IMG/VR virus record: IMGVR_UViG_3300008267_000027
Coordinates: 1 to 64,000 of that record
DNA from: a virus
Direction: 5' to 3' (one strand)
DNA: 64,000 nt
This document shows positions 1 to 64,000 of the stretch, piece after piece (within the stretch, counting starts at the first letter, position 1; the number at the start of each line of letters is the position of its first letter). The position numbers and the translations under genes are program-made. The notes beneath the pieces are model-generated. The model was given only the letters and a program-made list of their open reading frames with translations, was not told the DNA's origin and searched no databases.

Positions 1-1
1 C

Positions 2-403
2 TTGAATTTTGGATATGCTTACACTAGCTATGTAATTCCATTCTTAGCTAATGTTCAGTTTGTTCTTAATCCTGCTTTTGATAATGTTCACACTAATGAC
101 ATTGAGAATCCAATCATTGATGGTTTCCCATTGAGTTCATATAATTTTATTATCTTTGATATCACTGATAACACTAACGACAACATCTTCTTGTTGAAGT
201 TGGGTTGGGATAACCAACTTAAGTGGTTCTATCAAAATGGTACTATGGACTATATGGGTCGTACACAAGGATTCCAATCATCTGGTAACTTCAATGGTTA
301 CAGAGTGTTTATGACGCAAACTATGCCTGCTATTTGGGTTAAAGATCCAACCAAAGTGTTGAAGATCGTTATGAGAAACCCAATTACTGGTGGATCATTC
401 TAA
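2..403 (+). CDS. Major capsid protein, C-terminal part (truncated by window start)
   Basis: Ends GYRVFM...IWVKDPTKVLKIVMRNPITGGSF, resembling crAss-like MCP C-termini; C-ending codon bias suggests high expression; followed by a terminator. Confidence 0.75.
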   Translation: MNFGYAYTSYVIPFLANVQFVLNPAFDNVHTNDIENPIIDGFPLSSYNFIIFDITDNTNDNIFLLKLGWDNQLKWFYQNGTMDYMGRTQGFQSSGNFNGYRVFMTQTMPAIWVKDPTKVLKIVMRNPITGGSF

Positions 404-417
404 TAATAAGTAACAGT

Positions 418-457
418 ACCTTAGTGCTTCCCGTAAGATCAGCACTAAGGTCTTTCT
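418..457 (+). terminator. Intrinsic terminator after the capsid gene
   Basis: 11-bp stem ACCTTAGTGCT(418-428)/AGCACTAAGGT(441-451) followed by CTTTCTT. Confidence 0.7.
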
Positions 458-492
458 TATAAAAGTTTAATCACTATTAAAAATAAAAAAAG

Positions 493-645
493 ATGGCTGG
501 TAATCCAAAAACAAAAAAGTCAGTTCCTATGAAAGGTGCTGAAAAATCTATGGCTAAAGGTGTTAAAGTAGGAATGAACCCTAAAGCTACTACTAGTTCT
601 ACTGCTGTAGTAAAAAAAGGCGGTATGAAAGGTAAGAAATATTAA
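493..645 (+). CDS. Small Lys-rich protein, 50 aa (not in ORF track)
   Basis: MAGNPKTKKSVPMKGAEKSMAKGVKVGMNPKATTSSTAVVKKGGMKGKKY; A-rich leader; shares the KKGG motif with neighbouring basic proteins. Confidence 0.75.
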   Translation: MAGNPKTKKSVPMKGAEKSMAKGVKVGMNPKATTSSTAVVKKGGMKGKKY

Positions 646-655
646 TACTACCCTC

Positions 656-742
656 TCTAAGGATAGCATCCTTAGATCCCCCACCTATTGTATGCATACC
701 ACCTTGATCAGGTGAAGAGTTTGCAACTCTTATTAGGTTCAA
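656..742 (+). ncRNA. Structured intergenic RNA: hairpin plus tRNA-like element lacking a D-arm
   Basis: 9-bp hairpin 656-676; ACCTATT(683-689)/ATTAGGT(732-738) acceptor-like stem, CACC-TTGATCA-GGTG arm, AAGAG-TTTGCAA-CTCTT arm. Confidence 0.4.
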
Positions 743-759
743 TTTAAAAAATTAAAACT

Positions 760-1209
760 ATGATATCCCTCAAAAGATTAATAATGAAACCCAGTTCTCC
801 TGATAAAGCTTTAAAACAAGCTTGGTCAGAGTCAGAAGCTTCTATTGCTAGATTAGCTCATGTTAATAGACTATCTAGAGACATAATGGATATCAAACTT
901 TATGAAGTTGATTTGGATGGTGCTAATTACGCTAACATTAAAATATCTTCTAAAAAAGGTATAGTAGATTTAGTTAATTTTGATGGAGATGCACAAGACA
1001 TGTACATATCTTTACAAAATCCTGAAATTACTCCGGAGAGAGAAAAATTTTATATACAGCTTACAGCATATGTAACAGGTACAGCTATTCCTGTGATCTT
1101 TGGAGTAGGAGCTGCACCAGATACTTTTAATATAAGAATCCATGATGTAGCAGATACTGACAACTGGGGTGAATTATATTTTTACTATGAGATTGTGAAA
1201 ATAGACTAA
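760..1209 (+). CDS. Hypothetical protein, possibly capsid-associated
   Basis: 149-aa ORF with A-rich leader, beta-rich C-terminal half, next to the capsid gene. Confidence 0.7.
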   Translation: MISLKRLIMKPSSPDKALKQAWSESEASIARLAHVNRLSRDIMDIKLYEVDLDGANYANIKISSKKGIVDLVNFDGDAQDMYISLQNPEITPEREKFYIQLTAYVTGTAIPVIFGVGAAPDTFNIRIHDVADTDNWGELYFYYEIVKID

Positions 1210-1261
1210 GATTATCGGACTATTTCCGATATGTTATATATAAACCAACAAAAAAACCAAT

Positions 1262-2278
1262 ATGAGTAATGTAACTATTGTGGAGAAATACCCACAAAAC
1301 AAAAGATCTAGTATTGCAATAAGACCTTATTTTGAATCTAATAAAGATAATATGGGTCTTGAGAAGTATGGATTATCGCTCTTTGACGGTGCATTTCATG
1401 AAGAACAACTAGCTTGTTTAGAGATGAATGGTATCAAAAGGTATTTGACAGGGTTAAATGAATATTCTCCAGATATTAAGAATCTGGATCCTGAAGAAGC
1501 ATCTGCTAAAATTAAACAAATTAGAATTGTTATAGCACAGCTTGAGAAGGAACTTGCATCTAATATTATTGATCCAGAAGATAAAGAGTTCTGGAACAAA
1601 GTTAAACTACTCAAACCTGATAATGATGAGTTTTGGGGTAGAATTAAAATAGCATGTAGTAATGAACCTGTATTCTTAGAACCTGATAAAGATCCATATG
1701 ATCTTATTAAGTTATATGCAATAGAAGCTGGCGGTTTCTCAATAGTAGCTAGATCATTTGATGAAGCTAGACAAATGGCAGTTCCTCCTAAGTTTTACTT
1801 AGATAAACTAGAAGACACCATTTCTACTAAAACAGAAGTTAAGAAACTTAGAAATAAAGCTCTTGCTGAACTTCAAAAATTGTTTGATAAAAATACAAAT
1901 AAATTATTTTATGTCGCTAAAATAGTCGATATTAATAGTGTACAGTATAAGAAATCCACTCCTAATGATATCATCTATGATAATATGGATAAGTATATTA
2001 ATGGTGAATCAGTGGACAAGAATAAGAAGAAAACAGCAGAAAAGTTCTTAGAGATTACCAACCTTGATATGGAGACTCTAAAAATTAGAGCTCTTATCAA
2101 AGATGCAACTTTCCACAAGGTGATTGCAGTTAGAGGTGATGGTTTTATATATCATATGGAAAGTGGAACCATGATGGGTAAAACACCTGCTGATGCTACA
2201 GAATTCTTAAAGAACCCTCTTAATGAGCAAGTTCTTTTAGATATTCAAAGTAAGGTGGAGAAGACTTGGAATAAATAA
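1262..2278 (+). CDS. Conserved crAss-like phage protein downstream of the capsid gene (function unknown)
   Basis: 338-aa helical, charged ORF in the position following the MCP gene. Confidence 0.7.
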   Translation: MSNVTIVEKYPQNKRSSIAIRPYFESNKDNMGLEKYGLSLFDGAFHEEQLACLEMNGIKRYLTGLNEYSPDIKNLDPEEASAKIKQIRIVIAQLEKELASNIIDPEDKEFWNKVKLLKPDNDEFWGRIKIACSNEPVFLEPDKDPYDLIKLYAIEAGGFSIVARSFDEARQMAVPPKFYLDKLEDTISTKTEVKKLRNKALAELQKLFDKNTNKLFYVAKIVDINSVQYKKSTPNDIIYDNMDKYINGESVDKNKKKTAEKFLEITNLDMETLKIRALIKDATFHKVIAVRGDGFIYHMESGTMMGKTPADATEFLKNPLNEQVLLDIQSKVEKTWNK

Positions 2279-2288
2279 CTATAGATAA

Positions 2289-2660
2289 ATGAAGAAGCGT
2301 AAGTTTAGTGGATCAGCTCCTATGAGTGCTATGAAAGGTAAAACTGGTAGACCATCAGCTAAACCTTCTGCAACATCTACTGGTCGTCCAGCTCCTTCTC
2401 CCTCAGTAACAGCAACATCAGGTCCTGCAGCAGGTGCTGCTTCAGGTACAGCTGGTGGAACTAGTGGTGGAGGATCATCAATGAAGAAAGGTGGTACAGT
2501 AAAAAAAGGAAAGTGGATACAAAAAGCTACAGCTTCAATTAAACGTAGAGGTACAGAAGGTGTTTGTACAGGACCTAAATTTGGAGGTCCTACATGTAGA
2601 CCTGGTACTAGAAGATATAACTTAGCTAAGACCTTTAGGGCAATGGCTAAAAAGAAATAA
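2289..2660 (+). CDS. Basic low-complexity protein, putative internal head/DNA-binding protein
   Basis: 123 aa, K/R/G/S/A-rich; MKKGG motif; C-terminal KWIQKA...RRYNLAKTF segment. Confidence 0.75.
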   Translation: MKKRKFSGSAPMSAMKGKTGRPSAKPSATSTGRPAPSPSVTATSGPAAGAASGTAGGTSGGGSSMKKGGTVKKGKWIQKATASIKRRGTEGVCTGPKFGGPTCRPGTRRYNLAKTFRAMAKKK

Positions 2661-2678
2661 AATAAACAAATATAAAAA

Positions 2679-2813
2679 ATGAAAAAAGTTCTCTTAGTAT
2701 TAACAGTGGTATTTTTGGTTTCTTGTGGTGGTTCATCTTCTACAAAACCTGTAAGTTCTGATTCTTGTGCAGTAAAATGCGATAGTGTAAAAGTTGACAC
2801 TTTAAAAAAATAA
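2679..2813 (+). CDS. Small lipoprotein, 44 aa (not in ORF track)
   Basis: MKKVLLVLTVVFLVSC|GGSSSTKPVSSDSCAVKCDSVKVDTLKK: basic N-terminus, hydrophobic core, lipobox LVSC. Confidence 0.75.
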   Translation: MKKVLLVLTVVFLVSCGGSSSTKPVSSDSCAVKCDSVKVDTLKK

Positions 2814-2815
2814 GT

Positions 2816-2962
2816 ATGCCTAAAGAGATGATTAAAAGAAAAGATGGGTCATACTCTCAAAGAGGTCTTTGGGATAATATCAGAGCTAATAAAGGGTCTG
2901 GTAAAAAACCCACTGCTCAGATGCTTAAACAAGAAAAAAAGATAAGATCTAAAAGTAAATAA
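2816..2962 (+). CDS. Small basic protein, 48 aa (not in ORF track)
   Basis: MPKEMIKRKDGSYSQRGLWDNIRANKGSGKKPTAQMLKQEKKIRSKSK; fills the gap between neighbours with 1-2 nt spacing. Confidence 0.7.
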   Translation: MPKEMIKRKDGSYSQRGLWDNIRANKGSGKKPTAQMLKQEKKIRSKSK

Positions 2963-2963
2963 T

Positions 2964-3554
2964 ATGGCAAAGTCTAAGAAACAACAAGCTGCTATTGCAA
3001 TGTCTATGAAAGCTGCTGGTAAGAAACCTAAAATGAAAGCTGGTGGTAGTTTAAAAGAAGTACCTTCTGGTAACAAAGGTCTTTCTAAACTTCCCACTGC
3101 AGTTAGAAACAAGATGGGTTATGCAAAAAATGGTGGTACTACTAAGATGAAAAAAGGTGGTATTGTAAAGAAGTCACTTAAGAAGTATGAATCAGGAAAT
3201 ACAGTGTCTGGCCCTGGTCCTGGTGATACATTGTCTAAACCAAGAATTCCTGCTGAGATGCTAGAAAAAATTAAAGGATATACAGATCCTAAAAATAGAA
3301 GATACGATAAAGGATTTGGAACAGGTATTACAGATAAAAGTAATGACAGAGGTTTTGATAGAGTACCAGTAGATAAGAGTAATGACAAAGGTTTTCGTAA
3401 ATATCCTGGTAGAACTATGGAATTTCGTTATGGTAGAGATAATGCAAATCCTGAAACAATGGAGTTTAATCCACGTAAACATAGCTCAAAATATGAATAC
3501 TTAAGTAATAAAAAAAGTGGTGGTATAGTTGGAAAGTCTAAAAAAAGAAAATAA
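2964..3554 (+). CDS. Basic Lys-rich protein with several xxGG motifs
   Basis: 196 aa; KQQAAIAMSMK N-terminus; MKAGG, AKNGG, MKKGG, KKSGG; short internal DKSNDxGF repeat. Confidence 0.75.
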   Translation: MAKSKKQQAAIAMSMKAAGKKPKMKAGGSLKEVPSGNKGLSKLPTAVRNKMGYAKNGGTTKMKKGGIVKKSLKKYESGNTVSGPGPGDTLSKPRIPAEMLEKIKGYTDPKNRRYDKGFGTGITDKSNDRGFDRVPVDKSNDKGFRKYPGRTMEFRYGRDNANPETMEFNPRKHSSKYEYLSNKKSGGIVGKSKKRK

Positions 3555-3808
3555 TGGCAAAGTCTCCAGCATGGCAAAGAAAAGAAGGTAAAGCACCTAG
3601 TGGAGGTTTAAATGCTAAAGGTAGAGCTTCTTACAACAGAGCTAATCCTGGTAAACCTGGACTTAAAGCTCCTCAACCTGAAGGTGGCCCTAGAAAGAAA
3701 TCATTCTGTGCTAGGATGTCAGGTATGAAAAAGAAACTTACTAGCAGTAAGACAGCTAATGATCCTAATAGTAGGATTAACAAGTCACTTAGAAAATGGA
3801 AATGTTAA
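3554..3808 (+). CDS. Small basic phage protein (DUF6321-like)
   Basis: MAKSPAWQRKEGK.SGGLNAKGRASY...RKKSFCARM...SRINKSLRKWKC, a widespread phage protein pattern; TAATG-coupled to the upstream gene. Confidence 0.75.
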   Translation: MAKSPAWQRKEGKAPSGGLNAKGRASYNRANPGKPGLKAPQPEGGPRKKSFCARMSGMKKKLTSSKTANDPNSRINKSLRKWKC

Positions 3809-4507
3809 ATGAAAAACTCTCTATTAAGAATAAAGTTTCAACAAAGGCTAAACAAACTAGCAACATTTGATTATGATAATATTGAATGTTGGCAGATAGC
3901 TGAAGCTTTTAATAAAGCACAGAGAGAGTGGTACAGAAGACAAGTTCATGGTCTTAATCAAAAGAAAGAGGGGTCTGAACAATCTATTGCATCTATAGAT
4001 GACTTACAAAAATTTATTACAGTAGATGAGTTAACTGGGGAAAATAAGAAGTATTATTTTGACAGTTCTGAAATTCCAAATGATTATTCTTATTTTATTA
4101 AGGTGAGTGCTGTAGCTAAAAAAGATAAATGTACAGGTAGACAAATGACAGTCTATCTAGCAGAAGAGGCTAACTCAGATATCCTTATTGGAGACCCTTT
4201 TAAAGGACCTAGTTTTGAATGGGCTGAGACTTATGCTACAATGGATGGTAATAAATTTAAAATATACACTGATAATAAGTTTTCAGTAGAAAGCGCTACA
4301 CTATCTTATTATAGAAAACCATTAGATGTAACATTTGATGGTTGTATTAACCCAGCTACTGGTGTCATCAATGCAGAACAAGAGTGTGAGTTTAAAGATG
4401 ATATTACAGAATTGATAATAGATGAGGCAGTAGCAATTATAGCAGGAGATATTGAATCATTTAATCAATATCAAAGAGCTTTACAAAACGCACAAAAATC
4501 TAATTAA
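3809..4507 (+). CDS. Putative tail ring / head-tail connector protein
   Basis: 232 aa; FNKAQ..W N-terminal helix, YYRKP and ELIIDEAV C-terminal pattern typical of crAss ring proteins; position. Confidence 0.6.
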   Translation: MKNSLLRIKFQQRLNKLATFDYDNIECWQIAEAFNKAQREWYRRQVHGLNQKKEGSEQSIASIDDLQKFITVDELTGENKKYYFDSSEIPNDYSYFIKVSAVAKKDKCTGRQMTVYLAEEANSDILIGDPFKGPSFEWAETYATMDGNKFKIYTDNKFSVESATLSYYRKPLDVTFDGCINPATGVINAEQECEFKDDITELIIDEAVAIIAGDIESFNQYQRALQNAQKSN

Positions 4508-4509
4508 TA

Positions 4510-4983
4510 ATGATACAAAAACTATCTAGACCTAGTGTTTTTTCAAGTCCTTCTGTAAGCATGTCTCCTGGACATGTAGGATCAGAAAGTTCAGCTATGG
4601 GTCCTGTTTGCTCACAGTGCGCAGCTCTAGGAAATGAACTTATGAATGCAGCAACAAGTTTTCACAAGTTGCATTTAAAAGTAACAGGTATTGGATCTTA
4701 TGCTTCTCACAAGGCTCTTAATGAGCTTTATGATGCTCTTCCAGGTCATGCTGATGATCTTATTGAAGGTTATCAAGGTGCTGCTGAGAAGATACTAGAA
4801 CTTCCTAATACAATGCCTAGAACTTTAAATTCAGTAGAAGATGCTCTTAGTTATTTGAGAGAACTTTGTACACAAGTAGATTCATTACAAGCTGTAATGC
4901 CTTACAGTCAAATAGTTAATGATCTTGATAATGTTAAAAGTACTATAGATGGAGTGAAGTATAAACTTCTCTTCTTAAAATAA
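4510..4983 (+). CDS. Ferritin/Dps-like protein (DUF5856-like)
   Basis: FHKLHLKVTG..SYASHKALNELYD...DDLIEGYQG resembles the Dps four-helix ferroxidase signature. Confidence 0.75.
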   Translation: MIQKLSRPSVFSSPSVSMSPGHVGSESSAMGPVCSQCAALGNELMNAATSFHKLHLKVTGIGSYASHKALNELYDALPGHADDLIEGYQGAAEKILELPNTMPRTLNSVEDALSYLRELCTQVDSLQAVMPYSQIVNDLDNVKSTIDGVKYKLLFLK

Positions 4984-5012
4984 TTTTTTTATAACCCTTA
5001 AACCCAATTATT

Positions 5013-6281
5013 ATGTATTTCAATCACGCCTTCCAAAAAGCTTTCCTTGCAAAAACTCCAGGAAATGCTTTCTCATTGCGCACTAGTGGTGACACAGCTG
5101 ATTTAACAGCAGGTCAAATTGGTCTTTTTGATGCAAAGACATTTACCGCTCTTAACCCAGCTTCTCTCCCAACCACTAACACCCCTTTTATCCTTGCTCA
5201 AGGAAGCTTCTTCACCAATGACAAAATTGGTCCTTACCATGGTGGTTACACTGAGTCTATTAAGTCTAAAGTGATTAACCCTAAGTACATTAACAAAGTG
5301 TTCACTGTAGCAGCTCATAGTCCTGCACAACACATTGTAACTGTAGGTTGGGATCTAAGTGAAGGTCCTGGTTTCCAATTTGAGTGTGGAAAAACCTATC
5401 GTATGCGTGTAGACCTTAAAGGTTCTCCAGCATTGCGTTTCTTGTCACACAACATTTACAACACAGTTGATGCATTCTCTGGATGCTGCACTGATGATTG
5501 TTCTGCTACTTGCACAGGTGCATTGGTAGATTCAACTTGTGTGCTTTTAGAATGGAAAGATAGAATTACCAAAAATCCTATCTTGAGTCAATTTATTCAA
5601 CCTCAAGTCTACATCAATGATGATGGAGATCCAGTAGAAGTATTCTCTGCATGGGATGAAGAAAGAGGTGCTGAAGACTTTACTTCAGTGTACGAATGTG
5701 TTACAGGTGAAGGTGCTGGTGACGTTGTTGCTGGTATTAAACTAACTGTAGCTTATGAAGACACTAAGTTTGGTAATTGTACTTTCCGTGTAACAGATCA
5801 CTACGAGTTACAACCATTGAGAATCTTGGTATCTATCACCGATGAGACTGGTGAACCATGTGCTATCAAACCTGTAGGTAATAGTTCAGGTTATGTTGCA
5901 ACTGGTCAGTCTAACTTGGTTACTGAATTCCAAGAACCAGCTCAAGCAGTTGGTGTAGGTGAGACTGTTATTCGTGATCTTATCTTGTCTGGTCGCTATC
6001 GTCAAGAAGCTTTCCCTGATGGAAACTTCACTGATAGCTTGAGGATGAGAGAGATTGAGGTTCCTTCTGAGTTGAGAAATCTTGATAGAACTGCTCTTTA
6101 TAAGTCTATCAACATCCTTCACAGTGTTCCTCGTTTGAATAATCCTACTGGAACATTTGATAATGATCAATATTTGTTAACCATCTGGTGTTTGAGCGGA
6201 GCTACTACAACTACTCTTACAACCGCTCTTCAAGACATTCTTGATCTTGCTGGAAATGGTTTGACAATTGAGAATTATTAA
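5013..6281 (+). CDS. Putative auxiliary capsid / major structural protein
   Basis: 422 aa; strong high-expression codon bias like the capsid gene; own terminator; position matches the crAss auxiliary capsid gene. Confidence 0.6.
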   Translation: MYFNHAFQKAFLAKTPGNAFSLRTSGDTADLTAGQIGLFDAKTFTALNPASLPTTNTPFILAQGSFFTNDKIGPYHGGYTESIKSKVINPKYINKVFTVAAHSPAQHIVTVGWDLSEGPGFQFECGKTYRMRVDLKGSPALRFLSHNIYNTVDAFSGCCTDDCSATCTGALVDSTCVLLEWKDRITKNPILSQFIQPQVYINDDGDPVEVFSAWDEERGAEDFTSVYECVTGEGAGDVVAGIKLTVAYEDTKFGNCTFRVTDHYELQPLRILVSITDETGEPCAIKPVGNSSGYVATGQSNLVTEFQEPAQAVGVGETVIRDLILSGRYRQEAFPDGNFTDSLRMREIEVPSELRNLDRTALYKSINILHSVPRLNNPTGTFDNDQYLLTIWCLSGATTTTLTTALQDILDLAGNGLTIENY

Positions 6282-6305
6282 TAATATTTCCTATGAGACT
6301 ATGAG

Positions 6306-6337
6306 AGAGGGGGACAAATTGTCCCCTTCTTTTTTTA
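6306..6337 (+). terminator. Intrinsic terminator
   Basis: GGGGAC/GTCCCC stem with extensions, followed by a T-tract. Confidence 0.85.
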
Positions 6338-6369
6338 TTTGGAAATTTTTGAAAAATATTGTATATTAA
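6338..6369 (+). promoter_or_regulatory. Putative promoter TTGG-N19-TATATTA
   Basis: Same spacing recurs at 7329, 21652 and 32124; resembles the Bacteroidota TTTG...TAnnTTTG promoter. Confidence 0.55.
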
Positions 6370-6404
6370 TATTGAGACACTGAACTCTCATAAATCCTAA
6401 TAAA

Positions 6405-6962
6405 ATGTCTATATACGGTCATCAACTCTTCTTAGAGATTCCTCATACTAATAACCCTCTTATTTTTAGAGTGGTGGACACATCTATATACACTGATTTA
6501 ATACCAGTGACCTGCCCTCTTGTTCAAATTACATCTCCAGGATTTAATACAAGTCAAGATATTCAACTAGAAGATGATACTAAAAATTTTAGTTTATCAT
6601 TAAACACTTGTGGATTAGGACTACAAGTTGCAGACTGTGGGTCGTCATCCCAAATTATTCCTGATGGGGTATATTACATTAGATTTTCAGTGAGTCCTAA
6701 TGATAAGGTGTATGTTGAATATGCTCATTTAAGAGTTACACAATTTATAAATAAATACAATCAAAAACTTTGTACTCTTGAGATGGCAGCATGCGATCCT
6801 CCAGCTGATGTTAAAGAACAACTTAAAGAATTAAGACTTATTAAATCTTTTGTAGATGCTGCTAAAGTAAAGGTGGAAGAGTGTCATCAAATTGATGAGG
6901 GTATGGAGCTTTTTCAGTATGCTCAAAAACGTCTATCTAAATTAGATGGTAACTACTGTTAA
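6405..6962 (+). CDS. Putative tail hub / fibre-attachment protein
   Basis: 185 aa; VVDTSIY, PDGVYYIRFSV, helical C-terminus; position after the auxiliary capsid gene. Confidence 0.5.
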   Translation: MSIYGHQLFLEIPHTNNPLIFRVVDTSIYTDLIPVTCPLVQITSPGFNTSQDIQLEDDTKNFSLSLNTCGLGLQVADCGSSSQIIPDGVYYIRFSVSPNDKVYVEYAHLRVTQFINKYNQKLCTLEMAACDPPADVKEQLKELRLIKSFVDAAKVKVEECHQIDEGMELFQYAQKRLSKLDGNYC

Positions 6963-6982
6963 AATAACCAAAAACCAAACAT

Positions 6983-7120
6983 ATGAATTGCTCTAATTGT
7001 AACACAAAACTTAGCTGTGGATGTCAAAAGAAAACTGCATCAGATGGTAAAGCGGTATGCTCATCATGTATAACAGCTTATGAAAACAAACTAAAATCTC
7101 AAAACACAGTAAGACGATGA
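6983..7120 (+). CDS. Small Cys-rich, probably Zn-binding protein, 45 aa (not in ORF track)
   Basis: MNCSNCNTKLSCGCQKKTASDGKAVCSSCITAYENKLKSQNTVRR; CxxC/CxC/CxxC; ATGA overlap with the next gene. Confidence 0.75.
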   Translation: MNCSNCNTKLSCGCQKKTASDGKAVCSSCITAYENKLKSQNTVRR

Positions 7121-7320
7121 AGGATTACTTAGCAAAAAAGGATATTTATAATGTTAAATATGCTGATGCAATTATGACCATATATCGTAATTTGAAATAT
7201 GGTGTAGCATCTTGCTATGACCAAGAAAACATAGATCTTATAATGATGAGAAAAGAGTTAGCAGAATGGCAAGAAGGTGGTCTATACGGGGATGCTGAAG
7301 AGAGTTGCTCTACATGTTAA
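7117..7320 (+). CDS. Hypothetical protein
   Basis: 67 aa; translationally coupled (ATGA); ends ESCSTC. Confidence 0.7.
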   Translation: MKDYLAKKDIYNVKYADAIMTIYRNLKYGVASCYDQENIDLIMMRKELAEWQEGGLYGDAEESCSTC

Positions 7321-7327
7321 ATGTAAT

Positions 7328-7359
7328 TTTGGTAAACAGCTAAAATTTCATTATATTAT
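7328..7359 (+). promoter_or_regulatory. Putative promoter TTGG-N19-TATATTA ahead of the Cys/Thr-rich block
   Basis: TTGG 7329-7332; TATATTA from 7352. Confidence 0.55.
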
Positions 7360-7408
7360 ATTATAAGTGTGTGTTAGTCATACTAACATTATATAAACTT
7401 TTTTAATC

Positions 7409-8785
7409 ATGACTCCTATTAAATCTAACTTAAATAAGGATAATTGTTCTCCAATATCCTCTAATTGTGTCCTATGGCAAGGACCTGATATTTCATGTAT
7501 TGGTCTGTGTTCAGGTGATACAGTTTCTGAGGTGACGTATAAACTAGCTGTAGAAATATGTGCTATAAAAGAAGAACTAGGGCTGTCAGATTTAGATATC
7601 AAATGTTTAGTTGATAACTGTCTAACATGTCCAGATCCTGAAAAAACTTTAGGAGTGGTATTGCAGCTTTTAATTAATAAAGTTTGTAATATTCAAGAGA
7701 TTGTTGACCAGTTTGGAGCAGGGTCTGCTGATGAAGTGGAAGTTAGACTTGCTCAATGTTTTTTAGTTGACTTTACAGACAGCAATGGAGATATTACAAA
7801 CCCAGTTCCTGTATCGAGTTATGTTCAAAAAATAGCACAAAAAATCTGTTCAATTCTTACAAAACTAGATGACTTAGATGGTTCTATTGTAAGTTTAGGT
7901 GATGATATTACAAATCTAGAAACAAGAGTTGATACTCTTGAGAATGCTGGTGAATTAACTATTGTTCCTACATGTACGGGTACAGCAGTAGCTACAGCAA
8001 TTGATGTAGCTGTATTTAACTTAGAACAAAAGTTTTGCAATCTTCAAACTGTTACAGGTCTCCCTGAAGAACTTATTTTAGTATTAGATAAAGAATGCAA
8101 GTTTTCAACACCTCCAGGATATGTTGCTAGTTTAGCTACTCCAGGAACAAGCTTGTGGAATCCTAATGATTTATCTTCTACAATTGCTGATACACTTAAT
8201 AAAATGTGGTTAGCAATTTGTGACTTAAGAGGTGCTGTTAAATTTATACAAGATTCATGCTGTCAAATTAGTTGTGATGATCTAATTGTTGACTTTGATG
8301 TTAAACGTACAGTGGATGATCAAGGTAATCTTATTCTTAAATTGTTTTTCTTTCCTAAGACTAACATTCCAGGTACATGGTATGATTGTGATCAAACACC
8401 TAATGCAATTCAACCTTATGGATTCCAAGGAACTAAGTTTACAGTAACTGATACTTTTGGTAATCAATTTGTTCAATATGTACAGCTTAGAGATCAAACG
8501 CTTCAAACTGGTGTATTAAACGATCCTGCATACTATAATGATGGATATATATTTGAGATTAGCAATAGTGCATTAGATCAGTCTACAGACTTTAGTATTG
8601 ATTCTAATGTATGTATCACTGACGGAACTAATAAGTGTGTCAAGTGTTTAGTTAAAAATGTACCTTATGTTCCAGTTGCTTCAGGATGTTGTACAATTAC
8701 TGCTCTTGAAGATGAAGTGACAATTGTCTACAGATATTGTCCTGTACAGATTACAACAACTACAACCACTGTTTCAATAGGATAA
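7409..8785 (+). CDS. Cys-rich fibre/adaptor protein with coiled coil and C-terminal Thr tract
   Basis: 458 aa; N-terminal CVLWQGPDISCIGLCSGDTVSEV module; LDDLDGSIVSLGDDITNLETRVDTLE heptads; ends ITTTTTTVSIG. Confidence 0.7.
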   Translation: MTPIKSNLNKDNCSPISSNCVLWQGPDISCIGLCSGDTVSEVTYKLAVEICAIKEELGLSDLDIKCLVDNCLTCPDPEKTLGVVLQLLINKVCNIQEIVDQFGAGSADEVEVRLAQCFLVDFTDSNGDITNPVPVSSYVQKIAQKICSILTKLDDLDGSIVSLGDDITNLETRVDTLENAGELTIVPTCTGTAVATAIDVAVFNLEQKFCNLQTVTGLPEELILVLDKECKFSTPPGYVASLATPGTSLWNPNDLSSTIADTLNKMWLAICDLRGAVKFIQDSCCQISCDDLIVDFDVKRTVDDQGNLILKLFFFPKTNIPGTWYDCDQTPNAIQPYGFQGTKFTVTDTFGNQFVQYVQLRDQTLQTGVLNDPAYYNDGYIFEISNSALDQSTDFSIDSNVCITDGTNKCVKCLVKNVPYVPVASGCCTITALEDEVTIVYRYCPVQITTTTTTVSIG

Positions 8786-8804
8786 TAATAAAAAAATAAA
8801 TAAT

Positions 8805-9229
8805 ATGGCATCAACAATACCTTCCGTACCATGTGCTCCTGACAATTTGAAGAAAATGGAATTGGTCTTGGTAATCAGACTCAGCTTTATGAAAAAAATA
8901 ATAATTATATCAATGGTATAAAAATTAATGATATATATTATGGACTATCTCAAATAGATGGTAATACTGGTAATTTTACTCAAAGTAATTTACAAAGTGC
9001 TATAAATAATGCTGTTGGTGATGGTATAATTAATGTAATTGAAGTACTTTATGATGATGATGATGCTACCAATGCATGGCGAGGATGGACTTACAGAATA
9101 ACTATTCGTGTAGTTTCTTCAATAGGAGATAGCTTAGAGTTATGTGGATACACTTCTATAGTTGGTAGTAATTTTGAAGATACAGGTGGTAATTCAATAA
9201 ACTATTGTTTACCCACTATCAAAATATAA
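8805..9229 (+). pseudogene. Frameshifted gene (or sequence error), distant paralog of 9241..9873
   Basis: ATG 8805 reads MASTIPSVPCAP; a start-less 128-codon frame (8843-9226) continues in the -1 frame; LQSAINNAVGDGII resembles LAHAINNIGDYNI of the next gene. Confidence 0.65.
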
Positions 9230-9240
9230 AATAAATAAAT

Positions 9241-9873
9241 ATGGCAACTTGTTTAGTAACAGTAGGTGGTACATATGGGGAAGTGCTTATTAAGTATGTA
9301 GACTCAGGGTCTACACCACATTCTTTGATTAGTGGTCCTGGAACTTTCTATTTAGATGATACTGGTTCTGATTACACCTATAGTGTAGTTTATGGAGATG
9401 TTACTGTAACATCATTATGTATTACTTTTACAAATCTACCATATGTTTGCTATGTTATAAATTGGGGAAATAGTTTAGGTAAATCCTTACTATCTCAATT
9501 TAAAGTTCAATCTATCATTGCTGGTAGCTTAGAATATAGCTTGTATATACCAACAGACATGGTTTTGTCTAGTACTTTAGCACATGCTATAAATAATATT
9601 GGAGATTATAATATCACTTGTCAATCTTTTAAACACCCTAATCAAATTATAGTTAAAACACTTACGCCTGATGTTCCGTATATTAAACTTAGCGATAGTG
9701 CTACTAGTTTTAATATATATTTAAAAGGTCAAGCGGTTGCTAATTGTGTACCATCAGATTTTGAACAAATGGATGTATGGCCTAATATACCAGCAACTAC
9801 AACCACAACTAGCACTACTAGTACAACAACATCATCAACAACAACTACCACTACTGTGGTACCAATACCATAA
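9241..9873 (+). CDS. Putative virion surface protein with C-terminal Thr/Ser tract
   Basis: 210 aa; beta-rich; ends PATTTTTSTTSTTTSSTTTTTTVVPIP. Confidence 0.75.
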   Translation: MATCLVTVGGTYGEVLIKYVDSGSTPHSLISGPGTFYLDDTGSDYTYSVVYGDVTVTSLCITFTNLPYVCYVINWGNSLGKSLLSQFKVQSIIAGSLEYSLYIPTDMVLSSTLAHAINNIGDYNITCQSFKHPNQIIVKTLTPDVPYIKLSDSATSFNIYLKGQAVANCVPSDFEQMDVWPNIPATTTTTSTTSTTTSSTTTTTTVVPIP

Positions 9874-9878
9874 TAATT

Positions 9879-10112
9879 ATGTCTTGTACATGTATTAATC
9901 AATGCGGAGATCTTTGCACATGTTGTGTTCCAGATGGAGTTACAAACCTTCCTCAATGTGAACCATTAGAAGGTCCTTGTGCTGGTACAGAAATAGATAT
10001 CAATTGTATTGTTTATGATGGTCCAAGTTATGAATGTTTAGGAATACAAACTGGTGATAATTTACTAGATGTATTAATGATTATTTTTCACAGGTTAAAC
10101 CCTTTATGTTAA
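9879..10112 (+). CDS. Small Cys-rich protein consisting mostly of the shared docking-like module
   Basis: 77 aa; CIVYDGPSYECLGIQTGDNLLDVL. Confidence 0.75.
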   Translation: MSCTCINQCGDLCTCCVPDGVTNLPQCEPLEGPCAGTEIDINCIVYDGPSYECLGIQTGDNLLDVLMIIFHRLNPLC

Positions 10113-12124
10113 TGTGTCCTATTTGCGGTTGTAATAGAAGTATAAATACATGTTCTTGTGCTTACCTTCCTTGCACAACAACTACTACTATAGGGTTTAC
10201 GCAATATGACTGTGATGGTTCTCCAGCAGACTTAGCTATAGATTCTGAGTGTGTTGTGTATAGCAGTCCTTCTCTACCTTGTTTTGGTATATTACAAGGA
10301 TCTAGTTTTACTGAAATCATTACAGAACTTGTAGGACAAGCTGGTAATTGTACACCAAATCCTCCAGGTGCTACAACAACAACCACACGTCCTCCTACAA
10401 CTACAACAACGACCACACTACCTCCTTGCGTTGTATATAAAGTAACTAATACAAATCTTTTTGGGTCAAGTACTATTAGATACACCCCTTGTAATACAAC
10501 AAGTAATAGACCAGTAACAGTTGGTGCAATTCCTATATATATTTGTCATAATACAAATTATCCTGTTACTACTATATCAGGAAGTGTTCAGTTACAAAAC
10601 AGAGGTGAATGTAATGATCCTGCTCCGACAACTACTACGTCAACTACAACAGCTGCACCTGAAACAATCTGTTTTAAATTAAGAAATACATTTAGAAATA
10701 CATCTGTAGAAGTTGACTTTATTAATTTGTTAGGGGTTGCTGATACATTATCATTAGATCCTCTTGAGATTAGACATAAGTGTGCATTAAGTGTTACACC
10801 TACATATGGTCTTTTAATAGAACAACTTGGAGATTGTTTGTCTGGATGTGTCACTCCAACAACTACCACAACTAGTACGTCTACAAGTACAACTACAACG
10901 TCTACATCTACCACTACATCTACTTCTACTACCACTACAACAACACTATGTTCTGAACCTGAGTGCGCACGCGTGATGTTATCTGGTTCAGTAAAAGCGT
11001 ACACCTATGATTTCTGTAGTAATCAAACACAAGAAGTTGCAATACCAAACTTTAGTAGCATTGTTAACCATGGTATAGCTGTTAATAATGAATATTTATG
11101 GTCTATAAGATCTGGTAAGTTTTCTAGATGGGAACTTGATTATCTTCCATTCTCTGCAACATATGATGCTGATGTATTATATCCAGCAGGATTTAATCCT
11201 ATAAATCCAACATTTAATAATGGTATTGTTGCTAAAACTAATACAGGTCATACACTTATAGGATGGAATAATACTGATTTAGAGTTTGTTGAAATAAATG
11301 CTTCAGGACCTACAGCATCAATTACAAGCAAATTTGACTTTGGTACACCTTCATCACCTAGTGATCAAAGATACCCTATTGGTAATCCTTTGTATACAAC
11401 AACTGGTAAATTTATAACATTAAGTAGGAAAGTTAATGGTAGATACCACTTCACTCAGTTTGATTATGATGGTGTTCCAGGAACAATTGAAAATGATATT
11501 GACATAACTATATCAAATAAGGTACCTATTGCATTATTACAACCTACATGTAGCTGTGAATGTTCAATATATGTTCTTTACTATTCATATTCTCCTACAG
11601 TTGGTGGTGAGTGGACTCCTATTGGAAATCGTCTTTTGTATTCATTAAATCTTACAACAGGAGCTCTTACATTAGTGCAAACTCAGTTTGTTCCTTCTAG
11701 TATATTAGTTAATGGAGGTGGTGCTCAATTACCTGCATGCATGTTGTGTGATGGAGAAATATTCCCCACCACTACCACAACAACTGCTGCCCCAACTACT
11801 ACTACTACATCTACTAGTACAAGTACAACTACGACCACAACAGCTGCTCCTGCATATTTCTATTTTGCAGATGTTTATAACTGTCAACTACCATTTCCTC
11901 AGAACTGTATGAAACAAGGGGAAGCTATTGTGATGGGTGAATTTGGTGGACCATTAAGTATAGGATTATTTTATAATGAAACTGGTTCTTCACCTGGTCT
12001 AGGTCTTATATATGAAATTAAAGGGGTGGCACCTAATCAACAATTTGCAGTACAAGTTAGTGAGTTATTTGGATCATCAAGTTGTTCAGAAGCTTGTAGT
12101 TTTGTTTCAGAACCTGAACCTTAA
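10106..12124 (+). CDS. Cys-rich mucin-like fibre protein with putative beta-propeller
   Basis: 672 aa (start may be 10112, TAATG overlap); five poly-Thr linkers separating small Cys domains; propeller-like region paralogous to 12145..15180. Confidence 0.75.
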   Translation: MLMCPICGCNRSINTCSCAYLPCTTTTTIGFTQYDCDGSPADLAIDSECVVYSSPSLPCFGILQGSSFTEIITELVGQAGNCTPNPPGATTTTTRPPTTTTTTTLPPCVVYKVTNTNLFGSSTIRYTPCNTTSNRPVTVGAIPIYICHNTNYPVTTISGSVQLQNRGECNDPAPTTTTSTTTAAPETICFKLRNTFRNTSVEVDFINLLGVADTLSLDPLEIRHKCALSVTPTYGLLIEQLGDCLSGCVTPTTTTTSTSTSTTTTSTSTTTSTSTTTTTTLCSEPECARVMLSGSVKAYTYDFCSNQTQEVAIPNFSSIVNHGIAVNNEYLWSIRSGKFSRWELDYLPFSATYDADVLYPAGFNPINPTFNNGIVAKTNTGHTLIGWNNTDLEFVEINASGPTASITSKFDFGTPSSPSDQRYPIGNPLYTTTGKFITLSRKVNGRYHFTQFDYDGVPGTIENDIDITISNKVPIALLQPTCSCECSIYVLYYSYSPTVGGEWTPIGNRLLYSLNLTTGALTLVQTQFVPSSILVNGGGAQLPACMLCDGEIFPTTTTTTAAPTTTTTSTSTSTTTTTTAAPAYFYFADVYNCQLPFPQNCMKQGEAIVMGEFGGPLSIGLFYNETGSSPGLGLIYEIKGVAPNQQFAVQVSELFGSSSCSEACSFVSEPEP

Positions 12125-12144
12125 TAATAAAAATAGTAATATAA

Positions 12145-15100
12145 ATGTCTTGTAATTGTAAAAATACATTCCCAAATCAAACTTGTTGTTGTCCTAAAAC
12201 ACCAACTACTACCACTACGTTATCTCCTGAAGATTTAGCTAATCAAGAGTGTACACAAGTGTTTGGGTCAAGTTCTATAATTTACAATAATACATTATAT
12301 ACTAATTTAGGTTTACCTGATTGTTTAGGTATACGTCCAAATCCTACTATTACAGAAATCATCACTGCTATTGTTGGTACATTTCCAGAGTGTATTCCTA
12401 CAACTACAACCACTACAACAAGACCTACAACTACTACAAGTACAACAAGACCTGCTACCACAACTAGTACCACTACACAGTTTCCTTGTGTGAGTGGGGT
12501 GTGCCCTTCTGGTTATATTTGTGTTGATGATATATGTGTACCTAACATTTGTGATACAACTATAGATTGTCCTTCAGGTTATGTCTGTATCAATGGTACA
12601 TGTTTGCCAGCATGTGAAGATGATGTAGATTGCCCAAGTGGATATGAGTGTATAGATGGAGCATGTCAAATTCCTTGTGATGATGAAAACTGTCCTATAG
12701 GTTTTACATGCATTAATGGGGTTTGTGAACCATCACTTTGTAGCATTGATATAGATTGTCCTATAGGATTTATATGTGTTAATGGTAATTGTCAACCTGA
12801 TGATTGTGATGAATATGGAAACTGTCCTCCTGGATATATTTGTGTAGACGGTAATTGTATATCAGATGATTGTGATAATACTGTGGATTGTCCATCTGGT
12901 TATATCTGTATAAATGGTAATTGTGTACCTAATGTATGTGAGACAACTGTTGACTGCCCAAGTGGATACATTTGTATTGATGGTGAATGTCAACCAAATG
13001 TGTGCAATGAAGAAGTAGAATGCCCTAGTGGATACACTTGTGTAAACGGAACTTGTGTTCTTCTTAATTCACCTTGTAATTCATATTCTGTAAATACATC
13101 TGCAAATTGTACATATCAAACATATAATAATTTAGGGTCTAGTACTGATTTTGAAGCTCCTGAACCTACATGTGGTAACTATTTAGGAAACTCTGTTTGG
13201 TTTACAGCAATTGCACCTCCTAGTGGTCAACTTGTAATAAGTCTTCAAGCTGGTACAATTACAGATGCTGCAGTAGCTGCTTACACAGGATCATGTACAC
13301 TGCTTACTCAAATAGGTTGTTCAGATGATCAAAGTCCGCAAGCAATGATGCCTGAGTTGGTGTTAACAGGTTTGACACCAGGAGCAACTATTTTTATTAG
13401 AGTGTGGAGTTATGGTAATCAACAATCTGGTACATTTGGATTGTGTGTAATAGATCCTACATTGAATCCTTGCTCTATAACAGGTATAGCATCTGGTATA
13501 TCTTGTATAACTACAACAACAACAGTTCCACCTCAAGTGGTACCATCTTGTGGAGTTTTATACAACTCTTATTACTACTATGAAGAGGATGGTATTAAAA
13601 GAGGATCTACATTATACTATTATAATTTTAATACCAATACAGCAACAGTTCTCCCTGTACCTGGAGCGACAGGTCCTAACACACCAACTTATCTTGATAT
13701 AGCTAGTACAGCAAATAAACTTTGGTTTGTAGATACAGTAGGTTCTAAATTTATTGAATATGATATTTCATTATCACCGTGGAATGCAATATTTAGTCAA
13801 AACATACCATTCCCTGCAGGATTTGTATCCTCTGGAGGATTGTTTGCGATTAATAATAACACTCTTTTAGTTGTTAATGAAAATACAGGAACTCCTATTG
13901 TTTCAGAGTTTAATGTTTCAACCAATGTTATTACGCCTAAGTTTGCACTACCATCTAATAGAAAGGTTGCAGGTGATATTTTATTAACAACAAATAATAA
14001 ACTTATTGTTACTACTGCTAGTAAAACTACTAGTGACAGATGGATCAGTCAGTATAATTATACCACTTACACATTAGAGTTTGATAAGTCTATAAACATT
14101 GCTATACCAGGTCCTGCTATATCAAATCCATGGGGATTGTTTGAAACTGGTGGTAACATCTATATAATGGATAAGTTGACAGGTGTTTATAGAATAAACA
14201 AAACATCTCCTTATGCTATTACATTCATAGGCGTACCTACAGGGTCAAGTGTTCATGACACTATAATGGGAGCTTCTCAAACACGTAGTTGTATTACAGA
14301 TTCATTCACACCAAATATTACTACCACTACTAGTACGTCTACATCAACTACTACCACTTCTACATCAACTACAACTACTACAACAGAGGCTCCTTTTGTA
14401 GAGCAATCTCGCTCTATGAATGATTGGGAAATATTTTCTACTTGTGGTATAAATCCATCTGGTGTATGGGATGACCCTCCTGTACCATATGATAAAATAT
14501 TTATAGGTACAAGTAGTGAGCCTTGTGGTGCTTGCTCATGCATTTCATTTGTACATGGTTCAGCACAAGGTGACGATCCTTTAATTAAATCAGTTTGGGA
14601 AGCTAACGGTAACTGTAATGGTGAATGTTTTGTAAACTGTGCAGATAATTGGACCACTGTTAACTTAAATACAGACAGATATGCAAATGGTGATTTGATA
14701 CCTCAAGTAACAAACCCTACTACATGGGCTAACTTAACTACAGGAGCATGGTGTTACTATGCTAATAGTACAGCAAATGGTACTATTTATGGTAAACTAT
14801 ATAATCGTTATGCTTTAACAGACCCTAGAGGATTGCAGTTACCAGCTGGGTATAGACTACCTACTACAGTAGATTGGACAAATTTAATAAATTGTGTAGG
14901 TGGTCATGGATATTATCTACAAAAAATAAATGATCCATTATGGATATTCATTGATGAAAATGATAGACCTTATGGTGCTGCTCGTACTACTTTTAATGCA
15001 CTACCTGGTGGTTATAGATCAAGTTCAGGAAACTTTGCTGACATTGGAGATTATGCTCGTTTTTGGACACTTGATGGATTTACACGTGTTAGTTTGAGAG

Positions 15101-15180
15101 GAAGAGTCCCAGAGGGAGTTCAAACAAATGGTGGAATAAATCCTAAAACAGGACTATCAGTTAGATTAATACAAATTTAA
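12145..15180 (+). CDS. Multidomain adhesin-like fibre protein: Thr tracts, 9 Cys repeats, beta-sandwich, propeller, C-terminal Fibrobacter succinogenes major paralogous (FISUMP) domain
   Basis: C-terminal WTTVNL..DRYANGD.IPQV..W.NLTTGAWCYY...YGKLYN...PAGYRLPT..DW...FNALPGGYR matches the FISUMP pattern. Confidence 0.75.
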   Translation: MSCNCKNTFPNQTCCCPKTPTTTTTLSPEDLANQECTQVFGSSSIIYNNTLYTNLGLPDCLGIRPNPTITEIITAIVGTFPECIPTTTTTTTRPTTTTSTTRPATTTSTTTQFPCVSGVCPSGYICVDDICVPNICDTTIDCPSGYVCINGTCLPACEDDVDCPSGYECIDGACQIPCDDENCPIGFTCINGVCEPSLCSIDIDCPIGFICVNGNCQPDDCDEYGNCPPGYICVDGNCISDDCDNTVDCPSGYICINGNCVPNVCETTVDCPSGYICIDGECQPNVCNEEVECPSGYTCVNGTCVLLNSPCNSYSVNTSANCTYQTYNNLGSSTDFEAPEPTCGNYLGNSVWFTAIAPPSGQLVISLQAGTITDAAVAAYTGSCTLLTQIGCSDDQSPQAMMPELVLTGLTPGATIFIRVWSYGNQQSGTFGLCVIDPTLNPCSITGIASGISCITTTTTVPPQVVPSCGVLYNSYYYYEEDGIKRGSTLYYYNFNTNTATVLPVPGATGPNTPTYLDIASTANKLWFVDTVGSKFIEYDISLSPWNAIFSQNIPFPAGFVSSGGLFAINNNTLLVVNENTGTPIVSEFNVSTNVITPKFALPSNRKVAGDILLTTNNKLIVTTASKTTSDRWISQYNYTTYTLEFDKSINIAIPGPAISNPWGLFETGGNIYIMDKLTGVYRINKTSPYAITFIGVPTGSSVHDTIMGASQTRSCITDSFTPNITTTTSTSTSTTTTSTSTTTTTTEAPFVEQSRSMNDWEIFSTCGINPSGVWDDPPVPYDKIFIGTSSEPCGACSCISFVHGSAQGDDPLIKSVWEANGNCNGECFVNCADNWTTVNLNTDRYANGDLIPQVTNPTTWANLTTGAWCYYANSTANGTIYGKLYNRYALTDPRGLQLPAGYRLPTTVDWTNLINCVGGHGYYLQKINDPLWIFIDENDRPYGAARTTFNALPGGYRSSSGNFADIGDYARFWTLDGFTRVSLRGRVPEGVQTNGGINPKTGLSVRLIQI
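12487..13056 (+). repeat. Nine tandem ~21-22 aa Cys4 repeats
   Basis: C-x4-5-C-P-x-G-[YF]-x-C-[IV]-[ND]-[GD]-x-C, counted nine times. Confidence 0.9.
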
Positions 15181-15197
15181 AATTAAGATATATTTAA

Positions 15198-17576
15198 ATG
15201 TCAAAACAAATATTCATACAAGTATCTGCTCCTCCAGGATCTGGACCATTTAATTTATATACAAATTTAGATTATGTAACTCCTTTTGCTAATGTAATTC
15301 TACCTCAGTTGACAGGGGGTTACTATGCTACAGTTGCTGATAATGTTACAATCATTAAAATTGAACCCACTGGTACATGCACCACTCCAATATATGTATC
15401 TATTGTATGCGATGTAACAACTACAACAAGTACATCTAGTACTACAACTACAACCATACCACCGACTACTACAACATCTACATCTTCATCTACCACTACT
15501 ACAACTACACATCCTCCTTGTATGCGTTATAGTGTAAGTCTTACATCAGGAGATGAATTGACATATTCATATACAAATTGTTTAAATCAGGATCAAATTA
15601 GAATTCTTACTGATCCTATTGTTTATTTTTGCGCATACTATCCACCAATTATATTGGATGGTGTTGGTGTTGTTGCTTTAGTATCAGTGTGTGGTGCTAC
15701 AACAACTACGTCATCTACTAGTTCAACTACAACTACTACAATACCAGGTTTAACAACTACAACTACAATACCTGGAACAACTACTAGTACATCAACAAGC
15801 ACTAGCACATCAACTACAAGTACTAGTAGTACAACCACTTCTACTAGTTCTTCAACTACAACAACTACTAAACCTATATATACAACTAGTACAACTTTAC
15901 CTCCTACTACAACTACTACAATTCCTGTAGGTACAACAACTACTTCAACTATATCTGGTAGTACTACTACCACCACTATACCAGCAAGCACTACTACAAC
16001 TACTACATTTGGAGGCACAACAACCACCACTACTGTAAAACCTTTACCTACTACTACAACTACTACAATAGCAACATCTCCTTATGATTGTACATGCTAT
16101 ACATTAAGTAGTGAGTCATTAACTGGAGCTGGGTATACTGTATTTGAATATGTAGATTGTGCAACTAGTCTTTTGACATTAACAGATGAAATTTTTAACA
16201 ATAGCGTTAATATTTGTGCTCAAACAGGAACTGTTGGTATTGATTTTAATAGTAAAGATGCTGAATGGAATATTCAATATACAGGAGGAACAGCTGCAGA
16301 ATGTAGTGAAACTGTAGATTGTAATCCTGTATTAAGTTGTACATGTCATACTATTGGTGTACTTCAACCAGGTAGAGTTAATTTTATATTTACGGATTGT
16401 AATAGTGAAGAGCAGACTATTCAAATAAATGTTGTAGAAGATGAATTTTTAAATTGGATACCCGTCTTTAATAATATATGTGTTGCTTCAGGTACAAGTA
16501 TAATTATTGGTAAAGTTACTGGAGACCCTGATACTATTGTAACTAATAATAATGTACCTTGTACAAATGGTGTAGAAGGTGACACATGCCTAAAATCTCA
16601 ATGTTATACTTTATATAATATAGGAGAAATTCCTGAAACAGGTACTTCTACAGTTACTTATACTTATTGGGGTGTTGATGGTATTTTCTATACACAAATA
16701 TTAAACTATCAAGATGTATTAACAGTTTGTTCACAAACTTATCCAGAGTTTACAGAACAAGGATATGGGTTAGGTCAAATTCAAACTTCTGGAGAATATT
16801 GTGATGTGGAAATACCATGTGAACCTGTTAAATATTGTAATTGTGTAGTTGTAACAGTTAAAGGAGATCCTGTGTCTGTAACATATAAATCATGTGAAAC
16901 AGGTATTGATACTACTGTAACTCTTGGAAATGGGTATGATTCAGTATTAGCAGCGTGTATGAATGGTTATCCTACTATTGGTGCACATGGTATTGGTACT
17001 GAAGTTATTGTAGATGTATCAAAAGATTTGTGTTCTACAAATGCAGATTGTAATACATGCAACTGTGTTACAGTTACTCAGGCTAAACCTAGTACAGCAA
17101 TTGGAGTTTATTATAAAGAGTGTGGCACATTTGATAATGCTTATGGTTTAGTGCCAGAGCTTGCACTAAAAACTACATTTACAGCATGTATGTCTAACGC
17201 ATATGCTCCATTAATCTGGAATGAAACAGATAATGTAGAAGCAATAGAAAATGATGATTATGTTATAAGTACATCTGGTTCATGTCTTACTACTAATGAT
17301 TGTTTACCTACCACTACAACTACAACTAATGCTGAACAAACATATTATTACTATGAGGTAATACCATTTGATGGAGAAACCTGTGATAATATAGGTGAGA
17401 CAACTTACATAATGAGATCTACTACACCTATTTCATTTGCATTTGTCAATGCTGATGGTGGTTGTTATCGAATTATTGGTGTAGTTAGTGGTCCAACTTA
17501 TAGCCTAACATATAGCGGATCAGGTGGTAATGTTCCATGCTTCGGTTTTGGACCCATCCTTGACATGGTTTGTTAA
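15198..17576 (+). CDS. Mucin-like Cys/Thr-rich virion surface protein
   Basis: 792 aa; very long Thr/Ser/Pro tract and tandem small C..Y...Y..C...C domains. Confidence 0.75.
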   Translation: MSKQIFIQVSAPPGSGPFNLYTNLDYVTPFANVILPQLTGGYYATVADNVTIIKIEPTGTCTTPIYVSIVCDVTTTTSTSSTTTTTIPPTTTTSTSSSTTTTTTHPPCMRYSVSLTSGDELTYSYTNCLNQDQIRILTDPIVYFCAYYPPIILDGVGVVALVSVCGATTTTSSTSSTTTTTIPGLTTTTTIPGTTTSTSTSTSTSTTSTSSTTTSTSSSTTTTTKPIYTTSTTLPPTTTTTIPVGTTTTSTISGSTTTTTIPASTTTTTTFGGTTTTTTVKPLPTTTTTTIATSPYDCTCYTLSSESLTGAGYTVFEYVDCATSLLTLTDEIFNNSVNICAQTGTVGIDFNSKDAEWNIQYTGGTAAECSETVDCNPVLSCTCHTIGVLQPGRVNFIFTDCNSEEQTIQINVVEDEFLNWIPVFNNICVASGTSIIIGKVTGDPDTIVTNNNVPCTNGVEGDTCLKSQCYTLYNIGEIPETGTSTVTYTYWGVDGIFYTQILNYQDVLTVCSQTYPEFTEQGYGLGQIQTSGEYCDVEIPCEPVKYCNCVVVTVKGDPVSVTYKSCETGIDTTVTLGNGYDSVLAACMNGYPTIGAHGIGTEVIVDVSKDLCSTNADCNTCNCVTVTQAKPSTAIGVYYKECGTFDNAYGLVPELALKTTFTACMSNAYAPLIWNETDNVEAIENDDYVISTSGSCLTTNDCLPTTTTTTNAEQTYYYYEVIPFDGETCDNIGETTYIMRSTTPISFAFVNADGGCYRIIGVVSGPTYSLTYSGSGGNVPCFGFGPILDMVC
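15698..16067 (+). repeat. Long poly-Thr/Ser/Pro (mucin-like) coding tract
   Basis: About 120 codons dominated by ACN with mixed third positions; units such as TTTTTIPG, TTTTTIPV, TTTTTIPA. Confidence 0.9.
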
Positions 17577-17600
17577 AATTGATTAATTTATGTAACTTAG
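17569..17600 (+). promoter_or_regulatory. Putative Bacteroidota sigma-A-like promoter for the glycosyltransferase pair
   Basis: TTTG(17569-17572)-N20-TAACTTAG(17593-17600), one mismatch to TAnnTTTG. Confidence 0.45.
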
Positions 17601-17623
17601 ATTATAAACCAAAAACCAACAAC

Positions 17624-18544
17624 ATGAAATTTATTTGTGCACAACCTGCCATAAACTACTATACATGGCAGGTGGAAGTGATGATTAACAACTTTATTAA
17701 AAATGGGATAAATCCTAATGACATACATATACTGTGTGCATATTGGGATGAGGTTCCTGAAAACTGGAGAGTAATTCAAAAAACTTACAATACAGTTGGA
17801 TTTTATTTTTATAAAGATACCAGACAAGACCAGTCTTATATTCCCTCTATATACTTTAATATTTTAAAGCAGCATATACAAGCTAATCCTGAATTAGAAA
17901 AGACTGCTTTATTTCTTCATGACTCTGATATTATATTTACAAAACCTGTAAATTTTAGTAGTATGGAGCATGATAAGATTTGGTATCTAAGTGATACTGT
18001 TGGGTATATAGGGACTCAATATATTCTAACAAAAGGTGAAGAAGTTTATAGAGGAATGTGTAATGTAATAGGAATAGACCCTTTGATTCCTAAACTATTA
18101 AATAGTAATTCTGGCGGTGCTCAACATATAGTAAAAAATACTACATATGAGTATTGGGATAAAGTTGAGAAAGACTCTATAAAACTTTATCAACACTTTA
18201 ATGATACAGAACCTGAGTGGAAGGGTGAAGGTTATCCTATTCAGAAATGGACAGCTGGTATGTGGAGTCTATTATGGAATGCATGGTTGTTTGGTCATGA
18301 AACTAAAGTGGATAAAAGACTAGATTTCTGTTGGGCTACAGATCCAATGCACAGATGGGATGAAGCACCTATATTTCATAATGCAGGTGTAACAGATGAT
18401 AGAAAAGATCTTTTCTTTAAGGGAGCTTATATAGATAAAAATCCTTATACAGAAGTTAAACTAGATATGTATAGTAAAGACAAGTGTTCTTATAATTATG
18501 CAAAAGAAATTATTGAGACGTCTAAAAAAACATGTCTGTTATGA
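17624..18544 (+). CDS. GT-A glycosyltransferase resembling peptidyl O-glycosyltransferases (GT95/GT96, HPAT/SERGT-like)
   Basis: Likely start ATG 17624 (306 aa); NYYTWQVEVMINNF, LHDSDIIFTKP (DxD), GGAQHI, KWTAGMWSLLW, IFHNAG. Confidence 0.65.
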   Translation: MKFICAQPAINYYTWQVEVMINNFIKNGINPNDIHILCAYWDEVPENWRVIQKTYNTVGFYFYKDTRQDQSYIPSIYFNILKQHIQANPELEKTALFLHDSDIIFTKPVNFSSMEHDKIWYLSDTVGYIGTQYILTKGEEVYRGMCNVIGIDPLIPKLLNSNSGGAQHIVKNTTYEYWDKVEKDSIKLYQHFNDTEPEWKGEGYPIQKWTAGMWSLLWNAWLFGHETKVDKRLDFCWATDPMHRWDEAPIFHNAGVTDDRKDLFFKGAYIDKNPYTEVKLDMYSKDKCSYNYAKEIIETSKKTCLL

Positions 18545-20274
18545 GTTTAGAAATACTAAGCGGTATTTATGGAAGTGCTAGAAATGGGTCTAAAGATGTA
18601 ACAGATATACTTAGATCGTATATTAAAAATGATAGTTTAAATCTTTATGTATCTAATGGGATTTTTGGTGATCCTTGTCCTGGACACTTTAAATCTTTAT
18701 ATCTTAAGTATAAAGAACACGGTGTGTATAAAGAAAATTCTTGGGAAGAAGAGTCTAGTCTTAGATTGAACTCATTTAAAAAGACATTTTCTGTAATAAT
18801 AGGGTTTAGAAATTCTATTCCAGATAGACTTAGAAATTTAGTATACACTATTAAATATTACAAAAAGCACTTACCAGATTGTACTGTTATAGTAGTTGAA
18901 CAAGATAGTAGGGCCGATTTAAGTGAGGTGTATGATTACATAGATAAGTATGTTCATATAAATACAGGAAATGATTTTTATTCAAGGTCTTTAGGTTTTA
19001 ATCAAGGTTTTAATGTAAGCAATAGTGATTATGTTATTTTAGCTGATGGGGATTGTTTATTAGATGTTAACTTTTTAAATAATATACACGACTATTATGC
19101 TGAGTTTGATAGCTTGTTTGTAATACCTTATGTAAATCCTGTGTATTATTTATCTAAAGAAGAGACTGAAAGTTTTATTTTAAATAATGAAGACAACACA
19201 GGAAGTAATAAACATAGAAAAACAAACGCTTTAACCAATGCTTCTGGTGGTGTTGGTATAATAAGTTCTGATAATTTTTATCGTGTAGGGGGGTTTGATC
19301 AAAGATTTAGAGGATGGGGTGTTGAAGATGACGCTTTTCACAATAAGTGTGTAATGTTTAATTTAACATCCATACGATTAGGTGGGCAAATGGTACATCT
19401 ACATCACGCTGATTCTTTTAAAGGAAATGATAACTATGGTAATAATGTATCTATTTATGATAATGACTACGGTAAAAATAACGCTATAGATATTGTAAAT
19501 AGAATAGGGTTTACACATTTATCAAAAAATGTTGATGTTAGTAGAATAAAAATAGTGACAAACTCTCAACATGACGAGTTGTTAGAACTATCAAAACAAT
19601 TTTATTCTGATTTACCTTTTGAAATTATAAATGTATCTGGTAAAACAGGAATGTATGGGTATCAGTTCTTTGACCATGTTATAAAAACATTTACAGATGT
19701 AGATTGGATAATCTATATTGATGAGGATTGTTTTATAACAAATAAGAGTGCATTAATGGATCTTTTATATTATCAAATTAGACATAATATAGGATTTTCA
19801 GGGATGCCTGATGGAGGGGTTATAAGTCATAGATTTCACAACCCTGTTTCTATAAATGCATTCTTTACTATAATTAACTTAAAAAAATTAAGAGAGGAGA
19901 CTTTGAATCTAAAAGGATACTCTCACTATGCTAAAGATTTAGATAAATTTATTCCATATAACTTAATTAAAAAAGGATATGAGAATACCCCTGTAACAGA
20001 AAAAATAATTAATGAAGGTAACATACCATATGGTGTATCATATGATAACTTTGAACCTTATTATTCTATATTTTTCTCAGCATTAAGAAAAGGATTAACG
20101 CCTTTATATTTAGATGCTTATGATTATTCTGGAGATGAATATAGCACAGTGTTAAAAAATCATTTAGGTGTTGAGTTTGCTTATCACTCATGGTTTTCTA
20201 GAGGTTGGAATGATCCATATCATAAAGAAAGAATTAAAAAACTGATTGACTATTGTTTAACAATAAAACAATAA
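18532..20274 (+). CDS. Tri-domain glycosyltransferase: SUEL-like lectin + GT2/GT7-like + second GT-A domain
   Basis: IYGS...VSNGIFGDPCPGHFKSLYLKY; SVIIGFR, ILADGDCLL, GGFDQRFRGWGVEDD; WIIYIDEDCFI. Confidence 0.8.
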   Translation: MSVMSLEILSGIYGSARNGSKDVTDILRSYIKNDSLNLYVSNGIFGDPCPGHFKSLYLKYKEHGVYKENSWEEESSLRLNSFKKTFSVIIGFRNSIPDRLRNLVYTIKYYKKHLPDCTVIVVEQDSRADLSEVYDYIDKYVHINTGNDFYSRSLGFNQGFNVSNSDYVILADGDCLLDVNFLNNIHDYYAEFDSLFVIPYVNPVYYLSKEETESFILNNEDNTGSNKHRKTNALTNASGGVGIISSDNFYRVGGFDQRFRGWGVEDDAFHNKCVMFNLTSIRLGGQMVHLHHADSFKGNDNYGNNVSIYDNDYGKNNAIDIVNRIGFTHLSKNVDVSRIKIVTNSQHDELLELSKQFYSDLPFEIINVSGKTGMYGYQFFDHVIKTFTDVDWIIYIDEDCFITNKSALMDLLYYQIRHNIGFSGMPDGGVISHRFHNPVSINAFFTIINLKKLREETLNLKGYSHYAKDLDKFIPYNLIKKGYENTPVTEKIINEGNIPYGVSYDNFEPYYSIFFSALRKGLTPLYLDAYDYSGDEYSTVLKNHLGVEFAYHSWFSRGWNDPYHKERIKKLIDYCLTIKQ

Positions 20275-20286
20275 AACATATAAAAA

Positions 20287-20349
20287 GGAGGTTTGTTGGT
20301 TTCCTCCAATAACAATCCCCCCGATGTTTCTACATATAGGGGGTTTTTT
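20287..20349 (+). terminator. Hairpin followed by intrinsic terminator (3' end of the glycosyltransferase unit)
   Basis: GGAGG-TTTGTTGGTTT-CCTCC (20287-20307), then CCCCCC..ATGT-TTCT-ACAT..GGGGG-TTTTTT (20317-20349). Confidence 0.75.
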
Positions 20350-20438
20350 ATAATAAAATGTGGATAAGTTTTTTATGAAATTACATCCACTCTTCATATA
20401 TACTCTAACTTTATTCTCCGTACATAAACCTATAAAAT

Positions 20439-21635
20439 ATGAATCTATTTGAACAAGTAAAAAAGTCTTTGAAGTGGAAACAATCTAATCACTTCTGTGC
20501 TTCAAAATTAGGTATTTCAGTTGACAAATACATTGAAATGAAAAAACTTGTCAATCTTCAAGGAACTGTAGGTGAAGTTAAAAACAAAGTTGTAGAAAGA
20601 AAAGAAAACCTTGAGAATGGTACAGCTGAAATAAAAGGGTTTGCTATCTCTGAACCTAGAACAGCTGAAGAGATTATAGAACTTTTAAAGATAGATACTA
20701 CTAAATGGAAACTATCTAGCTACTGGAATAAAGAAACACATAGTGGATGGATGGTTTCTGCTATGGTAACAGCTATTAAAAAAGAACAAACAGATATATT
20801 AGCTGAAGTGATAGCTAATTTAAATCCTATATGTCAGGTTGAAACTGACGCTCAGTATATAAATGATAGCTTTGAGAGTGATAATGTAGGAATTATATCT
20901 ACACAAGACCTTCATTTTGGTAAAGAAGATAATGAAGATATTACAGAAAATTTTAAAGCAGCTATTAGCAGTCTTGTACGTAGGGCTTATATGTCACACA
21001 AGATGGATAAGATAATCTATGTAATAGGAGGAGATCTTCTTAATATGGATTCATTCTCTGGTGCTACTACATCAGGTACTCCTGTAGACAATAGTATGAA
21101 AGCGCAGGATGCTTATAAACAAGCTTTTGATGCACTACTATGGTCTATCATCTTTATTAAGAAATACTGTGAAAACTTGCATGTAGTTTATGTTCCAGGT
21201 AATCATGATAGACTTAGTTCCTATCATATAGCTCATGCTCTATCTAAATGTTTTGACGCTGAAGATTATAGTATATACTTTGATGTAGAGTATGCAGAGA
21301 GAAAAGTTGTGGTATATGGTCATAACTTTTTTGCTTTTGAGCATGGTGATGTTACCAAAAAGAATACAGCTTTAGTATATGCTACAGAGTTCCCTAAATC
21401 TTGGGGAGGTACTAAGTATCGCACTTGTTATACAGGGCACTTTCATTCTAAGAAAACTATAGAATACACTACAGAGAATGAGTATAACGGATTCTCTATC
21501 AAGCACTTACCTAGTCTATGTTCTACAGACTACTGGCACTACCATAACAAATACGTTGGTTCTAAACGTCAAGCTATCATGGAGATACATGATATTGAGA
21601 AAGGGAAGGTTTCAGAGTTTATATATACCGTATAA
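20439..21635 (+). CDS. Calcineurin-like metallophosphoesterase with N-terminal extension
   Basis: DLHFG, GGDLLN, PGNHD, EHGD and GHFH motifs in canonical order. Confidence 0.85.
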   Translation: MNLFEQVKKSLKWKQSNHFCASKLGISVDKYIEMKKLVNLQGTVGEVKNKVVERKENLENGTAEIKGFAISEPRTAEEIIELLKIDTTKWKLSSYWNKETHSGWMVSAMVTAIKKEQTDILAEVIANLNPICQVETDAQYINDSFESDNVGIISTQDLHFGKEDNEDITENFKAAISSLVRRAYMSHKMDKIIYVIGGDLLNMDSFSGATTSGTPVDNSMKAQDAYKQAFDALLWSIIFIKKYCENLHVVYVPGNHDRLSSYHIAHALSKCFDAEDYSIYFDVEYAERKVVVYGHNFFAFEHGDVTKKNTALVYATEFPKSWGGTKYRTCYTGHFHSKKTIEYTTENEYNGFSIKHLPSLCSTDYWHYHNKYVGSKRQAIMEIHDIEKGKVSEFIYTV

Positions 21636-21682
21636 ACTTTTAAAGTTTAAGTAGGAATCATCACATATTTTTCGTAAATTAA
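21633..21682 (+). promoter_or_regulatory. Palindrome TAAAC-N7-GTTTA plus promoter TAGG-N19-TAAATTA
   Basis: Palindrome 21633-21649; TAGG 21652-21655; TAAATTA from 21675; same geometry at 38840. Confidence 0.6.
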
Positions 21683-21697
21683 TAATGTAGGAGTATT

Positions 21698-22282
21698 ATG
21701 AAACAGTTTAGAAAACCAGATCTAAATGCACCAAGATATAGAGCTCAGAGGTTAAATATTCTAAATAAAGAGTTCTATGATGCGTTTAGAGAAGCTCATC
21801 CTAAATATTCATATTTATCTGATAAGGATATAAAGAATATAGTTATGGATGTCAATGGTAAGATTTGGCAAACTGTTATAGATGAGAGGGATGGTGTTGA
21901 GCTTCCTGAACAATTAGGTTATATTTTTATAGGAAGTTGCCCACCACCAAAGAAGACAAATACTAATTATTATATATCTAAGCAATTAGAAAAGGAGATA
22001 CAACATAGGAACTGGGAGAGTGATCAATACTTAGCTAAGATAGTGTATACTAATTCAGCTACAAAATACAGATTTCAGTTTTCTAATTTGTGGGGATTAG
22101 CTCCTGTAAGACAATTCTCAAGAACAGTTGCTAAAACATATCCTGAGAATTATACAAAATATATAATAGTGAATGATTATAAACAGATAAACAATCTGTT
22201 TAGGATACTTAATAATAAAATTAAAACTATCAAAACTCAAGAAGAAATCTTAAAAGATTATGATGAGTTTGATTTAGAATAA
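21698..22282 (+). CDS. HU/IHF-like DNA-binding protein (crAss-like)
   Basis: LSDKDIKNIVMDVNGKIWQTVIDERDGVELPEQLGYIFIG resembles the HU helix-helix-strand region; position in the tail module. Confidence 0.55.
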   Translation: MKQFRKPDLNAPRYRAQRLNILNKEFYDAFREAHPKYSYLSDKDIKNIVMDVNGKIWQTVIDERDGVELPEQLGYIFIGSCPPPKKTNTNYYISKQLEKEIQHRNWESDQYLAKIVYTNSATKYRFQFSNLWGLAPVRQFSRTVAKTYPENYTKYIIVNDYKQINNLFRILNNKIKTIKTQEEILKDYDEFDLE

Positions 22283-22292
22283 AATATTCCCT

Positions 22293-22967
22293 ATGGCAAC
22301 TACTATTGGAGAAGTAATTTCTAGAATCCGTAACCAGCTTAAAGCTGTTAAACAAGATCCCTTCTTAACAGACAGATACATATACAGTCTTATATCTAAG
22401 CATGCTCATTGGTTGATGAAGAGAGAAGACTCTAAGAATAAACTGATGAAGTTTAGTTCTGTAATACAAACTCTTGGAAATATAGAACTAATTGAGATTG
22501 ATAAAGTGGAAGCATGCTGCACAAATGCAAAATCAAACTGCACAATTAAAAGAACTAAAGAGAAACTTCCTGCTTTCATGCAAGGATACTATGGACCTTT
22601 GATTAGGTCTGTTTCTTCTTTAGATGGTTCTCAGTTGGTTAAAGCAACCAACCCTAGTATTTATGTGTCAATGACCCACTCTACAAGTTTTAAATACAAC
22701 AAAACAAAATACTTTTGGTATTTGAATGACTATCTTTATTTTCCAGATTTAGACTGGGATGCTGTAAAGATAGAGGGTATATTTGAAGATGATATTACAT
22801 CTTTTAACTGTGATCCTAATGATGATTGTACAGTGAGACAAGAACAACTGTTTAATGTTCCTGAGTATCTACATGGAGAAATTGAAAGTAATGTAATTAA
22901 AGACTTCGGATTAACTCTTCAAATACCAGGTGATAAAACTTCTGATAAACAACATATACTAAGATAA
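22293..22967 (+). CDS. Putative tail ring protein
   Basis: 224 aa; TIGEVISRIR...LTDRYIY, YFWYLNDYLY, VKIEGIFED; position. Confidence 0.6.
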   Translation: MATTIGEVISRIRNQLKAVKQDPFLTDRYIYSLISKHAHWLMKREDSKNKLMKFSSVIQTLGNIELIEIDKVEACCTNAKSNCTIKRTKEKLPAFMQGYYGPLIRSVSSLDGSQLVKATNPSIYVSMTHSTSFKYNKTKYFWYLNDYLYFPDLDWDAVKIEGIFEDDITSFNCDPNDDCTVRQEQLFNVPEYLHGEIESNVIKDFGLTLQIPGDKTSDKQHILR

Positions 22968-22968
22968 A

Positions 22969-23199
22969 ATGGCAACAAATTACAAAACTTATATTATAAT
23001 TGACTTCACCCATGATGAGTATGGGTTCGTCAATAATAACTCTGATATCAAAAAGTTTTATGCTGATTTAAATATCAACATAGCAACTCTTCCTACAGAT
23101 AGCAATGGTTATCTGAGTCAAGCTATTTTGGTAAATCCTAAAACTAAAGAGGAGTCTAAAATATTATTTAAATATGGCACAGCATTGTGCATTAATTAA
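22969..23199 (+). CDS. Hypothetical protein
   Basis: 76-aa ORF filling the gap between the ring genes. Confidence 0.6.
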   Translation: MATNYKTYIIIDFTHDEYGFVNNNSDIKKFYADLNINIATLPTDSNGYLSQAILVNPKTKEESKILFKYGTALCIN

Positions 23200-23204
23200 T
23201 TACA

Positions 23205-24038
23205 ATGACTGAATTAAAATATAAAACATTTAATCAACTTTTAAGTGAGGTGTTAATTGATTTTTACACTTTTAACTTAGAGGGTATGATTGATCCAGCT
23301 CAGCTTATTAAAGTAACTTTAAGAGTTAACTATGAGTTGGGTCTTAGAATTCATAAATCTAAAGATGTCATACTAGAACTTGATCATGGTAAATGTAAAT
23401 TACCAGATGATTTTTATGTTTTAAATTATGCTAATCTTGTAGGTAAATATACTGTACAAGACCCAGTTATATCAGGTTCTCACGTAGAAGATGTTATTTT
23501 AGAGACAGTTCCTGAAAATGGTTCATGCTGTAAAGTGAATGCGTGCAAATCAAGTTGCGGTCAATATTATAACTTAGTTCAAAGTTTAAGATCTGAAGTA
23601 AGAACTTATGAGGAGTTTTATCCTTTACAAGTTGGTAAGGCTAAGGTAGTATCTGAAGATTGCCCAAATCTCCAAGTTAAGTCTACAAATCAAGCACAAA
23701 TTAGAGATGGTTTTATTTTTACTAATCTTAATGAAGGTAAAATCCATATGAACTATATAGGTAATATGGAAGATGATGAGGGTAATTTGTTAGTATTAGA
23801 TCACCCTTTGATTAATGAATTTTATGAGTATGCTCTAAAACAAAGAATTTTAGAAAACCTTTTAATCAATGGTGAAGATGTAACATCAAGAGTTCAACTT
23901 ATAGAACAAAGAATGAGAGCTGCTAGAAATAATGCACTATCTCTAGTAAACACTCCAGACTATGCTGAAATGCAAAAACTTTGGGAAACTAATAGAAAAG
24001 CAATGTATGGAAAATACTACAACATGTTTAAGCGATAA
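23205..24038 (+). CDS. Putative tail ring/tubular protein
   Basis: 277 aa; KCKLPDDF, GFIFTNLNEGKIHMNY...DDEGNLLV; lies just upstream of the muzzle gene. Confidence 0.65.
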   Translation: MTELKYKTFNQLLSEVLIDFYTFNLEGMIDPAQLIKVTLRVNYELGLRIHKSKDVILELDHGKCKLPDDFYVLNYANLVGKYTVQDPVISGSHVEDVILETVPENGSCCKVNACKSSCGQYYNLVQSLRSEVRTYEEFYPLQVGKAKVVSEDCPNLQVKSTNQAQIRDGFIFTNLNEGKIHMNYIGNMEDDEGNLLVLDHPLINEFYEYALKQRILENLLINGEDVTSRVQLIEQRMRAARNNALSLVNTPDYAEMQKLWETNRKAMYGKYYNMFKR

Positions 24039-24408
24039 ACCTGCAAAATACTCTAAGAGTATAAAATTGCCAACATACAATTGTGAGCTTATGGTTATAA
24101 TTACCAGTAAGCTAAAAGATGATGCAACTAAGATATATAAAAAATATAAGATTAAAGATGATGATGAGGATGGTGAAAGTGAAGGAATAGTTATTAGTCC
24201 AGATATAGATAAGTATTTTTTAATGATTGATTTAAAATACCTATCTCATAATACACTAGCCCATGAGATATATCATGCTACAGTGAGAATAACAGAGGAT
24301 AGAGGTATTGTAGAAGAAGAAAGTCAAGCATGGTTATGTGGACATCTCACTGGTGTTATATATAAATTTTTAGATAAAAAGACATTGACAATTAAACATG
24401 GCGGATAA
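24007..24408 (+). CDS. Small HExxH metallopeptidase-like protein
   Basis: TLAHEIYHAT followed by EEESQAWL (zincin-like third ligand); start uncertain (23962 or 24007). Confidence 0.6.
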   Translation: MENTTTCLSDKPAKYSKSIKLPTYNCELMVIITSKLKDDATKIYKKYKIKDDDEDGESEGIVISPDIDKYFLMIDLKYLSHNTLAHEIYHATVRITEDRGIVEEESQAWLCGHLTGVIYKFLDKKTLTIKHGG

Positions 24409-27400
24409 CACACAAAATACTAATACTAACACAACTAACAGTTTTAATAAAGGATTAATAAAAGATCCTGCTGATAGTTTTGTTGGAGAAGGTTTATGGA
24501 CACATGCAAGAAATGCTGTTAATAATTCTACAGAGGGTCAGCTAGGATTATTAGGTAATGAACCTGCTACCACTCTTTGTAAGTATGTACCTTATACAAT
24601 AATAGGTTCTATATATTTAGGTGGGGAAGACTGGATTATATTTTCAACAGACAACTTTAATTCAGAGATAGGTAAGTTTAATGAGAAAGATTGCACATAT
24701 TCTAAATTAGTAAACGCTCCTTGTTTAAACTTTAAAACTTCTAACTTAATAAAGGCTGCAGTAAAATCTAATTTTGATTGCACGAGTTCTGTATACTGGG
24801 ATGATGGTATAAACCCCACGAGAGTTTTAAATGTAGATAATATTCCATATAAAGAAAAACCTAGAAAGAATACAGGAACAGAATGTTATGTAGCAGAATA
24901 TACTACTGATTTAGATTGTGAAGCCTTAAGACTTGCACCATTATTAAAAACACCTTGCGTTAATCTTTCAAAGGGGAAGACTGGCGGTATAATGCCTAAT
25001 GGTTCATACCAAGTTGTAATAGCTTATTCTATTAACGGTATTAAAGTTACTGATTACTTTTTACCATCTAACATACAATCTTTGTTTAGTCACTCAGATG
25101 TGTCTGGATCATTAGAGGTTGAAATAGAAAGTATAGATGAAGATTTTGATGAGTTTGAACTTGTAGTTATTAGTTATGTAAAAGAGAATATTACAGCTAG
25201 AAAAGTTGGGAACTATTCAACAAGAACTAAAAAAATATTCATTGACAAACTGGATGCTGCAGCTGTTGTAGTAGGTGTAGATAGGATACCTTTAAGAACA
25301 CCTTCTTATGAAAAATCAGATGGACTATATGATTTAAATGATTACTTGATAAGAGTGGGTATATACACCAAACCTGATTTTAACTACCAACCTCAGGCTA
25401 ACAAGATAGAAGCAAAATGGGTTGCTGTAGAAGTTCCTTCAAATTATTATGTTAAAGGAGGTAATGAAGTATCTTATTTGAGAGATGAAGTGTATTCATT
25501 TTTTATTAGATGGGTGTATAACACTGGTGAAAAATCAGCAAGTTATCATATTCCAGGAAGAGCTTCTCAAGGTAGAGATACATCTAATGCAGGTGGTACT
25601 GATGCAATAGAAACAAGAGAGGGTGGTGGACTAGTTAAAAAATGGCAAGTAAGTGATACATCTAAAATTTTAAATAAGTCAACATCTACATTAGAAGGTG
25701 TTGGTACTATTGTAGCACAAGGTGAAATGGCTTACTGGGAAAGCACAGAAAGATACCCAGATAATAATCCTGCAATATGGGGTGATTTGTGTGGTAAACC
25801 TATTAGACATCATAAAATGCCTGATAACAGCACCACTCATATTTATAATCTTGAGAATGATGCTATAGTATTATTAGGTGTAAAGTTTGAGGGTATTACA
25901 CATCCATTAGATAATGATGATAATCCAATATCATCTATAGTAGGTTATGAAATACTAAGAGGATCTAGAGAAGGTAATAAAACTGTTATTGCTAAAGGAC
26001 TTCTTAGTAATATGGCAGAGTATGATATTGATCCTGATGTATCAAGTAGAAAAGGTTTATATGCAAACTATCCTTTTAATGATCTTTCTGCAGACCCTTT
26101 CCTATCTAAGAAACCTGTAAAGGGTGGTTGTGAAGGTAAAGGATATACATCAATGGGAAGTTTTAGAAATGACTTATTTAGCTTTCACTCCCCAGATACA
26201 CAGTTTAGAGATCCTTTCTTAAACCCATATGAATTAAAAATACATGGTGAAGTTTTTGGAACAGTGGAAGGTAGCTTTAGTCCTGTATATAGACATCCAC
26301 AACATAAACTCATAAAAGACTTTGCTGTATTTTGTGCAGCTATTATAGGTGTTGGTGTAGGTATACTATCTATTAAAGGTAGAACTACAACAGGAACAGC
26401 AAAAGATCCTAAAAGAAGTCTTGATACAGGTTTAACAATGACAATTGGTGGTTTTGCAAATGGTCAATTAGTTAATACTCCATTAGGAGGATCATTAGGT
26501 GAAGGTACAATTAATACTTCTCAGACAACTGAACAACTTGTACCTACTGAAAATAGAACTTTGATGGCAGCCCAAGCTGCATTCACTTTTACATACTTTA
26601 TGGGAGCTGGTATGGATGAGGCGTTAAGAACAATAAGATTTATGCTTCCTTATCAGCAGTATGCTTATCAATACAATGCTCATGGATTATATAATAACTA
26701 TATAACTCCTACTCCTGGAAATATTAGACGTAAAGTTGTAGATGCTCAATATATTAATCCATATATTCAAGATTTTGGACCTACTGAAAGAATTAATAAT
26801 CTATTTAGAAGTCGGTTTGTAGCTTTAAGAATAGAAGATACATTAGAGAACCCATCCACAAAAGACAACTCTAGAGTTACTATTGGTATGCTTTCTCAAT
26901 GGGATAATCCTACAAGACCTTTTTCAAGAACAACATCTTCACACTATAGTTCTCTTAAAATACAATTACCTAGTCAATATGGACAACTTGATGGTATAAT
27001 GCAAGTACCTGTTTCAGGATGCACATATTACACTTCTGGTGAAAAAGATATAAGATATACTTCTCCTGTATTGTTTGGAGGAGACACCTACATAAACAGA
27101 TATACTGAAAAAAATGCATTCTTTTTCTTTAATGACTGGTTGATGGGACAACCTGATGGTTTTACATATGACTATATGCAGTATGTAAATGTCCCCTATC
27201 CTAGATATTGGATGGATAGCAGTGATTATGATTCTTCTAGATTAATTGCTCCATTAGCTAAGATAGCAGTTGGTGTATTTGGAGGAGCTGCATTAGGACA
27301 ACTTATAGGAAATATAATTCAAAATGCAGCAAGTAGTGCAGCAGGAACTATTGGAGGAACTGCAGGTAATATTGTAGGAACAGCTACAACAATTGGTGGT

Positions 27401-29197
27401 GTGGTAGGTGGGTTAGCAATGGGTACTATTTCTTTAGCAGATTGGAAAAGTCAAGTGTTAGCTAATGACTATTTTCATTTAGACAGAAGAAAATCAGATT
27501 GTACAGGTAAAGTTGGATTCGGTGTTAGAGATGCATTCTTTTATGTATTTGCTAATGGTGTAAGAGATTTCTTTGTAGAAAGTGAAATTAACTTAGCACA
27601 GAGAGACTGGGATGAAGAAACAGCTAGACGTCACTATGATCAATATACCTATACAGATCTTAAATCATTATTTAGAAGTGATATTATAAAAGCAGGTAAC
27701 TACTATAAATATGATTATAGTTTGTCAGCTAATAGAATGTTTAACAACTTTATATCTTGGGGTAACTTGGTTCCTAGAGATTTTGATCCACTAGTCTCTG
27801 AAAAATGTTTTTCATACTATCCATCTAGAGCAATATACTCACTACCTACACAGGATGAATTAAAGAGAGATAATTGGAGATTCTTCTTAGCTAATAACTA
27901 TTATGATTTTGGTAGCACTGTTACCACAATAAAAGGAGTTAACCAGTCTGGTGCTTTAATTCTTTATGCTGATGCCTCTCCAAATCTATTTGCTGGTGTG
28001 GATCAACTACAAACTAATAATGGAATTAAAGTTACAATTGGTGATGGAGGTCTGTTTGGTACACCTATGCAAGCTACTAGTAATGCTGAACATCTTTATG
28101 AATATGGAGCTTGTCAATCAGTGTATGGAGTTATAAATACACCTGCTGGATTATTCTGGATAAGTCAGAATCAAGGTAAGGTGTTTCAGTATGGAGGTCA
28201 AGGAGCACTTAAAGAGATTTCTAGAAACGGTATGAAGTTTTGGTTTGCTAAGTATCTACCTTCACAACTACTACTTCAGTTCCCAGATTTTGAACTTAAA
28301 GATAATATTGCATCTGGTGTAGCTGCTTCATTGACATATGATAATGTAAATGACATTTTATATGTTTGTAAAAAAGACTACGTAGTTAGAGATGAGTATA
28401 AGGCAAATGTTGTATATGATGGTGGTAACAGATTTAGATATTTAAATCAACTTATATACTTAGGAGATAGTAGAATTTTTGAAGATGCAAGTTTTACAAT
28501 CAGTTATGATGTAAAAACAGAAGCATGGATAAGTTTCCATGACTGGCATCCTGATTTTGTAATCCCTTCTAAGAGACACTTCTTAACAGTTAAAGATAAA
28601 GGTATATATAGACATAATGATAGATGTGATTTATTCTGTAATTTCTATGGTGTAGATTATCCATTTGAAGTGGAGTTTGTATCTCAAACTGGTCAGACAG
28701 TAACTACAATGAAAAATGTAGAGTATCAGTTAGAGTGTTACAAATATGATAAGACATGTCAAGATAAAAACCATATACTAGACTATAATTTTGATAGGGC
28801 TGTTATACATAATACAGAGCAAAGTTCTGGTGATTTGAAGTTGGTCCTTAGACCTAAGAATGATCCAATGTCTATAATAGACTATCCTATTATTAAAGCT
28901 AATAATATTGACATTCTATATTCTAAAGAGGAGAATAAATATAGATTCAACCAGTTCTGGGATGCTACAAGAAACAGAGGTGAGTATAAAGAAAACTATA
29001 CACCTATGTGGCAAACAGCTGCAAATGGTTATGACAAAGTATTAAATGAAGCATATCACAATTATCAAAGATCATTAACCCAACATAAAAAAATAAGACA
29101 TTATTTAAATAAGATTTTGTTGAAGAGGATGAAGTGTGATGATGTTAAAATGTTATTTAGATTGTCTAATGCTAAAGTTACAAATTCATTTAGATAA
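24398..29197 (+). CDS. Muzzle / tail stabilisation protein
   Basis: 1599 aa; FNKGL..D...HARNA N-terminus, YWDDG.NP.R, YLRDEVYSF, WISFHDW; lies between ring and cargo genes. Confidence 0.7.
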   Translation: MADNTQNTNTNTTNSFNKGLIKDPADSFVGEGLWTHARNAVNNSTEGQLGLLGNEPATTLCKYVPYTIIGSIYLGGEDWIIFSTDNFNSEIGKFNEKDCTYSKLVNAPCLNFKTSNLIKAAVKSNFDCTSSVYWDDGINPTRVLNVDNIPYKEKPRKNTGTECYVAEYTTDLDCEALRLAPLLKTPCVNLSKGKTGGIMPNGSYQVVIAYSINGIKVTDYFLPSNIQSLFSHSDVSGSLEVEIESIDEDFDEFELVVISYVKENITARKVGNYSTRTKKIFIDKLDAAAVVVGVDRIPLRTPSYEKSDGLYDLNDYLIRVGIYTKPDFNYQPQANKIEAKWVAVEVPSNYYVKGGNEVSYLRDEVYSFFIRWVYNTGEKSASYHIPGRASQGRDTSNAGGTDAIETREGGGLVKKWQVSDTSKILNKSTSTLEGVGTIVAQGEMAYWESTERYPDNNPAIWGDLCGKPIRHHKMPDNSTTHIYNLENDAIVLLGVKFEGITHPLDNDDNPISSIVGYEILRGSREGNKTVIAKGLLSNMAEYDIDPDVSSRKGLYANYPFNDLSADPFLSKKPVKGGCEGKGYTSMGSFRNDLFSFHSPDTQFRDPFLNPYELKIHGEVFGTVEGSFSPVYRHPQHKLIKDFAVFCAAIIGVGVGILSIKGRTTTGTAKDPKRSLDTGLTMTIGGFANGQLVNTPLGGSLGEGTINTSQTTEQLVPTENRTLMAAQAAFTFTYFMGAGMDEALRTIRFMLPYQQYAYQYNAHGLYNNYITPTPGNIRRKVVDAQYINPYIQDFGPTERINNLFRSRFVALRIEDTLENPSTKDNSRVTIGMLSQWDNPTRPFSRTTSSHYSSLKIQLPSQYGQLDGIMQVPVSGCTYYTSGEKDIRYTSPVLFGGDTYINRYTEKNAFFFFNDWLMGQPDGFTYDYMQYVNVPYPRYWMDSSDYDSSRLIAPLAKIAVGVFGGAALGQLIGNIIQNAASSAAGTIGGTAGNIVGTATTIGGVVGGLAMGTISLADWKSQVLANDYFHLDRRKSDCTGKVGFGVRDAFFYVFANGVRDFFVESEINLAQRDWDEETARRHYDQYTYTDLKSLFRSDIIKAGNYYKYDYSLSANRMFNNFISWGNLVPRDFDPLVSEKCFSYYPSRAIYSLPTQDELKRDNWRFFLANNYYDFGSTVTTIKGVNQSGALILYADASPNLFAGVDQLQTNNGIKVTIGDGGLFGTPMQATSNAEHLYEYGACQSVYGVINTPAGLFWISQNQGKVFQYGGQGALKEISRNGMKFWFAKYLPSQLLLQFPDFELKDNIASGVAASLTYDNVNDILYVCKKDYVVRDEYKANVVYDGGNRFRYLNQLIYLGDSRIFEDASFTISYDVKTEAWISFHDWHPDFVIPSKRHFLTVKDKGIYRHNDRCDLFCNFYGVDYPFEVEFVSQTGQTVTTMKNVEYQLECYKYDKTCQDKNHILDYNFDRAVIHNTEQSSGDLKLVLRPKNDPMSIIDYPIIKANNIDILYSKEENKYRFNQFWDATRNRGEYKENYTPMWQTAANGYDKVLNEAYHNYQRSLTQHKKIRHYLNKILLKRMKCDDVKMLFRLSNAKVTNSFR

Positions 29198-32130
29198 TGA
29201 GAAAAGACTCACCCTTATTAGCTTTTTATTATGATAGACTTCCATCTAAGAAAGAAGGTGGTCCTGGAGATGGAATATTTGATTCTGTAGTAAGTAAGTT
29301 AAATCCATTTAATTGGGGAGTAACAGACTATAGTAAATCTGGTTCATTTAAAAATGCTTATTCAGCAGCATTAAAGAATAATGAAAAGGAGTTCATGTAT
29401 AATAATAAAAGGTATAATACTAATTATAAAGGTACAGAACAGCAACAATTATCAGCTACAGGTATTACAAACAATCAAAGAATGAATCAAAATGTTTTTA
29501 GGAAAGCTCTTAGAAACATTGATCAAGGAAGTGGTAGTGAGGATGTTGATGAAGGTTATAATGGATATCCTAATCCTTTTAATGCTCTAGGAGATTTGCT
29601 TGCTGGTAAAAAATATAATACTCAAGATGATCCAGAGCAAACAGATATGCTTAATATTTATGCAGGTGCCCCACAAAAAAATAACACATTAGGTGTTAGT
29701 AGGTATAAACCAACTAAGATAAAAGAAAATAATGCATCAACCTACTATAGAGTCAATCCATTAAATAATAAAATGCCTAATCAATTGACTCAAGAGCAAT
29801 TTGATTATGTATTAAAGAATAAAGCTTTTAGTGATTATCTTCCAAATTTTAACAGTTATGTAGATGAGCAAGGAAAACCGCATAACAACTATAGAGGTCT
29901 TGGTACTTTTACTATTGATGCTGGAAAAGATGACAGGGGTGATTATATTTCATATTATGACAAATGGGATTTAAATCCATTTAGTTCTGGAAAAAATGCA
30001 CCTGATTTATCATTAGGTGTAGGTAAACCTTATGAAATTTATGATAGAATATATTATAAAGACTATGGAAATGGGGTTAAAAAAAGAATGTATTATAATG
30101 ATAGTGAACTAAGTAATTTAGATTTCAAATCTAAAAATTTTGATACTAAAGCCTTACAGAGAGAGTTGGCAAACAGAGGATATAATCTATCTAAATCTTT
30201 TATTAAAGATGATGAGGATTATGATGGGATACTTGGTGAAGAAACCAAAAAAGCATATTTAGATTGGAAGTCTAAATATCAAACTCCTAAAAAAGAATAT
30301 GGAGGTATTACAAAATACGGACCTGGTGGTATGACTAAAGATCCTAATAAACCTTATTCTAAATCTAATCCAGAGGGATATGTTAGTTTAAAAAATAATC
30401 GAGACTGGTTTGATAGTCATGCTAATTGGACTAACACTGGAAATCCTGAGTGGGATGCTAAAGTTAGACAACAGATACTAACAGGTAGATTTGGACTTGA
30501 TCCTAAATCAGGTGCATTAATAAAGCTTGATAAAAATGAATGGGTTAATGTTCCATCAGAATATAAAAGAGAAGCTACAGATACTAGACAATGGACACCT
30601 GAACAAAAACAACAATCTTGGGAAAAGAAAGTTAAACCTCAAATAGTACAAAGTACTAAAGACTTAATTACTAATCCAGTGATGATGGCACCTGGTGCTA
30701 TACTTACAGGAGGTATGGCTGCAGGTATTCCTGCTATATCTAGAACAGCAGCAGCTGTTGTGCCTGCTTTAGAAACATCAATAGGAGGTATACCAGGACT
30801 TACAGCAGGTAATCTTATTAATGCAGGGTTTGCATATCAAGGTGCTAAAAATTTACCTAATGTAGCAAGTGCATGGAAAGATGTAGCTAATAAACCTACG
30901 TGGGGTGGTGTAGGAAATGCTTTAGGTCAAACAGCACTTACAGCAATAGATATCTTACCTTTTGCTAGTACAGCTGCTAAAGGTATCCCTAGCGTAATGC
31001 AAGATGTCAATCAAGCCGGTAATTATTTAACAACACAAACTCCTTTAAAGAGTACATATAAATTAAATCCTTGGGCATTTAAACCTCAAGAAGGAATGAT
31101 GTATAGAGGTCTTGGACAAGAAGGAATGGAAGATGCTATTCAATCTGGTGTATTTAGACCTAAGCAACATGGTTATGCAGAAGGTAGATCTTTAGCAGAA
31201 AAGGTCACTACACCTAAACAGTTTGGTAGTACATTTTATGCTCCTGCTGAAAGATTTGGAGTGGTTGAAAATTATGGACCTAGTTACTTAGCAGAAGTTC
31301 CTTTTGAAGGTAATGAGTTTGCCAGAAGATATGGAAGAAAAGATTGGAGTTGGAGTACACCTAGACAAATACCTATTGAGGAAGGAAGAATACTACAAAA
31401 AAATTGGCTAAGAGGATATAAAGAAGTTCCTAAACCTACATCTTTAAGTTCTACTGTAGAAACACCTAGTAACTTAAGTACTATTAATTTAGAAAGGGGA
31501 AGTCCTAAATCTAAATCAAAAATGTATAAAGCTAGTGAAGTAGTTGATGACCCTCACTTTAACATTAAAAAAATATTTAGAGGGGATAAAGAAGTTCCAA
31601 AAGAGATTAAGATTGTCGGAAAATCTGGAGATTGGACAGTTAATAAATCTAAAGATGGAACCTATTATTTTAATGCTTCAATGTCTAATCCTTTAGAGTC
31701 AGGAAAAGCAATGTTAAAAATAAATGAGTTATTACCATCTAAATCTACGATATTAGAACCAAACAGTTTAAGTTTAGATTCATATAAAAATGTTTTAAAA
31801 CTAGGGAAAAGACCAGGTTGGAAAATGGAATTTGAAAATTATATACCCTTAAATCATAGTGCAATACATGATAAAAGTTTAGCTGATAAATTTGGGTTTA
31901 CTCCTGATGCATACACTGTTCCTTTTGAATCATTAGAAGATGCTAATAAAGCTTTAAAAGAAGTAAACGCAATGTTAAAAAAACAAGGAATTAATTATGA
32001 GGCTGATGTCTTTTCTAATGGTATTGGATTATATGGTATAAAAATACCAAATTTTAAATTAACTAGAGGCTATAAAAAGGGTGGTAAAGTAAATCCTTTA
32101 CAGCAATTCTATATGAGTAAAATTAGGTAG
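29197..32130 (+). CDS. Putative ejected cargo protein with peptidoglycan-binding-like domain
   Basis: 977 aa; KALQRELANRGY...DGILGEETKKA (PG_binding_1-like); hydrophobic Ala/Gly region; YRG-containing module; xxGG motifs. Confidence 0.6.
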   Translation: MRKDSPLLAFYYDRLPSKKEGGPGDGIFDSVVSKLNPFNWGVTDYSKSGSFKNAYSAALKNNEKEFMYNNKRYNTNYKGTEQQQLSATGITNNQRMNQNVFRKALRNIDQGSGSEDVDEGYNGYPNPFNALGDLLAGKKYNTQDDPEQTDMLNIYAGAPQKNNTLGVSRYKPTKIKENNASTYYRVNPLNNKMPNQLTQEQFDYVLKNKAFSDYLPNFNSYVDEQGKPHNNYRGLGTFTIDAGKDDRGDYISYYDKWDLNPFSSGKNAPDLSLGVGKPYEIYDRIYYKDYGNGVKKRMYYNDSELSNLDFKSKNFDTKALQRELANRGYNLSKSFIKDDEDYDGILGEETKKAYLDWKSKYQTPKKEYGGITKYGPGGMTKDPNKPYSKSNPEGYVSLKNNRDWFDSHANWTNTGNPEWDAKVRQQILTGRFGLDPKSGALIKLDKNEWVNVPSEYKREATDTRQWTPEQKQQSWEKKVKPQIVQSTKDLITNPVMMAPGAILTGGMAAGIPAISRTAAAVVPALETSIGGIPGLTAGNLINAGFAYQGAKNLPNVASAWKDVANKPTWGGVGNALGQTALTAIDILPFASTAAKGIPSVMQDVNQAGNYLTTQTPLKSTYKLNPWAFKPQEGMMYRGLGQEGMEDAIQSGVFRPKQHGYAEGRSLAEKVTTPKQFGSTFYAPAERFGVVENYGPSYLAEVPFEGNEFARRYGRKDWSWSTPRQIPIEEGRILQKNWLRGYKEVPKPTSLSSTVETPSNLSTINLERGSPKSKSKMYKASEVVDDPHFNIKKIFRGDKEVPKEIKIVGKSGDWTVNKSKDGTYYFNASMSNPLESGKAMLKINELLPSKSTILEPNSLSLDSYKNVLKLGKRPGWKMEFENYIPLNHSAIHDKSLADKFGFTPDAYTVPFESLEDANKALKEVNAMLKKQGINYEADVFSNGIGLYGIKIPNFKLTRGYKKGGKVNPLQQFYMSKIR

Positions 32131-32153
32131 TCTGCTAAAAATTCAGTAAATTT
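32124..32153 (+). promoter_or_regulatory. Putative promoter TAGG-N19-TAAATTT
   Basis: Same 19-nt spacing as the other intergenic copies. Confidence 0.5.
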
Positions 32154-32176
32154 AAATATAAGGTAAATAATAAATT

Positions 32177-34567
32177 ATGTATAGTTTTTTTGATTATCAA
32201 CCACAAATGGCTTATGGAGGATCTCCTCAAGGTCAAGATCAACAACAGCAGATTATGCAGGTTGTACAGGCATATGCTCAAGCTACAGGTACACCTGTTG
32301 AGCAGATTGTAGCTCAGTTACAGAAGATGCCTCCTAAACAACAACAAGTCACTCTTCAAAAGATGGTTGCATCTTTACAAGGTGCTGATAATCAATCTGA
32401 TATGCAACAACCACAACAGATGGGATATGCTGCTGAAGGTATTGAAGTTGAAGATGGTCCAGGTGATGGTGTATTTAGTACTCTTGCAAATGCAGCAGGT
32501 TCTGCTTGGAATAAAGCAAAGCAAGTTGCAGGTAATACATACAGAGGTTTTGCAAGTGGCGATTTTCCAACTATTGCAGGTACAGTGTTAGGTGGTCCAT
32601 TTGGAGCTATTGTTGGTTCTAATTTACCTAGTAATGTAAAAGGACTTACCAGAATGGCAGCTGCAAGTATGGGTTATCCTAATAATAATCCTTTTTTGCA
32701 AAAGTCTGACTTTACAAAAGCAGAATTAAAAGCAATGAGGGATGCTGCAATGCGTGCTAAAAAAAGAACAGGAGCATCTCATGGAGGTACAAGATATTCT
32801 GATTATGGAAAAGGTTATGGTAACCCATGGGGTGATAAAATGCGTTTGCTAACTGACCCAAAGAGAACAGCTCAAACATCTATTGGTAGGTTTACTTATG
32901 ATGTAAATGGTAATGATGTGAATCTATCAGATCAATATAATTTTTATGGTAAAGACCAAGGATCACTTCCTGCTAGATTTATTAACTCTTTAGATAAATT
33001 ACTTCCAGCAAATGACCCACGTAGAAATATAAATTTTAATATTACTTCTGAAGATGTTAAAAAAAATGGAGGTTTATATAAAGCTTATGAAGGTGTATCT
33101 GTTGTAGATTATTTAGCAGGTAGAGGTCAAGATTTTTCTAAAGAAGCTAGAAAAAAACTAGCAGCTGAAAAAGGTATTAAAGATTATGACTTTTCAACAG
33201 ATAAAAATTTAGAGTTGCTGCGTTTGCTACAGAGTGAAGAGTCTGGTACTCCAGCAGCACCTGTTAGAAAGATTACTAAAACAGGAAAAGCTCCAGAAGT
33301 TAGTCCAGCTAGTGGGAAGTTTGGAAGTTATAATCCAGCAAATAATAAAATACAATACTCTCCAGATGGAAATAGAGCAGTAGTAAGTGAGTCTAAAAAA
33401 CCAACTGTTACATCTACAATGACAGAAGGTCAAAGAACTGCTGCTATGGTTAAGGCTGGAGATATGTATACACCATCATGGAAAAAAACACCAGCAAAAT
33501 TACCTAGTAAAACAGCTGCTAAAAAAGAAGCTGTTGAAAAATCTAAGAATATATATACCACTCCTTATGGAGCAAACTATGTAGATTTACAACAAGCTTT
33601 TGGATTAGATCCTTTTAGTAAAGAAGGAATACTTAAAGCTCAAGAACTTACTAGAAGTAATCCTAAAACAAGGATAGTATGTACAGCTGCAGGATGTTCA
33701 GAAATAGCAGTTGATGCAGCAGAAGCTTTCGGGTATGATTTTAATAGAGGTAATGCATGGGACTTAGCTAATCAAAATAAAGTGTTAGCTCAAAATCCTA
33801 TTTATGCAAGTCAAATAGGTAAGGGTATACTACCTGATCCTAGATCATACACTTCTCCAGCATCTGTATATCAAAGACCTGGTTCTATTATAGGACTTAA
33901 TCGTATAAATAATAGAGCTGCTGGTGATAGAAATGATTCTTATGACTATGCTGATCAAACTGTATATCCAGGTTCTAGAGGATATGAACACGTAGGATAT
34001 ATGATAGATCAGAATACAATGCTTCATGGTACAGGAGCAGGTAAAGATCATCCTGCATATTATGTGATTGACCCTAGTGTAGCTAATGGTGTACAACTAC
34101 CAGGATATGGTAGTTACCAACCTGTTGAAGCTATCGCACCTAGTACAAAAAAAGGTTTTTGGTCATCTGCTAAAAATTTATTTGGTTTTCAAAATGGTGG
34201 TTACTATACTAACAAAGAAGGTAAGAAAGTTAAAGCTAAAGGTACAGGTACAAACCAAGGTAATGTTTACTTTAAACAAGGTGGTATGCCTTGCTATGAG
34301 TGTGGTGGTGCTTATGCATATGGAGGTGACATCATCCCTAACTATATGAAAGAAACATCTCCGATGTATAACTTTGGAGGATACTTTCCACAAGGTCCTA
34401 GATTTAATGATGGTGGACAGACTATGGATAATACTATGATGGGTATGATTAATGTATTCCAACATGGTGGTCAACATGGTGGAATAGTGGTTGGAGAAAC
34501 ATATGATGCTACACCAGAGCTGCTACAAAAATTATCAGAGGGTGGTTACACTTATGAACTTGTATAA
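32177..34567 (+). CDS. Putative cargo protein with DUF3597-like and NlpC/P60-CHAP-like domains
   Basis: Gln-rich N-terminus; SVVDYL..GQDFS..ARKKLA...NLELL; GCSE...GNAWD...EHVG (Cys-His); many xxGG motifs. Confidence 0.6.
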   Translation: MYSFFDYQPQMAYGGSPQGQDQQQQIMQVVQAYAQATGTPVEQIVAQLQKMPPKQQQVTLQKMVASLQGADNQSDMQQPQQMGYAAEGIEVEDGPGDGVFSTLANAAGSAWNKAKQVAGNTYRGFASGDFPTIAGTVLGGPFGAIVGSNLPSNVKGLTRMAAASMGYPNNNPFLQKSDFTKAELKAMRDAAMRAKKRTGASHGGTRYSDYGKGYGNPWGDKMRLLTDPKRTAQTSIGRFTYDVNGNDVNLSDQYNFYGKDQGSLPARFINSLDKLLPANDPRRNINFNITSEDVKKNGGLYKAYEGVSVVDYLAGRGQDFSKEARKKLAAEKGIKDYDFSTDKNLELLRLLQSEESGTPAAPVRKITKTGKAPEVSPASGKFGSYNPANNKIQYSPDGNRAVVSESKKPTVTSTMTEGQRTAAMVKAGDMYTPSWKKTPAKLPSKTAAKKEAVEKSKNIYTTPYGANYVDLQQAFGLDPFSKEGILKAQELTRSNPKTRIVCTAAGCSEIAVDAAEAFGYDFNRGNAWDLANQNKVLAQNPIYASQIGKGILPDPRSYTSPASVYQRPGSIIGLNRINNRAAGDRNDSYDYADQTVYPGSRGYEHVGYMIDQNTMLHGTGAGKDHPAYYVIDPSVANGVQLPGYGSYQPVEAIAPSTKKGFWSSAKNLFGFQNGGYYTNKEGKKVKAKGTGTNQGNVYFKQGGMPCYECGGAYAYGGDIIPNYMKETSPMYNFGGYFPQGPRFNDGGQTMDNTMMGMINVFQHGGQHGGIVVGETYDATPELLQKLSEGGYTYELV

Positions 34568-34569
34568 AT

Positions 34570-36534
34570 ATGAAAATTAAAGTAACAGGTAGAAAGCAGT
34601 TTAGTTATAAGAATTCTATACCTAAAGCTATAGATGGACTTTTTGTAACTGATACAACAACTATCAATCCTACAGATATATCTAAAGAACCAACCACTCC
34701 AGGTAACTTTTATGTATATGGTCCTAATGGTGAAATCTTTGGTGAAAAAGATTCAAGTGGTAATATTGTAAAAAATTATTATCCTCAAGGTTATCCTGGA
34801 TACTGGGATGCTGAATCTCAACCAGCACAATCTTCTTTTTCTTCTGGTTTTGTAGGTATGCCTGAAACATCAGGGTCTTTAAGTTTTCCATCATTTAAAC
34901 AATCTATTGCTCAAAGTGCTCCAGGTAAATGTCCAGATGGACAAAAGAAAAATCCTTTGACAGGGATGTGTGAACCAGCTCCTAATTTTGGAGGTAGTAA
35001 TTTTCCTCAGATTAAAAGTAATTTAGGTCAAGGTTTTGTAAGAAATCCTGAAACAAATTTGTATGGAAAACCTGCTGATACATTTCCAAAAACAACTAAA
35101 ACTACAACATCTCCTGTAAAAAAACCTACTAATAAAAAAGAATATAATCCTCTTATAGGAATATCTAGAGCATCTATGGTAGTTGGTGGAATGGGTTTGG
35201 TTAATAACCTTATCCGAGAATCACAAGAACAGAGAGATTATAAAGATTACATGCGTAGATTAGGATCTACAGATGCTTCTAATCCTGTTGTAAAGAACGC
35301 TTATAGTAGAGGTAGAAATGTAATGAACACTCCAGCTGGTGCAGACTATGCTCCTAACATGATGACTCCTGTACAGTTTGCAGGAAGACCTGTATCAGAA
35401 TTTGCAGGGTATCCTGTATTTCCATATAACCAATATGGTAAAGATGGTTTATTAGTTGCAGCAGAAGGTGTAAATTTTGCAGAAGATGTTTTAGGTTTAC
35501 CATCTATGGTAGAAAATCCAGACATGTATAGAGAGGTTAATATACCAGAACTCAGTGCTCCTGAACTAGCACCTCCCTCAACTCCAAGTCAACAGCAAGC
35601 TGAATCTCCTGAATTAATATCTGAAGCACCTAGTGAAGTAGCTGCTGCTCCAGAATCAGGATATATGATGCCTGTTAAAAACTTTAAACTAACTAGTGGA
35701 TTTGGTTCTAGAAAAGCTCCAATCAAGGGTGCATCAAGTGATCATAATGGTGTTGATTTAGCAGTACCTTTTAACAGTGATGTATTTGCTCCAATGGATG
35801 GGGTAGTTCAAAAAATATACTTTAATGATAAAGGAGGCAAACAATTAATAATTAAACATTCTGATGGTACTACATCAGGATTTGCCCACTTAAATGATTA
35901 TAAAGTTAATATAGGCGACAGAGTTACTAAAGGTCAGATTGTAGCATTATCTGGTAACACAGGTAATTCAAGTGGACCACATTTACATTTTACATTTAGA
36001 AATGCAGATGGTAATATTGTAAACCCATTAGATTATTTTAATATTGATGGAGGAAATGCACAACATAAAGGGTTATCTAATTATGATCACAATAACCCAG
36101 GTAATATACATATAGGAGATTTTGCTAAAGGGTACGGTGGTACAAAAGGAAGAAAAGATGGTGATGGATATGTTGCTGTTTTTCCAAATCCTCAAGCTGG
36201 TATGAAAGCTATGGAGGATTTAATCTTTAGTCCTAGTTATGCTAACTTAACCATATCTCAAGCTAGAAATAAATGGGTTAATGGTAAACCTACAGTTTCT
36301 AGTTCTAGCACTCCTTATATTGTAAGTGCTTTAGGTGGTGATTATAGAGTTGCTGATTTAAGTCCAGCACAAAGAAAAAAACTTATTTCAGAATTTGTAA
36401 AGTGGGAAGATCGAAAAGTGTATAATAGATATAAAGAACAAGGATTAGTCTTTAAAGAAGGTGGTGAATATGAGTTGGATGATGATGAAATAAATTATAT
36501 ATTAGCAAACGGAGGTACTGTAGAGTATCTTTAA
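34570..36534 (+). CDS. Cargo protein with M23 peptidase and NNPGNI lysozyme-like domain
   Basis: HNGVD (35743), AHL, GPHLHF (35980); NNPGNI (36091)...AVFPNPQAGMKAM. Confidence 0.85.
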   Translation: MKIKVTGRKQFSYKNSIPKAIDGLFVTDTTTINPTDISKEPTTPGNFYVYGPNGEIFGEKDSSGNIVKNYYPQGYPGYWDAESQPAQSSFSSGFVGMPETSGSLSFPSFKQSIAQSAPGKCPDGQKKNPLTGMCEPAPNFGGSNFPQIKSNLGQGFVRNPETNLYGKPADTFPKTTKTTTSPVKKPTNKKEYNPLIGISRASMVVGGMGLVNNLIRESQEQRDYKDYMRRLGSTDASNPVVKNAYSRGRNVMNTPAGADYAPNMMTPVQFAGRPVSEFAGYPVFPYNQYGKDGLLVAAEGVNFAEDVLGLPSMVENPDMYREVNIPELSAPELAPPSTPSQQQAESPELISEAPSEVAAAPESGYMMPVKNFKLTSGFGSRKAPIKGASSDHNGVDLAVPFNSDVFAPMDGVVQKIYFNDKGGKQLIIKHSDGTTSGFAHLNDYKVNIGDRVTKGQIVALSGNTGNSSGPHLHFTFRNADGNIVNPLDYFNIDGGNAQHKGLSNYDHNNPGNIHIGDFAKGYGGTKGRKDGDGYVAVFPNPQAGMKAMEDLIFSPSYANLTISQARNKWVNGKPTVSSSSTPYIVSALGGDYRVADLSPAQRKKLISEFVKWEDRKVYNRYKEQGLVFKEGGEYELDDDEINYILANGGTVEYL

Positions 36535-36544
36535 ATAGTAACAT

Positions 36545-38842
36545 ATGAAAAAAAGAGTAAAAATTATTAAAGCTCCAAGTGGTAAACCATCTGTAGGTGA
36601 TCAAATGGGATATGGATTATACAGAGGTCAAGGTGTAAGAGACTTTGAATCTTTTCCTACTGGAGATCCTGATTCTCAAATTAGAACTGTTTATCCTCAG
36701 TCACCGAGAAGTGAAGCTAATATAGAAGTTGAAGGTGGTGGTAAAGGTAAAAAAGGTGAGAAGATCATTGCAAAAGATGGTCTATCCATATTTGATATAG
36801 TTGGAAATAGACATAGTAAGGGAGGAGTTCCTGTTAAAGCAGAGCCTGGAAGTTATGTTGTTTCAGACTTTATTAAAGCTCCTAAAAGTATGCAGGCTGA
36901 AATGGGTTTTAATGTAAAATCTAATAAAGGAAAAGATAACACATGGGCTAGAGTTTTAGAATCTAAAGTTCCTACTAAAGATTATAACAGACTGTCTCAG
37001 ATATTAAAAGATGCAGCTGCTGGTAAACCTATTGATAAGTTTGAATTAGCTACAGCTAAAGCTAAGATGGGTGTATATCAGGATTATGTATCTAAAGCTG
37101 CACTTGGTAACGAACTTACTAAAGCACAACAGGGTAAAGATTTTAGTATTCCTCAAATAGGTATGCCTGCTTTACAAAAGATGTACCCAGAGATTGCTGA
37201 AAGAATGATGGGTGAACAAGACCAAGAAAGTCCTTCTGAAGATCAACAAGAAATGATGGAGTATGGTGGTTCTTACTATGGACTACCTAAAGCATTAGAA
37301 GGTCAAGATATTATTCCTTGGTTAAAGGGTAAAACTAAAGCTGGATCATTCACACCTACTAAACTATCTAATGCTTTTAATAGACCAGATTCATATATAC
37401 AAGATTGGGCTCAAATATTAGGTATGAATGTTGATGATTTGAGAGCAATGGATAATAAAGATGTACAATCATTAATATATGATTGGAGTCTTCAAAATAA
37501 TCCTGACGCTATTAATCAAATGTGGAGAAAGTATGGATTAACCAATCAAGGTAAAAAATATAAAGATTTAGTTGCATTAACTCAAAAAAATAAAAAAGGA
37601 AATCCTTTATATACTTTTGGTAAAGATTTGTCACCAACAGAATTAGCTGCTCTTAAAAAAGCTTACACTGATAATTTATTTGGAGCACGTCAATTGGATA
37701 TTCCAAGAGAAGAACCTATAATACCTATTAAACCACCATCTTTTACAGATGATATAACTCCTCCTGAGCAAGAACCAGAAACACCAACACCTCCAGCACA
37801 AGGTATGAAATGGTTTTGTAGTCCTGTGACAGGTCAAGCTACACCTGTACCAGCAGATTTAGCTGGAGGGTCTACAACCTATTATAATACTAAAGAGGAG
37901 GCTGAAGCAGCTTGTGGTAAAAAAGAACAATCTAATGATGGTGGTAAAGAAACTAAAAAAGAAGATCCTCAATTTGTTAAACAACAACTTAACAATATAG
38001 GATTATATCCTCAAGATGTTTTTAATACAGCTAACGCTCTTCTTAATCAGTATGCCTATCCTACAATAGGACCATTTGAAGGTAGATATAATCCTATTTA
38101 TATGGACCCTGCTTTTACTAGTACAGAGGCTGCTGATAGACTTATACAGTCACAGGGAAGGACTGCTATGGAAGATGCTAGTCTTTATGGCGCTAGTCCT
38201 CAAGCTCAGAATGCAAAACTCGCTCAGATAAATGCATCTGTTTTACCAGCAATGATTCAAAATAGAATGCAAACTAATGCTCAAAATGTACAAACAGATA
38301 TGGCGACTAGACAGTTTAATGCACAAGTGGCTAACCAAGCTGCTTTACAAGATGCTGCTAGGTCTACTAGTTTGTATGATAAAACAGCAAAACTAGCTAT
38401 GAATAAAGCTGAGGAAAAAGTTAAAGGTAGAACAAAAACTAAAGATGCTATTAATAAAACAATTACTAATTGGGGTAATGCAAAGTTAATGAGTCAACTT
38501 TTTCCACAGTATGCTTTTAATCCTTCAACATATGATGCATTTTTTAAAGGTGGTAAAGGATACAATGATGATGTATCAACATATGGAAGAACTGCTGGTA
38601 TGAACAATATGTCTGATTATGCTTCTTTATATAAACAAGGATTAGCTGCTGCTAGAGATCAAGCTGGTATAACAGATCCTAAAGAGGCTCATGAGGCAGC
38701 TATGAAATTTATCAGTCCATATTTTAGATCAACTGCAAGAAACTCTGATGATGATGATGCATCTACATTTATGAATGCTGCAATGAGAGTTAGTAAAGAT
38801 GGAGGAATGTTCATACCTATTTACCAACTAGGAGGTTGGTAA
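36545..38842 (+). CDS. Putative cargo protein (crAss cargo-1-like)
   Basis: ANIEVEGG..GE...GNRHSKGGVPV...VVSD motif; Q/N/A-rich helical C-terminal half. Confidence 0.6.
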   Translation: MKKRVKIIKAPSGKPSVGDQMGYGLYRGQGVRDFESFPTGDPDSQIRTVYPQSPRSEANIEVEGGGKGKKGEKIIAKDGLSIFDIVGNRHSKGGVPVKAEPGSYVVSDFIKAPKSMQAEMGFNVKSNKGKDNTWARVLESKVPTKDYNRLSQILKDAAAGKPIDKFELATAKAKMGVYQDYVSKAALGNELTKAQQGKDFSIPQIGMPALQKMYPEIAERMMGEQDQESPSEDQQEMMEYGGSYYGLPKALEGQDIIPWLKGKTKAGSFTPTKLSNAFNRPDSYIQDWAQILGMNVDDLRAMDNKDVQSLIYDWSLQNNPDAINQMWRKYGLTNQGKKYKDLVALTQKNKKGNPLYTFGKDLSPTELAALKKAYTDNLFGARQLDIPREEPIIPIKPPSFTDDITPPEQEPETPTPPAQGMKWFCSPVTGQATPVPADLAGGSTTYYNTKEEAEAACGKKEQSNDGGKETKKEDPQFVKQQLNNIGLYPQDVFNTANALLNQYAYPTIGPFEGRYNPIYMDPAFTSTEAADRLIQSQGRTAMEDASLYGASPQAQNAKLAQINASVLPAMIQNRMQTNAQNVQTDMATRQFNAQVANQAALQDAARSTSLYDKTAKLAMNKAEEKVKGRTKTKDAINKTITNWGNAKLMSQLFPQYAFNPSTYDAFFKGGKGYNDDVSTYGRTAGMNNMSDYASLYKQGLAAARDQAGITDPKEAHEAAMKFISPYFRSTARNSDDDDASTFMNAAMRVSKDGGMFIPIYQLGGW

Positions 38843-38889
38843 ACCTTATAAGTTTAGTTTTAAACTTATAATATTTTTCAGTATATTAT
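38840..38889 (+). promoter_or_regulatory. Palindrome TAAAC-N7-GTTTA plus TATATTA promoter element
   Basis: Palindrome 38840-38856; TATATTA from 38882; same offset as the 21633 copy. Confidence 0.6.
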
Positions 38890-38901
38890 ATTATATCTAT
38901 T

Positions 38902-41844
38902 ATGGCAACATACTTACAAGACGGTGTTGGTTATTTTCCTGATGAACAATTGTTCACCCCAGATTATAACATTATTATGAGGGTTTTGCAAACAAAGCAA
39001 ACCCAATATGATTCAGCGTTTAACAAACTAAAAAGCATTCAGAATTCAATACTGAGTGCTGATTTATTAGCAGATGACACCAAAAAGAAAAGAGATGACA
39101 TTTTAAAAAATGCTGAAACTGCTCTTAAAGATTTACCTACTATTGACTTAAGTCTTCCTCAAAACTATACAGCAGCTAAAAATATTTTTCAACCTTTTTA
39201 TGATGATAAAGATATCTTAGCTGATATGCTTTATACAAAAGAATCAAAATCTAATCTTCAGTCTGGTATGGCATTGCAAAATGATGCTAAAGAAGAAAAC
39301 AGAAATAGATACTGGTCTCAAGGTGTTCAATACATATATGATGGTATGGAAGACTTTAAGAATGCTACACCTGAAGAAAGAAGAGGTATGCGAGCTAGAC
39401 GTTATGTAGCTAAACCTAATGTTGATGATGGTATTTTAAAAATGTTCCAGGAAGGTAAAATTAAAATGTCTGTTGATAATCTATCTGGGCAAGCTAAATA
39501 TACAGATGAAAATGGTAAACAACTTCAACTACCATTAATGAATCTTTATATGAGTATGGCTGAGAATGATCCTGAAGCTTTAGAAGGTTTTAAGGTGATG
39601 GGTTCTGTAGAAAGAAGTAGATATATAAGAGAAAATACTGATAGATTAGGTGGTCGTAAACAAGCTGCAGAAGACTTTGATAGAAAAATGGTATCTGATT
39701 ATAAAACTAATAAGCAGTTTGAAATAGATAAAATTAATGAATCTCTTTTGGTTTTAAATACTAAAGTAGATTCTTGGAAGAAAAAAGCTGACGCTGGACA
39801 ATTGTTAGCAGCTGATGCACAACAAGCTGCTGCAGATATTGCACAAAGAGATAGACTGCAGAATGGTCTCAATACATCACAGAGTCAATTTAATAATGCT
39901 GAGGAAAGAATTATGGGTAATCCTACAGCACACTTGGGAAATATATATTTAACTAAAAATGCTAAAGATTTAGCTACAGCTCTTTCACAATTTGGAAGTA
40001 GAAAGATTGATGTTAATCCTATATATGAAAAATTTGTTTTTCCTAAAGAACTAGAGCTATACAAGCATCAGTTAGCTAAGGATATGGAAAAAGTTAAAGC
40101 TGATGAGCAAATTAGAGTAAAAGGTGCTGAAGCTGATATTAAAAATGAATATGGTGGTGGAGGTTTTGGTGATGGTACATCATCTACTACAACAGGTGGT
40201 ACAACAGGTGGAGGAGCTGGTAGAAAACAATTAGACATACCATTTGCTGAAGATATTAAAAGCGGTGCAGGTATCCCTTATGTAGATAGTGCTGGGCAAG
40301 CTGATGCATATAAACAACAACAGAAAAAAACAGAAACTATTGTAAATGAGCTATCATTTAATAAGCTTAGATTTTTAGAGTCTGTTTTAAGTTCTAATGA
40401 ATTTGTTGATTCAAAAGGTAAACCTATTCCTTATAATAAAAGAAATACTCTTCTGCAAAACGGTACAGAGCTTGATGGTTTATATAAAAAAGCATTAACT
40501 AAATACAATACTTGGGTGGATACAAAAGACTCAAGAATGTATGGTGTTTTAGATTTAAAAGAAAAAGTTGAAAACTTAAATAATGTTTGGAGTGCATCTA
40601 TTGAATTTAGAAAACAAAAACTCACTGAAGTATCTAACATGATTGCTGGTGAGAAAGTTTCTGAAGATGGATATGTCTACAAAAGTATATTAAAAGATGG
40701 ATTACTTCCTGGGGAAAATCCTACAGATAAAAATGATTTCCTTAAAAGAATTCAATCTAGTAAAGAGTTTAATGCTAAAGTTACTGAAAGATACGCACAA
40801 GAATTAGCAGAGTATCAAAAGAATACTATGCTTGCTCCTGTTAATGCTATATATGGATTAAGAACTTTATTTAGCGGTGGTGTCCCTACAAAGGAAAAAG
40901 TAAGAACGGAAATGCTTTCTGATCTAGAAGATAATTATTCTAAGTATGTAAATGACGTTAAAATTAGATATAATAAATTTGGATATAATTACTATGCTGC
41001 ACAGACAGGACAAGAGGGTGGTGGTGCGTATGGTAGAATGATAACTTATCAAGGTAAGAATGAAGTTAAAGGTGAAAAGGCTGATGTTTATACTGAAGAT
41101 TTATTTACTAAAGTTATAAGTACTAATGAGGGGGATGATGAGGCTATTAAAGTTAGTACTCATACTACAGATGCTGATGCTGAGATTGAAAATGATGAAG
41201 ATATCAAATCTATTCTTACAGGAAGAATTAAACAAGATTTATTTACAGCAATAAGATCTGGTAAAGGTGCAGACTTAGGAGGATATAGTATAGGTTTTTC
41301 TGGCGTAGCTAATAGTGATCCATCTTTTCATAAGTACACTATAAAGTTTGATCAAGATTATATTAATAAACTTTCAGAAACAAAAACTAAAGTGGGGGCT
41401 GGCATAAGTAATGATCAAGCTAAAGCTTTAATAAATGGTATAGACATCTTTGTTAAATCTGATAAAGATAATTCATTAATGTCAAGAGAGTCTACACTAG
41501 GTGAGGTTGATATACTATTGGGAGTAAATGGTGTAATGAAAAAAGAAATTGTACCAGGATATGGTATTGATATTGAAAAACTTTCAACTGGAGGTTATAA
41601 AGTTACAACAAATTATAAAGTTGTTACAAAAGATAATTTAAGTGGAAATCCTACATCTCAAGAGCAAATAATACCAGAAGGTAGAGACATTACAAATATC
41701 TACTATGAGACTTTAAGAGGACTAAGATCATTGTTTGATAACACTCAAAAGAGAGTGGAAGAAATGCAGACAATTAGTAAAAATGATCCTAAGAATAAAC
41801 CTGTTACATATCAAGAACTTTTAGAAATGTCTAGAAGTTTTTAA
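38902..41844 (+). CDS. Putative ejected cargo protein (helical)
   Basis: 980 aa; coiled-coil-like with Gly/Thr linker; directly precedes the RNAP gene. Confidence 0.6.
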   Translation: MATYLQDGVGYFPDEQLFTPDYNIIMRVLQTKQTQYDSAFNKLKSIQNSILSADLLADDTKKKRDDILKNAETALKDLPTIDLSLPQNYTAAKNIFQPFYDDKDILADMLYTKESKSNLQSGMALQNDAKEENRNRYWSQGVQYIYDGMEDFKNATPEERRGMRARRYVAKPNVDDGILKMFQEGKIKMSVDNLSGQAKYTDENGKQLQLPLMNLYMSMAENDPEALEGFKVMGSVERSRYIRENTDRLGGRKQAAEDFDRKMVSDYKTNKQFEIDKINESLLVLNTKVDSWKKKADAGQLLAADAQQAAADIAQRDRLQNGLNTSQSQFNNAEERIMGNPTAHLGNIYLTKNAKDLATALSQFGSRKIDVNPIYEKFVFPKELELYKHQLAKDMEKVKADEQIRVKGAEADIKNEYGGGGFGDGTSSTTTGGTTGGGAGRKQLDIPFAEDIKSGAGIPYVDSAGQADAYKQQQKKTETIVNELSFNKLRFLESVLSSNEFVDSKGKPIPYNKRNTLLQNGTELDGLYKKALTKYNTWVDTKDSRMYGVLDLKEKVENLNNVWSASIEFRKQKLTEVSNMIAGEKVSEDGYVYKSILKDGLLPGENPTDKNDFLKRIQSSKEFNAKVTERYAQELAEYQKNTMLAPVNAIYGLRTLFSGGVPTKEKVRTEMLSDLEDNYSKYVNDVKIRYNKFGYNYYAAQTGQEGGGAYGRMITYQGKNEVKGEKADVYTEDLFTKVISTNEGDDEAIKVSTHTTDADAEIENDEDIKSILTGRIKQDLFTAIRSGKGADLGGYSIGFSGVANSDPSFHKYTIKFDQDYINKLSETKTKVGAGISNDQAKALINGIDIFVKSDKDNSLMSRESTLGEVDILLGVNGVMKKEIVPGYGIDIEKLSTGGYKVTTNYKVVTKDNLSGNPTSQEQIIPEGRDITNIYYETLRGLRSLFDNTQKRVEEMQTISKNDPKNKPVTYQELLEMSRSF

Positions 41845-41871
41845 TTAAAAATTTTCTTATCTTTATATTCT

Positions 41872-44800
41872 ATGGCAGATAATCAAAATCTAAGTGACAA
41901 TTTAGTACCTAGTACAGAATCAAGTCTTTTAAACTATGGACCTGATCTCCTACCTGTAAACGACCTACCTAAAGTTCCTTCTTATGAAACTCCTGCTATA
42001 TCAATGCAGGATGGGGCGGATCCTTTTGCTGATTTGTATACAGACTTTGATAAAAAGTTTAATCAGACTTTAGCTAAAACAGATTATGCTAAGCAGGGTG
42101 CTGTTACAGAATTCCCTGCAGAGAAAATGCAGTTTGAAAAATGGTACCAAAGTTGGGACTATTCTGATAAAGGATTTATTCCATGGAGGGATAACCAAGA
42201 TGTTTATGATTCTGATACTAACACTTTTAAAGAATTATATAGAGCAACTCACTATATGGGTCCTCTTTTTTTTGATGGTTTTATGTCTGGTTTAAGGACT
42301 ATCCCTGATTTAACAGAAGGATTATTTACTGGTAATTGGGATGCATTTTTTAATGTAGATGAAATAGGTGCAATTAAACAAGAAAGAGCTTATAGGATGG
42401 GTACATCTACAGCAGGTGGACTATCTACATTCGCTACTGGTTTAGGTATTGCTGCATCTAATATGGCAGGTACTCTTATTGAAGCTCAAGCTGAAACAGC
42501 ATTATTAGCATTTATTACAGCTGAATCAGGTGGTGCTACTGCAGAAGTTACTCTTCCTGCTATAGGTATGAAATGGACAAAAGTTGGTGCTACTATAGCT
42601 AATGGTTTTAAGAATATATCTAATGCTACAAAGATTTTTAAAGATGCTGATAAGATGAGAGATGCTTATAGATCTTTTAAACTTGGAGAGGCAACATGGA
42701 CAGCAACCAAAGGTTTAGGTAAGTTTTTAAACCCAGCTAGTAACATGGTTGAATATGGTGTTAAACTATATAAGGGTGAAGAAGCTTTTTCAGCAACTAA
42801 AGGTTTTGGTGCATTCTTTAGAGATTTTCAAGAAATGAAATTTGCGTTAGGCGAAGCAAAACTAGAGGGTGGTACAGGAGAATTACAATTAAGAGATGAG
42901 CTTGTAAATGATTACATGTCTAAAAATGATGGTAGACTTCCTGATTATGACACATCTATTAAAATAGGAGAAGTAGCAAAACTTAATGGAGATGCTATTA
43001 CAAAAACAAACCTACCTGTAATATACTATTCTAATAGAATAGGTTTTGGAAACTTATTTAAAGGTGTACCAGGATTAAACAAACTAATGGCTGAGTCAGA
43101 ATCATCCATGTTTAAGTATGTAGATTTTGACACATTTAAAGATGAGTTTGTAAAGAACATTGGTGGTACGAGCTTTAAAAAAGCTTACAGATCAGGGATT
43201 GCTGGGTTAGCTAATTACACAAAGGCTAACTTTATGGAAGGTATACAAGAATCACTTCAAGATGTAATATCATCATCTTCTACAGAATATTATAAAAAAC
43301 AATTCTTTAATCCTTCATACGGTGGATTACAGGTTATAAAAGGAGATATACTGAATGCTTTTGGTCAACAAGTAAGCGGTCAAGGTTTGTCTACATTCTT
43401 AGGTGGATTTGTAATGGGTGCTATTCCAGGTAGTGTAATGGGAGGTGCTGCAAGAGCTCAAGGACTATATTACAGACTTACCAATAAAGAAGGTTGGGCT
43501 GAATTTAAAGCTAAGAGAGAAGCAATGGTTGATGACTATGTAGCTCAACTTAATCAAGTGTATAAAGATCCTTTAAAGTTTTTTGACTTTGAAATGATTA
43601 ATGCAGGTCGTCAAGGAGAATTTGCAAAGTTCATGTCACAAGCTACACTAAATAAGAATGACAAAAGTTTTTATGATATAAAAAATGAACAGGCGTTTGA
43701 ACATCTGTATACAGTTTTAAGAAGTGGTAAACTAGAATTATTTAAAGATAGAATCAATACTATTAGTAAACTTAAAGATGAAGAACTTAAAGAAGCTTTA
43801 GGTTTTGATGTAGAAGACCCTAATGTTTTAAGACAGAGGATTCAAGACATCAATAAAAAGATAGACTATATACAAAAGAGATATGAGATTAGTCAGGAAA
43901 AACTAAAGAATCCTATAAATCTAAATGGTCTCAAAAAAGATACTCCTGAGTATGCTAATGCTGCATTACAGTTTATAGCTTTTGAAGATGCTAGAAAGCA
44001 AGCAATATTTGCTGGATATTCTTTTGATAGAAATGCTGAGAGAATGGCATCTATACTTAAAGATATAAATGATGTTAAAGTATTATCTAAAACAAGTTTC
44101 TTAGATTTTAATATTTTAACTAATCCTTCTTTCTATAATAAAGAAATTGAATTACTGCAAAAAGAGATTACTGAAAATAAAAAGTCAGATGACCCATCTA
44201 TTAAAGAATTAGCTAAACAAAAACAACTTAGACTAGATGCTTTAAAGAAATGGAAGTCTGCTATGATTTCTAAAGGTGCTTATCCTTTTATAACTAAAAA
44301 TGTTGTTGATCCTGTTACAGGTAAGAAAGTTAAACAACAAGAAGTTAATCCCCAACATGAAGCTTTTAGAACTAAAGCACAAGAAGCTTTTATAAATTAT
44401 GCTGAGAGAGAAGGTGAACTAGTAGATGACTCAGTGCTTAAAGATGGGGTTAATGAAGCTTTCACTAAGTTTATGGACTATCATGCTCTTTATCAAGAGC
44501 AACCTAATTTGATGAAGTCTGTTAATATCATGGCAGACCCTCAAAGCTTTTTAAACTTATATGAATCTCACTTAGATGAAATTAAAAAAATATATTCTGA
44601 TAGAGATAATATTCTAAGAGAGTCTATTCAGAAAGCTTTAAGTATTACAGATGAGAATAATCTAATAAACGAACTAGCTAAACTTGGGTTTGTAGTTGAT
44701 CCTAAAGATCCAAATAAATACTATAAAGTATCAGGTGATACATTTGAACTTGTAAAGAAAGGATCTAAAGAAGAAAAAACAATCAACACTTTTATAGAAG

Positions 44801-47800
44801 ACTATAAAAAAGCAACAGAGAAAAAAGCTAAGGAAAAGGAAGCTGCTAAGAAAAAGGATGAGGGTGAAAAGGGTAAAAAAGAAGAAGGTAAAAAACCTAC
44901 TCCTCCTGTAAAGAAAAAGACTGAAGAAGAAACTAAGGAAGAAGAACCTGAAGAAGAGGATCTACCAGAAGAGGAAACTGAAATGGTAGAAGAAGGTACT
45001 TATGACCCTGAAGCTACTTATATAAATGACTACTTTAAAATTCCTTTAAGAAAAATAAACTACAAGATTAAGTGGGCTGACAATGGTCAAATAGCATATG
45101 CTACATGGAGTTTTGTAGGTTCTAAAGAAGCACCTAATGTTGAAAGATCTGTAAATACAATACAAGACTTAGAAGAGATTCTCAGACTTAAAACTTTAAT
45201 GGATTACCTTACTAAAGTTCAAAAGGTTTATAAGGTTGAAATTACTGATACAGAGGTTTTAACTTATGGAAGACCTGGAAGTAAACAACAATCTAAAGAG
45301 TATAAATATACAGGTGTAATACCTGCTATATTTTCTAAAACAGAAGAAGTTCCATTCTTTTATGATTTACTATCAGAAGACGCTAAGTATGATTTTGATA
45401 ATGACTTTTTTACAGAAGAAATTACCGATTTAGAGGATAAAAATAAAAAAGATTTTGAGGAGATTAGAGTGTTAGTTAAAAGCGGAATTAATGATGTTCT
45501 TGATTCTGTTAGAAAAGCAATTGCTGATAAAACAGCAGCAATGAAAGAGGTGCGTACTGTAGATCAGAAGTTTATTACATCCTCTACTAATATGGTAAAA
45601 ATATTTACCATGAAAGATGAGACTAGAGAAAATATGCAAAAGGCTGTTTTCTCTATGAGCAAGGATGAGATAAAAAGTAAAATGACTGGTAAGATTGAAA
45701 AGATTAAACCAGGTGCACCAGAGGTAGTATTTGATAAAACTAGAAATAAGGTAAGACTAAGAGTATTACGTCAAAGTCCTGCTGTAGCTTCAACTATTTT
45801 AGTTGATGGTAAAGCTATAGGCTATCCTACATATCCTGATGTTTACACATTTGAAATTGATGGTGTTATAAAAACTGCAAATGAACTAACTAAAAAAGAG
45901 TTTTATTTGTTTGCACAAGATACAGTTAGCTATGAAGACTACATGGCAAACTATAATACCAGCATGTCTGTGTATAATGCGTTTGCTGATTTATTAGATG
46001 ATAATAAATCTGTTCAAGTTACTAATGAAGATCTTCAAAAAATATTTGATATCACTCCTGTATTTGGAGATTATGCTTTTACTAAGAATAAGATTACCCT
46101 ATCTAAGTTGGAGAAGAATGGTACTAAACTAATAGGAGTAATTGATAAAAATAATGTAGCTGAAGCTATTGTTCCTGGTAAGAGTCTTACTGAGGTTGCA
46201 AATAATCGTGCTATTATAAATAACTATATAAATACACTAGAGACAGATTCTGCAACTGGTGAAATAAAAAAGTTTACAAATCAAGGTAGATATATTGCAG
46301 TGTATACATTACCTAATGGTAAACCTGCATTTGTTGAAGTTACATCTGCTAACTTAGAAGAAGATGGTTTAGATACAGTGTTTTCTGATATAGCTGAGAG
46401 ACTTCAAAAAACATATAATGAAAATGTAGTAGCTGATAAGTCTGGTAAAATTGAAGAAGTAAAAAATAAAAACTTCAATCGTGGGTTTGATACCTTCACT
46501 GAAGAGAGTGGTAGAATGCCTTTCTATATTGCTATACCACAAAATCCTCAGAAACCAGATGCTCTATCTTATAATATAACTCTTACAGTGACAGCTAATG
46601 GATCGTTAGTTGTTCAGTTTGTTAACACACAAAGTAAAGATAAAGAATATCACAAAGCGTATGTTGAAGTTAAATATGATGAGAAGGGTAATCCTGACAT
46701 TGAAGACTTTAATGATATGCTTAGTAAGGTTAATGCAGAGATTGTTAATTATAATGGTGATAATAAAGAAGCAGATCTTCCAATATTAAAAGCTGAATAT
46801 TTTAAAGAGTCTATCCCTAAAGCTGCTAAGTTTAGTGATATGGCTGAACAAGTGACTAATGTTTCTGAGAATATTTTTCAGAACACTCACATGATATTCA
46901 CTCCTGCATCAGAACTTACACCAGATGTAGATGCTGCAAGCAGAAAGACTGGTAAGAAAACAACTATAAAAAGTTCTACTACTGAGGATCCTCTTTTACC
47001 AGTTTTAAGTATTGATGTCTTAAAAGATTTAAAACAAGCAATACTAGACGCTAAAAATATAACTGATTTAGAGGATATGTTTGAAGAAGCTATGACACCT
47101 TCTTCTGAGGCTGATTTTGAAGCATGGGTTAATGTAAAAGAAAATATTGAGTTTATTCAAAATGACCCAAGTATATTAGCTAAAATTCAATCTGCAAAGA
47201 GTCAAAAAGAATTACAAGAAATTTCTCTTAGATATTCTCTTTTAGCTTATTTAGATGCTAAGATAAAAGAGATTGAAGGTGCTCAACCTGCTGAACCCCC
47301 TAAAAAGAAAAGAGGTGGTCTTGGATTAAGTGGTATTAAAGTAGATAAAAATAAATTAAGACAACAAGCAGCTAGTGAAAATGTAGAGGATAAAGATACA
47401 GAAGAAGAAAAGAACTCTGGTAAGATTGCAACTACCTCTGATAATAAAACAGCTCAAGAGATTAATGATCAATACTTACAAGATAAAGCTGAGCTAGAAA
47501 GTAAGTTTGTTAAAAATAGTGTTGTTACAGATGCTGTAGAATATGATAAAGCTATTACAGAACTAGAGAAGCAATTTAAAAAGGACATTGAAAGTCTAAA
47601 ACCTAAGAGAGTACCCAGACTTAAAATAGTTGATAGAGCTGAATTTGATGATGTATCTGTAGAAGATATAGATAAGTTTAGGTTGTGGATGAAAAAAACA
47701 CTACCTACTATTGATGTAGATGCTGATATGGTAGCTGAGAATCTAGTAAACAATCGTGTTGTTGTTGGTAGATTTTTAGCATATGTAAAGATGACTGCTA

Positions 47801-50800
47801 ACGGACCAGAAATAAAAGGTAGTATTCAAACTAGTAAAGAGGCTGCTTTTAAATATCATGAAGCTTTCCACGCAGTATTTAATTTGTTCTTAACTGATGA
47901 ACAAATAGATAACCTATTAACTTTAGCTAAATATGAAGTTAATAAAAAACTAAAGAGTGAAGGTAAAGTGCTATCTGAGGAAGTTGAAAAAATGAGAGAT
48001 GAGCATCCTAGTTATGCTGAAATGTCTACTGAAGAATTAACAGACAGATATTTAGAAGAGTATTTAGCAGATGACTTTGATACATTTAAGATGGATCAAT
48101 CTGCTCCTGGGATACTTGGTAAGATTAAACAAGTGTTTGCTAAGCTACTAGACTTTATTAATTCATTATTAGGAAGACAATCTGAATTAAAAACTTTCTA
48201 TAAAGAAATTGACAAGGGTAAGTTTGCTAATGCTAATGTTCAAAGTAATAGATTTACTAAAGACTTAGCATTAAACAATAATCCTGTTATTGAGAAATAC
48301 AAAATTAAATATGGATATAAGGCTATAGAAACTCTTAATGGAGAAACTATAATGACTCCTCAATATGTTACTGAATCAGATTCACAAAGAATCATAGGAG
48401 CTGTAGTTAATTCATTCTTACATCGTACTGCTAAAATGCCTGAGTATAATAAAGCTAGAGTACTTGATGGTATTTTAGAAGATATGATGAAACTATACCA
48501 AATAGGTCCAAAGTATAATAATCTATCTATAGATAAACTTAATAGACTTAGAATGTTCAGAGATATCTTTACTAGCTCAGAAGCTAAAGAAGATATTAAA
48601 AAGAATGCAAACGTGTTCTTAGATTTAATGGGATACACTCAAGATTTAGAAGATGATACAGAATATGAAAATGCTTTAGAAGATGAGGGTGAAAGAGCTA
48701 CAACAGAAAAGTTTGGTGAAAAATTTGCTCAAGGTGGTTTTAAATCATTCTCTAAATATGCTAGACAATATATTCAATCAACCACTTATGAAAAACAAGA
48801 TGAGTTTGGTAATCAGTATTTAGATGAACAAACTCAAGAACCATTAGCATTTGGTGTTAATGCTGGCGTTATTTATAATGGTATGGTTAAGTTGATGAGT
48901 GGCGTTACTACAGAAGAGAAGTTTATACAAAGACTTATACATTTTAAAAATGCTGCTAGTGAACAAACTGTAGCGTTTATAAATAAATTCTTAGAAGATA
49001 CAGGAATAAATGAAGAGTCTGATTACACCCCTGTTAAAAATAAGAGATTATTTAATGCAATCTATAAACCATTTACATTATTTAATGTAAGCTATAGAAG
49101 TTATTTAATTGATCCTAAAACTGGTAAGTCTAAGAGTATCCGTGCTAATATGAGAGATGCTGCTAGTAATCAGTATAATCAATGGCAAAACAACTTTAAT
49201 AGCAACTACCAAGACCAGTGGACTGAGAAAAAACAGAAAAGGGTATTAGAGTTGATGACCAGTATTAATGATGGTTTAAAAGGAGAGTTTGCAATAACAG
49301 AAGAAGAGTTTTTAGAAAAAGCAAAAGAACTAAAAGAACTTGAAAGACTTAGTGGTATTAAAATAGTATTTGAATATTATAAGTATTCAGCTTTAGCTAC
49401 TCTTAGAGAAAACAGTAAAAGAACTGCATCACCATTAACTAAAGAACAAATAGACTTTGTTAAATCATTTGAAGGTGTTCCTGTATTACTTTCAGAAGAT
49501 ATATCTGAAATAATGATTACTTTAGGTAAAAAAGAAAGTCCTTTTATTACGTTTGACGATGTTGTTGTAGATAATACACCAGCTGGTCAAGAAGAAGATA
49601 ATAACTATGATTCAGATGAAGATGAACCAGATGAAGTAGTTAGTGATGAGGACAAAGCTGATGATGCTGTTAAGTATGAAAAGCAGATGAATAAAGGAAA
49701 CAGGAGTAGACTTATGCGTATAGCAGAAGGTAACTCTATGTTTGATGAAACTGTTCTATCATCTTCTTGGTTGAACTCTGAATTTGAAACAGTATCTTCC
49801 CACCAATTGCCTAACTTTCATTTAGCTTATTTAGAAGATACAATTAAAAATCCAGCAGCTTTAGAAAAAAAGATAATGGAGGATCCATTCTTAATGGATA
49901 GTTATATAGGTCAAGAAATTCTAAATAATGGTGAGTTTAGACAAATGCTAAACAGACTTCGTATTGATCGTATAGATGGTATCACTGCTAGAAAACTTAC
50001 AGAACTTCAAGATGGAACTGTATTAGCTAATACTAAATTACAAGTTAACAAACGTGATGGTATTACCTATGGTAAATTTCAAGATAGAGAATTCTTATTA
50101 ACAAACATGTTAATGTATCTTGAAGATAATGAAGTTATACGTAAAGCAGGTGGTGAAGAAATAGTAGCTAGTAGACATCTTATTCGTGTAATTGAATCTA
50201 AGAATACAGGGGATACTATTAACATGCCTGTTATCAGTGCAGTAGTTGGTAAAGGAAATAAACTAAGACTATCTGAAGAAGCAGAAAAAATTTGGATGCA
50301 AGAGTTTATGGCTGAGTTTAACAGAATAAACAGAGTGTGGAGTGAAAGAAATAATCCTGAAAGAGATATCATAGATAATTATAATGACTTTGATAATCCT
50401 AATAGTCAAATGAGAGGTGTTAAGTTTAGAACCTTTGAAGACTTTTTAGGACCTAAGATGGAGGAGTATAGAGCAATAGCTATGAGTGATAATCCTGTCT
50501 TAAATGCAAGACAGAAAGATCAGCTTGTAAAAATATTTAATGAATACTTATTAGGTGATGAAGAAAATGGTGGAATGGTTGATGAGTTTATTTATATGCT
50601 AGATGATGCTGGTATTATTAAAGTGATGCCTGGTGGTAAGATTATGAATAAAATGTTACCTGCAGAGATATACGGTGTAAAAATGAAGAACCCTACAGAT
50701 AGGATGAATAAACTGTTTTTAGGTACTGACTTCAAAGCTAATCTTGCTCAGATCTTTATTAATGATTATTTGAATACAATCTCAATTAATAAATTATACT

Positions 50801-53800
50801 ATGGTGATCAGGCAATGAGTCTTATTGATTTTGTTGACTCTGTTAAACGTGCTGCTGGTGCTGCAGGTTCTGGACACCATATGGCTACAAGTTTGATAGA
50901 TGAAAGTCTTGGTATAAATCATTCTCATCAGAATTCTCATGCTATCACTCATATTGATCCTATATATGAAGGAAAGTATTCTAAATCTAAAAAACAAAAG
51001 TGGTCAGATGGTCAAACTTGGAGTACTGTAAAAACAGCTAGGTATAATGCTTTTGGTTTAGGTAGACTTGATGAATACAAAGCTCAGATATTTGATAAGC
51101 TAGAAAGAGGTGTTCCTCTCACTGCAGAAGAAATCTTTGGTATAAATGGTACTATTGAAAACAATGCTCAGCTTAAGGTTGAGAAACTTGTATACTTTGA
51201 TGGTAAACAATATATCAAAACCTCTGTATTCTTCTTAACAAAAGAACTCACTTCTCAACTTAAACTATCTGCTAAAAGAAAAATTGATGCTTTATTAGCT
51301 AAAGCAGCTGAGAGTAAACTTACTGAGAAAGAGTATTTAGAAGAAGCATATGCTTTACAGAGAGATAACAATAACTGGATAGCTCGTCCTGGTCGTGAAA
51401 TACTTCATAACAAAAGAGTTGAGATGGAGAAGTTTCAGGATGAAAATGCTACCACTGTATATTCTTTCCCTGCGTCAGCTTCTAAAATGATGAAGAGAAA
51501 TGTCTCTCAGTCATTAGAAGACTTTGCTGTTTCACAAAAACAAGCTTATAAACTTGATAATAGATACATGCGTTTACAGTTGGAGAATACTACCAATAAG
51601 AAAGGTGGTATTAATGATTCTACTCAGATGCAAAATATCATTGATGCTGAACAAAACCCTAACACTAAAGTAACATATAAAGGTGAATCAGGAGTTAAGG
51701 TTAAAGATGTTATTAAAGATTACCAAGAAGCTCTAGCTCAAAAAGCTAAGGTATCATATCTCTTAGCTCGTAATAGTATTTTCTCTTTTGAAGATGCATC
51801 TAAAGAGTTTGAAGTTTCTGTAAAAGGTGGTGAGGTAACTCCTAAGCTTGCTAAGTTTCAGAAGAAGGCTATTGAAAACTTGAAAAAGAGTGGTGCATCT
51901 CAACAACTTCTTGAGTTCTTTGAACTGCAAAAAGATCCTGAAACAGGAGAAGAGACTCCATCATATGACCTTAATAGTCCATATACTAGAAAAAAGTATG
52001 AGCAGTTATTCTTAGCATACTTTAGAAAAGATGTTTTACAACAGCGTACTCCTGGTCAAGCCCTTACATTAACATCAGACTGGGGAGCTTACCCATTAAA
52101 GAGAGCTAAAAGAATTTTAGATGGTAAGGTGGTTGAATGGGAAGTTGTAAGAGTGGATCAACAAGAGGTTAGTGGTAAAGAGTACAGACCTATGTCTGAC
52201 AGAGAAAAACTAGAGAATAAAGTTAGTATAGAAGAAGGTCAACTTACTGATGAAGAAAGATATGAAATGTTTGTACGTGGAGAAAAAATTCCTAGTGGAG
52301 TAGATGACTATGAGTTTTTCCATAAGAGCATAGATGATGTTACAGAAGTTGGTCAACTGTTTACTGACAGATTACGTCACAACTGGCCTGTATATGATGA
52401 AGCAGGAAACGTCACAGGATATAAGAGTGAGTTTATGATGCCTCATCATTTTAAAGAGAGTATGGAAATTGGTCCAGATAATGAACTTCCTCAAGACATT
52501 CTTGAAGCATTTGCTGCTCGTATCCCAGGTCAGGATAAACACTCTGCTGCTAGTTTAGATCTTGTAGACTTCCTACCTGCACACTATGGTTCAATGACAA
52601 TGCTTCCTAGAGAAGTAGCAGAGATCTCAGGTGCGGATAATGACGTGGATAAGGCATATACACAGTTCTCTGATTTTTATGTAAAAAGAGACAGAGAAGG
52701 AAACCCTGAGTTTATAAAATATGGTACTGCAGTTGAAGATGCTGATAGATTTGTAGAGTTTTTCTTATGGAACATTGCTAATAATAAAAATCTAAACAGT
52801 GAAATTAGAGATATAAAAGAGGGTGATGAAAACTATAAGAAAATAAAAACTCTATTAGATAAACTCTATATAGCAAAAGAACACATCTTAAATTATAAAA
52901 AAGCTGGTCAAGAGTATTTAGAAGAGCTTCATCAAGTGGATAGAGCTATTACGTTTATGTCTAAAGTAGATAACTTAGATGAAACCTCTGATGCTTTAGA
53001 AGAAGATTATATACTAGCTGAATATAATAAAGTAAGAGGTCGTGCTGCTGAATTTGTTAAAGAAAGAATTTTAAAACTAGATGATTTAATTTCTGATATA
53101 ACAAGAGAAGTTAGAAGATCAGGTAGTAATATATCTGTGGTTAAAAACAGAATAAATGAGGTTAAGCGTGAAAAACTTTTAATAGAAAGAGTTATTCAGA
53201 TGGAAGCTATGGAGAATTTAAATCTTCCAACTGATGTTGAACAATTCTTAGACTTTGAAGATAACCTAAATGGTGAAGTTAATATTGGATCACTTAACAA
53301 TACTATACTTGAAGCTAAAAGAGTTCTACTTACTAATGATTACATGCAAGAAGATGACAGAGCATTTGAGGTAGCTGATCAGGGTGTTCTTGAAGATCTT
53401 GAAAAAGATAAAGATATTGCTCCATATACAACTCCAGATAGCACAATTGATAATGATAATTATGTAGGTAAAACTTTAGCACAGCGTAATAACAAAGAAG
53501 GTTCTAGAAACATTGGTTCTGTGGTAAATGGTCAGATGTCTAATTTATTCTTAATGAAGAATAATGTTAAATTTAGACGTAAAGATGCAGATAAAGCAAA
53601 TCAAGTTTACATACTTTCTATTGATGGTACTGAGTTTGATACCTATGCTAATGAGCGTAAAGCACTGATTACAGATGACTATGAAGTTGTACCTAACTTT
53701 AAGAGTAAGAAAACTAGACGTGTAATGAATGCTGGTTCTGGATATGTATCAGTAATGACGGATAATGCTAAAGATAGACGTTCTGCTAAGTTTAACCTTA

Positions 53801-56800
53801 ATATTAATGCAGCAGCTATAGCAATGGATTTAAATGGTAGAGGAATCCCTGATAAACTTATAGCAGCATTAATGTTGAATAGAAATGTTAAAGCATATTA
53901 TAATAAACTTAAGGATGAGAAGTATGCTATCAATCAAAGTGAACAAAGAACATCTAAGAAAAAGATAGCTGCTGAAATGATGGAGTCTTTAATTAAAAAA
54001 GCAGGTGGTGATAAAGCTGAGATTAAACCTTTAACAGCAAGGATGATTTTAGATGGTATTAGTAATCCTACGCCTGAAACAGACTTGTCTATATTTCATC
54101 ACTTTTTAAATATAGAAAAACAATCTAAAGCTCATGGTGTACTTGCTCAGATTCTTAAATTGACCAAAGGACCTACTGCTGATATGAATGATTGGGATAG
54201 TTTGATAGCTGATGCTTATACTTATCTAGGTGTGGGTATGACAAATGAACAGTTTGAAAAGTCTGATATACCATTTGATGTTAGAAAATTGGTATTAGAA
54301 TCAAGTCCTGTTATAGCAATGTATTGGAAGATTAATTCTCAAATACATGATGAAATAGGAAAAACTGTTTTGATATCACGATCTAAAATATTTAAGGCTG
54401 CTAAGAATGCAATATTAGGTCAGATGCGTATCCAGTATTCTTTAGCTGAAAAAGTGGAGTCAAAACTAGAGAACACTCTTATAATGTATTTTGCTTTAAG
54501 AGGTTATATAAAAACTCTTAGAACATATGATGATGAGCTTCTAACCGTATTAGATAACAATCTAGTGTATGGTACACACAAAGGTTCTGAAAATATAACA
54601 GATATAATTAAAGAAGCTAGAAGAAATAATCCTGATAACTACTTGATTAATAAGTATTTAAGATTAACACCTAAAACAGTAATGCAGGGTGGTAAAGAGA
54701 TTATTAATAAGGACAATAAGAAAAAGATTCATACACTTGAGCCTTCTACATATGGAGTGTTAGATGATTATATGATGCAAAAGATCCATGATAGTTTTAT
54801 GGATTTATATGAGAAGGATAGAAAAGCAGCACTCTCTATATTTGCTTATAGTATTATTAAAGATGCTACACTCTTTTCTCCTAATGGTATCATGCATATT
54901 TTCCCACCACACTTGTTTAAAGAATTGATGGGAGATGTAATGTTTAATGTAGGTACTATATTTAAGAAAGATAATCTTGAAGAGTATTTATCTCAGGGTA
55001 AAAAAGCTAGAGATTTTGCAAACTTATTTGATGGTACATTTAAAGAAGTTGTTGCAGACTTTATGGAAGGATACTTGAGACACGTTGAAACAAAATATCA
55101 TTTAAAGACTTTCAATGTGTCATCTCCTGAAGTAACCGATAAAAAAAATAAGAAGAAAGAAGAAGAAGAAAAAGATTTACCTATTAGATTTACTGTGGAT
55201 GAGGTTGGTAAGTTAGATAGAAATCAAATAATAGTTGATTTGTTTACTAATGTTAAACCTACAAAAGTTAAATATAAAAAGAAAGCTGAAGAAGATCCAG
55301 ATTCTGATGAAGAGTCAAATGTAGAAGAATCTTCAAAAGCAAAATATAAATTAGATGCTAAAGCTAAAAAACAGCTTGGAGATAATATCAAAGCTTTAAA
55401 AAAATTCCCTTATAGTTTATTTGTAACAAATGATGATCAGGGTAATATTGGTTTACAACTTCCTTATTCTTTTAAAGTAAAAACAAGAAAGGGATTTGAT
55501 GTTTATGTTCTTCAAAATATAACTAAGATATCAGATCAAGATAAGATGGAGAATGCAAGACTTGCTGATGTTCTTACAGATAATTTTAATATTGTTGCAC
55601 CAAGGGCTATATACAAACTTGTAGAAGCTGAAGGTGCATACGGTACCACTCCTATAGGTAGAGTTTTTGGTGAGGTTCCTACATACAGCAGTATTAATGA
55701 TCCAGAACTTATAGCAGCTGAAAAGAAAGCTCTAGAAGAAACTCCTACTGAAGAAGTAGAAGAAGATGATGAAGAGTCTGATTTAGATGTAAGTAGTCCT
55801 GATAAACCTTTAAAAAGACCATCTAATGTAGATGAAGAAGAAGAACCTATGGCTCAAAAAAGAGATATATCTTTTTTGAAATCTAAAGGAATATCAGTAT
55901 CTTTGAAAGGGGGTGAGTATATTTATAAAAAGAATGGTAAAGTTTATGAGTTTAACGGATCTCCTAGAGAACTTGCTGACTTTTTTGATGAAGATGGTAA
56001 ACTAAATGAAAAAATATCTGGTAAAAAAGTAGCAGGTGGAAAAGAACTAAAGTCTTCTAAGAAAAAGTTTTATGATCCTGCTTACTTTCCAGGTGGTAAA
56101 AAAGGTAAAAGAACTGGATACATTCCTACTGTAAGTAAATTACAAAAGATTGAAGATGATGAAATCACTCAAAAAATGGTTGATAAACTTTTAGAGCAAG
56201 ATGACATATCTACAATTACTCATTATGATGGTAAGAAGTTTGTTAAATACATTGGCAGTAAGTTCAATCAATATGGTATATATAAAACTAAGGTTGAGGG
56301 AATGAGTGCTATTAATTTAATCAGATCTGGTATTAAAACAGAAATTAATATTGGAGTTAAAGAACATATCAGAGATATTAATGAGCTGTTTGTTATGGAG
56401 GATACTGAGCAAAACTCACCTACATTTGGAGAACAAGTTCTTTTACGTGCAGTGACAGCTCCTTATAAATCAAATAAGAAAAGCTTTAATGCACATCAAG
56501 GTTGGGACAGCTCTGTATGGGAAAACAGAAAAGATATGATTAAAAAATACAATGAGCTTTCTTTTAGATTTGAATATGTTGGTGATATAGTTGATGGCGA
56601 ATTGGTATTACCTGAAGGAACTCCTGTAAAGACAAAAGAGAAAAAGACCACCACTCCTTCTAAAACTGAACAGACTAAAAAACCTGTACCAAGTGCATTT
56701 AAGAAAGATACATATGAACCAGAGGCTGGGTCTATTCAAGAGACTATCACAAACAGACTTGAAGAAACAATGTCTGAGTCAGCTAGAGAAGCAGGGTATC

Positions 56801-57396
56801 TTAAAAAAGAAGAGTATAAATCTAAAAGAGCTACACAGTTTATTGGTAAAGGTGCCTTTAATAAAAATGATGAACCTAGTAGTACAGAGAGATACCGTGA
56901 ATTGTATGCTGAATATGATTTAGCTAACACTGGAGATTATACATCTGATGATATAATTTGGGTTTCTGTTAATGGTAATAGAGCTGGTAGAGTTAAAGCT
57001 ATAGTAGATGGTAAGCTTCAGGGTGAGTATAAGAATATTGATACAGCAATGAAAGCAGGGGCTTCTATTATAATGGATACAGCTGAACACTTAGCATCTA
57101 ATAAGTATAACATTGGTGAAAAAGAAGTTTCAGAGTATCTTTCAGATAATGGATACACCAGAGATGATAAGACTGGAATATGGACTCCAAAGTCTAAAAT
57201 GAAAAAAACAGAAGAACCTCCAGCACCTGTTAAAAAATTCTCATTGGGTCTTGGTAAATTAAAGATTGATGTTAAAGCTTTAAGAGAGCAGGCAGCTACA
57301 GAGTTTGTTTCAGATGAAGAGCTTAATAAAGAAAAGTTTGAACCAGGTACTGAAGAAGAAGCTAGAAAAATAGATTGTAGTAAAAAGAAAAAATAA
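41872..57396 (+). CDS. Giant virion-packaged DNA-dependent RNA polymerase protein with zincin-like domain
   Basis: 5174 aa; ARIPGQDKHS...ISGADNDVDKAY (DxDxD at 52636-52650); YHEAFH...EEYLAD (47857); N-terminal hydrophobic Ala/Gly segments. Confidence 0.8.
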   Translation: MADNQNLSDNLVPSTESSLLNYGPDLLPVNDLPKVPSYETPAISMQDGADPFADLYTDFDKKFNQTLAKTDYAKQGAVTEFPAEKMQFEKWYQSWDYSDKGFIPWRDNQDVYDSDTNTFKELYRATHYMGPLFFDGFMSGLRTIPDLTEGLFTGNWDAFFNVDEIGAIKQERAYRMGTSTAGGLSTFATGLGIAASNMAGTLIEAQAETALLAFITAESGGATAEVTLPAIGMKWTKVGATIANGFKNISNATKIFKDADKMRDAYRSFKLGEATWTATKGLGKFLNPASNMVEYGVKLYKGEEAFSATKGFGAFFRDFQEMKFALGEAKLEGGTGELQLRDELVNDYMSKNDGRLPDYDTSIKIGEVAKLNGDAITKTNLPVIYYSNRIGFGNLFKGVPGLNKLMAESESSMFKYVDFDTFKDEFVKNIGGTSFKKAYRSGIAGLANYTKANFMEGIQESLQDVISSSSTEYYKKQFFNPSYGGLQVIKGDILNAFGQQVSGQGLSTFLGGFVMGAIPGSVMGGAARAQGLYYRLTNKEGWAEFKAKREAMVDDYVAQLNQVYKDPLKFFDFEMINAGRQGEFAKFMSQATLNKNDKSFYDIKNEQAFEHLYTVLRSGKLELFKDRINTISKLKDEELKEALGFDVEDPNVLRQRIQDINKKIDYIQKRYEISQEKLKNPINLNGLKKDTPEYANAALQFIAFEDARKQAIFAGYSFDRNAERMASILKDINDVKVLSKTSFLDFNILTNPSFYNKEIELLQKEITENKKSDDPSIKELAKQKQLRLDALKKWKSAMISKGAYPFITKNVVDPVTGKKVKQQEVNPQHEAFRTKAQEAFINYAEREGELVDDSVLKDGVNEAFTKFMDYHALYQEQPNLMKSVNIMADPQSFLNLYESHLDEIKKIYSDRDNILRESIQKALSITDENNLINELAKLGFVVDPKDPNKYYKVSGDTFELVKKGSKEEKTINTFIEDYKKATEKKAKEKEAAKKKDEGEKGKKEEGKKPTPPVKKKTEEETKEEEPEEEDLPEEETEMVEEGTYDPEATYINDYFKIPLRKINYKIKWADNGQIAYATWSFVGSKEAPNVERSVNTIQDLEEILRLKTLMDYLTKVQKVYKVEITDTEVLTYGRPGSKQQSKEYKYTGVIPAIFSKTEEVPFFYDLLSEDAKYDFDNDFFTEEITDLEDKNKKDFEEIRVLVKSGINDVLDSVRKAIADKTAAMKEVRTVDQKFITSSTNMVKIFTMKDETRENMQKAVFSMSKDEIKSKMTGKIEKIKPGAPEVVFDKTRNKVRLRVLRQSPAVASTILVDGKAIGYPTYPDVYTFEIDGVIKTANELTKKEFYLFAQDTVSYEDYMANYNTSMSVYNAFADLLDDNKSVQVTNEDLQKIFDITPVFGDYAFTKNKITLSKLEKNGTKLIGVIDKNNVAEAIVPGKSLTEVANNRAIINNYINTLETDSATGEIKKFTNQGRYIAVYTLPNGKPAFVEVTSANLEEDGLDTVFSDIAERLQKTYNENVVADKSGKIEEVKNKNFNRGFDTFTEESGRMPFYIAIPQNPQKPDALSYNITLTVTANGSLVVQFVNTQSKDKEYHKAYVEVKYDEKGNPDIEDFNDMLSKVNAEIVNYNGDNKEADLPILKAEYFKESIPKAAKFSDMAEQVTNVSENIFQNTHMIFTPASELTPDVDAASRKTGKKTTIKSSTTEDPLLPVLSIDVLKDLKQAILDAKNITDLEDMFEEAMTPSSEADFEAWVNVKENIEFIQNDPSILAKIQSAKSQKELQEISLRYSLLAYLDAKIKEIEGAQPAEPPKKKRGGLGLSGIKVDKNKLRQQAASENVEDKDTEEEKNSGKIATTSDNKTAQEINDQYLQDKAELESKFVKNSVVTDAVEYDKAITELEKQFKKDIESLKPKRVPRLKIVDRAEFDDVSVEDIDKFRLWMKKTLPTIDVDADMVAENLVNNRVVVGRFLAYVKMTANGPEIKGSIQTSKEAAFKYHEAFHAVFNLFLTDEQIDNLLTLAKYEVNKKLKSEGKVLSEEVEKMRDEHPSYAEMSTEELTDRYLEEYLADDFDTFKMDQSAPGILGKIKQVFAKLLDFINSLLGRQSELKTFYKEIDKGKFANANVQSNRFTKDLALNNNPVIEKYKIKYGYKAIETLNGETIMTPQYVTESDSQRIIGAVVNSFLHRTAKMPEYNKARVLDGILEDMMKLYQIGPKYNNLSIDKLNRLRMFRDIFTSSEAKEDIKKNANVFLDLMGYTQDLEDDTEYENALEDEGERATTEKFGEKFAQGGFKSFSKYARQYIQSTTYEKQDEFGNQYLDEQTQEPLAFGVNAGVIYNGMVKLMSGVTTEEKFIQRLIHFKNAASEQTVAFINKFLEDTGINEESDYTPVKNKRLFNAIYKPFTLFNVSYRSYLIDPKTGKSKSIRANMRDAASNQYNQWQNNFNSNYQDQWTEKKQKRVLELMTSINDGLKGEFAITEEEFLEKAKELKELERLSGIKIVFEYYKYSALATLRENSKRTASPLTKEQIDFVKSFEGVPVLLSEDISEIMITLGKKESPFITFDDVVVDNTPAGQEEDNNYDSDEDEPDEVVSDEDKADDAVKYEKQMNKGNRSRLMRIAEGNSMFDETVLSSSWLNSEFETVSSHQLPNFHLAYLEDTIKNPAALEKKIMEDPFLMDSYIGQEILNNGEFRQMLNRLRIDRIDGITARKLTELQDGTVLANTKLQVNKRDGITYGKFQDREFLLTNMLMYLEDNEVIRKAGGEEIVASRHLIRVIESKNTGDTINMPVISAVVGKGNKLRLSEEAEKIWMQEFMAEFNRINRVWSERNNPERDIIDNYNDFDNPNSQMRGVKFRTFEDFLGPKMEEYRAIAMSDNPVLNARQKDQLVKIFNEYLLGDEENGGMVDEFIYMLDDAGIIKVMPGGKIMNKMLPAEIYGVKMKNPTDRMNKLFLGTDFKANLAQIFINDYLNTISINKLYYGDQAMSLIDFVDSVKRAAGAAGSGHHMATSLIDESLGINHSHQNSHAITHIDPIYEGKYSKSKKQKWSDGQTWSTVKTARYNAFGLGRLDEYKAQIFDKLERGVPLTAEEIFGINGTIENNAQLKVEKLVYFDGKQYIKTSVFFLTKELTSQLKLSAKRKIDALLAKAAESKLTEKEYLEEAYALQRDNNNWIARPGREILHNKRVEMEKFQDENATTVYSFPASASKMMKRNVSQSLEDFAVSQKQAYKLDNRYMRLQLENTTNKKGGINDSTQMQNIIDAEQNPNTKVTYKGESGVKVKDVIKDYQEALAQKAKVSYLLARNSIFSFEDASKEFEVSVKGGEVTPKLAKFQKKAIENLKKSGASQQLLEFFELQKDPETGEETPSYDLNSPYTRKKYEQLFLAYFRKDVLQQRTPGQALTLTSDWGAYPLKRAKRILDGKVVEWEVVRVDQQEVSGKEYRPMSDREKLENKVSIEEGQLTDEERYEMFVRGEKIPSGVDDYEFFHKSIDDVTEVGQLFTDRLRHNWPVYDEAGNVTGYKSEFMMPHHFKESMEIGPDNELPQDILEAFAARIPGQDKHSAASLDLVDFLPAHYGSMTMLPREVAEISGADNDVDKAYTQFSDFYVKRDREGNPEFIKYGTAVEDADRFVEFFLWNIANNKNLNSEIRDIKEGDENYKKIKTLLDKLYIAKEHILNYKKAGQEYLEELHQVDRAITFMSKVDNLDETSDALEEDYILAEYNKVRGRAAEFVKERILKLDDLISDITREVRRSGSNISVVKNRINEVKREKLLIERVIQMEAMENLNLPTDVEQFLDFEDNLNGEVNIGSLNNTILEAKRVLLTNDYMQEDDRAFEVADQGVLEDLEKDKDIAPYTTPDSTIDNDNYVGKTLAQRNNKEGSRNIGSVVNGQMSNLFLMKNNVKFRRKDADKANQVYILSIDGTEFDTYANERKALITDDYEVVPNFKSKKTRRVMNAGSGYVSVMTDNAKDRRSAKFNLNINAAAIAMDLNGRGIPDKLIAALMLNRNVKAYYNKLKDEKYAINQSEQRTSKKKIAAEMMESLIKKAGGDKAEIKPLTARMILDGISNPTPETDLSIFHHFLNIEKQSKAHGVLAQILKLTKGPTADMNDWDSLIADAYTYLGVGMTNEQFEKSDIPFDVRKLVLESSPVIAMYWKINSQIHDEIGKTVLISRSKIFKAAKNAILGQMRIQYSLAEKVESKLENTLIMYFALRGYIKTLRTYDDELLTVLDNNLVYGTHKGSENITDIIKEARRNNPDNYLINKYLRLTPKTVMQGGKEIINKDNKKKIHTLEPSTYGVLDDYMMQKIHDSFMDLYEKDRKAALSIFAYSIIKDATLFSPNGIMHIFPPHLFKELMGDVMFNVGTIFKKDNLEEYLSQGKKARDFANLFDGTFKEVVADFMEGYLRHVETKYHLKTFNVSSPEVTDKKNKKKEEEEKDLPIRFTVDEVGKLDRNQIIVDLFTNVKPTKVKYKKKAEEDPDSDEESNVEESSKAKYKLDAKAKKQLGDNIKALKKFPYSLFVTNDDQGNIGLQLPYSFKVKTRKGFDVYVLQNITKISDQDKMENARLADVLTDNFNIVAPRAIYKLVEAEGAYGTTPIGRVFGEVPTYSSINDPELIAAEKKALEETPTEEVEEDDEESDLDVSSPDKPLKRPSNVDEEEEPMAQKRDISFLKSKGISVSLKGGEYIYKKNGKVYEFNGSPRELADFFDEDGKLNEKISGKKVAGGKELKSSKKKFYDPAYFPGGKKGKRTGYIPTVSKLQKIEDDEITQKMVDKLLEQDDISTITHYDGKKFVKYIGSKFNQYGIYKTKVEGMSAINLIRSGIKTEINIGVKEHIRDINELFVMEDTEQNSPTFGEQVLLRAVTAPYKSNKKSFNAHQGWDSSVWENRKDMIKKYNELSFRFEYVGDIVDGELVLPEGTPVKTKEKKTTTPSKTEQTKKPVPSAFKKDTYEPEAGSIQETITNRLEETMSESAREAGYLKKEEYKSKRATQFIGKGAFNKNDEPSSTERYRELYAEYDLANTGDYTSDDIIWVSVNGNRAGRVKAIVDGKLQGEYKNIDTAMKAGASIIMDTAEHLASNKYNIGEKEVSEYLSDNGYTRDDKTGIWTPKSKMKKTEEPPAPVKKFSLGLGKLKIDVKALREQAATEFVSDEELNKEKFEPGTEEEARKIDCSKKKK

Positions 57397-57402
57397 TATA
57401 TA

Positions 57403-60400
57403 ATGAGTTGTCAAGTAATTAGAAATACAGATACTAATGAGATTGAAAAAGTGTTGGCTCCTAATGGTAAGGAGTCAATGCTATATAAAGATATCAATAA
57501 ATATATTACTAGTAAAGAAGAAGCACTTCTTGCTTACGCTCAGATATATACACCAAGTTTTAAAGAATGGTTTGGTGATTGGGAAGGTAAAGAAGAATCT
57601 AAATCTGATCTTTTACTAAATGCGTATAATAATGTAGACATTAGTAATGCAGAAAAAGATGACTATAAAATAGTAATTAATGATAATCTTTATCTTGATA
57701 ACTCTGAAGGTAAAGATTCTTATTATGGATACTGGATGCCTATAATGTCAGATGGTGAAGATATAGGTAGAATAAGATTTGAACAAAAATTAAATGTTAT
57801 TGAAAAGGAAGGTAAACCTGTAAAAACATTTAGTCCAAATATACAAATTTATGATAAAAGTAATCAAGGAAAAGGTATAGGTTCAAAAGTACATCTTGCA
57901 CTTTATAAGTATGTAAAATCTATACACCCTAATGTACCTTTTGTATCAGATGTTCAAAATACAGTAGCTGAAATGGCTTTACTAAAATCTTTTGAAAGAG
58001 AAGGAATAGTTAAGCAAATAAATCCTATTGGTGAAATTAGTGAAAAATATGGTAACTACTCTGTAGAAAATGCTCCATTTATATTTAATGATGAGTATTT
58101 TAAAAAAGAAACTAAAGAAACATCTGGTATATCACAAGTAGTAGATGAAAATGGTGAACCTAAACTTGTATTTCATTGGAGTCCTGTTCAAGGTATTGAA
58201 AGGTTTAATCTTGCAGGTATAGGGTCACACTTTGGAACCTTTGAGGCAGCTGATCAAGTGAATGAAGCTAAGTCTAAAACTAAGTTTACACTCGTTGATG
58301 AAGAGATGGGTACAGAGGAAGAAGTAGAAATTAAATCTGAACCTGGAGAATTTTACCCAGCATTCTTAAATCTCAGAAATATGTCTGAGATTACAGATAA
58401 GGGTCAACATACAGAAGAAAAAGATGGTCCTGAAGCAAAAACTTTATTAGATGAAGGTTATGATGGGTTCTTTTATACTAATCAGTATGAGGATATTGGA
58501 TCTACTTCTTATGTAGCTACTGAAGAATCTCAAATTAAATCTTTATATAATAAAGGTGCTTTCTCAAAAGAGTCTGGTAATATATACGCTAATGTAGAAC
58601 CTAACGGACAACTTAATGACCCTGTTACAGCTGCTGCTATAAAAGAATTACAAGATAAAGGTTTTTTATCTCAGACAGCAGATGGTAGAAGTGGGGCATA
58701 CTATATATCTAAACCTGGGTCTACAACAACTAAAACAGCTGACCTAATTGATGAGATAACAGAAATAGAAAGCTTATTAGAATCTAAGAACATTGAGTAT
58801 AAAAGAATAGGAGATACTATTAGGATATATGGTCTACCTAGGTATAATTATTCTTATAGTTTTGTAAGTTTAGATACAGAAGAAGATCAGATAAACAATA
58901 TAGATGATCTTAAAAAAGAATTAGGGATTAGTGGTAAATCACTTTCTGTAGCAGAATTTAAAGATGTTAACAGAAGTGTTAAAGCTTTTAATGAACAAAA
59001 AGATACAAATTATCTTATAGTATCCGATCAAAATACAGATGGTACAATTACTATTAGGAATATTGTAGAGGATAAAACATTAAATAGAAGCACTCTATCT
59101 GTGACACAAGAGTTGATGGATAGACTCCAGGCATTGTTTCCTGAGATTAAAGTGCAGTATATAAATCAAAATGAAATAAGTAAATATACTAATGGAAGGT
59201 TTACTAATAACGATCCTAGTCTAAACTCTTTTGTTAAAAATGGAGTAGTATATTTAATTAAAGATAGATTTACAGGAGATATTGTAGTTGAAGAATTCTT
59301 ACATCCTTTTGTATCATCTCTTATTGCAGATAATCCACAGCTTGCTGATTCTTTATATTCAGAAATATCTAATAAATATTCTGATATAATAGACATGGTT
59401 GAAGACACCTATGTTGATGGTTTAGGATTTACAGAAGAAGACCGTAGAAATGAAATCATAACTAAAGGTTTACAAAGAGCTTTTTCTGAAAGGCTCCATA
59501 AATCCTTCAAGTCTAAAGATAGGACTATGAAAGATTTGATTGAAACCTTTATGGATTGGGTTAGAGATTTAATTAGAACTATAACTGGTAGAAAGAAATT
59601 GTACACAGGGGAACTGTCTACAAAAATGTCTGTTGATGATATTATTAATATGTTGGATAGTAATATTCAGATAAAACTAGGAAATCTAAATCCTAATGTG
59701 TATGCCAATCTATCTCAAGAGAAAATTGATATTTTAAATTATTTAGTAAAGAATGCTACAGCAGAACAAAAACAGATTGTAGAAGCTTTATTTGATAATG
59801 GTATTGTTCATGATGAAGTGGACCACACTTATCAAAAAGTTATACTAGATGAGAACGGTGATATAGAAGAAGTAATAGATTATACATCTATGACAACTGC
59901 TATAAAAGGTCCATTTGAAGATACTGCGTATGAACTTAATAGAGATATTGGTACTGAGTTTGACTTCATAATGAACTCTGTAGTTATGGGTGAAGACTTT
60001 AATGTTATTCAACCTCAACTTAAAGTTGTTAATGAAGAAACTGCAGCTAAGTTCTATGACATGATTTCAAATGTTATAGTTGGTTTAAAATCATCAGGAG
60101 CTATTGTTGTTCCTCAAATAGTGGTTGGTTCAGATGCAGATGCTATTGCAGGTAAACTGGATTTACTTATTGTAGAGCCATCTGGTAAGATGAGAATTAT
60201 TGACTTAAAAACCAGTGCTACCAATGACGTTAAAAATAACCCTAAAAAGTATAATAAAAAGTATGAGATAGACAATGAACAGTCTATGTTAAATGGAGAA
60301 AATCTATCTAACAGAGACCTTCATGGTTTACAGCAACAGGGTTATAAAAGAATGATAGAGCTTGATGCTAGACTGACTGAATATGAAGTGGAGAGTGTTA

Positions 60401-63400
60401 AAACATTGCATTATAGATTTGAGATTAATGATGGTAAAGCTGTTAATATAATATATGATGATTTAGTAGATCATACAGATGGTCATTATGATGAATTGTT
60501 AAATAAAATTATTCCATCCCAACCTTTAGAAAGAAGTACAGGTCTTTCTTCTAGTCTTTCTGCAGAAGCTGCAAAACCTGAAAATAAAGAAACAGTTAGA
60601 GAAATAAGAGACTTGGTAAAAGATGCTTCTAACATGCTTCAAAAAAGAAGAGAGTTTTACCAAAAAATAAATGAGACTTCTAAAGGTAAGTTTATTGTTA
60701 GTAAAGAATATTTAACAGCATTAGATGAAATAATTGCTACTATTAATGAAGCGGTTTTAACTGGAAAACCATCCTCTGCATACTATCAATTAGTTAAATA
60801 TATCAATCAGGATGTCAAAGATAAGTCTAGAACTATTGGGCAGATGACTGATCGATCTGAAAGTCTTCAGTTTATGTTAGAGGCGGAAAAAGACCTTATG
60901 ACATATAAAGATCTATTACTACCTCCTAAATTATATTTAAATAATAAAGTGATTGATAAGCTTGCAAAAGATTCATTAAACACTATACAGCAAACTTTAG
61001 ATCTAATAGATAATCAAGTTCAACAGTTTACAGTAGATTTCGTTGCTAATAATACTAGTAGAAACTTAACAAGAGAGGAAGTAGAAGGTATTATAAAAGA
61101 AGCAGAGGATATTAGCATGCACCAAAGTTTATTTGGTGATCTTTCAACCAGTTCTGATACTATGCTATCAGTTTTAGATAAAGTTTATAAAAGAAAGCGT
61201 CAAGAAGTAATTGACTTTGTACAGAAGTTAGAAATTGAAATTAAAACTGCAGGTAATAAACTAGCATCTTTAACCACTGATAAAGATAAGATGTATGACT
61301 TTATGATTGGTACTGATGATCAAGGTAATCCTACAGGTTACACTGTAGATAAAATAGGAAAACAGTATTGGTCAAAGAAGAGAGAAATAAAAAATAAACT
61401 TATTGATCCTGAAACTAAACTTAGATATAAATATAGAGATGTAAGAAATCCTAAAACAGCATCAAAAGAAGATATAGAATTCAATATGAATTTGAAAAAA
61501 CTTAGAGATGAAGAAGCTGAGTTTAACAAAAAAGAATATTTAAATGCAAACGGTGAGCTAGTTGATGGTCCATATCATAAATATACACAAGAGTTTAAAG
61601 AAGCTAGAGCTAAAGTAATGAGACTTAAGATACGTAAAAACTCTTCTGGTGAAGCTACTGGTTTTGAATGGATACCTAAAAATGCTGAGTCAAAAGAATT
61701 TAAAGATTTTGAAAGAAAGTATTATAGTCAAGAGACCACTTATCTATCACCAAAATATGAGTATGATAAAGCATCAAAAACATATATATTTAAAGGTAGA
61801 ACAGAAGAGGCGTCTGGTAGATTTGTTAAGTCTGAATATGTAGAAGTTAGAGAAATTGCTGAGAATGGTGAGGATATGCGTGATGAAAAGTATGTAAATA
61901 TAATGAATGATAACTCTGAACTAGGAATAGCTAGAAGAGAATATTATCAAACTTGGAAAAGATTATATGGTGAACTTTTAGAAAAACTTCCTGATGGTGT
62001 AAAGATGAAAACTAGATTACCTGTTATATCTTCTGGAATGATTGCTAAAGCAAAGAAGATGGGAGGAGGTTCTAACTATTTTAAAAGTATTTTAAAAGGT
62101 GTTGGTAGGTCAATTAATCCGTTCTCTAAATCTACATTCCATCATTCTGTTATACTTGATGAAGATGGTAATGTTGTAAGTAATATCCCTGTCTTCTATA
62201 CAAGTGATTTAAAAAGTGAGTATGTTATAGATAAGGTTAAAGAAAAGATAAGAAACTTAAATGAGAGGTGGGCTAAAAAACTACCAGATGATGATGGTAG
62301 TATTTTAACTTATGATGAGTATAGACAAAAACTTGACAAGCTTACTAAATCATTAAAGATAGAACAAGGTAAAACATCAGCTAGTGAAATCAGTACTGAA
62401 ATGACTAACAATCTTGTTCAGTTTGCTGAGATGGCTGAAAACTTCCAGGTGATGAGTGCATTTGAGTCTACTGTTATTAGCGTACTAAGAACATTAAAAA
62501 ATAGAAAAGTTACAAAAAGAGATCCAGAAGGTAATTTTATAACAAATAGTTTAGATAAAGCTACTGCTAAGTTTAGAGGTGATGACTCATTAACAGAACA
62601 AAGACTTAGAAAATGGATGGATATGGTGCTCTACAACTCTAAAAATCCATATAGAAGTAGAATGGGTAACTTTGTTGCAAAGGTTAAACTGTTGATGTCT
62701 ATTAAAGGTGTGGGATTAAACCCTTTTGGTCAGCTTAATAACCTAAAAATGGGTAATATTAACAATATGGCTGAAGCTGCTGGGGGTACAATATACAATA
62801 AGAATGATTATAAAAAAGCTGTAAAGGCTTTTACTGTTGATTATCTACCTGCATTTTTATCTGCTAAAAAAGATTATATACTATCTAGAGGTAAAGATAA
62901 AAATGGAGACTATTACAGTATGCCTAAAAGTCTTACCAAATATGATGCGTTAGCTAATAAGTATAGAATGATGAGAGCTATGCAGAGTAAAGATGGTATT
63001 GAAGGGTATGAAGGTAAGACAATGGATATATTATTTATGATGCAGCATGGTGCTGAATTTTCTGTACAGACTAAGTCTGGAATAGCAATATTAAATAATA
63101 AAACATTTACTAATAAAGTTACTGGAGAAAAGATTAGTATATACGATGCTCACTCTTTTGATCAAAAAACAGGCGAGCTGTACTTAGATCCATCTTTATA
63201 TGAAGAGACAGATCAAGATAGATATGATATGACTAATCTTATTTATGAAACCAATAAGCGTTTACATGGTAACTACGCATGGGAAGATAGAATGGTTATT
63301 CAACAAAATCTCATAGGGGAGTTGGTAGCTCAGTTTCATAAGTGGGTGTATCCTTATTGGAGAAGATTCTGGGGTAAAGCATATCATGATGAAAATTTAG

Positions 63401-63993
63401 GTGAAACAGAAGGTATATTTAATTCATTCTATAAGCTTAACAAAGCAGTATATGATATGACCAAATTAGAAGGAGGCTTTTGGAAAGGTATTACTAAGAA
63501 AAAAACATTTACAGAAGCATGGGCGACTATGAGTGATTATCAAAAGGCTAATATGTCAAGATTGTTAGGATATATGGCATTTTATATGTTATCATTATTA
63601 ATGAAGCATTTGTGGAGCTTGCTTGCAGATGAACTTGCTGATGATGATACAGGTGAAGATCATCCAATAACTACTAAACTTGTTAACTTCATGGTGTATT
63701 TAGATGATAGAACTATGAGTGAGATATCAGTTGCTATTAACCCAACAGAGGTTGGTCAGTTCATCAAAAACCCAGTAGCTATTGTAGGTTTTGTAGGGGA
63801 TGTTTGGGATGCTCTTAGTGAAAGTGCTCACTTTATATTACCTCCTTATGGAGAAGAAGATGAGGTGTTCCAAAGAGGTGTTAATAAAGGAGAGTATAAA
63901 TGGAGAAAAGAGTGGGGAGATGTACTACCTTTCTTCAGCACTATTAATAAATGGGACAGTTTTGAAGAACTTAAAGATTTCTATATTAAATAA
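57403..63993 (+). CDS. Large polyvalent virion protein (ART-like, GNAT-like, degenerate zincin, PD-(D/E)xK nuclease)
   Basis: FKEWFGDWE...VVDENGEP.LVFH...GYDG...QIKS; QGKGIG; VEEFLHP; AGKLDLL...IIDLKTS...LQ..GY. Confidence 0.7.
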   Translation: MSCQVIRNTDTNEIEKVLAPNGKESMLYKDINKYITSKEEALLAYAQIYTPSFKEWFGDWEGKEESKSDLLLNAYNNVDISNAEKDDYKIVINDNLYLDNSEGKDSYYGYWMPIMSDGEDIGRIRFEQKLNVIEKEGKPVKTFSPNIQIYDKSNQGKGIGSKVHLALYKYVKSIHPNVPFVSDVQNTVAEMALLKSFEREGIVKQINPIGEISEKYGNYSVENAPFIFNDEYFKKETKETSGISQVVDENGEPKLVFHWSPVQGIERFNLAGIGSHFGTFEAADQVNEAKSKTKFTLVDEEMGTEEEVEIKSEPGEFYPAFLNLRNMSEITDKGQHTEEKDGPEAKTLLDEGYDGFFYTNQYEDIGSTSYVATEESQIKSLYNKGAFSKESGNIYANVEPNGQLNDPVTAAAIKELQDKGFLSQTADGRSGAYYISKPGSTTTKTADLIDEITEIESLLESKNIEYKRIGDTIRIYGLPRYNYSYSFVSLDTEEDQINNIDDLKKELGISGKSLSVAEFKDVNRSVKAFNEQKDTNYLIVSDQNTDGTITIRNIVEDKTLNRSTLSVTQELMDRLQALFPEIKVQYINQNEISKYTNGRFTNNDPSLNSFVKNGVVYLIKDRFTGDIVVEEFLHPFVSSLIADNPQLADSLYSEISNKYSDIIDMVEDTYVDGLGFTEEDRRNEIITKGLQRAFSERLHKSFKSKDRTMKDLIETFMDWVRDLIRTITGRKKLYTGELSTKMSVDDIINMLDSNIQIKLGNLNPNVYANLSQEKIDILNYLVKNATAEQKQIVEALFDNGIVHDEVDHTYQKVILDENGDIEEVIDYTSMTTAIKGPFEDTAYELNRDIGTEFDFIMNSVVMGEDFNVIQPQLKVVNEETAAKFYDMISNVIVGLKSSGAIVVPQIVVGSDADAIAGKLDLLIVEPSGKMRIIDLKTSATNDVKNNPKKYNKKYEIDNEQSMLNGENLSNRDLHGLQQQGYKRMIELDARLTEYEVESVKTLHYRFEINDGKAVNIIYDDLVDHTDGHYDELLNKIIPSQPLERSTGLSSSLSAEAAKPENKETVREIRDLVKDASNMLQKRREFYQKINETSKGKFIVSKEYLTALDEIIATINEAVLTGKPSSAYYQLVKYINQDVKDKSRTIGQMTDRSESLQFMLEAEKDLMTYKDLLLPPKLYLNNKVIDKLAKDSLNTIQQTLDLIDNQVQQFTVDFVANNTSRNLTREEVEGIIKEAEDISMHQSLFGDLSTSSDTMLSVLDKVYKRKRQEVIDFVQKLEIEIKTAGNKLASLTTDKDKMYDFMIGTDDQGNPTGYTVDKIGKQYWSKKREIKNKLIDPETKLRYKYRDVRNPKTASKEDIEFNMNLKKLRDEEAEFNKKEYLNANGELVDGPYHKYTQEFKEARAKVMRLKIRKNSSGEATGFEWIPKNAESKEFKDFERKYYSQETTYLSPKYEYDKASKTYIFKGRTEEASGRFVKSEYVEVREIAENGEDMRDEKYVNIMNDNSELGIARREYYQTWKRLYGELLEKLPDGVKMKTRLPVISSGMIAKAKKMGGGSNYFKSILKGVGRSINPFSKSTFHHSVILDEDGNVVSNIPVFYTSDLKSEYVIDKVKEKIRNLNERWAKKLPDDDGSILTYDEYRQKLDKLTKSLKIEQGKTSASEISTEMTNNLVQFAEMAENFQVMSAFESTVISVLRTLKNRKVTKRDPEGNFITNSLDKATAKFRGDDSLTEQRLRKWMDMVLYNSKNPYRSRMGNFVAKVKLLMSIKGVGLNPFGQLNNLKMGNINNMAEAAGGTIYNKNDYKKAVKAFTVDYLPAFLSAKKDYILSRGKDKNGDYYSMPKSLTKYDALANKYRMMRAMQSKDGIEGYEGKTMDILFMMQHGAEFSVQTKSGIAILNNKTFTNKVTGEKISIYDAHSFDQKTGELYLDPSLYEETDQDRYDMTNLIYETNKRLHGNYAWEDRMVIQQNLIGELVAQFHKWVYPYWRRFWGKAYHDENLGETEGIFNSFYKLNKAVYDMTKLEGGFWKGITKKKTFTEAWATMSDYQKANMSRLLGYMAFYMLSLLMKHLWSLLADELADDDTGEDHPITTKLVNFMVYLDDRTMSEISVAINPTEVGQFIKNPVAIVGFVGDVWDALSESAHFILPPYGEEDEVFQRGVNKGEYKWRKEWGDVLPFFSTINKWDSFEELKDFYIK

Positions 63994-64000
63994 AGAAAGG

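Follow-up and report, generated by a model that had tools for sequence, protein, structure and literature searches.

A gene of a crAss-like phage probably encodes an initiating peptidyl-threonine O-glycosyltransferase that acts on the phage's own virion proteins and represents a Y77-G212 variant of a phage enzyme family. The gene, P0001, lies in the window analysed here, a stretch of DNA of 64,000 nucleotides. Its open reading frame runs from an ATG at 17624 to a stop codon ending at 18544 and encodes 306 amino acids. Although an in-frame TTG opens earlier, at 17570, homologues begin with MKYICAQP, and we therefore placed the start at the ATG. The features of the gene are as follows.

17624-18544, plus strand: glycosyltransferase gene P0001, a soluble GT-A enzyme of the PHROG 4417 family, the proposed initiating peptidyl-threonine O-glycosyltransferase.
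17654-17695, plus strand: N-terminal motif NYYTWQVEVMINNF (residues 11-24), on the first strand and first helix of the Rossmann-like half.
17852-17854, plus strand: Tyr77, one half of a co-varying pair, with Arg or Lys at this position wherever position 212 is acidic.
17921-17929, plus strand: DSD (residues 100-102), the DxD motif for metal and nucleotide sugar, with D100 and D102.
18245-18277, plus strand: KWTAGMWSLLW motif (residues 208-218), with G212 at nucleotides 18257-18259.
18377-18421, plus strand: H252-N-A-G ... F264-x-K266 block, the proposed third metal ligand and phosphate-binding lysine.

A first-pass annotation, made from the letters of the DNA and their translation, had called the product a glycosyltransferase on the strength of three successive motifs, NYYTWQVEVMINNF, DSD and KWTAGMWSLLW. 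The motifs are all present in this order, and each falls within conserved columns of the family. In an alignment of P0001 with 150 cluster representatives, W15 was found in 142/151 sequences and Q16 in 139/151, D100 in 149/151 and D102 in 150/151, and W209, M213 and W214 in 144/151, 149/151 and 148/151, respectively; the late block was equally well kept (H252 in 148/151, G255 in 147/151, K266 in 148/151). Since the key residues are nearly invariant across the 151 sequences, these motifs are more than chance resemblances. An AF2 model of P0001 (pLDDT 95.2) showed a GT-A fold with an intact DxD, in keeping with the glycosyltransferase assignment. In this model, a strand (residues 2-8) and a helix (residues 11-26) make up the NYYTWQVEVMINNF region, which by analogy with GT-A enzymes may take part in nucleotide binding, and the DSD motif directly follows a strand (residues 96-99), the usual GT-A arrangement. 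GT8 enzymes carry an H-x-x-G-x-x-K-P-W motif, and we propose, from this motif and the similarity in fold, that the H252/K266 block corresponds to it. No membrane segment was found in P0001 (maximum 19-residue Kyte-Doolittle mean 0.89).

P0001 matched PHROG 4417 along nearly its whole length (E 5.7e-79, residues 1-299 on positions 1-291 of the 293-position profile). This family carries the label "function unknown", comprises 979 clusters at 50% identity, the best 150 of which were used for our family statistics, and spans Bacteroidota, Bacillota and many uncultured phages, occurring in both phages and prophages. The view that P0001 belongs to a family characterised mainly in eukaryotes is not supported; the family is a large one of phages and prophages that stands by itself. 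The best solved-structure matches of the model were GT8, GT24 and GT6 enzymes, with glycogenin, LgtC, WbbM, UGGT, LARGE1, Skp1 alpha-GalT and GlyE among the closest folds. The GT-A fold, the DxD, the late histidine ligand and the retaining chemistry of the nearest solved neighbours place P0001 in the GT8/GT24 structural class, and these fold neighbours suggest that P0001 may itself be a retaining enzyme. No Pfam family matched P0001, including Glyco_transf_8 and the GT24 model; GT8 was likewise absent for the 30 closest homologues and among the 25 of 78 families listed for 118 wider relatives. Because identity to the GT8/GT24 structures was 8-12%, no GT8 or GT24 Pfam model matched and TM-scores reached only 0.45-0.53, we regard the P0001 family as separate from GT8. 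By comparison, TM-scores to family members in BFVD were 0.94 and 0.73. A profile search over PDB sequences returned nothing at E<=10.

The first-pass annotation had also proposed kinship with plant and algal peptidyl O-glycosyltransferases of GT95 and GT96, which transfer L-Araf to Hyp and alpha-Gal to Ser, respectively. According to the annotation, these enzymes have the motif order Y-x-x-W-Q, D-x-D, W-x-x-E-M-[YW]. P0001 has YYTWQ and DSD, followed by WTAGMW; its E-type relatives have WTAEMW, and the order given in the annotation can be seen in the E-type subfamily. When P0001 was searched with the Pfam HPAT model (PF23452, a proxy for CAZy GT95 with a curated cut-off of 23.9 bits), a check that the annotation had suggested, it gave no match at E<=1 or at E<=10. 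Nor did the model match any of the 30 closest homologues (0/30), the isolated-phage members (0/4) or the remote members (0/10). PF23452 matched 3/118 wider relatives at E<=1, all below the cut-off, the best being P0252 (21.9 bits, E 1.3e-4), in whose own subfamily 1/50 members matched. The alignment with P0252 is colinear (protein residues 9-242 on profile positions 9-230 of 307) and includes its YYxWQ, DxD and WTAEMW motifs, and HPAT was the sole Pfam glycosyltransferase model to match the family core domain better than E 0.01. In an embedding search, the nearest named neighbours included clusters in which about 10% of the members carry HPAT; DUF7164 (PF23741), a family found nowhere in the hmmscan lists, also lay nearby. 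A word-seeded search from P0252 gave 85 matches, all phage-type and none named HPAT, and no HPAT or SGT1 structure was described among the solved-structure matches listed. The HPAT matches to three relatives and the embedding neighbours speak weakly for the kinship, and the model left P0001 and its 30 closest homologues unmatched. The annotation had held that best hits among GT8 or GT2 enzymes, with no HPAT similarity, would speak against it; the best structures were indeed of GT8, GT24 and GT6 type, whereas no GT8-type Pfam model was among the matches listed and HPAT was. Taken together, the sequence comparisons weakly suggest a distant relationship between PHROG 4417 and plant HPAT (GT95).

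In PMC8012813, GT95 and GT96 are described as related, HPATs and SGT1 are said to attach the initial sugar straight to side-chain hydroxyls in repetitive, low-complexity protein tracts, and plant HPATs are Golgi type II membrane proteins; PMC8476585 gives GT95 as predicted GT-A-like and GT96 as having a predicted novel fold. The reaction that we propose for P0001, the placement of a first sugar on side-chain hydroxyls of low-complexity tracts, resembles that of HPAT1-3 and SGT1, and its 306 residues are close to the 307 positions of the HPAT profile. Unlike these plant proteins, P0001 comes from a bacterial virus, is soluble rather than anchored in the Golgi as plant HPATs are, has Gly at the Glu/Asp position and would act on Thr rather than on Hyp or Ser.

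The likely acceptors lie immediately upstream of the glycosyltransferase gene.

7409-8785, plus strand: 458-residue Cys-rich protein ending in ...QITTTTTTVSIG, a possible acceptor whose tract falls under the tract threshold.
9241-9873, plus strand: 210-residue protein with a 20-residue Thr/Ser tail at its end, a proposed acceptor.
10106-12124, plus strand: 672-residue Cys-rich protein with 7 Thr/Ser tracts, a proposed acceptor.
12145-15180, plus strand: 1011-residue protein in which 6 Thr/Ser tracts accompany Cys-rich DUF7107 repeats and a Fib_succ_major domain at the C terminus, a proposed acceptor.
15198-17576, plus strand: 792-residue Cys-rich protein directly upstream of P0001, the proposed main acceptor.

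Strong Thr/Ser tracts occur in the window only in open reading frames within 9241-17576. The 792-residue protein, which has no Pfam or PHROG match, contains 13 tracts of at least 5 residues (125 residues). No virion-protein family was recognised for the poly-Thr proteins of the window, whose sole annotations are Fib_succ_major and DUF7107. The glycosyltransferase gene has the poly-Thr genes on one side and the crAss ring and muzzle genes on the other, and the position of the poly-Thr genes, between capsid-region genes and those ring and muzzle genes, suggests that their products are virion parts.

The same gene order recurs across the family. At 80 IMG/VR loci, a poly-Thr open reading frame was found at position -1 in 60/79 cases and at -2 in 17/71, as compared with 0/77 at +1 and 0/72 at +2; overall, 98/303 upstream frames were poly-Thr versus 3/425 downstream. 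At 80 loci from bacterial genomes the figures were 36/75 at -1 and 0/78 at +1. A poly-Thr frame was lacking at -1 in 19/79 viral loci, and 8/80 had none under the threshold. Since the counted loci are phylogenetically related, these raw counts overstate the independence of the linkage. Poly-Thr tails are carried by the tail-tube proteins of the unrelated isolated phages phiFL1A, phiCTP1, VPE25 and bIL285, and also by PLE3 head proteins, by 1706 orf13 and by two small Semele proteins. Just 3 of 58 upstream proteins had any Pfam match, one a tail tube and two low-complexity.

The 27 Enterococcus-phage loci with homologues of the phiFL1A tail tube allow presence and absence to be compared within one protein family. 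Twelve have a poly-Thr tail, all 12 with a family gene immediately downstream; the remaining 15/27 have neither tail nor glycosyltransferase. A tree of the tail-tube core built from 26 of the 27 homologues (a truncated one, L114, was left out) requires 4 changes in the joint state of tail and glycosyltransferase, and well-supported branches force at least 2.

These data bear on a different acceptor, namely a host envelope polymer (teichoic acid, LPS or capsule precursors) or phage DNA, with the poly-Thr genes merely travelling alongside in a mobile cassette. PMC12619734 names DNA glucosylation and serotype conversion as the roles for which phage glycosyltransferases are best known, and GT8 relatives include the LPS enzymes LgtC and WbbM. 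Yet the family gene lies within structural modules, directly after a poly-Thr gene and never before one; the P0001 locus has neither a membrane segment in the enzyme nor a flippase-type partner; and linkage alone does not predict that the tail of an essential tube protein should come and go with the gene, as it does in 12/12 versus 0/15 cases. We consider a non-protein acceptor very unlikely, and a DNA-modifying or serotype-converting enzyme was rejected on gene context. Gene context across many phage lineages instead points to virion-protein poly-Thr tracts as what P0001 modifies, and the role of protein O-glycosyltransferase foreseen in the first-pass annotation gains weight from it. The arrangement, a glycosyltransferase gene in a structural module beside an acceptor with a dedicated low-complexity tract, is that expected of virion O-glycosylation. 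In the literature searched, neither the family nor phage poly-Thr tracts were the subject of a paper, and no glycan, mass shift or activity was reported for any family member.

If the tracts are the acceptors, P0001 might either add the first sugar or extend a glycan begun by another enzyme. A second glycosyltransferase gene adjoins it.

18532-20274, plus strand: P0002, 580 residues, overlapping the P0001 gene by 13 nucleotides, with a small N-terminal domain and two tandem GT-A domains.

We propose that P0002 is the glycan-extending enzyme. As a conserved partner of the family it was rejected, a detectable P0002 homologue being present in only 5/80 loci. The genes at +1 vary (n=74), and include methyltransferases in 12 cases, GT2 enzymes in 7, GT6 in 5 and GT11, GT29 and GT34 in 1 each. 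Long family members are common (73 of the best 150 representatives exceed 450 residues, with the family domain mostly N-terminal in those listed), and other glycosyltransferase domains turned up when 118 representatives, including 41 longer than 450 residues, were scanned. On the reading that P0001 extends or branches a virion glycan, the first sugar would come from the host or from another phage enzyme; the presence of P0002 next door would suit this, as would the closeness in fold to UGGT, LARGE1, Skp1 alpha-GalT and GlyE, which add to existing glycans. Against it, the conserved element beside the substrate gene is the family member itself, its partners differing from locus to locus, and no GT2 or GT1 Pfam match was found in the whole records of PLE3, phiFL1A, 1706, bIL285 and phiCTP1, with controls matching in 14/14 genomes. 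The phage proteins are, moreover, cytoplasmic, and a general host system that O-glycosylates Thr tracts is not known in the bacterial cytoplasm. We therefore judge an extending role unlikely. That a family member is the sole glycosyltransferase found in these small siphophages fits the initiating role that the first-pass annotation had assigned to P0001.

The annotation had remarked that Gly replaces the Glu of the third motif, which is true relative to the family. Position 212 is D in 108, E in 18, G in 18 and S in 3 of the 151 sequences (other or gap in 4), so that an acidic residue is present in 126/151 and Gly is specific to a subfamily. The change is coupled to position 77: Arg accompanies D212 in 108/108 and Lys or Arg accompanies E212 in 16/18, as against R77 with G212 in 1/18. 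All 30 closest homologues, down to 56% identity, have Y77-F78-G212, while E212 is invariant in the P0252 subfamily and occurs in the isolated phages MA9V-3, PLE3, phiFL1A and phiCTP1. The acidic residue may be catalytically important, and P0001, whose subfamily lacks both members of the pair, could then be a dead or repurposed enzyme, for example a poly-Thr-binding chaperone. Its subfamily has nonetheless kept all other invariant residues and holds G212 and Y77 themselves constant across the 30 homologues, and a poly-Thr frame stands at -1 in 40/55 G-type loci (20/24 D-type). G-type genes are also fused to, or lie before, further glycosyltransferases: the 7 loci with a glycosyltransferase frame longer than 400 residues are all G-type, and here P0002 follows. 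Since extension would be pointless without a first sugar, this argues against a dead enzyme, which we consider very unlikely. We infer instead that the exchange of R/K77-D/E212 for Y77-G212 retunes the sugar pocket of an active enzyme, altering the fine specificity for donor or acceptor.

It is thus likely that P0001 is a soluble, cytoplasmic, metal-dependent GT-A enzyme whose structural type is that of retaining, GT8/GT24-like enzymes. In the infected cell, it would use a nucleotide sugar made by the host to place the first sugar on threonine hydroxyls in the poly-Thr tracts of the phage's fibre-like virion proteins, those encoded at 9241-17576. We take the nucleotide sugar to be host-supplied because neither of two families tried, Epimerase and NTP_transferase, had a match in the 87-kb record. 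P0002 would then lengthen the glycan on the Thr-linked sugar, and the outcome would be a mucin-like sugar coat on the virion appendages of this crAss-like phage.

To our knowledge, phage virion glycosylation has so far been documented only for a few mycobacteriophages, reportedly by Freeman et al. in Cell Host Microbe in 2023. PMC12619734 describes phage-encoded glycosyltransferases that act on the C-terminal portions of capsid and tail-tube subunits, and PMC13313380 has methyltransferases accompanying them, a likeness to the methyltransferases at +1 in 12/74 PHROG 4417 loci. The proposed PHROG 4417 acceptor signature differs in being a pure poly-Thr tract. If our reading is correct, there would be a simple rule at sequence level, namely that a family gene follows a poly-Thr tract, and one enzyme family would predict glycosylated virions across hundreds of phage lineages, including such workhorses as the Enterococcus phages VPE25 and phiFL1, the Lactococcus phages 1706 and bIL285, Lacticaseibacillus PLE3, Staphylococcus phages and crAss-like phages. 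The consequences would reach phage-host adsorption, the mucus adherence of therapeutic phages and their recognition by the immune system, and the interpretation of cryo-EM densities; glyco-engineering would gain a small, soluble Thr O-glycosyltransferase that is self-contained and comes with a portable tag for its acceptor. The thin link to HPAT and SGT1, if true, would make these proteins the first prokaryotic-virus relatives of "plant-specific" families.

A broader and rather doubtful reading can be built on this. PHROG 4417 might be the phage branch of a GT95/GT96 superfamily, made up of pan-phage cytoplasmic peptidyl-threonine O-glycosyltransferases that give capsids, tail tubes and fibres a mucin-like coat wherever a structural protein bears an added poly-Thr tag; tag and enzyme would be the two parts of a portable module, acquired jointly and lost jointly, the change from R/K77-D/E212 to Y77-G212 would be a donor-sugar switch, and in this crAss-like phage the K4CP-like tandem glycosyltransferase would use the Thr-linked sugar as a primer for a chain of repeating units, yielding a proteoglycan-like virion fibre. 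The best PDB matches of the P0002 model (pLDDT 79.9) were the E. coli K4CP chondroitin polymerase (E 1.4e-15, about 500 aligned columns), Pasteurella heparosan synthase 2 and beta4GalT1. Identity to the two polymerases was 12-14% and the TM-score about 0.3, low because the domain arrangement differs, and a polymerising activity of P0002, drawn by analogy with them, is pure speculation. In Pfam, P0002 matched Glyco_tranf_2_2 (3.6e-14), Glyco_transf_7C (5.8e-11) and, on residues 331-406, Glyco_tranf_2_4 (0.0033), and in its GT2 portion it is similar to the C-terminal half of fused family members.

The putative glycosyltransferase P0001 and two genes considered with it are carried on the forward strand of the window:

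12145-15180, + strand: 1011-aa poly-Thr protein with four Cys-rich DUF7107 repeats and a C-terminal Fib_succ_major match (9.3e-27)
17624-18544, + strand: P0001 gene, a clean 306-aa ORF
18532-20274, + strand: gene for P0002, a 580-aa partner protein, overlapping the P0001 gene by 13 nt

The P0001 frame opens earlier, with a TTG at 17570, and the preceding gene ends at 17576. Because homologues begin MKYICAQP, the ATG at 17624 was taken as the start, in agreement with the first-pass annotation. The three sequence strings singled out in that annotation lie at residues 11-24, 100-102 and 208-218, and these positions, together with conservation across 151 sequences (P0001 and 150 cluster representatives), bear out what it had observed in the protein. 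No membrane segment was found over the whole of P0001. The source record, a virus contig from IMG/VR, is 87 kb long and has one copy of the family gene; since Pfam matches at 22293-29197 comprise CrAss_Ring_2 (1e-21), CrAss_Ring_1 (2.3e-9) and the crAss muzzle protein (7.5e-26), the contig was assigned to a crAss-like phage.

The P0001 family is uncharacterised and widespread in phages, and its link to plant HPAT is thin. Pfam gave no match to P0001, which falls in PHROG 4417, of unknown function (E 5.7e-79 in the PHROGs search), and a word-seeded search returned 1857 hits, all 120 of those listed being unnamed or called 'hypothetical protein'. At E<=1e-3 the family comprises 979 clusters at 50% identity. 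Members occur in 77 GenBank phage records, with Lactobacillus, Enterococcus, Staphylococcus, Lactococcus, Clostridium, Chryseobacterium and Arcanobacterium as hosts, and, among roughly 186,000 species genomes, in 134, chiefly from Bacteroidota and Bacillota. The closest homologue from an isolated phage, Chryseobacterium phage MA9V-3, is 45% identical. A literature search that covered main texts outside subscription journals turned up no paper dealing with either the family or poly-Thr tracts in phages.

An AlphaFold model of P0001 built from 30 homologues (pLDDT 95.2, pTM 0.92) predicts a GT-A fold, and its top Foldseek matches were UGGT, glycogenin and alpha-1,3-GalT (TM 0.45-0.53). All three are retaining enzymes and, as they are the nearest fold neighbours, P0001 would be expected to retain configuration as well. 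In a viral structure library two matches stood out, a family member (TM 0.94) and Lactobacillus phage LP65 Orf49 (TM 0.73), whereas GT8-like proteins ranked next at a TM of about 0.5, so the family is structurally distinct from GT8; P0001 is like GT8 and GT24 enzymes in fold but is not a demonstrated GT8 member. Residues D100, D102, Q167, H252, G255 and K266 are each kept in at least 147 of the 151 sequences, the pattern expected of a metal-dependent GT-A enzyme. By analogy with the late motif of GT8, H252 and K266 may play comparable roles.

Candidate acceptors lie next to the gene. The five genes before it (7409-17576) encode Cys-rich proteins that jointly carry 28 Thr/Ser tracts of at least five residues, 280 residues in total, written in mixed Thr codons; with the exception of one marginal window, the remaining ORFs of the 64-kb stretch have no such tracts. 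In the 1011-aa protein, each DUF7107 repeat has a recurring CPSGY-C-x-G-C pattern, and the whole looks like an adhesin-type fibre. Across 80 IMG/VR loci, a poly-Thr ORF was found directly upstream of the glycosyltransferase (GT) gene in 60/79 cases, at -2 in 17/71 and at -3 in 11/60, and downstream at neither +1 (0/77) nor +2 (0/72); among all flanking ORFs the counts were 98/303 upstream versus 3/425 downstream. A set of 80 bacterial-genome loci gave 36/75 at -1 and 0/78 at +1.

Isolated, unrelated phages likewise have established structural proteins with Thr tracts as neighbours of the GT gene. C-terminal Thr tails were found on the tail-tube proteins of phiFL1A and phiCTP1 and the head proteins of PLE3, on the 'major structural protein' orf13 of Lactococcus phage 1706, and on the tail-tube proteins of Enterococcus phage VPE25 and Lactococcus prophage bIL285; in the myovirus Semele, two small Thr-tract proteins sit beside the GT gene. 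Adjacency is common without being obligatory, because in VPE25 and bIL285 the GT gene, placed after the head genes, lies about 1.3-1.8 kb upstream of the poly-Thr tail-tube gene. The same arrangement may account for the poly-Thr ORFs at -5 and +5 in loci from bacterial genomes.

An enzyme-substrate pair is predicted to be gained and lost jointly, whereas simple linkage in a cassette needs no such behaviour. Homologues of the phiFL1A tail-tube protein were compared at 27 loci: the poly-Thr tail was present in 12, and the GT gene followed immediately downstream in all 12; the other 15 had tail-less tubes and, within the fetched flanks, no GT gene (0/15). On a tree of the tube core (26 rows, the truncated L114 being excluded), the joint state of tail and GT changed four times, with at least two changes forced by well-supported branches. 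The poly-Thr tag and the enzyme come and go together. We consider it rather probable, from sequence evidence, that P0001 acts as a peptidyl-Thr O-glycosyltransferase that puts the first sugar on virion proteins. In biology this would resemble the mycobacteriophage virion-glycosylation systems as citing passages describe them.

The initial interpretation held in part: the Thr O-glycosyltransferase reading is favoured, while the proposed link to GT95 is thin. PF23452, the Pfam model for HPAT (307 positions, with a cut-off at 23.9 bits), matched neither P0001 nor any of its 30 closest homologues, four isolated-phage homologues or ten remote relatives. Nevertheless, 3 of 118 cluster representatives matched at E<=1, and P0252, the most HPAT-like relative, scored 21.9 bits (below the cut-off; E 1.3e-4) in a colinear alignment of residues 9-242 to profile positions 9-230, almost the entire domain; within its own subfamily, 1 of 50 members matched. 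Among the families listed, HPAT was the sole GT model to match the family core domain with any significance, and GT8 models gave no match. In an embedding search, a lead only, the 30 nearest named clusters included 22 with PF23452 on about 10% of their members. The P0252 subfamily and isolated Firmicutes and Chryseobacterium phages have the late motif W-[TC]-A-E-M-W, the form that the first-pass annotation gave for the plant enzymes. We regard a distant relationship to GT95, as opposed to demonstrated membership, as likely on sequence grounds; in its proposed function P0001 is like HPAT, SGT1 and mucin-type initiating enzymes, but it has no demonstrated place in GT95 or GT96. HPAT1-3 founded GT95, which is related to GT96 (SGT1), and both comprise Golgi type II membrane proteins (PMC8012813); GT95 is predicted to be GT-A-like and GT96 to have a novel fold (PMC8476585).

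The replacement of Glu by Gly noted at first reading is real: G212 is fixed in a subfamily of a family that mostly has Asp or Glu there (126/151). At position 212, Asp occurs in 108 sequences, Glu and Gly in 18 each, and Ser in 3. Residue 77 is Arg in 108/108 D-type and Lys or Arg in 16/18 E-type sequences, and Arg in only 1/18 G-type sequences (Y 7, Q 3, V 3, G 1, gap 3); Y77-F78-G212 is shared by the 30 close homologues without exception. Gly212 is thus one half of a coordinated charge-pair loss. Altered specificity is favoured over inactivation, because Y77-G212 is fixed with the other catalytic-looking residues intact, the poly-Thr neighbour is kept (40/55 G-type versus 20/24 D-type loci) and the fused forms (GT ORFs >400 aa, seven loci) are all G-type.

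In glycan pathways the enzyme that acts first is usually conserved and the tailoring enzymes vary. Across the IMG/VR loci the family gene is what stays constant and the +1 ORF varies (74 ORFs: 12 SAM methyltransferases, seven GT2, five GT6, two Gly_transf_sug, two cytidylyltransferases, and one each of GT11 fucosyltransferase-type, GT29 sialyltransferase-type, GT34 and radical SAM/SPASM), which suggests very diverse glycans. Among the best 150 of 979 representatives, 73 exceed 450 aa, the family domain being mostly N-terminal in the match positions listed; when 118 representatives (41 >450 aa) were scanned with Pfam, GT2, GT25, GT29, GT6 and other domains were found, and nine long forms resemble the GT2 part of P0002. 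The whole genomes of PLE3, phiFL1A, 1706, bIL285 and phiCTP1 gave no GT2 or GT1 Pfam match (controls positive in 14/14 genomes), and the family member is probably their only transferase.

P0002 is uncommon: the database search gave 20 hits, and a homologue was detected in 5/80 loci. It has a small N-terminal beta domain and two tandem GT-A domains, and its model (pLDDT 80) best matched heparosan synthase 2 and K4 chondroitin polymerase, the latter with E 1.4e-15 across some 500 columns; beta4GalT1 was a further match. As the best matches are bifunctional two-domain glycosaminoglycan polymerases, the product of P0002 might be a chain of repeating units and not a short glycan.

Just 3' of the pair, between glycosylation and tail genes, a 398-aa ORF (20439-21635) matches phrog_704, 'DNA repair exonuclease' (1.7e-47), and weakly Metallophos. 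In the capsid region, a 157-aa ORF (4510-4983) matches phrog_858, 'starvation-inducible transcriptional regulator' (1.6e-20). A 654-aa protein (34570-36534) with a Peptidase_M23 domain (4.1e-26) is probably a virion-associated cell-wall hydrolase. Two giant forward-strand ORFs follow, of 5174 aa (41872-57396) and 2196 aa (57403-63993), the latter stopping seven bases short of the window end.
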